From Chitinophagales bacterium (lineage in GTDB: Bacteria > Bacteroidota > Bacteroidia > Chitinophagales > JADIYW01), in the NCBI GenBank assembly GCA_023957215.1, contig JAMLHH010000003.1:337-64336 (forward strand): DNA of 64,000 nt. Reading direction: 5' to 3'. Position 1 is the first letter of the stretch. Each line of letters begins with the position of its first letter. Below the pieces are notes generated by a model. That model searched no databases. It was not told the DNA's origin and was given only the letters and a program-made list of their open reading frames with translations. This document shows positions 1 to 64,000 of this stretch, one piece after another. A program made the translations under genes and the position numbers.

Positions 1-1628
1 TCTTCTTCAACAATATTGGCTGATGCCGGCAACTTACCAATTTTTAGAATATTAGAAAGGTCTGTTGCTTCCTCTTTGGTAAAAGAGCCTGTAATAGATG
101 AATTTCCACCGCTAATTTCATTTTCTACGTTTGGTGCTGAATAGACAACACGATCCACGACGATAGCGATATTTTTACCCACATTGTCACCGGTCATTTT
201 TTTCCATTTTCTGGCACCTTCTCCATTCATCTCCATTCCGATATACGTTCTACCAAATTGGTCGATATCCGCTTTGGAGTTGGTAACGGCACTACCATCA
301 ATAAAAGGTTTATTGGTATTAGGTCGTTTTTTGATGGCATACAGTTCAAATATATTTCCTTTATCGCCAACAGCTTTTGCCCCCCACATAAAATCTATAT
401 CTCTTGGGAATTTATTCCTTACTTCAGGAATACTGAGATAAGTATTTACTTTGGCAGTGTCGATATTAAGTGAATAACCGATAACCGGAGAAGCCAAGTA
501 CATATTATTTTGGTCTATTGCAGGATTCAGCACGGCAAATAAAGGAGCTTCTTGCATGAATTTCTCTTGTGAAGCAATAGAGTCAGTCGCCTTATCGGCA
601 ATATCTTTCAGTAAATCTTTATCACTTTTAGAAGAAGAATCTGTCTTTTTCGGTTCTCCTAATATATCGTCTATATTTGAAGCCTGAGTCTGCGTATTAT
701 TATCACCTAAGATATCATCTATTCCGTCAGTGCCTATTGCTTTTGGAGCTTCTTCTTGAGGAGCGATACCTCTTTGAGCCTGCAAATAGAGTTTCAAGGC
801 ATCATTGGCCTGATTAATAGAACCGCCAATTTCAGTAGCTTTATAAGTTTCCCAAAACTCAAGACTGGCAGTAGCTTGAAGCATACTTCTCACTCTTGCC
901 GGGTTATCTACCCCTCCGATTTCCACTGTAATTCTTCCTTTTCTCGGTTCAAGAGTGATAATAGGTTGTCTCAAGCCAAACTGATCAATACGTGTACTGA
1001 TAATATTATAAGTACGGTGTATTGCGTTATCAGCTTCTTCTCTTATATATTTAAGTACTGCATCATCAGAGGTATTCGCTTTAATGACATCGCTATTGGC
1101 TCTTGTAGCAAAAAAATCAGCTAATTTCGCATTAGGGCTGGTTTCTTTGAGTGCTTTAGTAAATAATGTGATATAGTCATCAGCACTTTCTGACATACGA
1201 GTTTCTGCAAGATCCAAGGCTTTGTTAAAAACAGGGTTCGTATTATTATCAGATAGAGATTGTAAAAGCTCTTTGATATTAACTTGTAGTACTGCTGACA
1301 TCCCTCCTTGAAGGTCAAGTCCCAAATTGAGTTGGCTTTCCTTTACTTTTTTGAAAGTAGAACCCAAAAACACCTTTTCAGTCGCCAAAGAGTCCAAGTA
1401 TCTGTTTTTGTATTCTATCCTCGCTTTGTGAATAGAGTCTTTATACAAGAACTGTTGGACAAGGTCGTTTGGATAAAGAGTTTCTGGGTTTTCCGAAGGA
1501 ATTCTCTCTTCGGCGAGAGCAATAGCTTGGCTTTCGATTTGGTTAGCTTTCCAAGTAAAAAGTAATTGGTATGAGCAGATAGCAAGCAACAAAAGCGCAA
1601 TGACTTTAATGAATCCTTTACCTTGCAT
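1..1628 (-). CDS. secDF: Protein translocase subunit SecDF, N-terminal ~542 codons; 3' end lies beyond the window start
   Basis: Absent from the ORF track because there is no stop in the window. Hand translation from ATG (minus strand, 1628-1626) gives MQGKGFIKVIALLLLAICSYQLLF... with SecD-type motifs LNLGLDLQGGMS and GKNIAIVVDRVVYSAPNVENEISGGNSSITGSFTKEEA...GKLPA. The frame stays open to position 1. Confidence 0.85.
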   Translation of the reverse strand, partial: MQGKGFIKVIALLLLAICSYQLLFTWKANQIESQAIALAEERIPSENPETLYPNDLVQQFLYKDSIHKARIEYKNRYLDSLATEKVFLGSTFKKVKESQLNLGLDLQGGMSAVLQVNIKELLQSLSDNNTNPVFNKALDLAETRMSESADDYITLFTKALKETSPNAKLADFFATRANSDVIKANTSDDAVLKYIREEADNAIHRTYNIISTRIDQFGLRQPIITLEPRKGRITVEIGGVDNPARVRSMLQATASLEFWETYKATEIGGSINQANDALKLYLQAQRGIAPQEEAPKAIGTDGIDDILGDNNTQTQASNIDDILGEPKKTDSSSKSDKDLLKDIADKATDSIASQEKFMQEAPLFAVLNPAIDQNNMYLASPVIGYSLNIDTAKVNTYLSIPEVRNKFPRDIDFMWGAKAVGDKGNIFELYAIKKRPNTNKPFIDGSAVTNSKADIDQFGRTYIGMEMNGEGARKWKKMTGDNVGKNIAIVVDRVVYSAPNVENEISGGNSSITGSFTKEEATDLSNILKIGKLPASANIVEE

Positions 1629-1781
1629 ATTAATATATAATCAGTTATAAAAAGTTAGGGCGCAAATATAAGTCTTTTGGTGATTAAATTAAAAAAAATG
1701 TTTCGCTTTACCAAGCAGTTTATAGTATTGACTTATAACTTAAAAAAGTGACAACATTTAGACTTCCCAAATTGTAGAAAT

Positions 1782-2867
1782 TTAAAACAGTCGGCAATAG
1801 CTTTCAAACACTTTTTTCATATTAAAGTTTTCAACGGCATAAGTCCTTGAAACAATTGACATTTGATTCACTTGTTGGGGTAGTGCCATTAAAACATCTA
1901 TTTTCTTAGCCAAATCTTCCACGTCACCGGTTTTAAAAAGCCAGCCATTCACTCCATCTTCAATAATCGTTTTGTTACCCGGGATATCCGATACCAAACA
2001 AGATATTCCGCAAGACATTGCTTGCATAATTGCAGTACTCATGGTTTCACTCAATGAAGAATGTACATAAAGATAAGTATCTCTTAGATTTTGAATCAAC
2101 TCATTTTCAGACAGCATTCCCAAGAAAGTTACACGATGTTCGATATCGATTTGCTTTACTAATGTTATGCATTCCTCAAAGGTATCACCATCACCTGCTA
2201 AATAAACATGAAAGTTAAACAACTTACGCCTTTCGATAATTGCAGTCGCTCTAATAATAGTTTGAAAGTCGTTAGCTCTATTAAAACGTCCCCACATTAA
2301 TATTTTAAATGAATCCTCCAATTTTTTCGCCTTATTTGGACTAAATTTTAGGGTATTAATGCTTTTAGATATTATACAGACCTGTATTTTAGCATCTAAA
2401 TTAAATCGAAGTTGTTTTTCAAAATAATTATATTGATCAGCAGTAAGATAAATTTGAAAGTTTGAAAGTTTCCTAATATATCGAAGTTTATTTTTTCGCT
2501 CTTCATTTGTTGTATCAATAGAGGTGTAGTTAATAGATATGATTTTGATCTTCAATAACTTTATGATAGGAGCAATTTTTACAAAAGTCGTTGTATGAAA
2601 AACGATAACATCCGATCTCATTTTTATGATAAGAAACAAACTTTTAATAAGTATAAAGAATTGTGTAATATAGTTTTCTCTCCAATGAATCTCCTTATAA
2701 TCAATACTTTCATCCTTAAATTTTTTCTTGTACTCATCAGTAAGAGAATTTTTATTCAAAAACAAAGCTTTATGTAGAATTCGATATTGCGCATCGCCTC
2801 CATATATCGAAAAGAACACATTATCATCCAACGGCATTTCATCGGATAGAATATGTGTAACAATCAT
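1782..2867 (-). CDS. Glycosyltransferase family 1 (GT4-like, GT-B fold)
   Basis: 361-aa ORF. The C-terminal region MSTAIMQAMSCGISCLVSDIPGNKTIIEDGVNGWLF is typical of GT1/GT4 nucleotide-sugar binding. The N-terminal half is visibly more AT-rich than neighbouring genes. Confidence 0.75.
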   Translation of the reverse strand: MIVTHILSDEMPLDDNVFFSIYGGDAQYRILHKALFLNKNSLTDEYKKKFKDESIDYKEIHWRENYITQFFILIKSLFLIIKMRSDVIVFHTTTFVKIAPIIKLLKIKIISINYTSIDTTNEERKNKLRYIRKLSNFQIYLTADQYNYFEKQLRFNLDAKIQVCIISKSINTLKFSPNKAKKLEDSFKILMWGRFNRANDFQTIIRATAIIERRKLFNFHVYLAGDGDTFEECITLVKQIDIEHRVTFLGMLSENELIQNLRDTYLYVHSSLSETMSTAIMQAMSCGISCLVSDIPGNKTIIEDGVNGWLFKTGDVEDLAKKIDVLMALPQQVNQMSIVSRTYAVENFNMKKVFESYCRLF

Positions 2868-2895
2868 AATAGAATTTTAAATTTTAGAATTTTAC

Positions 2896-3486
2896 TTACT
2901 TGGCTTTTTCTTCGAGATGTGCTTTTGCCGCTTGTTCCAAAACATCATAAAATTCTTGACCAAATTTTCTGATGAGACCATCTTTCACAAATTTATATAA
3001 GGGCATTTGTAATCTTTTCCCCAACACGCATGCGGCTTTACAGATGTCCCATTCATCATAATTTACAGCTACCATTTTGTCATAATTTTTTACCCGAATA
3101 GGATATAAATGACAACTCACCGGTTTGCGAAAGTTCATTTTCTCATCATTATAAGCATCCTCAATACCACAAGCCGCAGTACCGTCTTTTCTAAATGTGA
3201 CAAAAGCACAAGCTCCACCATTGATAAGCGGTGTAGCATAACCGGTATATTCATCCTCTTTCTCAACAGTAAAAACACCTTGTTCTTCTATTACCTTTTT
3301 ACCTTCAACTGTTAAGTAAGGTAGTATTTTATCCAAGTCACGTTGAAGAATTTCTATTTCTTCTTTTTCCAATGGTGCTCCTCCATCGCCTTCCACACAG
3401 CAAGCTCCTTTACAAGCGTTCAAGTCACATACGAATTGTGTCTCAATAATATCATCACTTATTAAGATATCGTCAATCAGTATCAT
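2896..3486 (-). CDS. DUF3109 family Cys-rich protein
   Basis: 196-aa ORF starting MILIDDILISDDIIETQFVCDLNACKGACCVEGDGGAPL. The CxxxxCKGACC cluster is recalled as the DUF3109 hallmark of Bacteroidota. Confidence 0.65.
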   Translation of the reverse strand: MILIDDILISDDIIETQFVCDLNACKGACCVEGDGGAPLEKEEIEILQRDLDKILPYLTVEGKKVIEEQGVFTVEKEDEYTGYATPLINGGACAFVTFRKDGTAACGIEDAYNDEKMNFRKPVSCHLYPIRVKNYDKMVAVNYDEWDICKAACVLGKRLQMPLYKFVKDGLIRKFGQEFYDVLEQAAKAHLEEKAK

Positions 3487-4208
3487 TTTGTATTTTTTAT
3501 TTCAGATTTACCCATCACAAATACTACCGGAATCTTTTTTAAATTCGGTTTCCTTTTTTTCCAATCTGCAATCAATCGGGTATGTATTTGCTCATTACTT
3601 GCCGTAATATTGGAAGCGATGCATAGCTCAGTAGTCGGTTTCAACCAATTTATTAAATCTTCAAACAATTTATTATTTCTATATGGAGTCTCCATAAAAA
3701 TATGTGTCTGACCTTTTTCAGCTCCTCGCTCAATTTGCAATATCAAATTGCGCCTTTCTTTGGTCTCGATAGGTAAATATCCATGAAAAGTAAAATTTTG
3801 TCCCGTAAAGCCGGATGACATCAACGCCATCAACATAGAGTTAGGACCCACCAAAGGTTTGATGGTAATTCCCCAAAGATGAGCTGCCGCAACAACTTTA
3901 GAGCCCGGGTCTGCAACAGCAGGGCAACCGGCTTCTGAAAGAACACCGATATATTTCCCCTCAACAGCATGTTGCAAGAACATTTCATCAAATTCAAAAT
4001 CATCATGTTTATCCATTTCTAAAAACACACTGTCATCAATCGGGAAGTCTGCATCGACAGCTTTTAAGAACCGTCTTGCAGTACGAATATTCTCCACTAT
4101 AAAATATCGAATATGTGAAATTACAGGCTGTGCAATCGCAGCCGTCTGTCTAATACCTTCCGGTGACAAAGGTGTAGGAACGAGATAAATGATTCCTTTT
4201 TTATCCAT
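3483..4208 (-). CDS. SAM-dependent methyltransferase, tetrapyrrole-methylase (TP_methylase) fold, RsmI paralog
   Basis: 241-aa ORF with IYLVPTPLS... and GVLSEAGCPAVADPG, resembling RsmI-like TP_methylases. It overlaps the downstream ORF by 4 nt. Confidence 0.7.
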   Translation of the reverse strand: MDKKGIIYLVPTPLSPEGIRQTAAIAQPVISHIRYFIVENIRTARRFLKAVDADFPIDDSVFLEMDKHDDFEFDEMFLQHAVEGKYIGVLSEAGCPAVADPGSKVVAAAHLWGITIKPLVGPNSMLMALMSSGFTGQNFTFHGYLPIETKERRNLILQIERGAEKGQTHIFMETPYRNNKLFEDLINWLKPTTELCIASNITASNEQIHTRLIADWKKRKPNLKKIPVVFVMGKSEIKNTK

Positions 4209-4284
4209 AGTGCAAAGTTACGATTAGATTCCCGTATCCTTATATTCTCTGCACTAATTAAACATATTCTAAAAAGCGAAAGTG

Positions 4285-5433
4285 CTATTGACCAACTATC
4301 ACTTTTTTCACACCGGAAAATTCCGGTGAAATAATTTGTACCAAATAAAGACCTTTTGCTATATCAGAAACATTAATAGATATGGAAGAATTATCTATAT
4401 GCCCATTTTTTATAGTCTTACCATTCACATCTAACAATGAATATGTACCATGCACTATATTTTTGAATTGAAGATTAAAAGAAGAACTTGACGGATTGGG
4501 ATAAACTTCAAAGTTATCACTTAAAACACCTTCTTTGATTGAAGTAGCAACACTAACAGGTCTGGAGTGTTGTCTAAAAAACCTCCATATTTCTTCACTT
4601 GCAATAAAATCCATACAAGTATTTCCATTGGATGAAATAGCTAATGGAGACCCGGGCCACGTATGTCCACCATTTTTTACTTTGAAAAATTCAACAGTAT
4701 GACCATCTATTCCACCTGTATAAGTCTGATGTTCTGCATTACAAAAATCAAACTTATTAGTATTAGGAACTTGTCTTGTTATAGGTTCAGGATTACATTG
4801 ATTTTCATTGACCCAGAAAGAAACAAGATCTACTGCCGGAATTGTAAACAAGTCACCATAATAGGACCCTACCGGATCCTTAGTTCCAAAAATAGACATC
4901 ACGGGAATAGGATAAGCAGGATAGCAAAATGGAGTGGTGGACATCCCACCGCTTACAGAAGCAACTGCTGCAAAACGATTACTTTTACAAGCCAAATAGA
5001 TACTCATCGTAGCTCCATTGGATATCCCTGTACTATACACTCTATTTGGATCAATATTAAAATGTGCAGACATAGTATCTATAACTGTTTCAATAAATCC
5101 AACATCATCAACACCATTTGGATACCAATTAGGATTCCAATATTTAAGTTTTGTAACAGGTTCTTGAGTACCTTGTGGTAACACCATTATAAATCCAGCA
5201 GTATCAGCAATAGGTTGAAAGTTAGAATATATTAACTGCTGTAAATTATCTGATGAATAGCCATGTAAATTAACAATTAAAGAGGTGGGCTTGTCTGGTG
5301 AGTATGATTTAGGAACATAGTAAATATATGTACGGGTAAATCCTTGATAAGTAAAAGCTCCTTTGAGTAGTTCTTGACCATAAGAATTAATTACAAATAT
5401 CAATGAAAGATAAAGGGCAAAAGTCTTTTTCAT
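4285..5433 (-). CDS. Secreted esterase, PHB depolymerase/LpqC family, with T9SS C-terminal sorting domain
   Basis: 382 aa. Signal peptide MKKTFALYLSLIFVINSYGQ and a nucleophile elbow GISNG in VYSTGISNGATMS. The C-terminus VYPNPSSSSFNLQF...GLYLVQIISPEFSGVKKVIVGQ is Por_Secre_tail-like. Confidence 0.8.
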   Translation of the reverse strand: MKKTFALYLSLIFVINSYGQELLKGAFTYQGFTRTYIYYVPKSYSPDKPTSLIVNLHGYSSDNLQQLIYSNFQPIADTAGFIMVLPQGTQEPVTKLKYWNPNWYPNGVDDVGFIETVIDTMSAHFNIDPNRVYSTGISNGATMSIYLACKSNRFAAVASVSGGMSTTPFCYPAYPIPVMSIFGTKDPVGSYYGDLFTIPAVDLVSFWVNENQCNPEPITRQVPNTNKFDFCNAEHQTYTGGIDGHTVEFFKVKNGGHTWPGSPLAISSNGNTCMDFIASEEIWRFFRQHSRPVSVATSIKEGVLSDNFEVYPNPSSSSFNLQFKNIVHGTYSLLDVNGKTIKNGHIDNSSISINVSDIAKGLYLVQIISPEFSGVKKVIVGQ

Positions 5434-5492
5434 ATTAGTTAATTTAACTAAATGTAATTTAGCTAAAATTAATTAAAAAATACCTAAATTGG

Positions 5493-6194
5493 TTACAAAT
5501 CCCTGACGCACGAACAAGTCAGACCTGCATTTTTATGCTCAGATTCTCTTTGGTTAACTCCACTACCATAAAACGACCTTCTACTCCAAGCAGTACTATC
5601 TATCAATTCGGTGGATGTCCATTCTGATTCAACAAAAGTAGATGAATCAGAATCAGGTTTAAATTGTCCATCTTTCGACCTCCAACCTGTAATTTCGCTT
5701 GAAAGACTTACACCACATGAAAGATATTTTTTCATATCTGCTTGCATAAGTATTAGATATTCAGTCTTGTCAGCATCTGTAAGTACTCTCCAACCTTCCG
5801 GACAAAGTTTTCCGGTTTCAACAACATACCAATTATACAGTTTCGGGACACTGGCAAATCCGTTAGGATAAGTATCAGCTTGATTGAGATGATATGACCA
5901 AGCACCCTCTCGAGTATTAGCCCAAGCTGTATCGTCTTCAATATTCACGATAGGTGTACCATCATTATATCTATTAGTTTTAAGATGGCTCAACATATAT
6001 TCCTTATTTTTTATGATGACAGTCGAATAAGGATTCCCATCTATATCAATTACTACTGTTGCATCTATATCTTTATTGCAATAAAAATCTTTGAATGACG
6101 GAAGTTGAATTGTGTTATCCTTAATACATGAAGTAAAGGACATTGTAATTATTACAACTTCAATAGTCAGTTTAAGGTTTTTTTTAATCTTCAT
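5493..6194 (-). CDS. Lipoprotein with Fibrobacter succinogenes major paralogous (FISH, TIGR02145-like) domain
   Basis: LYNWYVVETGKLCPEGWRVLTDADKTEYL and the terminal TCSCVRDL match the FISH-domain pattern. I chose the start at ATG 6194 (MKIKKNLKL...SFTSC lipobox) to avoid overlapping the upstream gene; the ORF track extends to 6272. Confidence 0.7.
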   Translation of the reverse strand: MKIKKNLKLTIEVVIITMSFTSCIKDNTIQLPSFKDFYCNKDIDATVVIDIDGNPYSTVIIKNKEYMLSHLKTNRYNDGTPIVNIEDDTAWANTREGAWSYHLNQADTYPNGFASVPKLYNWYVVETGKLCPEGWRVLTDADKTEYLILMQADMKKYLSCGVSLSSEITGWRSKDGQFKPDSDSSTFVESEWTSTELIDSTAWSRRSFYGSGVNQRESEHKNAGLTCSCVRDL

Positions 6195-6216
6195 GATAGT
6201 AATATATGAAGAATAA

Positions 6217-6642
6217 TTACTCTTCTGCGATGTTTTCTTCTGATGAAGATTCATGATTTGATTCTTCAGCAACTTGAATCAAATCATGTTCTTGAAGAAT
6301 GTAAAACCATTTGATTAGTTTCTTGATATCTGTTAGATGAACCTTGTCTTCATCATAATCAGGAAGTACCGAAGACATATAACCCCTCAAAGTTTTCTCA
6401 TCAGATTTTACATCTACAGGCTCTTCTTCTTTCATTTTCAACAAGATATCCAATAAAGGCACACTGTCATTAATTGTGTAGATAGCAATGCTTTCAAGAG
6501 GAGAAAAAAGATATCTTCGTGACGACAAAAATCTCTTGTTATTTCCATCTAAATCTGAAACTATCAATCCATTGGATCTCTGTCCAATGATTCTTTTCAA
6601 TCCTGCTACTCCTGTGATAGAAACTATTTCGCTGTATTTCAT
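6217..6642 (-). CDS. Conserved Bacteroidota hypothetical protein (DUF5606-like)
   Basis: 141-aa ORF starting MKYSEIVSITGVAGLKRIIGQRSNGLIVSDLDG. The family assignment is from memory only. Confidence 0.5.
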   Translation of the reverse strand: MKYSEIVSITGVAGLKRIIGQRSNGLIVSDLDGNNKRFLSSRRYLFSPLESIAIYTINDSVPLLDILLKMKEEEPVDVKSDEKTLRGYMSSVLPDYDEDKVHLTDIKKLIKWFYILQEHDLIQVAEESNHESSSEENIAEE

Positions 6643-6751
6643 ATTCTGTCAATTCTATTTTGAGTCTGCAAAAATAGAATAAATGCAGATTTAAACTATC
6701 TTATAAGAAAATTTAGCAAAAATATGATTAGAATAAAATTATTTCAGCGTC

Positions 6752-8057
6752 TTATTGCTTAATAAATTTACCGACATAGACCTCATTCGTTTGCAAATCT
6801 GAAATTTGGACAACATGAATTCCCGTCGGAATTTGAGAAGTATTTTGTACAATCTGTCTTCCGAGATAGCTATTTTTAATAATTAACTTCCCTGATAAAT
6901 CATAAATTTCAACATTCCAATTTTTAACGTCCGGCATATTGATGCGAAGCTCATTTTCAATGGGATTAGGATAAATATTCACATCCAATTTTTTCACATC
7001 TTTAATTGCTGTTGGTGTAGCTTGTTTTTCACAAGTCACTTGTTTAAAAAGAAATTCGGCAATTCCATTTAATACACGGTCATATTTTTCTTTGTCAATA
7101 AAATTGGCCTGACTGACCAGATCCGAAATATCCAAATTTAAAAAAGGAACATGTCCTCCCCCCTCAAAAATCATAAATTCAGAATCAATACCTTCCATCA
7201 GACACTTTTCATGGATTCGCTTACTACCATACATATCCGGAGCCGCAGTTGCTCCAAAGAGTGGTGAGCCATAATCAAATGGCACAAAATCGTCTTGAGT
7301 TCCATGAATATGAAGCAGTTTTACGTCAGTATGTTTTATAAAACTAGTATCTACTAATGCTCCTGAAATATTAAAGAAACCTTTAAGAACATTACCTTAA
7401 CCACAAAATTTTTCTGCCAAAACTTCATCTATTCTTCCATCATCAACTTCTCTTGCCCATTTGGCAAATTGCTCACCTAAATCATCCGCTTTATTTAAGA
7501 AAATTCCATGCAGATCTATCACACTACCGGCAGATGAACCACCACCGAACATTTCATTTTTATTGATTCTGTATGGATTTCCATTATCTATTTGAGATAA
7601 GACATGGCAAACTAAATCATTGGCATCCAAAGTGGCTTCCACAACAACCTTTATCAAATCTTCTTCTTTTTGGAAACCATTCAGATTCAGCAAACCTCTA
7701 TAATCAGGTGTAATCACCACATAGCCCATTTTCGCCAAAGATTTGGCCAAATCAAGAATATCCGGACTGTTTTTTCACTGCATCTATAAAAGCTCCTCCA
7801 TGCCATAAAACTATCAAAGGTCTAAGAGTGGCAGTATCACCTTTAGGAGCATACACATCATATCTTAAAGTCGGACCTCCATGATATTTAGTCCAAGCAT
7901 TAAAACCTTTATTGCCGTGAAACTCTATCGAAGAAAAAACCTTACTTCTATACCTTTGACTACATTCTTCATTTTGGGCAAAGGATATATCACAAAAAAC
8001 AAGCCCAATCAATAAGAGTATTAAACGCTTTAAAAGCATTCTTTTACACATATTCAT
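6752..8057 (-). pseudogene. Alpha/beta-hydrolase (HGG...GxSxG esterase/lipase) with T9SS C-terminal domain, paralog A; disrupted by a +1 frameshift and an in-frame TAA
   Basis: Three ORF pieces (7752-8114, 7397-7750, 6752-7285) are colinear with paralog B. There is a frameshift at the T6 run 7770-7775 (A6 on the coding strand) and an in-frame TAA at 7397-7399 (FCG*GNVLKGFFNISG versus B FCGHKNAIKGFINISG). Motifs present: LWHGGAF, GSSAG, and a YPNP... tail. Confidence 0.8.
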
Positions 8058-8073
8058 TATTTTATATCGAAAT

Positions 8074-9382
8074 TTATTTAGTAATCTTACCTGTAAAAAC
8101 TTTTTCAGGTGCATTTACATCAAAAACCTGAATAACATATAGCCCTGCATGGATTTGTTGTGTAGTTTGCGTATGTCGAATACCTTGAAAGTTATTTTGT
8201 AAAATCATTTTCCCTGATAAGTCAAAAATCTGTACTTGCCAGCTTTTAGCTTCCGGCATTGTGATTTGGAAATTATCACCTATCGGATTGGGATAAAAGG
8301 ATAAATCTGCAAACCGGGTATTTTTGATTCCGGTCGGAGTCACTTCTCTTTTTTCACAAGTAATTTGGTCAAACAAGAAATCTGAAATAACTTTCATTGT
8401 TAACTGATAATTCTCATCATTGATAAGTCCCAAACCATATTTAAGAATACTTCCCAAATCTAAGTTCATAAAAGGAACATGACCCAAACCTTTAGAAAAT
8501 AGAGCTTCAGAATGCATTCCTAACTCTAACAGCTTTTCATGTACCGGTTTACTACCATATAAGGATGGTGCAGAAGTGATACCGCCTAATGGTTTACCAT
8601 AGTTAAAAAGTACGATATTATCAGCAGTTCTGCTGAATGCTTTAAAAATGTGAAATAGGAACAGGTTTTATAAAACTGGTATCTAAAATTCCACCAGAAA
8701 TATTAATAAATCCTTTTATCGCATTTTTATGACCACAAAATTTATTACTGATCAATTCATCTGCTTCGCCGTTATCCACTTCTCTCGCCCATTTTGCATA
8801 TTGTTCGCCCAAATCATCGAGACTCGGTAAAAGAAGTGCATGCAAACCGGTCACTGCACCTCCGGAAACCCCTCCTGCAAATATTTCATCCTTATTGATT
8901 CTATAAGGATTCCCCCCATTTTCTATTTGATCTAAGATGTGACACACAGCTCTATTGGCATCTATGGCACTTCCAACCACTTCTTTGATAAGCCCGTCAT
9001 CATTAAACATATCCATGACATCCCTCACCCCTCTATAATCAGGAGAAATAGCAACATAGCCCATTCTTGCCAAATCTTTAGCCATCATCACTATATCAGG
9101 ACTCTCCTTGGTAAACATATCCAAATAAGCTCCTCCATGCCATAAAATGACCAATGGTCGTAAAGTTGCAGTATCATTTTTAGGAAAATAAACATCATAT
9201 CTGAGAGGTCTAATCCCACCATTGGAAGTCACCCATTGTCCGAAAGATACATTACCCTCCATACCCACACTATTGAATATTTTATCCCTGTACCTCATCG
9301 TACATTCATATTCCTGTGCCTCGGAAAAGCTGAAAATGAAGGTCAATGTAAGGATTAAAAAGAAAGTAAAGACTTTATTCAT
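8074..9382 (-). pseudogene. Alpha/beta-hydrolase esterase/lipase with T9SS C-terminal domain, paralog B; disrupted by a +1 frameshift
   Basis: ORFs 8642-9382 and 8074-8517 are two halves of one gene. The downstream frame is open upstream to 8667 and reads ...HIFKAFSRTADNIVLFNYGKPLGGITSAPSLYGSKPVHEKLLELGMHSEALF. The shift must lie within 8645-8667 (CATTTTTAAAG on the coding strand). Motifs present: LWHGGAY, GVSGG, and a YPNP... tail. Confidence 0.8.
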
Positions 9383-9495
9383 TTTAGATAATTTTACATA
9401 AAACTAATAAAAATTAAATGTTTGCATAGCATTTTAAATGTAATTTTTTTAACAATGTTATGTTTAAGTAGTTTATTATATTGTCATGGTTATTT

Positions 9496-19158: not shown

Positions 19159-20028
19159 CTAAAGCATCCACCTATTTATACTCAAATATTTAAGAATCAA
19201 TAAATAGGGTATAATTTTGAAAGTGCAAATGTACAAAATAAAACTAATAAAGTTGATATCTACTTCATCATTTCCTAATTTTTTACTCCGATAAACGGCC
19301 ATAAGTGTCAATAAGGTAACAGATATTCCCGAAATGTATAGAATAACTGTTTTACTTATTAAAAAACCATTGATACTCAATATCAAAAATATCAAACTTA
19401 TCAGAAGCCAAAACCATGTGGTGATGATAATATATTGGGTGAAATATGGCTTAAAAAGTTGCTCCATTCCCAAAACAGCCTGTGTGAAAAATTCAAGAAA
19501 AGAAATGCATAAAAAGAAGATATTGATAACAACAAAAAGATTGACAAATTCAAACAAGGTAGAAAATTTAAAGGTATGTGACAGACTATCCGTTATATAA
19601 AATATAATGGCAGTCAAAGACAAGCTTCGTACTATAAACAATAAGGTAATAGGTAATAAATCAGTATATTTCCGGCTCTTGTACAGTGTTTCAAAGTTTT
19701 TAAACTTGACGATAGATTCAATATTATTTTTTAAATAAGTCGGATACAAAAACTTTAGGATAATAAAAATAATGGCAATAGACAACATGATAAAAGCCTC
19801 GTAATGTAAAGGTTGTTTTATCTTGATTTGCTGTACGTCCCATTGTGGGTTTTCAATAATATTGACACCATTAACACGGGAATGAATAAGCTCTATCTGA
19901 GTAGCAGACGAGTTATTCACAACAAACGAATCTTGAAATGCCGGACTAAATTCCATTTTTGCACTCATTGTAAGAGATGAGCAAGCAACTATCCATACCA
20001 ATAAGAGTTTTTTAAAAAATATTGACAT
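19159..20028 (-). CDS. DUF4271-like polytopic membrane protein
   Basis: Multiple hydrophobic helices. I chose the start at ATG 20028 (MSIFFKKLLLVW...); the ORF track extends to 20091 inside the upstream gene. Confidence 0.55.
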   Translation of the reverse strand: MSIFFKKLLLVWIVACSSLTMSAKMEFSPAFQDSFVVNNSSATQIELIHSRVNGVNIIENPQWDVQQIKIKQPLHYEAFIMLSIAIIFIILKFLYPTYLKNNIESIVKFKNFETLYKSRKYTDLLPITLLFIVRSLSLTAIIFYITDSLSHTFKFSTLFEFVNLFVVINIFFLCISFLEFFTQAVLGMEQLFKPYFTQYIIITTWFWLLISLIFLILSINGFLISKTVILYISGISVTLLTLMAVYRSKKLGNDEVDINFISFILYICTFKIIPYLLILKYLSINRWML

Positions 20029-21754
20029 ATCCGAAGTGGATTTTTGAATTTTTAAATTCAATAGGATTTTTCTGTTGTCTTCCCACTGCATAACTCACTC
20101 CAAAGATACCCGCTTTTGTTTCAAAGGCGATTCCGGCACCAAATCCAAAGGGATAATCACTTCTCATTTTATCTTCAAATCTTCTCGATACAAATCCTGC
20201 ATCAAAGAAAGTATATAAGTAGGAATTTTGCTGTAAAATAAAGCGATATTCTGCTGTCATAACAGCATAATGTTGTGTAAAGATAGATTCTTCGTCAAAA
20301 CCTCTCAATAAATTAGCTCCACCTATTCTAAACATTTCGTTATCGAGAATACCGCCGTTAATTTTTGAAGCGGCTTTTAGACCTATTTTCATGACTTGTC
20401 TTGCTGACAATTTGACGTACGCATTCATGGATGCTCTTAAAAGTATCTGAAGTGATTTTAACTTAACAGTATCATATAAAGTATTAAACGGCTCACTCAT
20501 CGAAATGATTTTTCCATCAGGTTTTATTTTTCTCGTACCCACTTGGATACTGGTAGAGACTTCTACTCCTCTTCTCGGGTTAAACAAATAATCAAGATTT
20601 TCAAAATAGGCTTCAAAGCCATATAAAAGTGTATTCACATCTTGAATAGTGGGCAATGCTCTTCTATTTTTAACTGCCAAAGTATCCGTTTTCAAGACAA
20701 TCGTTTGAGTATTTTCGATATATGCTTTGATATAGTTATTTGCTTTGGTTCGAAAAGGGATTCCCAAAGTCCAATTAACATCCAAAAAAGTAGAGTCTCT
20801 TTTATCAAGATTAAATGAAGCCGCCGCACCAATGGGTGAGTTGAGGATATAGGGATAATTAAATTTGAGTTGAAGTGACTGAGAACTCGGTTGTATTCTC
20901 TTCCATTCCAAAAATATTTCTTCTCCTCTTTTAAAAGCATTTTGCAATTGCAGACGGGCTTCTCCGGTAATAAGCACTTTACCTGTTGCATTGTTATTAG
21001 GCAACAAACCGATTAGAAAATCAAATTTACTAACTTTCTTTTGAGCAAGATAAACGTTAAAAGTGGCTTTATCGCCCCGGAAATTTATATTGGGCGGTCT
21101 TATATAAGTCACAAATGGAAGTTTGCGTAACAATTGGTCACTCTCCATTAAAAGTGATTCTTTATAAGGCATTTCTTTTTTAATACCAAGATAGGATTTT
21201 AGAAAGGAAGTAGAAATTTTCCCATTTTCTCTGTTTTTTAAACTATCATAGAGAATCAAAGGGCCTTTTTCCAAGTGGGCATTCATTTTAATAGACAAGC
21301 TGTCAAAACTGAGTGTATCCCAATAAATTTCAGCAAAAGGATAGCCATTTTCCTGTAAATAAAGCAAACGCCTTTCTAATTGCATGTTTGTTTGTTCTAT
21401 ATTTTCAGTAGTGATATCTTTTGCCGACTTCTTATTTTTTTCGACCACCTCAGGCATAGCAACCGATATGTGATACTTTTCACCTATGAATAATTGTAAA
21501 TACATGGTGTCATTTACCACTAACCAAATCGAATCTGCCGACGCACTTAAATACATCTTCTGATGCAAATCATTTAAAGTCTGCTCTATGAACAAGGCTC
21601 TCTTTTGGGCAGAATTAAAATTTTTCATAGAAGGAATCCCAAAGTTTTTGAGCTTGGAATCACTTTTTATTTTTAGCCAATAATCATTATCGGCACTATA
21701 CAAAAGATGAATAGCAAAGAAATAAAACAATATGTAAGAAATATACCTTTTCAA
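20012..21754 (-). CDS. Omp85/BamA-family outer-membrane protein
   Basis: 580 aa with a signal peptide and a beta-barrel-type C-terminus ...FGFGAGIAFETKAGIFGVSYAVG...IHFGYVNIF ending in Phe. Confidence 0.7.
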   Translation of the reverse strand: MKRYISYILFYFFAIHLLYSADNDYWLKIKSDSKLKNFGIPSMKNFNSAQKRALFIEQTLNDLHQKMYLSASADSIWLVVNDTMYLQLFIGEKYHISVAMPEVVEKNKKSAKDITTENIEQTNMQLERRLLYLQENGYPFAEIYWDTLSFDSLSIKMNAHLEKGPLILYDSLKNRENGKISTSFLKSYLGIKKEMPYKESLLMESDQLLRKLPFVTYIRPPNINFRGDKATFNVYLAQKKVSKFDFLIGLLPNNNATGKVLITGEARLQLQNAFKRGEEIFLEWKRIQPSSQSLQLKFNYPYILNSPIGAAASFNLDKRDSTFLDVNWTLGIPFRTKANNYIKAYIENTQTIVLKTDTLAVKNRRALPTIQDVNTLLYGFEAYFENLDYLFNPRRGVEVSTSIQVGTRKIKPDGKIISMSEPFNTLYDTVKLKSLQILLRASMNAYVKLSARQVMKIGLKAASKINGGILDNEMFRIGGANLLRGFDEESIFTQHYAVMTAEYRFILQQNSYLYTFFDAGFVSRRFEDKMRSDYPFGFGAGIAFETKAGIFGVSYAVGRQQKNPIEFKNSKIHFGYVNIF

Positions 21755-21798
21755 TCTATCTATCGCTTAGGTTTCCTTAATTTTGATTTTATTTTCTG

Positions 21799-22929
21799 AT
21801 GTCCGGTATTTATATCCATATTCCTTTTTGTAAACAAGCATGTCACTATTGCAATTTTCACTTTTCTACCACTTTTGATAGTTATCGTAAAGATATGATA
21901 CAAGCTATCATACGTGAAATCGAATTACAGAAAGAATTCTTTGGAAGTAAAACGGAAATCAGTTCCGTATATTTTGGTGGTGGCACTCCATCTTTATTAA
22001 ATGCAGAAGAATTAGGCGACATTTGGCAAAGTTTGGAAAAAAACTTTGATTTATCACTACTAAAAGAAGTAACTCTTGAAGCGAACCCTGACGATATAGA
22101 CAGAGATTTTATCCAAACAATTTCCCAATCAAAAATAGACAGACTCAGCATAGGTGTACAATCTTTTGATGACTTAGATTTAGCCTATCTCAATCGGGTA
22201 CACGACAGCAAAAGGGCTTATAATAGTATTTCGCACGCAAAAGATATCGGCTTAGAAGTATCGACCGACTTGATTTTCGGCATTCCTACATCCGGAATTA
22301 CAAGATTAGAAAGTGATATCAGAAAATTGACACAAATGGATGTCAATCATATTTCTGTATATGCATTAACCGTAGAACTCAACACACCTCTTTATCATTT
22401 AATCAAACGGAAAAAGAAAGCTCCTATTATAGATGAAAAAGTGGTCAAAGAAATGTCTTGGCTCATGGACTTTATGCCATCATTGGGCTATCATCAATAC
22501 GAAATCTCCAACTTTGCTGCACCGGGTTATGAGGCAGTTCACAATAGTAGTTACTGGCATGGTGAAAAATACTTGGGAATAGGACCGTCTGCACATAGTT
22601 ATGATGGACAAAGTAGATATTGGAATATCTCTAATAATATCAAATATATCCATTCATTAAAAAACGGAGAAATACCTTGTGAAAAAGAGATATTGACTTC
22701 ACACGACCGGTATAATGAATGGATTATGACAAGACTTCGATTAAAGGAAGGTATAAATAGCGGGGAATTAGGGAAAATATTTGGAGAAAAGCTATATCAA
22801 TCTTTTTTAGAAAATGTACAAATTTTTGTCAAGGAAGAAAAGGTTAAACAATATGGATATCAATTTATATTGACAAATAGTGGTCGTTTGTGGGCTGATT
22901 ATATTTCATCAGAACTGTTTATAGAATAA
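21799..22929 (+). CDS. hemW: Radical SAM heme chaperone HemW (HemN-like, oxygen-independent coproporphyrinogen oxidase family)
   Basis: 376 aa starting MSGIYIHIPFCKQACHYCNF, which carries the CxxxCxxC radical-SAM cluster. Confidence 0.9.
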   Translation: MSGIYIHIPFCKQACHYCNFHFSTTFDSYRKDMIQAIIREIELQKEFFGSKTEISSVYFGGGTPSLLNAEELGDIWQSLEKNFDLSLLKEVTLEANPDDIDRDFIQTISQSKIDRLSIGVQSFDDLDLAYLNRVHDSKRAYNSISHAKDIGLEVSTDLIFGIPTSGITRLESDIRKLTQMDVNHISVYALTVELNTPLYHLIKRKKKAPIIDEKVVKEMSWLMDFMPSLGYHQYEISNFAAPGYEAVHNSSYWHGEKYLGIGPSAHSYDGQSRYWNISNNIKYIHSLKNGEIPCEKEILTSHDRYNEWIMTRLRLKEGINSGELGKIFGEKLYQSFLENVQIFVKEEKVKQYGYQFILTNSGRLWADYISSELFIE

Positions 22930-22930
22930 C

Positions 22931-22966
22931 AAAAAAAAGGGTCATCCAATTGGATGACCCTTTTTT
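22931..22966. terminator. Bidirectional rho-independent terminator between convergent hemW and aceA
   Basis: A perfect 22-nt palindrome GGGTCATCCAATTGGATGACCC (22939-22960) is flanked by A8 upstream and T6 downstream. Confidence 0.8.
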
Positions 22967-22984
22967 ATACTAACTAATCTATGA

Positions 22985-24562
22985 TTAGAATTGGTTAGAA
23001 GTATTTTTAGAACCACCTGCTTTAAGTGCATGCTCACCGGAGAAGAACTCTTTGTGATCATCACCCATATCAGAACCGGCCATACGTTGGTGTCTAACAG
23101 CAGCTACACCTTTACGGATTTCTTGACGTTGGATGTTTTTAACGTAAGCAAGCATACCTTCTTCACCGAAGTAACCTTCAGAAAGATCGTTCATTCTCAA
23201 TGCATTGGTATGATAAGTAGGCAATGTAATCAAGTGGTGGAAAATCCCTGCTTCACGAGCTGAGTCAGCTTGGAAAGTACGGATCTTGTCATCAGCTCTT
23301 CTACAAAGTTCAGTATCATCATATTTTACATTCATCAAGTCAGCACGATCGTAAGCAGATACATCTTCTCCTGCTTCTTTCATTGCATCATAAGCTTGTT
23401 GACGGAAGTTTAAAGTCCAGTTAAATGATGGAGAGTTGTTGTAAACCAATTTAGCGTTAGGAACTTGTTCTTTGATTCTATTTACCATGAGTGCAATTTG
23501 TTTCAAAGAAGGAACCGGAGTTTCAATCCACAACAAGTCAGCACCGGCTTTTAAAGCACCAACACAGTCAAATACGATACGGTCGATGTTAGTACCGGGA
23601 GCAAATTCATACAAACCATTTGCCAAACGTGAAGGTCGATGAAGTTTGCCATCTCTTTTGATAAGTACTTCATTATCTTTCGCATCAGCGATATTGATTT
23701 CTTCTGTTTTCAAGAAACTGATATATTTTGCTGCTGCATCGTTTTCATTGTGAGAAACAGGAACTGCTTGAGTCAAACTGGCTCCCTCTGAGTCTGTACG
23801 TGCAACGATGATACCGTCATCAACACCTAATTCCAAAAATGCATAACGCAAAGCGTTTAATTTGCCATGAAATTCTTCATGCGGAACTGTTACTTTACCA
23901 TCTTGGTGACCACATTGTTTTGCATCTGATACTTGGTTTTCAATTTGAAGAGCGCATGCACCTGCTTCAATCATTTTTTTAGCTAACAAATATGTAGCTT
24001 CTGCATTACCAAAACCAGCGTCAATATCAGCGATTATTGGAACTACGTGAGTTTGGAAATTATCGATTTGATCTTGAACATCTTCTCCCAATTCTTTACG
24101 ACGGAAAAGATCGTTTAGTTCTACTGCGTCAGCTTGTCTCAAAAATTGGTAGATTTCTTCGATAACCGCAGGAACTACCGTTTTTTCGTGCATAGATTGG
24201 TCAGGAAGCGGACCAAATTCAGAACGCAAAGCTGCTACCATCCATCCGGAAAGATAGATATAAGTTTTATCAGTAGTTTGTCTTTGTTTTTTTACTGCAA
24301 TCATTTTTTGTTGTGCAATAAATCCATGCCAGCACCCCAAAGATTGAGTATATTTAGAATGATCAGCATCGTATTCTGCCATGTCTTTACGCATAATAGC
24401 AGCGGTGTATCTTGCGATATCAAGACCTGTTCTAAAACGATTTTGAACGATCATACGAGCGGCATCTTCAGGAACAATATTATTCCAATTTTCGCCAAAT
24501 TTTGCTTTTAGCTCCTTCACTTTATCAAGTGCTGAAGTATAAACGGATTGTGAGTTTCCCAT
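22985..24562 (-). CDS. aceA: Isocitrate lyase
   Basis: 525 aa with the ICL signature region SDAKQCGHQDGK. It is adjacent to malate synthase. Confidence 0.92.
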   Translation of the reverse strand: MGNSQSVYTSALDKVKELKAKFGENWNNIVPEDAARMIVQNRFRTGLDIARYTAAIMRKDMAEYDADHSKYTQSLGCWHGFIAQQKMIAVKKQRQTTDKTYIYLSGWMVAALRSEFGPLPDQSMHEKTVVPAVIEEIYQFLRQADAVELNDLFRRKELGEDVQDQIDNFQTHVVPIIADIDAGFGNAEATYLLAKKMIEAGACALQIENQVSDAKQCGHQDGKVTVPHEEFHGKLNALRYAFLELGVDDGIIVARTDSEGASLTQAVPVSHNENDAAAKYISFLKTEEINIADAKDNEVLIKRDGKLHRPSRLANGLYEFAPGTNIDRIVFDCVGALKAGADLLWIETPVPSLKQIALMVNRIKEQVPNAKLVYNNSPSFNWTLNFRQQAYDAMKEAGEDVSAYDRADLMNVKYDDTELCRRADDKIRTFQADSAREAGIFHHLITLPTYHTNALRMNDLSEGYFGEEGMLAYVKNIQRQEIRKGVAAVRHQRMAGSDMGDDHKEFFSGEHALKAGGSKNTSNQF

Positions 24563-24602
24563 AAATAATTTGATATTATAAATAAATAAATTTTTTCTAT
24601 TT

Positions 24603-26201
24603 TTATATGAATTTGTATGCCTCCAAGGTCAAGAATTCTTCTAATTTTTCAGACAAACTCATTTTTGCAAAAAGTTCAATCGCCAAATCAAATTTGGTAT
24701 TTGCATAATCTGCACCATATTGTTGTTTATATGCTACTTTTTGCTCATCGATTAATTTTTCCACTAATTCTTTGGTCACTTTTGTGCCATCAGTCATAAT
24801 TGCTTTTGGATGATTGACCCATTGCCAAACTTGTGTTCTTGAAATTTCAGCAGTTGCAGCATCTTCCATCAAGTTATTGATAGGAACACAGCCATTTCCT
24901 CTCAACCATGCTTCCATATATCTGATACCTACATCAATATTGGTTTTTAGACCTTCTAATGTAATAGTTCCTTTTGGAATTTCAAGGAGATCAGAAGCGG
25001 TTACGCTTACATCTTCTCTTTTCACGTGGATTTGATTAGGAGTAGGCATGTATTTGTTAAACTCTCCCAATGCTACTGCGACCAATCCAGGGTGTGCCAC
25101 CCAAGTACCATCATGTCCTGCTTTCGCTTCTCTCTCTTTGTCTGCACGTACTTTTTCCAATGCGATATTGTTAGCTGCATCATCGCCTTTGATAGGAATT
25201 TGCGCTGCCATACCACCCATTGCGAATGCTTCACGTTTGTGGCAAGTTTGAATCACCAATTCAGTATAAGCTTTCATAAATGGAGAAGTCATACCGACTT
25301 GAGCTCTGTCCGGAATCAAGAACTCTGTATTATTTACTAATCTCTTAATGTATGAGAACAGGTAGTCCCAACGACCACAGTTTAGACCTGCGGAATGGTC
25401 TCTCAATTCAAATAAGATTTCATTTAATTGGAATGTAGCCATGATTGTTTCTATCAAAACAGTTCCTTTAATAGTTCCCAATGGAACATTTAATTGGCTT
25501 TGAGCTAAAATAAAGATATCATTCCATAATCTTGCTTCAAGATGATGCTCCATTTTTGGAAGATATAAATATAGACCACTGTCGTTTTTTAATCTAATAG
25601 CCACATTGTGGAAGAAATACAAACCGAAGTCCCAAATAGATGCTGACATGGGTTCACCATCTACTGTAACATTTTTTTCTTCCATGTGCCATCCTCTCGG
25701 ACGTACAAAAAGAACGGCTGTTTCATCATTTAATTGATAGCTTTTACCTCTTGCTTTATCTTCTAAAGAAATCGTTTTCAAGTTAGCATCAATCAAGTTA
25801 ATTTGACCTTCTATATTGTTTTCCCACGTCGGTGAATTAGCATCTTCTAAATCTGCCATAAAAACCTTTGCACCAGAGTTCAAAGCATTGATAATCATCT
25901 TACGGTCAACAGGGCCGGTGATCTCAACTCTTCTATCTTGAATATCAGCAGGACAAGGAGCTACAGTCCATTTACCATCACGAATAGATTTGGTTTCCGG
26001 CAAAAAGTCAGGAAGTACACCTTGGTCTAAGGTCTTTTGACGCTCAACTCTCGCTTGTAATAAATCTTTTCTTCTAGCATTAAATTTTCTGTGAAGTCCT
26101 ACAACAAATTCTAAGGCTTCAGGTGTCAAGATATTATCAAAACCCGGCTGAAAAGAACCGGTTATTTTAACACCTTCAGGAACTCTATAATTTTCTGACA
26201 T
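24603..26201 (-). CDS. aceB: Malate synthase A
   Basis: 532 aa with the malate synthase signature RDHSAGLNCGRWDYLFS. Confidence 0.92.
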   Translation of the reverse strand: MSENYRVPEGVKITGSFQPGFDNILTPEALEFVVGLHRKFNARRKDLLQARVERQKTLDQGVLPDFLPETKSIRDGKWTVAPCPADIQDRRVEITGPVDRKMIINALNSGAKVFMADLEDANSPTWENNIEGQINLIDANLKTISLEDKARGKSYQLNDETAVLFVRPRGWHMEEKNVTVDGEPMSASIWDFGLYFFHNVAIRLKNDSGLYLYLPKMEHHLEARLWNDIFILAQSQLNVPLGTIKGTVLIETIMATFQLNEILFELRDHSAGLNCGRWDYLFSYIKRLVNNTEFLIPDRAQVGMTSPFMKAYTELVIQTCHKREAFAMGGMAAQIPIKGDDAANNIALEKVRADKEREAKAGHDGTWVAHPGLVAVALGEFNKYMPTPNQIHVKREDVSVTASDLLEIPKGTITLEGLKTNIDVGIRYMEAWLRGNGCVPINNLMEDAATAEISRTQVWQWVNHPKAIMTDGTKVTKELVEKLIDEQKVAYKQQYGADYANTKFDLAIELFAKMSLSEKLEEFLTLEAYKFI

Positions 26202-26226
26202 TTTGAATATGGTTTAAAAATTTTTG

Positions 26227-26234
26227 CAAAAGTA
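26227..26234 (-). promoter_or_regulatory. Candidate Bacteroidota -7 promoter box (TAnnTTTG) upstream of aceB
   Basis: The minus strand reads TACTTTTG about 26 nt upstream of the aceB ATG. I found no good -33 TTG at canonical spacing. Confidence 0.3.
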
Positions 26235-26511
26235 ACAATTTATCTTTTTATTTCTAATGAATACGTGTTAAAGATAGATTAAACAATATTTATAACATAT
26301 TGATAAAAAGCGTAACATTCAATGCATTATCGTGTTAAAACCCTCTCTTCATTCACACTAATTTTATCAGATATATTCAATAACTACAATAGTGTTCATT
26401 TGTTTTCAATTTAAGTAATGATAACAGGCATATATACAACTGTTGTTTATAAAACTATTATTAGATTTGAAATGCCTGCACTTTCATTTTTAAAGGATTA
26501 TTTTTGTAACG

Positions 26512-27531
26512 ATGAATAAAACAAGTAAATTTCAAGTCTTGAGAAAACGACTCGCATCTTTTGGTATAGATGGTTTTATTACTTCACTATTGCTTTTCGT
26601 ACTTGTCGCTTATCTCAAACCTACCTGGGGTTCTGATGACTCTTCACCTTTCCCGCTAAAATCCATTTCTAACATTGGAGTTAGTTTCATCTTCTTTTTT
26701 TACGGATTGGGCTTGAGTATGGAAGAGTTGAAAGAAGGTTTAAGAAATATTCCTCTACACATTTTAGTTCAAGGAAGTTCATTTGTTTTATTTCCATTGA
26801 TTATTTGGACACTTCACTCTTTTATAAGTCCTGATCCCGATAATACAATATGGACGGGTATCTTCTTTTTGGCTGCTCTTCCATCTACTGTTTCATCTTC
26901 TGTGGTCATGGTTTCTATTGCCAAAGGTAATCTTCCCGCTGCCATTTTTAATGCCAGCATTTCTAGTCTGATAGGCGTGTTTATGACACCAATTATCGTG
27001 GAGGTTTTTATCAATACCAAAACAGATGGCGGTCAAGATTTAAGTAGTGCTATTTTAGACTTAATCATACAAGTAGTCATTCCGGTAGGTTTGGGTCTGT
27101 TTTTACATCGTTTCTTTGCGAAATGGATAAAAACGCAAGGCAAAAGAATTAAAATCTTTGATCAGGCAATTATTATTTTAATCGTATATCGCTCATTTAG
27201 CGAGTCTTTCGAAAAAGATTTATTCGCACTATTGGATTATTCATCTTTGTTCATTTTGAGTGCATCCATGTTAGGACTATTTTTTATGTTTTATTTTGGA
27301 GTTATGCGTATCGGAAAAACACTCAACTTCTCTATGGAAGATAGAATTACAGCTGCTTTCTGTGGCTCTAAAAAATCATTAGTACACGGTACTGTCATGT
27401 CTAATGTACTTTTTAAAGGTAGTTCTTCAGTAGGCATCATTCTCATGCCTCTGATGATTTATCACACACTCCAACTCATGGTAGGAACTGTTTTAGCAGA
27501 AAAATTGAGTAAAAGAGAAAGGCTAAGTTAA
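26512..27531 (+). CDS. Bile acid:sodium symporter (BASS/YfeH-like) family transporter
   Basis: 339 aa and polytopic. ALPSTVSSSVVMVSIAKGNLPAAIF is typical of the SBF/BASS family. Confidence 0.8.
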   Translation: MNKTSKFQVLRKRLASFGIDGFITSLLLFVLVAYLKPTWGSDDSSPFPLKSISNIGVSFIFFFYGLGLSMEELKEGLRNIPLHILVQGSSFVLFPLIIWTLHSFISPDPDNTIWTGIFFLAALPSTVSSSVVMVSIAKGNLPAAIFNASISSLIGVFMTPIIVEVFINTKTDGGQDLSSAILDLIIQVVIPVGLGLFLHRFFAKWIKTQGKRIKIFDQAIIILIVYRSFSESFEKDLFALLDYSSLFILSASMLGLFFMFYFGVMRIGKTLNFSMEDRITAAFCGSKKSLVHGTVMSNVLFKGSSSVGIILMPLMIYHTLQLMVGTVLAEKLSKRERLS

Positions 27532-27673
27532 GTAATCCGACCAGATTTGATAATAATAAAACCGTAAAGGGCGCAAAGCTCTCACAAAAGATTTTATTTA
27601 AGATATAAGTTCATAGTTATTTCTGAATAAATGTAATAGAGAGCCTATTTAAACTACATTGATAATATTTTTG

Positions 27674-27681
27674 TATATTTG
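27674..27681 (+). promoter_or_regulatory. Candidate -7 promoter box (TATATTTG) for the antitoxin-toxin operon
   Basis: Matches TAnnTTTG, 22 nt upstream of the antitoxin ATG at 27703. The -33 element is not convincing. Confidence 0.3.
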
Positions 27682-27801
27682 ATAGATAAGATAAAATCAA
27701 AAATGGAAAATGCCTTGCTATATCAACAAATTGCTGAACTTCCAGAAGCCCTCAAAAAAGAGGTGCAGAACTTTATTGATAATCTTATCAACAAAACGAT
27801 A

Positions 27802-28880
27802 ATATATCGAAATTATTTCGTATATTTACCTTATGAAAAAAAACAGATTTTCGCAAATTGGCAGAGCCTGAAAGATTAGCATTTCGTAAGCAGGCAATTC
27901 AACTGATACAATCAGGAAGAAGAAAGAAGTAGCAGAAATAATAGGGGTTAGACCAGCAACAATTACAGAGTGGTGGAGTGATTTTCAGCAAAACGGTCTA
28001 AAAGGGCTTATTTCCAAAAAGAAAGGAGTCAAGTCTGAGGATAAGAAACTATTAAGTAAAGAGCAGGAGCTTGCTATTCAGAAGATGATAGTAGATAAGA
28101 TGCTTGAACAATTAAAATTGGAATTTGCCTTGTGGACACGTAAAGCGGTGAAGGAGTTAGTGGAACGAGAGTTTGGAGTTATCCTTGCGATAACGACAAT
28201 GGGTGACTATTTGCGTAAATGGGGGTTTACCTCTCAAAAGCCCAAGAAGAAGGCTTATGAGCAATGCCCCAAAAAGGTTCAGCAATGGTTGGATAAAGAA
28301 TATCCCAAAATCAAAGAACTGGCAAAAAAAGAAAATGCTGAGATATATTGGGGCGCTGAGACGGGTGTAAGGAATCAGTGCAATCATGGCAGAAGTTACG
28401 CTCCCAAGGGTAAAACCCCCGTAAAGAAAAGCATGTCCAAGAAGTTTTCTGTCAATATGGTATCGGCCATAACCAATCAAGGAAAAGTTCAGTTTATGAT
28501 CTATTCCGATACAATGAATGCAGACAGATTTATTGAGTTTATGCAACAACTCATCAAATCATCGTCAAGAAAGGTATATCTGATTTTGGACAACCTCAGG
28601 GTTCATCACAGCAAGATTGTAAAAGAATGGATAGATGAAAATAAAGATACGATAGAACTATTCTATTTGCCCTCCTATTCTCCTGAACGAAACCCCGACG
28701 AATACCTTAATTGTGACCTAAAGTAAGGCTTATCCGTTAAAAAATCACCTAAAACCAAAGAAATACTCCAAACAAATGTCCAAAATCATATGGATATGCT
28801 TCAAGCAAATCCTGAAAGAGTAAGAAAATATCTCAAACACAAAGACATTCAATATGCTGCTTAATAATTACTTTCGGTAT
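27802..28880 (+). mobile_element. IS630-family insertion sequence (1079 bp) flanked by a TA target-site duplication
   Basis: TA at 27800-27801 and again at 28881-28882. The imperfect terminal inverted repeats are ATATATCGAAATTATTT (left) versus ATACCGAAAGTAATTATT (reverse complement of the right end). It encodes a DDE transposase, and removing the element plus one TA restores the host ORF frame. Confidence 0.7.
27833..28864 (+). pseudogene. IS630-family DDE transposase, degenerate (two frameshifts plus an in-frame TAA)
   Basis: The HTH part reads MKK(T)DFRKLAEPERLAFRKQAIQLIQSGRRKK only in the +1 frame, entered at the A8 run 27836-27843, and returns to frame 0 near 27917-27935. TAA at 28724-28726 cuts ...NPDEYLNCDLK*GLSVKK...KHKDIQYAA. 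Confidence 0.8.
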
Positions 28881-29013
28881 TATGTCGTCTGGCTAATAAC
28901 AAAAAAACAGCAATGAATAAGAAGTCCAAACATCCAAAGTTTGGGTTTTATAAAGGGAAAATTAAAATACAAGATGATTTTGATGAGCCTTTGGACGATT
29001 TTAAAGAGTATAT

Positions 29014-29400
29014 ATGATTGTAAATATATTAGATACACATACTCTATTATGGTTTCTTTCCGGTGATAAAAACCTGTCAAAACAAGCGCGTCAAAAAATT
29101 GAACATAAAGAAACACTTAACTTTATTAGTTTAGCATCACTTTGGAAAATTGCAATCAAAATTAGTTTGGGAAAATTAATCATAACATTTCCTTTTTCAG
29201 ATTTTAAAACGATTTTAGAAGATAACGGATTTGCAATTTTACCTATTGAATTTGAAGATATTCAATTCATTATTGAAATGGATTTTCACCATAGAGATCC
29301 TTTCGATAGACTGATAATTGCTCAAGCAATCCATCATCAGGCAGATGTTATCTCAAAAGATGAAAGTTTCAAACATTATGACATCAATGTTTATTGGTAA
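29014..29400 (+). CDS. vapC: Type II toxin, PIN-domain VapC family
   Basis: 128 aa starting MIVNILDTHTLLWFL, with HHRDPFDRLIIAQA (PIN acidic residues). The ATG overlaps the antitoxin stop. Confidence 0.85.
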   Translation: MIVNILDTHTLLWFLSGDKNLSKQARQKIEHKETLNFISLASLWKIAIKISLGKLIITFPFSDFKTILEDNGFAILPIEFEDIQFIIEMDFHHRDPFDRLIIAQAIHHQADVISKDESFKHYDINVYW

Positions 29401-29411
29401 TTTATAACACG

Positions 29412-30206
29412 CTACAACCCTTTTCCCCGAATAAGTTCTAAGACAGATGCATGCACGATAGGATTTCCTGCCACAATAGTTTTACCGTAAAGCCAATCCC
29501 ACCCTCCTTTAAAATCTGTCACCACCCCACCGGCTTCTTGTATGATAAAAGCACCGGCAGCTACATCCCAAGGAGCCAAGCTGTATTCATAAAATCCGGC
29601 AAATTTATTCATTGCTACGTAAGCTAAATCCACAGATGCCGCCCCCAATCTTCTCACTCCTCTCGAAGAATGAATCAACCCTTCCAAAACTTCCAAATAA
29701 GCTTTGGATTTGGAAAAATCATAGTACGGGAAACCGGTAGCAATGAGCGAATCAGCTTGTTTTACGGATAATACTTCTAATCTTTCACCATTGAGATAAG
29801 CTCCTTGCCCTTTTGTAGCGTAGAAACACTCCTGACGATTTACTTCATAGACCAAACCGAAAACAGTTTCTTGGTGATGTTGCAAAGCAATAGAAACCGC
29901 ATACACCGGAATTTGATGTAAAAAGTTTGTCGTTCCATCTAAAGGATCAATGATCCACATCCATTCAGACTGTTTTTGCTCCACTGTACCTTCTTCCGTC
30001 AAAAATGAACTTTGGGGTAACAATGCCTGCAAACCATCGACAATCATTTTCTCAGATTCAATATCTACATAACTGACCAAACTATTCAAATCTTTGACAA
30101 CAATTTCACCCGTCTTCACTTTACCGTGACTACTATCAATAAATCGTGCAGCTTTTTCAGCAACAGCAATTACCTTTTGAATAAAATTATTGTCTATCAT
30201 TTTCAT
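29412..30206 (-). CDS. suhB: Inositol monophosphatase family protein
   Basis: 264 aa with the IMPase motifs WIIDPLDGTTNF and WDVAAG. Confidence 0.85.
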   Translation of the reverse strand: MKMIDNNFIQKVIAVAEKAARFIDSSHGKVKTGEIVVKDLNSLVSYVDIESEKMIVDGLQALLPQSSFLTEEGTVEQKQSEWMWIIDPLDGTTNFLHQIPVYAVSIALQHHQETVFGLVYEVNRQECFYATKGQGAYLNGERLEVLSVKQADSLIATGFPYYDFSKSKAYLEVLEGLIHSSRGVRRLGAASVDLAYVAMNKFAGFYEYSLAPWDVAAGAFIIQEAGGVVTDFKGGWDWLYGKTIVAGNPIVHASVLELIRGKGL

Positions 30207-30897
30207 ATTTCTTTTTCTTGACTTTAGGTTTACCTTCTATCAAAAAAACAAATTCTCCTTTGGGTTCGTTTTCTGTAAAATGCGCCAATAATTCTTGCGC
30301 TGTACCCCTACCAACAGTCTCAAATTTTTTACTGATTTCTCTCACAGAAACAAGTTGCCTTTCACCGATATCAGATGCTATTAACTGCTCCAAAAGCTTA
30401 AGTACTCTATAAGGCGATTCATAAAGAATGGTTGTACTATCATTTTCTAATATTTCGGCTAATTTTTTCATCCTACCTTTTTGATGCGGTAAAAAACCTT
30501 CAAAAATAAATCTATCAGTAGGGAAACCTGACACCACCAATGCCGGCACAAAAGCTGTCGCCCCAGGTAAACATTGTACTTGTATTTGTTGTGCAATCGC
30601 TTCTCTAATCAACAAAAATCCAGGGTCGGAAATACCGGGTGTACCGGCATCCGATATCAAAGCAATATCCATTCCTGCAAGCAGTCTATCTATGATAGAT
30701 TGCACCATTTTATGCTCATTGTGCATGTGATAGGACTGTGTAGGCGTATTGATTTCAAAATGTTTTAGAAGCTTGGAAGAAGTACGGGTATCTTCCGCCA
30801 AAATGAGTGATACAGACTGTAAAACATGGATGGCTCTAAAAGTCATATCCTCCAAATTTCCCACCGGTGTAGGAACGATATACAGCATGCCTGACAT
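30187..30897 (-). CDS. rsmI: 16S rRNA (cytidine1402-2'-O)-methyltransferase RsmI
   Basis: 236 aa starting MLYIVPTPVGNLEDMTFRAIHVLQSVSLILAEDTR, the canonical RsmI N-terminus. Confidence 0.88.
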   Translation of the reverse strand: MSGMLYIVPTPVGNLEDMTFRAIHVLQSVSLILAEDTRTSSKLLKHFEINTPTQSYHMHNEHKMVQSIIDRLLAGMDIALISDAGTPGISDPGFLLIREAIAQQIQVQCLPGATAFVPALVVSGFPTDRFIFEGFLPHQKGRMKKLAEILENDSTTILYESPYRVLKLLEQLIASDIGERQLVSVREISKKFETVGRGTAQELLAHFTENEPKGEFVFLIEGKPKVKKKKYENDRQ

Positions 30898-30914
30898 AAT
30901 ACAAAGATAAGATT

Positions 30915-30949
30915 AATAAAATAAAATGGGGAGTTCTTTTGAACTCCCC
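30915..30949 (-). terminator. Rho-independent terminator after the tandem-OsmC gene
   Basis: Hairpin GGGGAGTTC-TTTT-GAACTCCCC (30928-30949), followed on the minus strand by ATTTTATTTTATT. Confidence 0.7.
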
Positions 30950-30983
30950 ACAACTTACTTCAATAGTAAAAAAACTTTTACTA

Positions 30984-32033
30984 TTATACCACGGCAGCTT
31001 CCGTCGGGACTATGACATGTTTTGCCACAACTTCTACCGGATTGACAATATTGTCAAGCACCGGACATAAAGCCTCTACCTGCTTAGACAATCTTTCCAA
31101 AACTTCAGGGCTTTCGTTAGAAACAAGTTCCGTTACATATTCGATTTTCTGATAACCCGGGCGGACATTGTCATCTATTGCCAAAAGTCCTCTTACATCT
31201 AAGTAGCCGGTCACGACGATATTCACTTCATCTATCCGTATGCCTTTCAATGCAGCCAAAGCCTTATATACAATAGACTGGCACGCTCCCAAAGCTGCTA
31301 AAAGATACTCCAATGGATTGGGTGCAGATTCCAAACCGCCATAAGTCGTTTCTTTATCCACTTTAAAGCTAAAGCTTCTGGCTTTCACCTCATTGGTCAA
31401 TTTTTCTTTCAAGAAGACATCTGTTTCAAATACAGATGCAGCAATTTCAGGATTTGCTTTTATCTGTCCGATTAGTTGTTGCAATCCATCTTTAATTTTT
31501 GAAACATCTTCATGTTCTTTATAATCGGATGGTGTCACTATCAATTTACCCGCTACTTCTATCTCATTAGACAAAATATCTAATACCGGACAATACCTTT
31601 TCACTGTATCATATAATCTGTTGACCTTCTCTTCGTCTTCTTCTGTTTTTACGATAGTTTCTGCCTCTACCTTATTAAAGCCCGGGCGGACATTAGAATC
31701 TATCGCTAAGAAACCTCTCAAATCGAGATGACCTTTCAGTTTGACTTGTAAATCTTCAAAAGGTATTTTATGTCCCAAAGCTAAGATGCGATAGACAATA
31801 GTTTGGCAAGTTCCCAATGTAGCCAATAGATACTCCACCGGATTTGGTGCTAGGTCTGTACCTCCTAAAACGGCAGGTTCGTCAAAATTAAATTGATGTT
31901 GACCTATGCTTGCTTTTACGAATAGACCTTCAGACAGATGTGTTTCTGCAACAAATATATCGGTTCTTTTTTCAGGGTTTTCTTTTACTGTTTTCACTAA
32001 TGTAGTGATTGAATCTTGAATATTTTTAGACAT
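30984..32033 (-). CDS. Tandem OsmC/Ohr-family (two-domain) protein
   Basis: Two repeats, each with the OsmC pattern: NPVEYLLATLGTCQTIVY...RYCPVLD and NPLEYLLAALGACQSIVY...ALCPVLD. I chose the start at ATG 32033 (MSKNIQDS...); the ORF track extends to 32123. Confidence 0.8.
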   Translation of the reverse strand: MSKNIQDSITTLVKTVKENPEKRTDIFVAETHLSEGLFVKASIGQHQFNFDEPAVLGGTDLAPNPVEYLLATLGTCQTIVYRILALGHKIPFEDLQVKLKGHLDLRGFLAIDSNVRPGFNKVEAETIVKTEEDEEKVNRLYDTVKRYCPVLDILSNEIEVAGKLIVTPSDYKEHEDVSKIKDGLQQLIGQIKANPEIAASVFETDVFLKEKLTNEVKARSFSFKVDKETTYGGLESAPNPLEYLLAALGACQSIVYKALAALKGIRIDEVNIVVTGYLDVRGLLAIDDNVRPGYQKIEYVTELVSNESPEVLERLSKQVEALCPVLDNIVNPVEVVAKHVIVPTEAAVV

Positions 32034-32585
32034 GATTTTATATTTTAAATGGTTAAATTTTGATTTGAATAAATTAAGAATGTTCGACCGTCCATGAAAC
32101 CTATCGATTCCACTGCCAGCCATTTTTCGGATGGTAAAAGTGATAATGTGCCTAACAGCACATACAGCAACACATTCGCATGCACATAGACATACGACTA
32201 TTTTCCAAATTCAAAATGAATTTAACTTCGGGGGTCACGGACAAATTATAAAATTCTTTGCTCATATCTCTTCATTTATATTTCCTCTTTCGAGGTCTGG
32301 ATTTGGCACCTTTGCAATTTGCCGGTTGCCAGTGGGTCACAGAGCCAGTCTCTCTCCACATTCTTTATAAATCGTTGCACTTTGTTGAGTGCGCTGACCA
32401 TAAGTCTAATACAATGATAAGACAGTTTTTTATAAAACAAAAACTTTTTGTATTTTTTTTATTGGAGTGGGATTACTTTATTCCAAAACAAGTTGACAAG
32501 CTTTATAAAAAAAGATGCTCAAAAATAAAATCATGGTCATTTAATCAAGATTTTTAGTAATTTTAGATACTTCAAATTACTTTTT

Positions 32586-35500
32586 ATGAGAGCCAAGTCC
32601 CTTCTTCTGTTTTCTTTACTTTTTTTCTATTTAACCAAAATAGATGCTCAAGGTATTCAGGTGGATGAGATCCCGTTGAATAATATAGATGCGAGAATGT
32701 CCTTTGAACAAGATGATTATTATATTCTTCAGATTGATAAAAAGACTTCCGTTGGGCAACTAAAGAATTTTCATACACTCGGTAATCAATGGATAGCAAT
32801 GAGGTGGAAAGATATCCAAGAGCAAGGACTATTGTTAAACAATCAGATTTTAAAGTTTGGAAGACTGATACCGTCCTCAAAAATAAGTAATGCACTTGAT
32901 TACGATTTTGACCTTAATAAACGATACAAATCACATGAAACTTTATGGTTTTACGTTCAGACATGGGGAACAAAAGACGAAACTCAGGCACTTCTAAAAA
33001 CTTTGGAAATTAGTGATTTTTCTTGGGACAATAACAGCCAGCTATTAAAAGTCTCTGCCAATGACAGACAAATTAAAGAATTATCTCAAGTAAATTTTAT
33101 CTCTTACATCGAACCTATTTCAGAAAAGCGGACTCCACTCCTCAACACCATGAGATCTTTGATGAATATTGATATCGTTCAAAGTCCTGAACCACTCGGA
33201 TTGAATCTAAAGGGCGAAGATATCAATTTGGGGATTTGGGACGATGGAATAGGTGGATTCCATAAAGATTTGGAAGAAAACATCATCAATGTTGACAGGA
33301 ATTTTTATGGAGCGTCAGCTTCACAACACACTACTTTAACAACAGGTGCCATACTTTCAAAAGGACTTTTACGCCCGGACTTTATTGGAGCAGCTCCAAA
33401 AGCCAAAGCTTATATTTATGATTTTTTTGGCGAGGTCTTAAATCAGATTTTAGATGCCAACCAAAAGTACGATGTCTTTGCAACCAACCATTCATACAAT
33501 TTAGGAGATGCTTACAGATGTTTTTATGATTATCAGTATTCCACTGCCAGTACTCAGATAGATCAATTTGCTATTGACCATCCTCAGATTACAAATATAT
33601 TTGCAGCGGGCAATTCGGCACGAGATTGCCCTTATGATTTTAAAACCATTGTACCCGGATTTCAATATGGGAAAAATGTCATACTTGTCGGAAATTTGCA
33701 AAATAATGAAACTTTCTATCCCGGGAGTGCCAAAGGACCGACCAACGATGGCCGGTTTGCACCACATATCATGGCCAAAGGATCCAGTTCCTTTACACCG
33801 ACAACCGGATTTGTGCTTCCTACTCCGGTGGACGGATACACACACGGATATGGAACTTCTTTTGCTTCTCCTGTCGTAACAGGTGTCGTAGGATTAATGC
33901 AAGAGGCTTATTTGAAAAAACATAACGATTATCCACTTAATGCTACCATCAAAGTCATTTTATGTAATACTGCAAAAGATATCGGAAGAAAAGGTCCTGA
34001 TTACGATTATGGTTTTGGAAAATTAGATGCATACCAAGCTGTCAAATCTATTATAGATGAAAGCTATATAGAAGATGCTGTTTCAAATAATGAAGAAAAA
34101 AGCTTTGAAATACAAGTTCCTGATGGGGTTAAGGAATTGAAAGTACTTATCACGTGGAATGATATACCTGCATCTCTACCCAATGATAAAGTGTTGGTCA
34201 ATGATTTGGATTTAGAAGTTATTTCACCTGAAAGAACTTTTTTGCCCTTAGTACTCAATCCGAGTCAACCTGAAAGTCCGGCTGTCGAAGCGAGAGACAG
34301 CGTCAATAATATCGAACAAGTGGTCGTTAAAAATCCTCCAGCAGGAACTTATATCATCAAAGTAAAAGGTCATTTCGTCATCAATTCTCAGCAAGATTTT
34401 TCCATTTCCTACTGGTTGAATCCGGATGAGTTTAAATGGAATTATCCTCTGAAAGATAATATTTTAAATGCAAACGAGAGAAATATTCTTAGATGGAGAG
34501 CTGAGACAGATATCAGTTATTTAGATTTAGAATATTCTTTAGATGATGGTCATCAATGGATAAGTATCGGTCGTCAATTACCTGACTCTAACTACTATAC
34601 TTGGACGACTCCGTCCGGTCATTATAGAAATGTTGTAGTCAGAGCATTGCGTCCAGACGGCTCGGTTTTATCAGTGTCAGATAAATTTGCAATAAGTCCG
34701 TTGTTGACTATCAAGGCAAGTGCTTGTTTTGGACATATCACAGCGACATGGGATTCTATTGGTGCAGATCAGTATATTTTATCTGTTTTGAATGATAAAA
34801 ACGAGTGGGAAGACATAGGTGTTACTAATGAAAATAAGTGGATTGTTAATCATTTAAAGTTAGGTCAGGAGTATTATTTTGCCGTCAGACCCGTCTTCAA
34901 TACTTGGGAAGGCAAAAGAAGTTATGCTGTAAAACTCACTTATACAAATGCCGGAAATTGCTCCTTGGATGAAAAAGAGATGGCAGTCACATCTATCACA
35001 CCTCAAGAAGGAGCCATACAATCCGATTATGCATTGAAAGACGATGAAACTCTGCATTTTGAAATCCGAAACTTTTCTTCATTCCCAATTCCCAATGTAA
35101 AATTATTTTACCAAGTAGATCAAGAAGATGTTCATGAAGTCGATCTAAATATATTGACCAAAAATCAAGTTAAAAATTACACTTCTACCGAAACGTATCA
35201 TTTCTCAAAACAGGGAATTTATCAAGTACACGCATGGTTGACAAGTACTGATACGGATGTGATATCAGACACTTTGATTCATTATATATATCAGAAAGAA
35301 TCAGCAGTAGCATCTTTTCCTTATTTTCAAGATTTTGAATCTACAGATGATACCTTATTGCTTACTTCAAATACAGTAGGCATTGAAAAAGCACCCGAAT
35401 GGGATTATATCAAAACCGGGACGGGTAGATTATTTAATTTTATTTCTTCATCCTTTTCACCCAACGGGAAAAAAGCTTTAACAATTGACTCTTATATGAA

Positions 35501-37844
35501 CAAAAGCGTTGCAAATAATTCTTTATATCTCAATATAGATTTATCGAGTCAGCAGGACTCTTTGGTCTATTTGGATTACAAATTTGTTCAAAGAAACGGC
35601 AATGTCGTCGGAGATAGTATATATATTCAAGGGAATCCCCTCAATGATTGGATGCCTTTGGCAAGCATTTATCAACCTTCAGCAGTTGCAGGAAACATCT
35701 ATCAGATAAATAGAATCAATCTTTCAAAAGCAATAGCAGAAAGCAACCAGATATTTTCAAATCATAGTGTCCTCAAATTTACAATGAATACTGCTAATAA
35801 TACTGCAACGATGTCCACTAACGGTGGTTATACTTTAGATGATATTAAAATTTACAACGGCGGTATAGATTTGGCATTGGATTCTATTCTTACAAAAGAG
35901 GTCTATTGTGTAGATAAAAACGCTCTTCCTTTTACAATACCAATTAGCTTAGTCGGAAGAAACAATTCTCCACAGACTATACCTGTTGGTGAAGTTTTTT
36001 TCTCCATCATCATAAATGGTGATACTGTACAAACAGAAACCAATGATGCAGAAATTTTGCCTTATCAAACTTTCACCCATACATTTAATGTTTCCGTCAA
36101 TATTGACAATTATAAAAGCATAGAGATGGGAGCTGATTTATACTTTGATAAAGACTTTATCACAGAAAATAATAGCATAAAAAATCAGCCTCTCAATGTC
36201 ATTCAAAATATCACTCATTTTCCTTTAGAACTCAATTTTAATGAAGATGACGAAATAAAACTTGTTCCATCCGGTCAAGCTTATAGTTGGGAATTGGGCA
36301 GACCTTCAAAACATTACATTTATGATGTAGCTGACAATCCCGGCAATGCATATATCACAGATTTAAAAAACTTTTATCCACCTAATGAAGAGTCTTATTT
36401 ATATGTTGGTTGTTTTGAAACAAAAGATTTGACACTCAATAGTGAACTTGCATTTATGATGATTTTTAATACGGAAGTTGGCTCAGACGGTCTTTGGATG
36501 GAATATTCGTATGATGGAAAAGAATGGTCAGATGTAGGAGATTCCCAATCAGGATATAATTGGTATAATGAAGATAATTATAACGCATGGGACGGAGACA
36601 GGCTGATCTGGCAAGTGGCATCTCTTCCTCTCAATGAATTTGCCCCTTTAGATCCTCTATTGAGTAGTCCTATTTATTTCCGATTCGGTTTTGCCTCAAG
36701 TGAATATATTGAAATGGAAGGTGTGGGAATAGACAAATTTAGAATCAATACAACCGCTGAGGCAAAGATAGAATCCACCTCTATTCAAGTTAGAGGAATA
36801 AGTTTAGGCAAAGGAATTGTAGCGCTTGAAAAAGACGGAATTATCTATGCTTATTTAGATGATCAGGGACAAAAATTAGGTAATATCACTTTAGATATTG
36901 TTACAACTAATAGCAATCTACCTACTTATCGCGATAAATTTTTAATGCCAAGATATTATCATATACATACGGAAAATGAAGTTCTAAAACCTTATCGCTT
37001 GATTTTGTTTAATAAAAACACCGAATATCTAAATTATCTCGCAAAAGATACCACAATAGGAAGAATGGGCGAAATCGGTTATTTAGTATATGATGGTCTC
37101 AATATTGATACAGATTATCGAAACAATCATTTCAGTCAAAACTATACCTTCTACCATCCCGACAGTTTGGACTTTTGTCCATATAAAGATGGCTATGAAT
37201 TGAGGTTTTCTATGGATAAAAAAGATGCAGAAATATACCTTACCAGTCACAATGGAAACCAATCTGCCTATCCTATTTTATCTTCTATCGTTAATTTAAA
37301 AGTTGAAAGAGCTGAAAATGAGGACAAAACACTCATCCAATGGCTGACTCAAAATGATGAAGCTACTATTGATTATATAGTCCAATATAGTGATGATGCC
37401 GTCAACTTTTATGATATAGAAACCATCGCCAAAAATACAACAGGCTCTTACCTCTATGAAGATTCTCTACACAATAAAAACGGTGAACACTATTACAGAA
37501 TTATTGCTAAAAATGATTTGGCTTCTTATTATTCATTGATAGATTCTGTTACCATAAGACGAGCTGTTACAAACATTAAAAATGAAGCTGCCCAAGAATG
37601 GTCAGTTACTTATTTGGGCAAGGGTTATTTACAATATAGTCTTAATAGCATTCATTTTAACAATCCGAAATATAGAATCATAGATATTTCGGGAAAAATA
37701 ATTGATGAATGGAAAAATTCATCTACTGAAAACAGTCATACTCATTATTCCCCAAAATTAAATTCTAAAGTAAGCGGTATTTATATCTTGCAGGTTTTAG
37801 ACGGAAAAATGGGTACGAGTACTAAATTTGTAAAGAGTGACTGA
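32586..37844 (+). CDS. Giant secreted subtilisin-family (S8) serine protease with T9SS C-terminal sorting domain
   Basis: 1752 aa. Signal peptide MRAKSLLLFSLLFFYLTKIDAQ. Asp box LGIWDDGIGGFHKDL, His box SQHTTLTTG, Ser box GYGTSFASPVVTG. The C-terminus ...VSGIYILQVLDGKMGTSTKFVKSD is Por_Secre_tail-like. Confidence 0.85.
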   Translation: MRAKSLLLFSLLFFYLTKIDAQGIQVDEIPLNNIDARMSFEQDDYYILQIDKKTSVGQLKNFHTLGNQWIAMRWKDIQEQGLLLNNQILKFGRLIPSSKISNALDYDFDLNKRYKSHETLWFYVQTWGTKDETQALLKTLEISDFSWDNNSQLLKVSANDRQIKELSQVNFISYIEPISEKRTPLLNTMRSLMNIDIVQSPEPLGLNLKGEDINLGIWDDGIGGFHKDLEENIINVDRNFYGASASQHTTLTTGAILSKGLLRPDFIGAAPKAKAYIYDFFGEVLNQILDANQKYDVFATNHSYNLGDAYRCFYDYQYSTASTQIDQFAIDHPQITNIFAAGNSARDCPYDFKTIVPGFQYGKNVILVGNLQNNETFYPGSAKGPTNDGRFAPHIMAKGSSSFTPTTGFVLPTPVDGYTHGYGTSFASPVVTGVVGLMQEAYLKKHNDYPLNATIKVILCNTAKDIGRKGPDYDYGFGKLDAYQAVKSIIDESYIEDAVSNNEEKSFEIQVPDGVKELKVLITWNDIPASLPNDKVLVNDLDLEVISPERTFLPLVLNPSQPESPAVEARDSVNNIEQVVVKNPPAGTYIIKVKGHFVINSQQDFSISYWLNPDEFKWNYPLKDNILNANERNILRWRAETDISYLDLEYSLDDGHQWISIGRQLPDSNYYTWTTPSGHYRNVVVRALRPDGSVLSVSDKFAISPLLTIKASACFGHITATWDSIGADQYILSVLNDKNEWEDIGVTNENKWIVNHLKLGQEYYFAVRPVFNTWEGKRSYAVKLTYTNAGNCSLDEKEMAVTSITPQEGAIQSDYALKDDETLHFEIRNFSSFPIPNVKLFYQVDQEDVHEVDLNILTKNQVKNYTSTETYHFSKQGIYQVHAWLTSTDTDVISDTLIHYIYQKESAVASFPYFQDFESTDDTLLLTSNTVGIEKAPEWDYIKTGTGRLFNFISSSFSPNGKKALTIDSYMNKSVANNSLYLNIDLSSQQDSLVYLDYKFVQRNGNVVGDSIYIQGNPLNDWMPLASIYQPSAVAGNIYQINRINLSKAIAESNQIFSNHSVLKFTMNTANNTATMSTNGGYTLDDIKIYNGGIDLALDSILTKEVYCVDKNALPFTIPISLVGRNNSPQTIPVGEVFFSIIINGDTVQTETNDAEILPYQTFTHTFNVSVNIDNYKSIEMGADLYFDKDFITENNSIKNQPLNVIQNITHFPLELNFNEDDEIKLVPSGQAYSWELGRPSKHYIYDVADNPGNAYITDLKNFYPPNEESYLYVGCFETKDLTLNSELAFMMIFNTEVGSDGLWMEYSYDGKEWSDVGDSQSGYNWYNEDNYNAWDGDRLIWQVASLPLNEFAPLDPLLSSPIYFRFGFASSEYIEMEGVGIDKFRINTTAEAKIESTSIQVRGISLGKGIVALEKDGIIYAYLDDQGQKLGNITLDIVTTNSNLPTYRDKFLMPRYYHIHTENEVLKPYRLILFNKNTEYLNYLAKDTTIGRMGEIGYLVYDGLNIDTDYRNNHFSQNYTFYHPDSLDFCPYKDGYELRFSMDKKDAEIYLTSHNGNQSAYPILSSIVNLKVERAENEDKTLIQWLTQNDEATIDYIVQYSDDAVNFYDIETIAKNTTGSYLYEDSLHNKNGEHYYRIIAKNDLASYYSLIDSVTIRRAVTNIKNEAAQEWSVTYLGKGYLQYSLNSIHFNNPKYRIIDISGKIIDEWKNSSTENSHTHYSPKLNSKVSGIYILQVLDGKMGTSTKFVKSD

Positions 37845-38526
37845 TCAACATCTTTATAGAGAAATTGTAACGACACAAGATGGTTCAAGAACTATCTATG
37901 TTCCGGAATTAAATGAACATTATCACTCAAAATTTGGAGCAATACAAGAGTCCAAACATATTTTTATTGATGCCGGACTCAAGTATTATATAGAAAAAAA
38001 TCATCCTATACAACTCAATATTTTTGAAGTAGGGTTTGGTACCGGCCTCAATACCCTGCTAACCATCTTATCAGCCTCTACCCCCCCAATAAATGTTTAT
38101 TACGAGACAATAGAAGCATATCCTGTTCATATAGATGAAATCAAACACCTACATTATTCAGCACAAATTGGAAATGATTCAGATTTGATATTCCATCAAA
38201 TTCACAATACAGCTTGGCATCAAGATGTAAAACTTAACACCCATTTCACGATACACAAAAAACAAGGTTTTTTGCAAGAATGGAGTTCAAATAAAAAATT
38301 TGATATCGTCTATTTTGATGCTTTCGCACCGGAAGTTCAATCTAATTTATGGACAGAAGAAATTTTTGCAAACCTTCATCATTTTATGAATAAAAACGGT
38401 ATTCTCGTCACCTATTGTGTGAAAGGAAGTGTCAAGAGAGCCTTAAAAGCAAGTGGATGGAAAGTAGAGAAGCTTCCCGGACCACCCGGTAAACGTGAAA
38501 TCATCAGAGCATATTATCAAGAATGA
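37837..38526 (+). CDS. mnmD: tRNA (mnm5s2U34)-methyltransferase MnmD (stand-alone MnmC methyltransferase domain, DUF752)
   Basis: 229 aa with TTQDGSRTIYVPELNEHYHSKFGAIQES and EVGFGTGLN (SAM motif I). It appears to use a GTG start that overlaps the protease stop. Confidence 0.75.
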   Translation: MTDQHLYREIVTTQDGSRTIYVPELNEHYHSKFGAIQESKHIFIDAGLKYYIEKNHPIQLNIFEVGFGTGLNTLLTILSASTPPINVYYETIEAYPVHIDEIKHLHYSAQIGNDSDLIFHQIHNTAWHQDVKLNTHFTIHKKQGFLQEWSSNKKFDIVYFDAFAPEVQSNLWTEEIFANLHHFMNKNGILVTYCVKGSVKRALKASGWKVEKLPGPPGKREIIRAYYQE

Positions 38527-39578
38527 AGAAAGTAGATATTTTGATTGTAGGCCAAGGAATTGCCGGTACAGTGCTTGCATATCAAGCCATGAAAAGGAAC
38601 TTGAGTGTCCATGTTATAGATAAACCTTTACCGGGGTATTCTACTTTAGTAGCAGGAGGTATCATCAATCCGGTGACAGGCAGAAGATTAGTAAAATCAT
38701 GGAATTTTGATTTATTTTATGAAAGTTCGATGAGAACTTATCACGAATTGGATGAGTTTTTAAATATTCATTCATTACATTCTCTACCTATTTATAAGCT
38801 GTTAAAAACAACAGAAGATGTCAATGACTGGGAATTAAAAAGAGTCGAGCCTGAGTATCAAGATTATATGAAAAATCCTATTTTCAAATTAGATGAAAGG
38901 ATAACAACTCATCAAGGAGCAGGCATCTTAACAAGAAGTGCATGGATAGATACAAGACTTCTACTGTCTTCTTTTAGAAATTTATTAAAGAAAAATGATC
39001 AACTCACAGAGGACGAATTTGATTATTGTGAGTTGAAAAAAAACAAGTATAAGGACATTGAGTTTGACAAAATTATTTTTTGTGAAGGTCATAGAATAGA
39101 CAATAATCCATTTTTTGAAGGTATTCATCTGTGGAGTACAAAAGGAGAAGTACTAACCATTAAAATAGAAGGAGAAGACTTTGATTATATCATTAATAAA
39201 ATGATTTATATCATTCCTTTGAGTAACGGAAAGTATAAAGTCGGAGCCACCTTAGATAGAGAGATTAACACTGAGATTACCGAAAAGGGTAAAAACGACT
39301 TGGTGGAGAAAATCAATTCAATTTTAAAAGTTCCTTATAAAATCATAGAACAAGAAACAGGTATCAGACCCAATGTTCGAGACAGGAAGCCACTTTTGGG
39401 AGTATCTACAATTGGGGATAATTATTTCTTGCTAAATGGATTGGGAAGCAAGGGTATTTCATTGGCTCCCTATTTTGCAAAGCATCTTTTGGAGTTTATT
39501 TACAACAATCAACCTTTACAGCAAGATATTAATTGGCAAAGAGTTTTTAAGGAGAAAAATAGAAAGGCGGCTCAATGA
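38523..39578 (+). CDS. FAD-dependent oxidoreductase (DAO family; MnmC oxidase-domain-like)
   Basis: 351 aa starting VDILIVGQGIAGTVLA (GxGxxG). The ATG overlaps the mnmD stop (ATGA). Confidence 0.75.
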   Translation: MKKVDILIVGQGIAGTVLAYQAMKRNLSVHVIDKPLPGYSTLVAGGIINPVTGRRLVKSWNFDLFYESSMRTYHELDEFLNIHSLHSLPIYKLLKTTEDVNDWELKRVEPEYQDYMKNPIFKLDERITTHQGAGILTRSAWIDTRLLLSSFRNLLKKNDQLTEDEFDYCELKKNKYKDIEFDKIIFCEGHRIDNNPFFEGIHLWSTKGEVLTIKIEGEDFDYIINKMIYIIPLSNGKYKVGATLDREINTEITEKGKNDLVEKINSILKVPYKIIEQETGIRPNVRDRKPLLGVSTIGDNYFLLNGLGSKGISLAPYFAKHLLEFIYNNQPLQQDINWQRVFKEKNRKAAQ

Positions 39579-39587
39579 GCCGCCTTT
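39563..39587. terminator. Bidirectional terminator hairpin between the convergent oxidoreductase gene and rpoC
   Basis: AAA-GGCGGCTC-AAT-GAGCCGCC-TTT. The stem includes the stop codon of the + strand gene. Confidence 0.7.
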
Positions 39588-39612
39588 CAGATATAATTGT
39601 ATAGTAGTGAAA

Positions 39613-42600
39613 CTATTCGATTGTATCGTTATCAAAGTTTTTTCTCAAGGAATTCATTTCTTTTTTTGAGCCGACTCTGATTCTTTCAAATTGTCTGATA
39701 CCTGTACCGGCAGGTATTCTATGACCCACTATCACATTTTCTTTCAAGCCCAACATAAAGTCTTGGGAAGCTGAAATAGCTGACACATTCAATACTTTAG
39801 TTGTCTCTTGGAAAGAAGCTTGTGAAATCCAACTACCGGTCGATAGAGAAGATCTCGTAATACCCAATAACAATGGACTTGATGTAGCCGGAACAGCATC
39901 TCTAAATTTGATAAGTTTTTTATCATTTCGTTTCAAGCCGGAATTAGCTTCTCTCACTTGGCGGTATGTCACGATATCTCCGGCTCTCAGTTCAGTAGAA
40001 TCTCCGGCATCTGTAACAACTTTCTTATCGTAAATCCAGTCATTTTGCTCAATAAACTCAAACTTATCTACTGCCGTTTTTTCAAGGAACTTGGTATCTC
40101 CAGGATCCTCAATAAATACATTTCGCATCATTTGTCTAACGATGGTCTCAATATGCTTATCATTGATTTTTACACCTTGAAGTTTATAGACACTTTGAAT
40201 CTCGTTGACCAAGTATTCTTGCAAAGCAAATGGGCCTTTGATGTCCAAAATATCAGTCGGAGTAATAGAGCCATCAGAAAGGGGCATACCTGCTTTCACA
40301 AAGTCACCTTCTTGAACCAAGATATGCTTTGTCAATGGAACAAGATATTTTTTGATAGTTCCATCTTTCCCTTCCACAGCAATTTCTCTATTACCTCTTT
40401 TCACCTTACCCAAAGAAACCACACCATCTATTTCAGAGACTCTGGCCGGATTTGAAGGATTTCTCGCTTCAAACAATTCCGTAACTCTTGGTAAACCACC
40501 TGTGATATCTCGTACTTTAGACATTATTCTCGGTATTTTCGCAATTATCTGACCGGCATCGATTTTGGCACCGTTATCAACAGAAATGTGTGAGCTTACC
40601 GGTACAGAATATCTGAATATTTCATCATTGTTCTCATCTTTTATCAAGATGTAAGGAGCTTTTTTCTTATCCTTAGATTCGATAGTCACTTTTTCTCGGT
40701 GACCGGTTTGCTCATCCAACTCAATGCGATAAGTAATATTTTCTATCAAATTCTCATATTCGACCACACCTGAAAACTCTGTTATAATTACAGCATTATA
40801 TGGATCCCAAGAACAAATCAAATCGCCTTTCTTAACTTTTTGCTTGTCTTTAACAGCCAAAATAGATCCATAAGGAATATTATTAGTCATCAAAAGTCTT
40901 CCACTGTCAGCATCAACAATTCGATATTCACCTGTACGACCTATCACGGCTCTAACGATTTCTCCACCTTCGGTTTCTCTGTCAGCAGTTTTTACGTTGT
41001 CAAACTCTATCTTACCATCAGCAATAGCTTCATATTTAGATCCGGCAGCAATTCTGGATGCAGCACCACCTGTGTGGAAAGTACGCAATGTCAACTGTGT
41101 ACCCGGCTCACCTATGGATTGAGCGGCAATAATACCTACGGCATCTCCTATCTCGGCAATTCTGTTAGTAGCCAAGTTTCTACCATAACATTTTACACAA
41201 ACACCTCTGTGGTTTTCACATGTTAAGACAGATCTGATTTCAACTGAATCTATTGGAGAATTTTCAATGATCTTAGCAATTCTTTCATCAATAAGTTCAC
41301 CTGACTCAACAATAAGTTCATCGGTATCAGGATGATAAATATCGTTTAATGAAGTACGACCGACTATTTTATCATACAAAGAGTCTTTATCCTCTTGTTG
41401 TCCATCAATGATAGAGCTAACGGTCAGACCTCTCAATGTACCACAATCCTCTTCTAAAACAACTACGTCCTGAGCCACATCCACCAATCTTCTTGTCAAA
41501 TAACCGGCATCCGCTGTTTTAAGAGCTGTATCCGCCAAACCTTTTCTTGCACCGTGAGTAGAAATAAAGTATTCCAAGACTGACAGACCGTCTTTAAAGT
41601 TGGACAAAATCGGGTTTTCGATAATCTCACTGCCGGAAGAACCGGATTTCCTCGGTTTTGCCATGAGTCCTCTCAGCCCGGCAAGCTGCTTAATCTGTGT
41701 ATTTGAACCTCTTGCTCCTGAATCCAACATCATATACACAGAGTTAAATCCTTGTTTGTCGTTAGAGATTTCTTTTAGCAAAGCATTTGTAATACTTGTG
41801 TCCGCCTTCGTCCAAGTATCAATTACCTGGTTAGATTTCTCAGTCGGAGTAATCAATCCCATTTTATAGTTCATGGTGATTTCATCTACTTCTGCTTGAG
41901 CTTGCTCTAATAGTTTTGTTTTTACTTCAGGGATAATCAAGTCATCAATGTTAAATGAAAGACCCGCTTTAAACGCCCATTTGAAACCAAGATCTTTGAT
42001 ATCGTCAAGGAATTTGACCGTTGTAGGATTATTGGTAGTTGACAATACGTCGCTGATGATTATTTTAAGTGTTTTCTTTGTCAGTAATTGATTGACATAA
42101 CCTACTTCTTTAGGGACTACATCATTAAAAATTACTCGCCCGACTGTCGTCTCAATCAGCTTATTGACTATCTTACCATCTTCACGAACATCGACCTTAC
42201 ATTTAATCCAAGCATGCAAATCTAACCTACCCTCATTGAAAGCAATAACAACTTCTTCTGGAGAATAGAATGCTAATCCCTCACCCTTGATTATCTCTTC
42301 TTTCGTTGTTCTCTTACCTTTAGTAATATAATATAATCCTAAAACCATATCCTGTGAAGGAATTGTGATAGGAGTACCGCTTTGAGGGTTGAGAATATTA
42401 TGTGATGAAAGCATCAATAACTGTGCTTCAAGAACAGCAGCGTTACTCAAAGGCACGTGTACAGCCATTTGGTCACCATCAAAGTCAGCGTTGAAAGCAG
42501 AACAGACCAATGGGTGAAGATTGATAGCTTTCCCTTCTACTAATTTAGGCTGGAACGCTTGGATAGATAATCTGTGAAGTGTAGGGGCACGGTTTAGTAA

Positions 42601-43929
42601 GACCGGATGTCCTTTCATCACGTTTTCAAGAATATCCCATATAACAGCTTCTTTCTTGTCAACCAATTTTTTAGCGGATTTTACTGTCTTGACAATACCT
42701 CTTTCAATCAATTTTCTAATAATAAAAGGTTTAAAGAGTTCCGCAGCCATATCTTTAGGTAAACCGCATTCATGCAATTGTAATTTCGGACCCACCACGA
42801 TGACAGAACGTCCAGAGTAATCCACACGCTTACCTAATAAGTTTTGACGGAAACGACCTCTTTTACCTTTTAATGAATCTGTCAATGATTTTAAAGCACG
42901 TCCGCCTTCAGCTTTAACAGCATTCGCTTTACGTGAATTATCAAAGAGAGAATCCACTGCTTCCTGCAACATCCTCTTTTCATTTCTAAGGATGACATCA
43001 GGTGCTTTAATCTCTATAAGCCTTTTCAAACGGTTATTCCTGATGATGACTCTTCTATATAAATCATTCAAGTCAGATGAAGCAAACCTACCACCATCCA
43101 AAGGCACCAATGGTCTTAATTCAGGTGGAATAACAGGTAGATAATCCATGACCGTCCATTCAGGTCTGTTGACAGTTCTTTCATTTGCCTCTCTAAAAGC
43201 TTCTACTACGCTCAATCTTTTTAGCGCTTCCGCTTTTCTTTGTTGGGCTGTTTCAGTAGATGCTTTATGTCTTAGAGACGCAGCAGTTGCGGCCAAATCT
43301 AATCTTGAAAGCAATTCTTTCACTGCTTCTCCACCGATTTTAGCAATAAATTTATTGGGATCATCATCCGGCAAAGCTTGATTTCCGGGAGGAAGACTAC
43401 TCAAAATTTGAAGATATTCTTCCTCTGACAACAAGTCTAAATATTCAATATTTCTGGATTCTCCATCAATTTGAACACCGTCTCTAAGCACGCCCGGCTG
43501 TACAACAGCATAGCGCTCATAGTAAACGATAGAAACTAAATCTTTAGAAGAAAGTCCCAACAAATAACCTATTTTATTAGGTAAAGATTTGAAATACCAA
43601 ATATGAACGATAGGAACAACTAATTTAATGTGTCCCATACGCTCACGTCTGACTTTTTTCTCAGTAACTTCCACGCCACAACGATCACAAACGATACCTT
43701 TATAACGTATTCTCTTGTACTTTCCACAATAGCATTCATAATCTTTTGTAGGTCCGAAAATTCTCTCACAAAACAATCCGTCCATCTCAGGCTTGTATGT
43801 TCTGTAATTGATGGTTTCAGGTTTTTTTACTTCTCCATGTGAACGTTCTAATATACTATCTGGTGAAGCCAATTTGATAGTTATTGAATCAAAATCACTT
43901 TTTGTTTTTATTTCCTTATTTAAAGGCAT
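39613..43929 (-). CDS. rpoC: DNA-directed RNA polymerase subunit beta'
   Basis: 1438 aa with the catalytic motif [12 protein letters not shown]. Confidence 0.98.
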
Positions 43930-43960
43930 AGGAATTTATTTATACTGTTTTTATAATTTT

Positions 43961-46900
43961 TTATTCAAAATCCAAATCAAGCGCCAAACCTCTCAATTCA
44001 TGTACCAAAACATTAAATGATTCAGGTAAGTTAGCTTCCGGAAGATTATCACCTTTCACAATCGCTTCATAGGCTTTAGCTCTTCCATATATATCATCAG
44101 ATTTTAAAGTCAATAACTCTTGAAGGATGTTAGAAGCACCATAAGCTTCCAATGCCCATACCTCCATCTCTCCCAATCTCTGACCTCCAAACTGGGCTTT
44201 ACCACCCAATGGTTGTTGAGTAATCAAAGAGTAAGGTCCGATAGAACGTGCGTGCATTTTATCATCAATCATGTGAGATAGTTTCAGCATGTATATGACA
44301 CCCACCGTCGTTTTTTGATGAAATCTCTCGCCTGTCTCACCATCATACAAATAGGTATGCCCCAATTTCGGTAAGCCGGCATTGTTGACAAAATCATCTA
44401 TTTCTTCTACGGTAGCACCATCAAAAATAGGAGTAGCAAAATTGACTCCCAATTCTTTACCGGCCCATCCGAGAACAGTTTCATAAACCTGTCCAATGTT
44501 CATACGTGATGGTACACCTAATGGATTCAAGACAATGTCAACAGGCATTCCGTCCGCAGTGAAAGGCATATCCTCATCTCTTACAATCCTGGAAACGATA
44601 CCTTTATTCCCGTGGCGACCGGCCATCTTATCTCCTACTCTCAACTTACGTTTTTTGGCAACATAGACTTTTGCTAATTTCAATACACCAGTTGGCAATT
44701 CATCACCTATACTGATATTGAATTTCTCACGTTTATATCTACCAATTTCTTCATTGGCTTTGATAGTATAATTGTGTAAAAGACGTTTTACAAGCTCACT
44801 GATTTCTTCATCCTTCACCCAGTTTCTTGCATCTAATTCAAAAAATTCAAGTGAGTTTAGAACTTTCTCAGAAAATTTAACACCTTTAGGTACTATCTCT
44901 TCGCCATAGGTATTATTGATTCCTTGTGATATTTTGCCACCGATGAGAGCCATCAATTTATCAACGAGAATGTTTTTAACACCCGCCAAGTTTTTAAGGT
45001 GTTCTTTTTCTAAGGCTTCAAGCTCTTCTTTCTCTTTTTGTTTACTTTGTTTGTCTTTTTTCGCTTTCTTAAACAATCTCGTATTGATAACAGTCGCCTC
45101 AGTGCTTGGTGGAGCTTTGAAAGATGCATCTTTTACATCACCTGCTTTATCGCCGAATATTGCTCTCAAAAGTTTTTCTTCAGGTGTAGGATCAGACTCT
45201 CCTTTTGGAGTGATTTTACCTATAATAATATCACCTTCTTTGATATTAGCGCCCACTCTGATGATACCATTTTCATCCAATTGTCGGGTAGCTTCTTCGC
45301 TTACATTCGGAATATCGTTGGTCAATTCTTCTTCACCCAATTTGGTATCTCTGATATCCAACTCATATTCTGTAATATGGATAGAAGTAAACAAGTCGTC
45401 TCTAACGACTTTTTCTGAGATGACAATGGCATCCTCATAGTTATAACCCTTCCAAGGCATGAAAGCAACCTTCAAGTTTCTACCTAAGGCAAGTTCACCA
45501 TTTTGTGTGGCATAACCTTCACACAAAATTTTGCCTTTATGTACTTTTTCACCCTTTCTGACGATAGGCCGCAAATTGATGCATGAGCCTTGGTTAGTCC
45601 TCTTGAATTTAGTCAGTTTATAAACTTTGATATCTCCTTCAAATGAAATTAATCTCTCATTCTCAGTTTTATCATATCTCACTTGGATTTCATTTGCATC
45701 CACATAAACCACTTCACCATCGCCTTCAGCATTGATAAGTACATTAGAGTCTTTGGCAACTCTATCTTCAATACCTGTACCGACAATAGGAGCTTGCGGC
45801 TGCATCAATGGAACTGCTTGACGTTGCATATTTGAACCCATCAAAGCACGGTTAGCGTCATCATTTTCCAAGAAAGGTATTAAGGAAGCGGAAACACCTA
45901 CAATCTGGTTAGGAGCCACATCCATATATTCAAGTGTTTTCATCTCATCTTCATTATCGGCTTCGATGACAGGAAACTCACCTTGTTCCCTACACTTGAT
46001 TTTCTTTTCTATAAATTCTCCTTTGCTATTTAACAAGGCGTTAGATTGGACAATCACTTTTTCGTCTTCACCTTCGGCAGTCAAATAAGTAATATCGTCA
46101 TCAGATAAGCTGACCACACCATCTTTTATTTTTCTGTACGGTGTCTCGATAAAGCCCATCTTGTTAATTTTCGCATGCACACAGAGAGTAGAAATCAAAC
46201 CAATATTAGGACCTTCCGGTGTCTCGATCGTACACAAACGCCCATAATGTGAATAGTGAACGTCCCGTACCTCAAAACCGGCTCTTTCGCGAGACAAACC
46301 ACCGGGACCTAATGCAGATACTCTTCGTTTGTGAGTAATTTCAGACAAAGGATTGGTTTGGTCAAGGAATTGAGACAATTGACTTGTACCAAAAAACGAA
46401 TTGATAACGGAAGAAAGTGTTCTTGCATTGATCAAGTCGATAGGTGTAAAGACTTCATTGTCTCTCACATTCATACGCTCTCTAATCGTTCTTGCCATTC
46501 TCGCAAGACCTACACCAAATTGAGCATATAATTGTTCACCAACTGTTCTGATTCTTCTATTACCTAAGTGATCGATATCGTCGATTTCGGCTTTTTGGTT
46601 CACCAAACGAATTAGATATTTGATGATAGCTACAATGTCTTCTTTTGTAAGAATTCTATTATCGTCTGGAATATCTAACTCTAATTTTTTATTGATTTTA
46701 AATCTACCGACTTCACCCAAATCGTATCTCTTATCAGAGAAAAACAATTTGTCAATGATACCTCTTGCAGTATCTTCATCAGGTGGATCTGTACCTCTTA
46801 ATTGGCGATAGATATCTTGTAAAGCTTCAATTTCAGAGTTAGAAGTATCTTTCTGAAGTGTATTGAAAATGATAGAAAAATCTTCCTCTTGATTTTCTTT

Positions 46901-47788
46901 TTGAAGAATAATCGTTTTGATATCATTTTCTAAAATAAGCTCTATATTATTTTCATCCAAGAAAGTATCTCTCTCTATTAAAACTTCATTTCTTTCGAGA
47001 GTTACTACTTCTCCTGTATCTTCATCGACAAAGTCTTCATTCCATGATTTCAAGACACGGGCAGCAAGTTTTCTGTCAATGCAATCACTCAAATTCTTTT
47101 TATTTACTTTTATTTCGTCAGCCAAATCAAACAGCTCCAATATTTGTTTATCAGAGTCGAAGCCAATGGCTCTCAATAATGTAGTGACAGGGAATTTTTT
47201 CTTCCTATCAATATAAGCATACATTACATTATTGATATCGGTAGCAAATTCCATCCAAGCACCTCTAAAAGGAATCACTCTGGCTGAAAATATTTTTGTA
47301 CCGTTTGGATGGTAGCTTAAACCAAAGAACACACCGGGAGAACGATGTAATTGTGAAACAATTACCCGCTCAGCGCCGTTTATGATAAAGGTACCTTTAT
47401 CTGTCATATAAGGGATATTTCCCAAAAAGACATCCTGAACTATAGTTTGGAAATCTATATGCTCTTCATCATTACATGATAATCTAAGCTTAGCTTTTAA
47501 AGGGACACTATAAGAGAGGCCTCTCTCAATACACTCTTCTTCTGAATATCTCGGTGGATCGATAAAATAATCCAAAAATTCCAAAAGGAATATATTTCTT
47601 GTATCGGTTATTGGAAAGTTTTCTTGAAAAACTTTAAACAACCCTTCATTTTCTCTATTGTCAGGAGTCGTTTCTAATTGAAAAAAGTCGCGGAAAGATT
47701 CTACTTGAATATTCAATAAATTTGGATAGTCAAAATTTTGTTGAATTTTGCTAAAGGAAATACGTCCGCTTGATGTGGTTTTGGCCAT
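43961..47788 (-). CDS. rpoB: DNA-directed RNA polymerase subunit beta
   Basis: 1275 aa with conserved [17 protein letters not shown]. It lies between rplL and rpoC. Confidence 0.98.
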
Positions 47789-47818
47789 ACAATGAAAATG
47801 TTTGTTAACTTAAATGGC

Positions 47819-47851
47819 TAAGTGTCTATGCGAATTTTCGATAGACACTTA
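47819..47851 (-). terminator. Stem-loop in the rplL-rpoB spacer (attenuator or processing hairpin)
   Basis: A perfect 11-bp stem, TAAGTGTCTAT (47819-47829) paired with ATAGACACTTA (47841-47851), with an 11-nt loop. No clean U-tract follows on the minus strand. Confidence 0.5.
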
Positions 47852-47897
47852 ACTTTTACTTCTTAATATACCTTTTGAGGTATCAGGAGAGTCGATA

Positions 47898-48281
47898 TTA
47901 TTTCAACTCTACTGATGCTCCGGCTTCTTCAAGCTTCGCTTTTATTTCTTCAGCTTCTGCTTTAGATGCACCTTCTTTCACCGGTTTCGGAGCTCCATCA
48001 ACAATTTCTTTTGACTCTTTAAGTCCAAGACCTGTAAGTTCTTTCACTACTTTTACTACAGCCAATTTTTTGTCTCCGGCATTTGTCAAGATAACGTCGA
48101 ACTCTGATTTTTCTATAGCTTGAGCATCTCCGGTGTCACCACCGGTAGCAGGTGCAGCTACAGCTACTGCCGCAGCAGCAGGTTCTATACCATACTCATC
48201 TTTTAAAATTTGAGCCAATTCATTGACTTCTTTTACTGTCAAATTAACTAGCGCTTCTGCTAATTCTTTTAATTCTGCCAT
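47898..48281 (-). CDS. rplL: 50S ribosomal protein L7/L12
   Basis: 127 aa with an Ala-rich hinge and the C-terminus [26 protein letters not shown]. Confidence 0.97.
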
Positions 48282-48336
48282 GTCAGCGTTTTTTTGTTTT
48301 TAGAATATTTATTTATAAATGTTGCTTGGAAGTCTT

Positions 48337-48858
48337 TTATGCTGCTCTTTCTTCAAGAGCTTTTACTAATCCTGCTATTGTATTTCCGCCTGACTTCAAT
48401 GCAGAAATAACATTTTTAGCTGGTGATTGTAGAAGTCCGATAACTTCACCCAATAACTCTTCTTTAGATTTCAATGTTGACAATGCTTTCAATTGATCAT
48501 CTCCAACGAAAACAGCGCTATCTATATAAGCACCTTTTACAATAGGTTTTGGGTGTGATTTACGAAATTCTAATAATAATTTACCCGGTACATTAGCTGT
48601 TTCTGTAAACATGACAGCAGTCGGCCCTTTTAGAACTACATCCAAGCTATCAGAATACTTATTAGCTTCCAAAAGAGCTTTTTTGATAAGAGTATTTTTT
48701 GCTACCTGAACTTTCACTCCCCTTTTGTAACACTCTCTTCTAAGTTTATTCACACTCTCAACTGTCAGACCTGATGCATCAGTAAAATAGAAAAAATCAC
48801 CATTTGTGAATGCATCTATTAAGCCTGCCAGTACATTTTGTTTATCTGTTTTATTCAT
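48337..48858 (-). CDS. rplJ: 50S ribosomal protein L10
   Basis: The ORF lies between rplA and rplL. I prefer ATG 48858 (MNKTDKQNV...) over the TTG at 48867. Confidence 0.93.
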   Translation of the reverse strand: MNKTDKQNVLAGLIDAFTNGDFFYFTDASGLTVESVNKLRRECYKRGVKVQVAKNTLIKKALLEANKYSDSLDVVLKGPTAVMFTETANVPGKLLLEFRKSHPKPIVKGAYIDSAVFVGDDQLKALSTLKSKEELLGEVIGLLQSPAKNVISALKSGGNTIAGLVKALEERAA

Positions 48859-48888
48859 TTCTCTCAATTTTTAAACAACAATCCATTC

Positions 48889-49578
48889 TTATAAAGCTGA
48901 CTTAGGGTCTATCTGAATAGATGGACTCATCGTTGTTGCCATATAAATACTTTTAAAATAGATACCTTTTGCAGAAGAAGGTTTCATTTTTTGCAGTGTT
49001 GAAACAAGTTCCCTTGCATTTTCACTAATTTGTTCGGACTGAAAATTCAATCTGCCGATAGATGCATGGATAATACCTGTTTTGTCAAGTTTGAAAGATA
49101 TTTTACCTTTTTTTACTTCACTGACTGCTTCGCCAACTTTATCGGTAACAGTTCCTGATTTAGGGTTTGGCATTAAGTTTCTCGGGCCCAATACTCTACC
49201 CAAACGACCTATTTTCGGCATCACACTGGGCGTTGCGATGATTACGTCAATGTCTGTCCAACCTCCGCTAATTTTGTCAATATACTCTTGTAGTCCGACA
49301 TAATCCGCACCTGCTACCTTCGCTTCTTCTTCCTTGTCTTCAGGGCAAAGTACCAATACCGTTTTTGTTTTACCTGTACCATGAGGTAAGCTTACAGTAC
49401 CGCGAATTGCTTGATCCGGTTTACGAGGGTCAACTCCGAGTCTGATATGAACATCAATCGAAGAGTTGAAGTTAGTAGTGTTAATTTCTTTCACCAGCTG
49501 AGATGCCTCCTCTAAGGAGTAGATTTTACCTTTTTCTACTTTAGAATTGACGGCACTTCTTTTTTTTGCTACTTTCAC
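48889..49578 (-). CDS. rplA: 50S ribosomal protein L1
   Basis: 229 aa with GTVSLPHGTGK. It appears to use a GTG start. Confidence 0.95.
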   Translation of the reverse strand: MKVAKKRSAVNSKVEKGKIYSLEEASQLVKEINTTNFNSSIDVHIRLGVDPRKPDQAIRGTVSLPHGTGKTKTVLVLCPEDKEEEAKVAGADYVGLQEYIDKISGGWTDIDVIIATPSVMPKIGRLGRVLGPRNLMPNPKSGTVTDKVGEAVSEVKKGKISFKLDKTGIIHASIGRLNFQSEQISENARELVSTLQKMKPSSAKGIYFKSIYMATTMSPSIQIDPKSAL

Positions 49579-49604
49579 CTCTAAAAATTTATTTATTTAA
49601 AAAA

Positions 49605-50048
49605 TTATTCTTGCCAAGGAGCTTTTCCTGTTACAGAAATTCCCATACTTCGTGCTGAGCCTGCCACCATTCTCATGGCCGCTTCGATGGTGAAGCAATT
49701 TAAGTCAGGCATTTTAATTTCAGCGATTTCTTGCACTTGATCCCAAGTTACAGATCCAGCTTTACTTCTGTTAGGTTGAGCAGAGCCTGACTTTACATTT
49801 GCATATTCCTTTAACAAAGAGATTGCCGGAGGAGTTTTAATAACAAATGTAAAAGATTTGTCTTTATAGACTGTGATTACCACAGGACAAATCTTTCCTG
49901 CTTTATCTTGGGTTGCCGCATTGAATTGCTTACAAAACTCCATGATATTTACTCCTTTCGAACCTAAGGCAGGACCGATCGGAGGAGCCGGGTTGGCTGC
50001 TGCACCTTTTACTTGTAGCTTGATAAAGGTTTCAATTTCTTTAGCCAT
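49605..50048 (-). CDS. rplK: 50S ribosomal protein L11
   Basis: 147 aa starting [21 protein letters not shown]. Confidence 0.97.
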
Positions 50049-50062
50049 CTTTTATAAAATTA

Positions 50063-50608
50063 TTATTGTTTTTCTACTTGAATAAAATTTAATTCGACAG
50101 GAGTCTTTCTTCCAAAGATTTTAACTGTAACTCTCAATTTCTTCTTATCCTCAAATACTTCTTCTACTTTACCTAAGAAATCGTTGAAAGGACCGTCAAT
50201 AATCTTCACATCTTCACCTACTAAGAAAGGTTCTGACATTGTATCACCTACCTCAGACATTTCATCCACTTTACCAAGGATTCTGTTTACTTCGGAAATA
50301 GACAATGGATCAGGATTTTCCTTGCCCAAAAAGTGAATCACACCGTTAGTAGTTTGGATTAAAGAGATAATGTCGCCATTGAGTTTGTTTGGATTTGCTT
50401 CTACAAGCATATATCCCGGAAACAAGTTTCTTTCAGAAATCACTTTCTTTCCATTCTTCAATTTATACACCTTTTCGGTAGGTATCAAAAACTGAACAAC
50501 AGCATCCGGTGTATTTGAACGAGAGACTTCCAACTCAAGTAAATCCTTAAGTTTTTTCTCTTTCCCACTGATTACTCTAAGTACGTACCAATTGTTCTCT
50601 TCTGCCAT
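50063..50608 (-). CDS. nusG: Transcription termination/antitermination factor NusG
   Basis: 181 aa starting WYVLRVISGKEKK, with a C-terminal KOW region. secE-nusG-rplK synteny supports the call. Confidence 0.95.
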   Translation of the reverse strand: MAEENNWYVLRVISGKEKKLKDLLELEVSRSNTPDAVVQFLIPTEKVYKLKNGKKVISERNLFPGYMLVEANPNKLNGDIISLIQTTNGVIHFLGKENPDPLSISEVNRILGKVDEMSEVGDTMSEPFLVGEDVKIIDGPFNDFLGKVEEVFEDKKKLRVTVKIFGRKTPVELNFIQVEKQ

Positions 50609-50618
50609 TTTAGTATAA

Positions 50619-50816
50619 TTAGTTTATCAATTTATAGATAATATCACTAAAGGTCATTTTGCCTAACATATCCATAGCGCTGATAAGCAAGGCAATAACA
50701 ATGGAGGCAATTCCCGTAATAAGTGAACTTTTTTGAAGTTTTTTCCAATCAGGCCAAGTCACTCTATTTACAAGCTCGTCATAAGACTCTTTTATATAAA
50801 CTATTATGCTATTCAT
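50619..50816 (-). CDS. secE: Preprotein translocase subunit SecE
   Basis: 65 aa with a single TM helix, positioned between tRNA-Trp and nusG. Confidence 0.85.
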   Translation of the reverse strand: MNSIIVYIKESYDELVNRVTWPDWKKLQKSSLITGIASIVIALLISAMDMLGKMTFSDIIYKLIN

Positions 50817-50833
50817 CTTTATTATTCACAACG

Positions 50834-50904
50834 CACGGGTACAAGGATTCGAACCCTGATCTAAGGTTTTGGAGACCTCTATTCTACCATTGAACTATAC
50901 CCGT
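50834..50904 (-). tRNA. tRNA-Trp (anticodon CCA)
   Basis: The reverse complement ACGGGTATAGTTCAATGGTAGAATAGAGGTCTCCAAAACCTTAGATCAGGGTTCGAATCCTTGTACCCGTG folds as a cloverleaf. The anticodon loop is CTCCAAA. Confidence 0.9.
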
Positions 50905-50967
50905 AACATGAGAGAATGACTAATGGAATTTTAAAGACCACTAGCCACCATCTCAAAAATATTTTAA

Positions 50968-52155
50968 TTACTTAATTATTTCTGTTACTTGACCAGCACC
51001 TACTGTTCTACCACCTTCTCTGATAGCAAATTTCAATCCTTTTTCAAGAGCAACAGGGTAAATCAATTTTACTGTAAGAGCAACGTTATCACCCGGCATG
51101 ACCATCTCAACTCCTTCAGGAAGTGTAATTTCACCTGTAACGTCAGTAGTTCTTAAATAGAACTGTGGACGGTAGTTGTTGAAGAATGGAGTGTGACGTC
51201 CACCCTCTTCTTTTGAAAGAACATACACTTCACATTTGAATTCGATATGAGGAGTGATAGATCCTGGTTTACAGATAACTTGACCACGTTTGATATCGTT
51301 TTTATCAATACCTCTTAATAATAGACCTACATTATCGCCTGCTTCACCAGTATCCAAAATTTTACGGAACATTTCAACACCGGTTACAGTAGATGTAGTT
51401 GGCTTTTCTTGCAAACCTACAATTTCTACGGGATCACCTGTATTGATAATACCTCTTTCGATTCTACCTGTTGCAACAGTACCTCTACCAGTGATAGAGA
51501 ATACATCTTCTACCGGCATCAAGAATGGCTTATCAACAGCTCTTGGAGGAACGGGAATCCATTCGTCAACCGCTGCCATCAATTTCTCAATTGCCTCAAC
51601 ACCAGCCGGCTCATCATTAAGAGCTGCCAATGCAGAACCTTGAATTACAGGTGTATTGTCGCCATCGTAACCGTAGAAAGTCAACAATTCTCTAATTTCC
51701 ATTTCAACAAGCTCTAATAATTCAGGATCATCCACTAAATCTACTTTGTTCATAAAAACCACCAATCTTGGAACACCTACCTGACGAGCAAGAAGAATGT
51801 GTTCACGAGTTTGAGGCATAGGGCCGTCAGTAGAAGCCACCACGATGATTGCGCCATCCATTTGAGCAGCACCTGTCACCATGTTTTTTACATAGTCAGC
51901 GTGACCCGGACAATCAACGTGTGCGTAGTGTCTGCTTGCAGTTTGGTACTCAACGTGAGAGGTGTTGATAGTGATACCTCTTTCTTTTTCCTCAGGTGCA
52001 TTGTCGATTGCATCATAATCTTTTTTCTCAGCTCCACCATGTTTGGATAGAACATAAGTAATTGCCGCGGTCAAGGTAGTTTTACCATGATCCACGTGTC
52101 CAATCGTGCCGATGTTAACATGCGGCTTATCTTTTACAAATTTTTCTTTAGCCAT
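50968..52155 (-). CDS. tuf: Elongation factor Tu
   Basis: 395 aa with GHVDHGKTT and DCPGH. Confidence 0.99.
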
Positions 52156-52217
52156 AATACAAATGGTTTAAATATAGTTAGTTAGTTAGGAATTTCCTAT
52201 TTTATTCTTCTTTACAG

Positions 52218-52289
<72 letters not shown>

Positions 52290-52299
52290 TTAGTTTTTG

Positions 52300-52372
52300 A
52301 GCGGATGACGAGGCTCGAACCCGCGACCCTCAGCTTGGAAGGCTGATGCTCTACCAACTGAGCTACATCCGC
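52300..52372 (-). tRNA. tRNA-Gly (anticodon TCC)
   Basis: Reverse complement GCGGATGTAGCTCAGTTGGTAGAGCATCAGCCTTCCAAGCTGAGGGTCGCGGGTTCGAGCCTCGTCATCCGCT. The anticodon loop is CTTCCAA. Confidence 0.9.
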
Positions 52373-52389
52373 AAACTTACGAAAACAAA

Positions 52390-52475
52390 TGGTGGGAGGA
52401 ACAGGATTCGAACCTGTGAAGGTATACACCAACAGATTTACAGTCTGTCCTCGTTGGCCGCTTGAGTATCCTCCC
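52390..52475 (-). tRNA. tRNA-Tyr (anticodon GTA), class II with long variable arm and encoded CCA
   Basis: Reverse complement GGGAGGATACTCAAGCGGCCAACGAGGACAGACTGTAAATCTGT...ACAGGTTCGAATCCTGTTCCTCCCACCA. The anticodon loop is CTGTAAA. Confidence 0.88.
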
Positions 52476-52496
52476 CCAAGTTTTCTAACAAAAACG

Positions 52497-52569
52497 AGCC
52501 AGCAGAGGGACTCGAACCCCCGACCTGCTGATTACAAATCAGCAGCTCTACCAACTGAGCTATGCTGGC
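52497..52569 (-). tRNA. tRNA-Thr (anticodon TGT)
   Basis: Reverse complement GCCAGCATAGCTCAGTTGGTAGAGCTGCTGATTTGTAATCAGCAGGTCGGGGGTTCGAGTCCCTCTGCTGGCT. The anticodon loop is TTTGTAA. Confidence 0.9.
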
Positions 52570-52637
52570 CTAATATTATTAGTAATATTTGTAAGAACTC
52601 TTCTCTTCAAAAAGATTCAGCTCTTTGAATTGAGGTG

Positions 52638-52667
52638 CAAATTTACTACTAATTTTTAGATTACAAA
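52638..52667 (-). promoter_or_regulatory. Candidate Bacteroidota sigma-A promoter for the tRNA-tuf transcription unit
   Basis: The minus strand reads TTTG-N18-TAAATTTG, matching the -33 TTTG / -7 TAnnTTTG consensus. It lies about 70 nt upstream of the tRNA-Thr(TGT) 5' end. Confidence 0.45.
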
Positions 52668-52685
52668 GCTTATTGGTGTAAATTT

Positions 52686-52979
52686 TTAATTTTTATTCTT
52701 AATTCTTTCTAATTGTCTTTTTAATGAGTCAACAGCCAAGTCCACCGACTCTTCAAAAACTTTTGCTTTCTCTTTTGCAATTATCACGTTGCCGGGAATA
52801 CTGGTCTTAATCAGCACCACTTTATCTCTCACTTGCGTATTGAGATTTTCAAGACTCAATACTACATTGGAATCAATAATCTTGTCATAAAACAAGGTAA
52901 GTTTGTTTACTTTTTTTTCAATAAAATCCAACAATTTTTGATCTGCTGTAAAATGTACTGTTTGAATGTTTACTTTCAT
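52686..52979 (-). CDS. hpf: Ribosome hibernation promoting factor (short HPF/RaiA)
   Basis: 97 aa starting MKVNIQTVHFTADQKLLDFIEKKVNKL. Confidence 0.88.
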   Translation of the reverse strand: MKVNIQTVHFTADQKLLDFIEKKVNKLTLFYDKIIDSNVVLSLENLNTQVRDKVVLIKTSIPGNVIIAKEKAKVFEESVDLAVDSLKRQLERIKNKN

Positions 52980-52983
52980 AACT

Positions 52984-53868
52984 TTAAGCTTTAGGATGTG
53001 AATTTTTAAAAATTTCTTTTAACTTTTCTATTGTATTATGTGTATATATTTGAGTAGATGCAAGACTTGCATGCCCCAATAATTCTTTTACATCATTTAA
53101 AGGTGCGCCATTATTAGCCATATGTGTTGCAAACGTATGTCGCAAAACGTGCGGGCTTTTCTGAATTTTGACTCCACCATTTTTCAGGTTTTCTCTTACA
53201 ATTCTATAAATGAGTTCGGGATAGGTTTTGACTCCTTTATCGGTGAGAATCACCGGACTATTTTTGGAGGCGACACCAAATGTATTTGCAACGATATCGG
53301 CATACGTGTCGAGTGCATTTTTCAATCTCGATCCCATAGGTACTACCCGCTCTTTTCCACCTTTTCCAAAAATCCGAATCTGCATCAAGCTTTGGTCAAT
53401 ATCTTCCCATTTAAGATTGACCAATTCTTGTCGTCTTAATCCCAAATCATATAAGACCTCAATCACAATCCAATCTCGACATCGAGAAAACGAATTGTCT
53501 TTGGGCTCTACATCCTTCAAGACATTTTCAATAGTGTTGCTATCTATATATTTTGGCAGGCGTTGTGGCAACTTAGGTGTATATACATTTTTGGCGGGAT
53601 TTGTTTTCACTAATCCCTTGTGGATGGCTAACCTATAAAAGGTTTTTACAGCAGATAATTTCCTATGAATCGATGAAGATTTGATATCATTTTCAACCAA
53701 TTCTACTATCCATCGTCTGACATCTTTAGAGTGTACCAAATAAAAATTCTCAATTTCCCTCTCTTTTATAAAATCGGAAAATTGAGAAATATCACTTAAA
53801 TAGGCTTTTACTGTGTGAGCAGAAAAGCGTTTCTCATAAATCAAATATTCTTCAAAATCCTTTATCAT
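52984..53868 (-). CDS. Tyrosine site-specific recombinase, XerC/XerD family
   Basis: 294 aa with HVLRHTFATHMANNG...LGHASLASTQIYTH, which carries the R-H-R-Y catalytic set. Confidence 0.88.
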   Translation of the reverse strand: MIKDFEEYLIYEKRFSAHTVKAYLSDISQFSDFIKEREIENFYLVHSKDVRRWIVELVENDIKSSSIHRKLSAVKTFYRLAIHKGLVKTNPAKNVYTPKLPQRLPKYIDSNTIENVLKDVEPKDNSFSRCRDWIVIEVLYDLGLRRQELVNLKWEDIDQSLMQIRIFGKGGKERVVPMGSRLKNALDTYADIVANTFGVASKNSPVILTDKGVKTYPELIYRIVRENLKNGGVKIQKSPHVLRHTFATHMANNGAPLNDVKELLGHASLASTQIYTHNTIEKLKEIFKNSHPKA

Positions 53869-53926
53869 CTATATCTCCCCTGTAAAGAAAATATTAAGAT
53901 AGTAAAAGGATTGAGAAAAGAAAAAT

Positions 53927-54118
53927 TTATTCTTCTATTCTTAATATTTGTTCACGATAAATAGCTTTTAATCTCTGTTCTCTGTTTTTTACAGATGGTT
54001 TTGAGAAATATTGTCTATCGCGAACTTCTTTCATCACTTTTGCTCTGTCATGTTTCTTTTTATATGCTTTAAGAGCTTTATCCAAAGAATCCATTTCTCT
54101 TGCGTCGATTATCAACAT
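53927..54118 (-). CDS. rpsU: 30S ribosomal protein S21
   Basis: 63 aa with LDKALKAYKKKHDRAKVMKEVRDRQYFSKPS. Confidence 0.92.
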   Translation of the reverse strand: MLIIDAREMDSLDKALKAYKKKHDRAKVMKEVRDRQYFSKPSVKNREQRLKAIYREQILRIEE

Positions 54119-54244
54119 TTTATAAATTTATTTTAGCGTTTTTAAAGAGAGCGCAAATATATAGCTTTATTTTTAAAAAACTTATCTATTTCAGCCAATA
54201 TTAATTTTTAACAATGATTGAGGACGATTTGCCATATATGATAT

Positions 54245-55048
54245 TTACTTTTTGATAGAGAGCAAAGGTATCTCAATAACTCTAACAGTATCTTCAGTAA
54301 AGCTTTTTTGAAAGATTTTCTGTAAAAAGTTTCTGGGTTGAATGTGCATCACTAATATTGAGTTTTGAAAATCTCTTGTATAATCTCTCAGTCCCTGAGC
54401 CAATGAATTTTCAATTTTTGTTTCCACATATTTGAAAGGTATTCCTTTCACCACCTTATCGGATACATCAATGGTTTCGGTAATAGATACCAATTGCACG
54501 GCTCTGACCGGCAATTTGAGAAATTCTTGAATAGAAATCACCGAGTCGTAAATATCATTTAATTCGGCATACAAAGTAGCCACTATCATTTCATCAATTT
54601 TTCGGGCTGTCCAATGATTAGGAACCACCATCACAGGCCACTTGGATTCTTTTAGTACATCTAAACTGTTTGTACCTAATACTTTATCGACAATGCCTGT
54701 CATTCCATGTGTACCCATGACGATTAAAATCGTATCAGAATCAGCGACTTCGCTGAGTACTTCATCAACTATTCTATCCCCTTTTTTAATTTTGACCTCA
54801 ACACGTACATCACGACTCAATACCAATGAACTTTTTGCCTTTTCGATTTTATTCAAAAGGCTCTCTTTTATTTCTTGAATATCTTCATCAGACCAAATCA
54901 TAGGTGTAGTCGCTCCTATCAGCATATTGATGACGTGAAATAAAGAGACATCTGCACCATTGTGGTCTGCAATCAATATAGCTTGTTGTAATGCAATAAA
55001 TGCATTATCAGAATGGTCAAAAGGAACTAAAATTTGTGGCATAGACAA
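54245..55048 (-). CDS. Universal stress protein, tandem Usp domains
   Basis: 267 aa with ILVPFDHSDNA and LIVMGTHGMTG (Usp ATP-binding-like motif), plus a second degenerate repeat. Confidence 0.75.
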   Translation of the reverse strand: MSMPQILVPFDHSDNAFIALQQAILIADHNGADVSLFHVINMLIGATTPMIWSDEDIQEIKESLLNKIEKAKSSLVLSRDVRVEVKIKKGDRIVDEVLSEVADSDTILIVMGTHGMTGIVDKVLGTNSLDVLKESKWPVMVVPNHWTARKIDEMIVATLYAELNDIYDSVISIQEFLKLPVRAVQLVSITETIDVSDKVVKGIPFKYVETKIENSLAQGLRDYTRDFQNSILVMHIQPRNFLQKIFQKSFTEDTVRVIEIPLLSIKK

Positions 55049-55089
55049 TTGTTTAATTTCGTATCCTAATATACGGAAAGTATATGTAT

Positions 55090-55818
55090 TTACAATCCTT
55101 CATTTAATTTTATTTGATACATCACCAAAGCACCGGCTACACTTACATTATAAGAATCTATATTTTGAATAGGTATTTTATAGAATGTATCTATTTCTTT
55201 TTGTACTTGAGGGCTGATTCCCGTGTCTTCTGCTCCAAGGACAATTACTATTGGTTGGTTTGTTTCTATTTCAGAAATATTTTTTTCGGTATAGGAATGA
55301 ATCCCTAACAATGTAAATCCATTTAGTTTTAAATCTTTGGCAGCCACTGCCAAATTATTGACTTTACAGATAGGTAAGTGCATCAAGGCTCCGGCAGATG
55401 CTTTGATAGCACCGCCTTGTATAGATGCAGACTTTCTCTTAGGAACAATGATACCATGAAAACCCATGCCATGCGCAGTCCTTGCCAAAGCTCCCATATT
55501 TCCTACATCTGTCACACCATCTAAGAGCAAAAGTTTAGGTCGTTCTTCTGTCACTAACACATTGTCTATCAGTTCTTGTAGTTCCCAAGCTTCTACCACA
55601 CTCAAAAGAGCCATCACTCCTTGATGATTTGCATCTTTGACCTCTCTTTTTATTTTTTCCTCAGGAACGATTTGATAAAACACATCTTTCTGATGACACA
55701 AGGATTTGATTTTCTCTATCACTTCACCTTTGGCAAACTTTGATATCATCACTTTATCCACCTCTTTTTCACTTTCCAAAGCTTCAATGACGGGATGACG
55801 ACCAAAAACGTAAGACAT
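55090..55818 (-). CDS. rlmB: 23S rRNA (guanosine-2'-O)-methyltransferase RlmB (SpoU/TrmH family)
   Basis: MSYVFGRHPVIEAL..., the SpoU motifs LLLDGVTDVGNMGALARTA and IVLGAEDTGIS. The start is ambiguous (ATG at 55818 or 55827; the ORF track gives 55845). Confidence 0.85.
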   Translation of the reverse strand: MSYVFGRHPVIEALESEKEVDKVMISKFAKGEVIEKIKSLCHQKDVFYQIVPEEKIKREVKDANHQGVMALLSVVEAWELQELIDNVLVTEERPKLLLLDGVTDVGNMGALARTAHGMGFHGIIVPKRKSASIQGGAIKASAGALMHLPICKVNNLAVAAKDLKLNGFTLLGIHSYTEKNISEIETNQPIVIVLGAEDTGISPQVQKEIDTFYKIPIQNIDSYNVSVAGALVMYQIKLNEGL

Positions 55819-55922
55819 CTTAAACATAAATATGTATTTTTGCACAAAATAAACATTTAAGACTATCTTGGTGACGTAAGTCTGTCACAAAACACAAAAT
55901 CAAAAAGTAAATACTTTCTAAA

Positions 55923-56747
55923 ATGAACAATTTAAAAGAGCTGAATTTAGGGAATGTTCAAAAAACGCTTTTGTTACCTTTAGCTGCAAGGGTATTTGAA
56001 AGTAAACAAAAGAATAGTATTCTTCACGATCCCAAGTCTGTGGAGATTGCTAATCAATTAAAGTTTGACTATCTAAAAATCTGTAGGGAGATGACAGATG
56101 TGGGTGTAGCTGCATTGGTGGTCAGAGCCGTAAAATTTGATGAACATATCAGAAGATTCCAACAACAACATCCTTACGGAAAAATTATTACTTTGGGCGC
56201 GGGTCTTGACACTTCATATTATAGGTGTGATAATGGTCTCAATCAATGGTACGATCTGGATTTAGAAGATTCTTTAGAACTGAGAAAAGAGTTGCTCCCG
56301 ATAGAAAACGACAGAATACATTATCTCGCAAAATCATTATTTGACCCATCTTGGATAGATGATATTGGCGACATCTCCAATGGAACACTCATACAAGTAC
56401 CGGGTGTACTTCCCTATTTTCCTAAAAAAGATGTAAAAAGTTTCTTCCAATCTGTCGCACCTCGTCTCAAAGGTGCAGAATTAGTAGTAGATGTCGTTTC
56501 AGCATTTGGGATTTTGTTTGTTCAGCGTAAGATTCATCAATCCGGTATGAAAGATGCACATTTGCAATGGAGTATTTTCGATGCCAAAGAAATGGAGACA
56601 TGGTCTGAGCATATAAAAGTGGCGGAAACAGAGCTTTATTTCAAAGGTATTCATACTTCGGGCAGATATCATCTTTTTACTAAAATTCCGATGATGGTCA
56701 ACGATATTTTCGGTATCTCTCAGATTGTCAAAATCAAATTTGTATAA
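55923..56747 (+). CDS. Class I SAM-dependent methyltransferase (LCM/TcmP-like O-methyltransferase, COG3315)
   Basis: 274 aa with TLLLPLAARV and IITLGAGLDTSYYR, typical of this family. Confidence 0.7.
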   Translation: MNNLKELNLGNVQKTLLLPLAARVFESKQKNSILHDPKSVEIANQLKFDYLKICREMTDVGVAALVVRAVKFDEHIRRFQQQHPYGKIITLGAGLDTSYYRCDNGLNQWYDLDLEDSLELRKELLPIENDRIHYLAKSLFDPSWIDDIGDISNGTLIQVPGVLPYFPKKDVKSFFQSVAPRLKGAELVVDVVSAFGILFVQRKIHQSGMKDAHLQWSIFDAKEMETWSEHIKVAETELYFKGIHTSGRYHLFTKIPMMVNDIFGISQIVKIKFV

Positions 56748-56759
56748 AAGTTTTTTAAG

Positions 56760-57527
56760 ATGAATCAGCCTAAAATTTCTATCATTACGATTGTTTTTAA
56801 CAAGGCTGATGAAATTGAATATACTTTAAAGTCTGTCACCGAGCAGACTTATTCCCACATAGAATATATCGTCATAGATGGCCACTCTACCGACGGCACG
56901 ATAGAGATTATCCAAAAGTATCTCAATCAAATCAATATCTATATATCCGAGAAAGATCAAGGTATTTATGATGCGATGAACAAAGGGCTTTCTAAAGCAA
57001 GCGGTGATTATGTACTTTTTATCAACGGCGGCGATTCTTTACATCAAAAAGAAACGATACAAGATATAGTAGATAAAAGTTTTTCAAATTTACAAGCTGC
57101 CGATATCATCTTTGGAGAGTGTATGTTAATCAGACCTGATAGGACTTATATTTCTACAAGAAGTGCAAACAAACACCAACAGTTTCCAACTTCGCTTCCA
57201 CATTTGTCATTCAAGCACGGCACCAATGTTTCCCATCAATCTTTTATGACAAAAAGAAAGTTAGCACCTTTTTTTGACTTGCAATATAAATGGAGCAGTG
57301 ATGTAGATTGGATGTTGAATTGTATGAAAAAAGCCCATTTAACTTTAGCTTATGATGGAATCATTTCCGATTTTGTCATAGGTGGCGTGACCGACCGGCA
57401 TAGGTTATCTTCTTTATGGGAAAGATTGAAAATTATGAAAAAGCATTATGGTTTTTTCAATACTATTTTATTTCATTTTGAAATTATATTGATACGTCTC
57501 AAAGAGAAATTAGTACTTTCATCTTAG
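56760..57527 (+). CDS. Glycosyltransferase family 2
   Basis: 255 aa with ISIITIVFNKADEIEYTLKSVTEQTY...IVIDGHSTDGT and a DAMNKG region, indicating a GT-A fold. Confidence 0.85.
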   Translation: MNQPKISIITIVFNKADEIEYTLKSVTEQTYSHIEYIVIDGHSTDGTIEIIQKYLNQINIYISEKDQGIYDAMNKGLSKASGDYVLFINGGDSLHQKETIQDIVDKSFSNLQAADIIFGECMLIRPDRTYISTRSANKHQQFPTSLPHLSFKHGTNVSHQSFMTKRKLAPFFDLQYKWSSDVDWMLNCMKKAHLTLAYDGIISDFVIGGVTDRHRLSSLWERLKIMKKHYGFFNTILFHFEIILIRLKEKLVLSS

Positions 57528-57546
57528 CCAAAAATTTATCAAGTAA

Positions 57547-60500
57547 CTAAAAATCTTTTGACAAAGAGAATAACCACATCGGTTTTTTATTGACCAATCC
57601 TCCGTCAATTCCCCAAGCAGCATCTACCCTGATAAAATAGCCCAATAAAGTCGTCCTTAATCCTGTACCCGTTCCCATGACTGTAGGTCGTCTGAAATAT
57701 TTCACAGTGACTACTACAGGATTACTCGCTCCGTCCGGCGTCACTTGTTGGGTGATATATGGATTGTCTTTTTGTAGTGGCATCAAACCTTTATATGCTG
57801 CACCGATATCATAAAAACCGATGACTTGAAGGTTTTGTAAAAAGTCTGATTTTAAAGCTTTTTTCGTAAAAAGTGACATAATCGGAATACGCAACTCCGA
57901 ATTGAGAACGGTATAGCTATTTCCGTTTCTGATATTGATAGGGAAGCCTCTCATATTAGTAGCCTGCGCTTGAAAGGCAAACTCATTGATGTCCACAAAA
58001 TTGTTATTGTCATACTTGTTATTGAGCCAAGAGTCCACACCACCCAAGGAATACAAGACTTTTTTCTGTCCAAATGAACTTGCACCTGCTAAGCGGTTGG
58101 CCCAAATCACATTTTTTACAATAGGTGTATAATGTCTGATATCATATCCAAACGTAAAGAGGTTGGTCTTCTTAGCATTCCAATTTTTAAAATATTCGGT
58201 ATAGATTTTATACTTAAAGCCATTGGGAATATTGAGTTGAACCTCTTTGGTATTATCTTGTACAAACTCCAGCTTCAAGAATGACCAATTTTCTTTTCTA
58301 TCAATGTCCGCTTGCAGTGAAACAGGTTCTAAGTAGGCGAGGTTGAGCTTATCATTTCTAAAGCCCATATACAATCTCAAGCTTTTTGAAATATCAAAAG
58401 GATAGCTCAATCTCAGTTCCATATAATTGGTACGTTGTCTGCCGATTGCAGGAATGAGATAAGAATTGTTGACCAATAAGCTATAATCCTCCTTTTTAGA
58501 TCTGAAATAATAAAAGTATCTCTTATCTAAGCGTTTTTTCAAATTTTCATAGCTGACAAAAACTTCTGAGCCTTTAAAATTAGCAGGTAATCTGAAACCG
58601 CCCATTAATTTGTGGTCCTCCATCAAATCCTGAATGCCATAGGTAATCATACCGCTGATATCGGGATAATCAAAATTACCTCCGGTCTGAGAAATACTTT
58701 GATAAGTGAAAGGCAAAACAGAATTGTCCAACTGTGTCATCACAAAATCAGAGGAGAATGTTGCACGATAAGGCACTGCTCGTCCCGCCTGAAACTGTAC
58801 TAAAGGTCTGTTGCGTTCTTCGATGATTTTATTGTACTCCTCATCAGAAACAGCTCTGACAGAATCAAGAAAATTTTTATCCAACTCTTTCTTTTCCCGA
58901 GTGGTCAAAAGTGAATAATTCCAGTCTGTATGAAAGGTAAATTGGAACTCTTCATTTAAAAGTGTATCTAATTCTGTACTTGTCTTAGACTGTATTTTTG
59001 TAATTCTTTTAGTACTTAACTGTATTTTTTCATCCTTATTGGCAAAAGATTTTGAACCTGCATAATTTGTCAAAGAGAGCTGGTCTGCAATACTGTTTTC
59101 TCTCAAAGGAGAAAGATGCACTTCCATCTTTTTTTTGCCTTGTACCAAATAGGCTTTTTGCCTACTTCTTTCAGCAATAGAAACTTCCTGCATATTTGTA
59201 TTCAAATCACTGACAGGTATTTTATTGGAAATATTATAAGTATAAGAAGTGTCAAAGCTCATCGGATTTTCCCTTAAAGTATCTATCTTTTCAATTTTTC
59301 TATTGATACCGGCTTCATAAAGATTGACAATCCCATTTTTATCCGAAAGCAAGGTAAGTTTATTTTCTTTCAAGGGAATGCCAAGTTTGACCGTCTCGGA
59401 AACGGGTGTGTAAATTTTACTGATTTTTTTGTCGGCACGTTCTAAATTGAGGAAATAGATCTGGTTTTTGTCCACAGGTAGAATTGTGTCAAAAGAGATA
59501 TTACTCGTCCACTCGTTGGGTCTGTTAGAAGTAAAAAGTATTCCTTTTTCACCATATAATTCCGTCATAAAAGGTTGGGAATCGTCAAAGACATCGTTGG
59601 TGAGCTGGGATGTGCTTCTATTAATCAGATGGTATAAAAACAAGTCTGTCTGTCCACTTTTTTGAGCAGATAGTATCAAATATCTGCCATCTTGTGTATA
59701 GTTAGCCTGAAATACTCTTTGGAAATCTCTGATATCGTTTTTTTGCTTCTTTTTTGTCAGCAAGTCATAATCCACCTGTTTCACTTTGTCTTGTTTTTCA
59801 TGAATTTCCGTGACTACTGTTCCGGATGGATTCCATGTCAAGATAGGGTAAGAAAAGTCGTAAGGATAATTATCCGAATAATATCCGGCTTTCTGAATCT
59901 TCGTCCTTTTTCCACTTTCAATATTTTGAACATAGGAAATATATCGTCCATATTTATGCACAGCATAAGCAATATTTTTTCCATCGGGAGAAAGCTTTAT
60001 TTCTGAAAGCTGGTGTTTCTTTTTGAATCGGATTTTCAAACAAGTTTCATCCGCAGGAAGATATTTTTCGGCTATATCAACTTTAGCATGAAATTGAGCA
60101 TATTCAGTCCATTCTTTGATAACATCTTCAAAGGACACCCCCAAACCTAATTGGAACCCTTTCTTGACATTGCGGTTGATTCGGGTGAGATAGAGAATAT
60201 TTTTTATACTGGAACGGCCATATTTTTTGGCTATATAATACCACAAAGCATGTCCGGCAAAGGTAGGATTTGTAGTAGAAAGTTTGCTAAAAGACGGCTT
60301 CTTGGTATTGTTCCAATATCTTCTCAGTTGGTCATCATTTCCTACATTCCAATCTTCACCAATATATTCCGCCACTCCCGGCATGAACCAATCCGGCAAA
60401 TTCAAAAATACGGCATCTCTGATGATATCCGTAAAGCTCTGTCCTGCCATCATAGAATTGAGATATACTTTGCTGAGTTCGATATTAAACATTTTGAGCA

Positions 60501-60912
60501 TATCGCTATGCTGGCCATTGAAATAGAGAAAAATCTTAGTGCCTTCTGCATCATTTTTACCGCCGATGTTGTAGGTATTTTCAGAGATTCCGATATTGGT
60601 TTGAGACAAATCTCCAATATTATTATAGACGAGAATACTTACTTTGTCGCTTAAAATATAATTGAGATCTTCTTCTAAAATCCTGACTCTGTCTTCGGCA
60701 GCATTGATAATGAACTTTGCCAAATTTTGGCCGCCCGGATAGTAGTAGGTAATAAAATGTTCCGATTCGTAAGATGACCAATCAAAGTCTTTGTATTGCA
60801 CTCTGTTTTGACCAAACGCCACTTGTGTGCCACCTTGAGCCCATGCAACACTTGTACTCCAAAGAGATAGCAGCACAATGAGTAGGTTTTTGAAATACAA
60901 ATCTTTTAGCAT
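57547..60912 (-). CDS. Large outer-membrane protein: periplasmic TolB-like beta-propeller region fused to an Omp85-like C-terminal barrel (assignment tentative)
   Basis: 1121 aa with signal peptide ...WSTSVAWAQ. PD40-like repeats are present (LSPDGKNIAY, YTQDGRYLILSA). The C-terminus ...GYFIRVDAAWGIDGGLVNKKPMWLFSLSKDF ends in Phe. Confidence 0.55.
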   Translation of the reverse strand: MLKDLYFKNLLIVLLSLWSTSVAWAQGGTQVAFGQNRVQYKDFDWSSYESEHFITYYYPGGQNLAKFIINAAEDRVRILEEDLNYILSDKVSILVYNNIGDLSQTNIGISENTYNIGGKNDAEGTKIFLYFNGQHSDMLKMFNIELSKVYLNSMMAGQSFTDIIRDAVFLNLPDWFMPGVAEYIGEDWNVGNDDQLRRYWNNTKKPSFSKLSTTNPTFAGHALWYYIAKKYGRSSIKNILYLTRINRNVKKGFQLGLGVSFEDVIKEWTEYAQFHAKVDIAEKYLPADETCLKIRFKKKHQLSEIKLSPDGKNIAYAVHKYGRYISYVQNIESGKRTKIQKAGYYSDNYPYDFSYPILTWNPSGTVVTEIHEKQDKVKQVDYDLLTKKKQKNDIRDFQRVFQANYTQDGRYLILSAQKSGQTDLFLYHLINRSTSQLTNDVFDDSQPFMTELYGEKGILFTSNRPNEWTSNISFDTILPVDKNQIYFLNLERADKKISKIYTPVSETVKLGIPLKENKLTLLSDKNGIVNLYEAGINRKIEKIDTLRENPMSFDTSYTYNISNKIPVSDLNTNMQEVSIAERSRQKAYLVQGKKKMEVHLSPLRENSIADQLSLTNYAGSKSFANKDEKIQLSTKRITKIQSKTSTELDTLLNEEFQFTFHTDWNYSLLTTREKKELDKNFLDSVRAVSDEEYNKIIEERNRPLVQFQAGRAVPYRATFSSDFVMTQLDNSVLPFTYQSISQTGGNFDYPDISGMITYGIQDLMEDHKLMGGFRLPANFKGSEVFVSYENLKKRLDKRYFYYFRSKKEDYSLLVNNSYLIPAIGRQRTNYMELRLSYPFDISKSLRLYMGFRNDKLNLAYLEPVSLQADIDRKENWSFLKLEFVQDNTKEVQLNIPNGFKYKIYTEYFKNWNAKKTNLFTFGYDIRHYTPIVKNVIWANRLAGASSFGQKKVLYSLGGVDSWLNNKYDNNNFVDINEFAFQAQATNMRGFPINIRNGNSYTVLNSELRIPIMSLFTKKALKSDFLQNLQVIGFYDIGAAYKGLMPLQKDNPYITQQVTPDGASNPVVVTVKYFRRPTVMGTGTGLRTTLLGYFIRVDAAWGIDGGLVNKKPMWLFSLSKDF

Positions 60913-60993
60913 CTAATCTTTCTTCTATCTAAAATAGATAACTTTGCAAAGTTCCAATAATTCTCTATGTTTCAAAACATATAAACAAACTTT

Positions 60994-61632
60994 ATGACTT
61001 TTATACATTCATTCACTTTCAATCCTTTTTATGAAAATACTTATATCATTTATAATGAGCAAAAGGAGGCTTGGATTATTGATGCAGGTGCCTATACGGA
61101 TGATGAATGCAAGGAGATGGCAGATTTTATAGACAGTCATTTATTGAAACCAGTCCGACTACTCAATACCCACTGTCATTTAGACCATATTTTTGGCAAT
61201 GCGTTTATCACAGAAAATTATCATCTGTCACCCGAATGGCACGAAAATGAAAGTCTAATGGCTAAAAATGCGTCTCTTGCAGCATCTATGTTTGGAGTAA
61301 AAGCTCCCCAATATGTCGCACCCGGCAACTTACTGCAAGTGGGGGAATCCTTGACTTTGGGAGATGCCTCTTTCAAGATACTTTTTACACCCGGACATTC
61401 TCCCGGAAGTGTCTGTTTTTACAATGAAAAAGGAAAGTATGTCATCGCCGGAGATGTACTTTTCAGAGAAAGTATAGGACGGACGGATTTGCCCGGTGGA
61501 GATTACAACACTTTGATTCATTCTATCAAAAATAAACTATTGACACTACCGGATGATGTAGAAGTCTATAACGGACACGGCCCCCAAACCACCATCGGAC
61601 ACGAAAGGAAATACAATCCGTTTTTGAGGTAA
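60994..61632 (+). CDS. MBL-fold metallo-hydrolase (glyoxalase II-like)
   Basis: 212 aa with the NTHCHLDHIFG metal motif and TPGHSPGS. Confidence 0.85.
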   Translation: MTFIHSFTFNPFYENTYIIYNEQKEAWIIDAGAYTDDECKEMADFIDSHLLKPVRLLNTHCHLDHIFGNAFITENYHLSPEWHENESLMAKNASLAASMFGVKAPQYVAPGNLLQVGESLTLGDASFKILFTPGHSPGSVCFYNEKGKYVIAGDVLFRESIGRTDLPGGDYNTLIHSIKNKLLTLPDDVEVYNGHGPQTTIGHERKYNPFLR

Positions 61633-62028
61633 GATTGTGTAGCGATGTAAAATTATAGCAATACAATTTTTCTGACTCTTAGTAGTTTTTGTTTAGGTAT
61701 CGGTTCATTTTACAATAGCACGAAGTGTTTGTATTTTATGAAAAACAGTCAACATAATCTCATATATGAAGCAATATAAAAAAGTGCGACTAAGTAATTC
61801 AATGACTTTTCATATCCTCAATAACCAAAGTCTTCAAAACTTACTCTTCGAGCTTATACAGTGAAGACTTTCAGGCTATTTTCGTTCGAAAGGTATCCAA
61901 AGTATTGCAATCAGTTATTTTCATCCTCAAGCTCAGTGGCCTGTCAATCCGAGGACTTATATTCCGAGATATTCAGAAGTTGACTAATTGCTAAATCGGT
62001 ACATCCCCAAATTAGCAAATTATCTCAT

Positions 62029-63414
62029 TTACCTTCTTACTACAATGACACTACCCAAAGCCAAATTGTCTGAAAACAGATTGTTCCAATCTTTCAGCTC
62101 TTGGATGGTCACATTGTATTTTTTTGAGAGGTTGTATAAAGTATCCCCTTTTTCAACAGTATGATAGAGTGCGTCTTGTGATTTTTGTTGGTAATGGTCA
62201 GCATAGATAAGATACAAGTCTTTTTCGTAATTAAACGGATGAAGATTGAGGTCGGCAACTGTATAATCATCTTTCTGTTCTTCCATATCACCTTTTACAA
62301 GTTCTTCCTGTTTTTTACCCTCTTCCATATTACCGTTTCTAAGTGGAACAGTGATCTCCTTGATTTCATCCACAGCCTTTTTATTTTTTAAAGCCGGTTT
62401 TACCTTTGCTTTTCTATTTAAAAAAATAGTCACACCATCTGCCGGTTCTTCACCATCAGACAAATGATTTCTCTTTTGTAGCTTAGATATCTTAACGGCA
62501 TATTCCTGAGAAATATCCCATAAAGTCTGTCCGGGCAAGACCTTGTGTTTTCTTTGGGTAGCCCTGTTTTTTTTAGAAGCCAAATATACCAATTGTCCTT
62601 CTTTGACATTCTCTTTGGGTTTTAAATCATTAAAATCTCTTAACCGGTAAGCAGAGAGTCCGTTTTGTTTGGCAATGGATTCTATCGTTTCAGTTTTACT
62701 TACTCTTACAACTTTCACCCCATTATTGGTAAACACTTTTGTGGAAGCTAAAGTGACCTGCTTAGGATGTGTTTTGGGAATAATGGTAATACTTGGATTG
62801 GAAATCACTTTGACATCTTTCTTTTTCAAATCTGCCAAAATCTTCAATTCGTCCTTGTTGACATTTCCTCGATAAGTTTCCATATCCTCATCAGACAAAT
62901 CCATATCATACACAAACAACTGATTTTTCTCTATGGTAGAGATTAACATCTGGGCATATTGGGGATTGGTTGCATAGCCGGCAGCTTTTAATCCGTAAGC
63001 CCATCCTTTATAATCATTGGTTCTCAATTGAAACAAGCCTGCATATCTCGGACGAGTCAGTAAAAACTGCGAATGGTCCATATAAGATTGGACAACGTTA
63101 TCATAGACTCTGAAACATTCATCCACTGCATCATCCGTATGTTTCATACTTGCACCAATCCATCCCACATGGCATTTGATACCAAAATGATTATTACCCA
63201 AAGCTGCCAATCTACTTTTTCCCATGTTGCTCTCGTGCAAACCTTGTGCAAGTGTAATACTCGCCGGTATGCCATATTTTTTCATTTCAGACATGGCAAT
63301 GGCTTTATATTTCTGGATATAACGTTCGGCTTCCGAATCGCTTTGTGCGACAACTGTTTTTAATGTGAAAAACAATGTTGCCAAAGTCAAAAATAAGTAA
63401 GATCTAATTTTCAT
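62029..63414 (-). CDS. Peptidoglycan hydrolase: N-acetylglucosaminidase domain plus three LysM repeats
   Basis: 461 aa with a signal peptide and ITLAQGLHESNMGKSRLAALGNNHFGIKC (glucosaminidase). LysM repeats begin at VRVSKTETIESIAKQNG, HKVLPGQTLWDISQEY and YHTVEKGDTLYNLSKKY. Confidence 0.85.
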   Translation of the reverse strand: MKIRSYLFLTLATLFFTLKTVVAQSDSEAERYIQKYKAIAMSEMKKYGIPASITLAQGLHESNMGKSRLAALGNNHFGIKCHVGWIGASMKHTDDAVDECFRVYDNVVQSYMDHSQFLLTRPRYAGLFQLRTNDYKGWAYGLKAAGYATNPQYAQMLISTIEKNQLFVYDMDLSDEDMETYRGNVNKDELKILADLKKKDVKVISNPSITIIPKTHPKQVTLASTKVFTNNGVKVVRVSKTETIESIAKQNGLSAYRLRDFNDLKPKENVKEGQLVYLASKKNRATQRKHKVLPGQTLWDISQEYAVKISKLQKRNHLSDGEEPADGVTIFLNRKAKVKPALKNKKAVDEIKEITVPLRNGNMEEGKKQEELVKGDMEEQKDDYTVADLNLHPFNYEKDLYLIYADHYQQKSQDALYHTVEKGDTLYNLSKKYNVTIQELKDWNNLFSDNLALGSVIVVRR

Positions 63415-63427
63415 TTTTAATAAAAAA

Positions 63428-64000
63428 TTACTTTTTATATATCATATTAATACCGTCTCTAATAGTAATGATAACGTTTTCTACTCTCAAATCTTTTAAG
63501 ACTTTCTCATTAAAATCTCTCATCATTTTTGCTTTTCCCTTTCCATCCTCATCTACGACTTCACCTCTCCACAAAACATTGTCCACCAATATGATACCGC
63601 CACTGCGTACTTTGTCTATCACTAAATCAAAATACAATCCATAATTCACTTTATCGGCATCTATAAAAACCAAGTCAAACTGTTTGTTTATGGTAGGGAT
63701 GATTTCTGCAGCCGAGCCGGTTTTGCATAAAATTTTATCTTGAAAACCAGTGGCTTGAATAGCCTCGTTGATGAGTTCCTCTCTTTCGTCATTAATATCT
63801 ATCGTAATGAGTTGCCCATCCTCTGACAGACCCTCTGCCAAACAAATAGCGGAATATCCGGTAAAAGTTCCGATTTCAAGGATATGGGTGGGTCGTAACA
63901 TTCTGCTGATAAAAGAAAGAAAACGACCTTGCACTTTCCCGGAAAGCATATTAGGTAAAAGAACATCTTTGTAAGTCTTACGTTCTAAACCTTGCAATGC
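63428..64000 (-). CDS. Class I SAM-dependent O-methyltransferase (caffeoyl-CoA OMT-like), 5' end beyond the window
   Basis: ILEIGTFTGYSAICLAEGL and LVFIDADKVNY motifs. The frame stays open to the window edge; the ORF-track start is a TTG translated as M. Confidence 0.8.
   Translation of the reverse strand, partial: ALQGLERKTYKDVLLPNMLSGKVQGRFLSFISRMLRPTHILEIGTFTGYSAICLAEGLSEDGQLITIDINDEREELINEAIQATGFQDKILCKTGSAAEIIPTINKQFDLVFIDADKVNYGLYFDLVIDKVRSGGIILVDNVLWRGEVVDEDGKGKAKMMRDFNEKVLKDLRVENVIITIRDGINMIYKK

Follow-up and report, generated by a model that had tools for sequence, protein, structure and literature searches.

Pseudogenes of AT-rich bacteria ordinarily carry nonsense mutations together with indels that result from homopolymer slippage. 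Recoding of TGA or TAG, in turn, occurs in some bacteria and phages. In Flavobacterium columnare, mutants selected by phage exposure carry indels, point mutations or deletions in gldB, gldG, gldM, gldN and sprA, and a single lineage can be hit in two or more gld genes (bioRxiv 10.1101/2020.10.02.323337). Here, we analysed a stretch of 64,000 nucleotides (the window) from an uncultured Chitinophagales-like bacterium, in which several genes are interrupted by stop codons. Taken at face value, these stops would imply recoding or an odd stop-generating mutation process in Bacteroidota, but the evidence shows neither. The most probable explanation, to which we assign a probability of about 0.75, is ordinary recent pseudogenisation of gldK, gldN, two tandem esterase genes and one IS630 copy.

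A first-pass annotation had listed seven premature in-frame stops (6 TAA, 1 TAG), and each of them was found at its place. One TAA interrupts the translation of an esterase gene (7397-7399, minus strand) and another that of gldK (16515-16517, minus strand). A third lies in the IS630 transposase gene (28724-28726, plus strand), and the remaining four stops are located in gldN. The accompanying observation that homology resumes in the same frame past all seven stops was reproduced; for GldK and GldN, single tblastn alignments of the relatives' proteins span the stops in one frame. It was also correct that the housekeeping block is free of stops, since rpoC, rpoB, rplL, rplJ, rplA, rplK, nusG and tuf are unbroken.

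The gldK pseudogene (15924-17213, minus strand, 429 codons) encodes a lipoprotein with an FGE-sulfatase domain and is interrupted by a single internal TAA. Its translation aligns along its full length (100%) with intact 425-aa proteins that have the PF03781 domain, at 81-83% identity, and some of these proteins carry the name GldK in their sources. The N-terminus of the translation (LLISCNKK) contains a lipobox-like Cys. The gene order porP-gldK-gldL-gldM-gldN is the same as in relatives. The gene thus has the properties of the GldK family (an FGE-sulfatase protein of about 425 aa, a lipoprotein signal, first position in the gldKLMN operon), but it lacks the uninterrupted frame of a functional GldK. 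The TAA replaces a Tyr that is invariant across 28 homologs and that is encoded by TAT or TAC in five of five close relatives, so that a single substitution by A at the third codon position (T>A when starting from TAT, the majority codon) suffices to create it. At the 136 positions that are invariant in 29 sequences, Y216F and the stop are the only changes. A mutation shower beside the stop (Y216F, R222I, Y230N, Y233*) was rejected on the basis of a permutation scan (P = 0.19). DGR-type adenine mutagenesis, which was considered on account of the FGE-sulfatase fold of GldK, was also rejected, the changes not being adenine-specific on one strand.

The gldN pseudogene (12615-13526, minus strand, 303 codons) lies downstream of gldM, and its conceptual translation matches the Pfam GldN domain (PF19841) at residues 87-302 with E = 9.9e-67. 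Inside this domain, the uninterrupted frame of a functional GldN is lost, four stops being present and 36 nt absent. Beyond this compact mid-gene lesion zone there are no further stops or shifts, and the overall identity to relatives is about 63%. The zone comprises two scrambled patches. Patch 1 (13035-13061, minus strand) measures 27 nt, compared with 39 nt in five relatives, adjoins an A6 run and carries TAA 13050-13052 and TAG 13044-13046. Patch 2 (12984-13007, minus strand) measures 24 nt, compared with 48 nt in the relatives, and carries TAA 12999-13001 and TAA 12984-12986. In-frame homology is undetectable in both patches, whose length deficits relative to the five relatives amount to 12 and 24 nt: patch 1 aligned with the relatives no better than shuffled sequence (943 of 2000 shuffles), and the shuffle test was not significant for patch 2 either (394 of 2000).

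When patch 1 is read in a shifted frame, it gives KNNDSV where the relatives have SSDTV. In a nucleotide alignment of patch 2 made with MAFFT, TTTAATTATACAAAC is flanked by gaps of 8 and 16 nt; it faces TTCAATTATGAAAAC in the relatives and reads FNYTN in a shifted frame compared with their FNYEN. A home-made frameshift-aware aligner put the out-of-frame model of the patches ahead by 3-9 score units, but it returned spurious shift pairs on the esterases too. These alignments are suggestive of out-of-frame segments between compensating indels, which may be what the gldN stops represent. Four independent stops within 23 of the 303 codons have a probability of about 0.002 according to our own calculation, and all the stops of gldN belong to a single complex lesion of local extent instead of having arisen by separate events. 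Their clustering (four stops and 36 lost nt in about 78 nt, around the conserved island NPDILIPTV) calls for a local event. Template switching or inversion was rejected as the source of the patches, meaningful inverted or direct repeats being absent and the reverse-strand translations being without homology. An ectopic copy was likewise discarded, as no second copy exists within the window.

Two esterase pseudogenes are arranged in tandem on the minus strand. The first of them (6752-8114), which the first-pass annotation had named estA, encodes a BD-FAE domain and a T9SS C-terminal sorting domain, and it carries a frameshift at the A-run 7770-7775 as well as the TAA. It gave two alignments to homologs, in different frames; AAAAAAC in the window stands where homologs read AIKKNSPD, which fits a 2-nt loss. 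Its stop likely arose by CAA>TAA, since a Gln occupies the corresponding site in P0241, the closest homolog at 72% identity. The second pseudogene, a paralog (8074-9382), has a frameshift near 8664-8671, and its degenerate HIHG motif region together with in-frame indels points to an older decay. Both pseudogenes encode the C-terminal Por_Secre_tail (PF18962) of T9SS cargo (E = 2.5e-9 and 4.2e-9). The frameshift of the first gene and the whole second pseudogene had been overlooked in the first-pass annotation.

The IS630-family transposase gene (27834-28864, plus strand) is defective as well. One nucleotide has been gained (+1) in the A8 run 27836-27843 and four have been lost near 27924-27931, in addition to the TAA described above. 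After joining of the frames, a product of 344 aa is obtained, which is 81% identical at 100% coverage to a family of 344-aa proteins. Members of the family have HTH domains at the N-terminus and a catalytic DDE_3 domain; as expected, the rebuilt reading frame matches DDE_3 (E = 5.4e-37), and HTH_33, HTH_28 and HTH_29 also match. All six homologs inspected have a Gln at the stop site (NCDLKQGLS), which argues for CAA>TAA. The frame of the start codon encounters two additional stops, one of which is TGA. The 5' indels are absent from the first-pass annotation, and a search for terminal inverted repeats of this copy found none.

No lesions were found in the other coding sequence of the window (about 54 kb, including 8 kb of rpoBC). 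Within the gld region, gldM (13549-15180), gldL (15215-15868) and porP/sprF (17312-18313), all on the minus strand, are intact, and GldL, GldM and PorP have zero window-unique changes at positions that are invariant in about 30 homologs. Also intact are the genes for a 382-aa esterase (4285-5433, minus strand; T9SS sorting domain E = 3.7e-13) and for a 1752-aa subtilase (32586-37844, plus strand), the latter with a weak T9SS sorting domain match (21.8 bits; Pfam cut-off 27). A census of stop-separated pairs of long ORFs flagged the region 55911-57527, which turned out to consist of two adjacent same-frame genes (methyltransferase, glycosyltransferase) without a premature stop. Searches for another strain or assembly of this species retrieved nothing nearer than 74-83% protein identity; they comprised the exact DNA pattern in genome and metagenome contigs, an exact-protein look-up of GldM, a comparison of GldK with 5.8 billion proteins and a GldM-based metagenome scan.

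Three explanations had been offered in the first-pass annotation, and the one that these data support is the first, in which the T9SS and part of its cargo have recently decayed. The lesions hit gldK, gldN, two esterases with T9SS sorting domains and one dead IS copy. Of a four-gene operon, two members are affected together with two Por_Secre_tail cargo genes. The proposed enrichment of nonsense changes over indels does not hold, since at least four frame-breaking indels are spread over three of these genes and since the stops of gldN go together with changes in length. A special mutation bias creating TAA is also unnecessary. Ancestral codons could be derived from relatives for gldK (TAT>TAA), the esterase (CAA>TAA) and IS630 (CAA>TAA), so that the clean events comprise two transitions and one TAT>TAA change. 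With AT-rich codon usage, TAA is the most frequent nonsense product. From the codon usage of the window, 0.49-0.53 of nonsense substitutions are expected to yield TAA, and the observed six of seven do not differ significantly from this proportion (binomial P of about 0.06, and weaker still as the gldN stops are not independent). Taken together, there is neither a process that makes stops only nor an altered genetic code in this DNA.

According to the pseudogenisation reading, the T9SS core genes gldK and gldN, the two T9SS-exported esterases and the IS630 copy would have become dispensable or disadvantageous, either by relaxed selection or by selection against the T9SS or surface proteins, for instance by phage. 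Function would have been lost through a mixture of the three single-base nonsense substitutions and the frame-breaking indels, three of which lie in or beside A-runs and may go back to replication slippage. In gldN, the compact complex lesion would have shortened the two patches, which are now read as stops. Translation would terminate at the premature stops without any recoding, and the GldK, GldN, esterase and IS630 products are predicted from the sequence to be non-functional. The inactivation appears to be recent because GldK, GldL, GldM and PorP are fully conserved in other respects and the 1752-aa cargo gene is intact. That GldK and GldN do not diverge from relatives faster than their neighbours, a possibility that we considered and did not see realised, points in the same direction. 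Several hits per gene (two in the esterase, three in IS630, at least two in gldN) are expected once a gene is dead.

Among the alternatives, mistakes in the consensus or assembly (homopolymer miscounts, low-coverage patches), with genes that are intact in the organism, have the most in their favour. The sequence comes from a draft contig (129,527 nt), and three single-site indels are located in or beside A-runs of 6-8 nt; indels in A-runs are a classic error of long reads. The gldN patches appear scrambled rather than mutated. Moreover, gldK is perfectly conserved save for its lone lesion, which would also match a single base error and counts against the decay reading. However, such mistakes should scatter across coding DNA, and none of the 143 homopolymers of at least 6 nt in intact genes (8 of them at least 8 nt) is shifted. 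The long essential reading frames are all uninterrupted, whereas the affected genes are functionally linked and have multiple lesions per gene. The degenerate motif and in-frame indels of the second esterase indicate an older decay, and losses of 8-24 nt are atypical of base-calling. Consensus error thus fits the lesion distribution poorly, and we consider it unlikely.

A different origin of the lesions may be considered on the basis of their reading frames. The frame is restored overall in three of the lesion sets, two of them in gldN and one in IS630. If each consists of two independent indels, this has a chance of about 1/27 according to our own calculation, and it counts against an ordinary decay. 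Uniform neutral decay also does not predict lesions crowded as closely as those of gldN, which is a second point against it. The two gldN patches and the 5' end of IS630 might then be scars of single localized events, such as error-prone repair synthesis or imprecise element excision, the T9SS being lost under active selection, for instance by phage, via an unusual clustered mutation. We regard this scenario as quite unlikely.

It is very unlikely that the T9SS genes are still functional, with GldN produced in two pieces, the first ending at 13050-13052 and the second starting anew for instance at ATG 12950, around a decaying spacer, or with a paralog elsewhere taking over. The damage to gldN does spare its two well-conserved halves, being restricted to a short zone between them, and gldL, gldM, porP and large cargo genes have remained conserved and undisrupted. 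However, this zone falls within the single Pfam GldN domain, and the segment between the final stop and ATG 12950 (EVWYFNKRTST) is still coding-like in its conservation, which indicates that it is no long-standing spacer. For GldK, a split is implausible with a stop at an invariant Tyr midway through the FGE-sulfatase domain, and a paralog was not seen within the window.

Programmed recoding (TAA/TAG readthrough or reassignment, a ribosomal shift or hop) that yields full-length proteins would account for the in-frame homology past every stop and for the three net in-frame lesion sets, but it is hardly conceivable, since true frameshifts occur within the same genes and TAA normally terminates 31 of the 44 intact genes (70%). 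The first-pass annotation had excluded global reassignment of TAA on the ground that it is the real terminator of tuf, rpoB, rplL, rplK and gldM, and we confirmed both points. Ribosomal hopping or a +1 shift at AAA AAA TAA in gldN was rejected because each alternative path runs into more stops. The base following the stops varies (C, C, C, T, G, G, G), as had been reported before. Described cases of stop-codon reassignment or suppression resemble this locus in that in-frame stops occur in conserved genes and homology continues downstream. They differ from it in that the stop concerned is here the main genuine terminator rather than a rare one, and in that the aligned residues are not uniform (Tyr in gldK, Gln in IS630, Gln in the esterase, unalignable or Lys positions in gldN), which excludes reassignment. 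Furthermore, the five tRNAs of the window, whose previously listed anticodons (CCA, GGT, TCC, GTA, TGT) were correct, include no suppressor with anticodon UUA or CUA. The stop and shift sites are not conserved, each relative examined having sense codons in an uninterrupted frame.

An uncultured Chitinophagales-like bacterium thus appears to have lost T9SS core genes (gldK, gldN) and two secreted esterases very recently, and with the remaining machinery and large cargo genes intact, the locus may provide a snapshot of the early steps of secretion-system loss. As a practical lesson, short out-of-frame or scrambled patches of AT-rich genes can pass for runs of in-frame nonsense codons. The phage-selected mutants of F. 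columnare are similar in that the same machinery is affected by small insertions, deletions and protein-truncating point mutations. They are laboratory isolates with an identified selective agent, whereas the lineage studied here is uncultured, has its best GldM and GldK matches at 74-83% and shows the multi-patch scramble of gldN in addition. The locus resembles ordinary bacterial pseudogenes in its stops and 1-4 nt indels in A-runs, in the repeated hits on each dead gene and in the sparing of housekeeping genes. Its sole atypical trait in this comparison is the compact lesion of gldN.

We located seven premature in-frame stop codons in the window, as the first-pass annotation had reported: TAA at 7397-7399 (-) in the esterase gene estA, TAA at 13050-13052, TAG at 13044-13046, TAA at 12999-13001 and TAA at 12984-12986 (all -, as located here) in gldN, TAA at 16515-16517 (-) in gldK and TAA at 28724-28726 (+) in the IS630 transposase gene. 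These stops are genuine features of the window sequence. It was also correct that homology continues past them (GldK and GldN of relatives gave single tblastn segments spanning the stops), that the housekeeping genes are uninterrupted and that tuf, rpoB, rplL, rplK and gldM truly terminate with TAA.

The window has a G+C content of 35% and a Bacteroidota gene set, which includes secDF (truncated by the left edge), uvrB, hemN, isocitrate lyase, malate synthase, the tuf-secE-nusG-rplKAJL-rpoBC block with five tRNAs, and the porP-gldK-gldL-gldM-gldN operon of type IX secretion (T9SS). Among genomes, uncultured Chitinophagales/Saprospiraceae MAGs are the closest. The nearest proteins in the species-representative collection shared 53% (GldM) and 77% (RpoB) identity, and closer relatives, with GldK 79-83% identical, came from metagenome assemblies, the syntenic loci of which were retrieved as L081-L090. 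No same-species sequence was found in the genome, metagenome and protein collections searched. The contig from which the window comes measures 129,527 nt.

Gene order around the operon is locally rearranged when compared with relatives. Downstream of gldN, relatives (locus L081, 14605-15752) carry two ORFs on the same strand (79 and about 303 aa) and then proS; the window (11520-12553, +) has convergent uvrB, a 91-aa ORF and a metallo-beta-lactamase-fold gene instead, and the position of the esterase genes relative to hemN has changed. GldL (15215-15868, -) comprises 217 aa versus 182-205 aa in relatives and is only about 50% identical to them (GldK 81%, GldM 74%), its divergence falling outside the conserved N-terminal GldL_N domain. 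In the HEM4 (uroporphyrinogen-III synthase) gene (18345-19136, -), the reading frame is intact and eight substitutions unique to the window, at sites where five relatives are invariant, lie inside 18 codons; it is the only one of seven genes tested with clustered unique substitutions (permutation, P = 0.0016). Upstream of tuf, the tRNA cluster Thr-Gly-Tyr-Thr (52217-52569) is adjoined by genes for a ribosome hibernation factor (52686-52979) and a XerC/D-type tyrosine recombinase (52984-53868; region 52217-53868, -). A 1121-aa ORF (57547-60912, -) is without Pfam match, and its orthologs in relatives (57% identical) give only a faint Tricorn_N match. On a relative's metagenome contig (L083, 19970-21017), the MeaB gene is broken into two ORFs of 149 and 157 aa, which is a lesion or an assembly difference in that relative; in L081, L082 and L084, which are otherwise identical to it, the gene is one ORF of 348 aa.

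The gldK lesion is a clean one-base change. All five close relatives have TAT or TAC at this site, which encodes a Tyr invariant in 28 homologs, within HPAYD[DE]YPVVGV. Where about 30 homologs are invariant, GldK differs only by Y216F and the stop, and an apparent cluster of radical changes adjoining the stop was not significant. For estA (6752-8114, -), Gln (FCGQGN) occupies the site of the stop in the closest homolog, protein P0241 (72% identical), so that a CAA>TAA change is likely. Upstream of this stop, homologs read DAIKKNSPD and the window GTGAAAAAACAGTCC; the A-run has lost 2 nt, which puts the N-terminal 120 codons into a different frame. Immediately upstream of estA, we found a paralogous BD-FAE esterase gene in tandem (8074-9382, -), absent from the first-pass list. 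It is a pseudogene with its own frameshift near 8664-8671, small in-frame indels and a degenerate region, in which the HIHG motif now reads HIFKAFSR, and its decay looks older than that of estA. Both esterase pseudogenes carry a T9SS C-terminal sorting domain (CTD).

The IS630 stop lies at a site that reads NCDLKQGLS in every homolog inspected and, since all of these have Gln, it represents a CAA>TAA change. At the gene start, ATG is followed by an A8 run (27836-27843) in place of the G plus A6 of relatives. A stretch of about 30 codons after it (KKTDFRKLAEPERLAFRKQAIQLIQSGRRKK) is in a different frame, bracketed by +1 and -4 indels, and loss of 4 nt near 27924-27931 restores the first frame. 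Read from the ATG, the gene meets a TGA after 12 codons, and in the deposited gene call (P0213, 254 aa, MTEWW...) the first codon is an ATT at 27962. When the pieces were joined, we obtained 344 aa, the exact family length, with 81% identity at 100% coverage, and the rebuilt ORF carries DDE_3 and HTH domains. Thus, frame shifts and stop amount to two indels plus one nonsense change in this copy. Directly downstream (28914-29400, +), a short ORF (MNKKSKHPKFGFYKGKIKIQDDFDEPLDDFKEYI) precedes a 128-aa ORF that by eye resembles a PIN-domain VapC toxin; the two are likely a toxin-antitoxin pair.

The four gldN stops span 23 codons of a 303-codon gene (P about 0.002 for four independent stops). Two patches are shortened relative to five close relatives, patch 1 (13035-13061, -) with 27 versus 39 nt and patch 2 (12984-13007, -) with 24 versus 48 nt, and a perfectly conserved NPDILIPTV island separates them. 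Read in the gene's frame, patch 1 was not detectably similar to relatives, with alignment scores at the level of shuffled sequence; a shifted frame gives KNNDSV versus SSDTV in relatives. In patch 2, codon-blind nucleotide alignment placed 8- and 16-nt gaps around TTTAATTATACAAAC (relatives, TTCAATTATGAAAAC), so that the reading FNYTN, homologous to FNYEN in relatives, falls out of frame, and the TAA at 12999-13001 comes from G|TTT|AAT read in the wrong register. For both patches these alternative-frame matches are suggestive and statistically insecure, and the frameshift-aware aligner used can invent shift pairs. We therefore limit our claim to one compact complex lesion with a net loss of 36 nt, not four independent nonsense substitutions. 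No repeats or template sources for the patches were found; hypothetically, each may come from a single localized repair or excision event.

An enrichment of nonsense changes over indels had been proposed, but we counted three clean nonsense substitutions (C>T transition at CAA twice, third-position change at Tyr once) versus at least four frame-breaking indels (estA, second esterase, IS630 twice; three at or adjoining A-runs), with the gldN length changes in addition. This is an ordinary mixture of lesions, so the enrichment does not hold, and the stop-only, frame-preserving pattern arose because the same genes had been read incompletely. In three lesion sets the net length change keeps the frame; were each a pair of independent indels, the chance of this would be about 1/27, but among the five indel-bearing sets three such cases are not significant (P about 0.2). 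Nor did the suspected TAA excess withstand calculation: from the codons used in the window's intact genes, TAA is expected in 49-53% of single-base nonsense changes, and six of seven gives P about 0.06 even on the incorrect assumption that all seven are independent.

The weakest case for real mutation is gldK, where a single base is altered and the remainder is fully conserved. Random consensus errors would not respect gene function, but every lesion falls into one of five genes that are dispensable (together 5.9 kb), most of which carry several, whereas the other coding sequence (about 54 kb, including 8 kb of rpoBC, the 5.3-kb subtilase gene and 143 homopolymers of at least 6 nt) has no stop and no shift; RpoB shows only three unique changes at invariant positions, all conservative. 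This distribution argues for real mutations. Recoding is considered excluded for practical purposes: TAA, the codon concerned, is the main terminator of intact genes (31 of 44; TAG 7, TGA 6), the replaced residues are unlike (Tyr, Gln, Gln, others), all of these sites are free of stops and shifts in the relatives, none of the five tRNAs is unusual, real frameshifts sit in the same genes, and hopping or +1 shifting at AAA AAA TAA in gldN meets further stops.

Faster divergence of GldK and GldN than of their neighbors was not seen, GldL, GldM and PorP show no changes at positions invariant in about 30 homologs, and the window has intact genes for a 1752-aa subtilase and another CTD esterase. Taken together, these data indicate that purifying selection acted on the T9SS until very recently. 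Most simply, type IX secretion has recently been lost and cargo genes are starting to follow; the compactness of the gldN lesion remains an oddity. That T9SS genes are decaying is worth a biological note, and the biology is already known. In Flavobacterium columnare, phages select loss-of-function mutations in gld/T9SS genes (bioRxiv 10.1101/2020.10.02.323337), and by analogy phage selection might have caused the T9SS loss here, which we put forward as a possibility and not as a finding.
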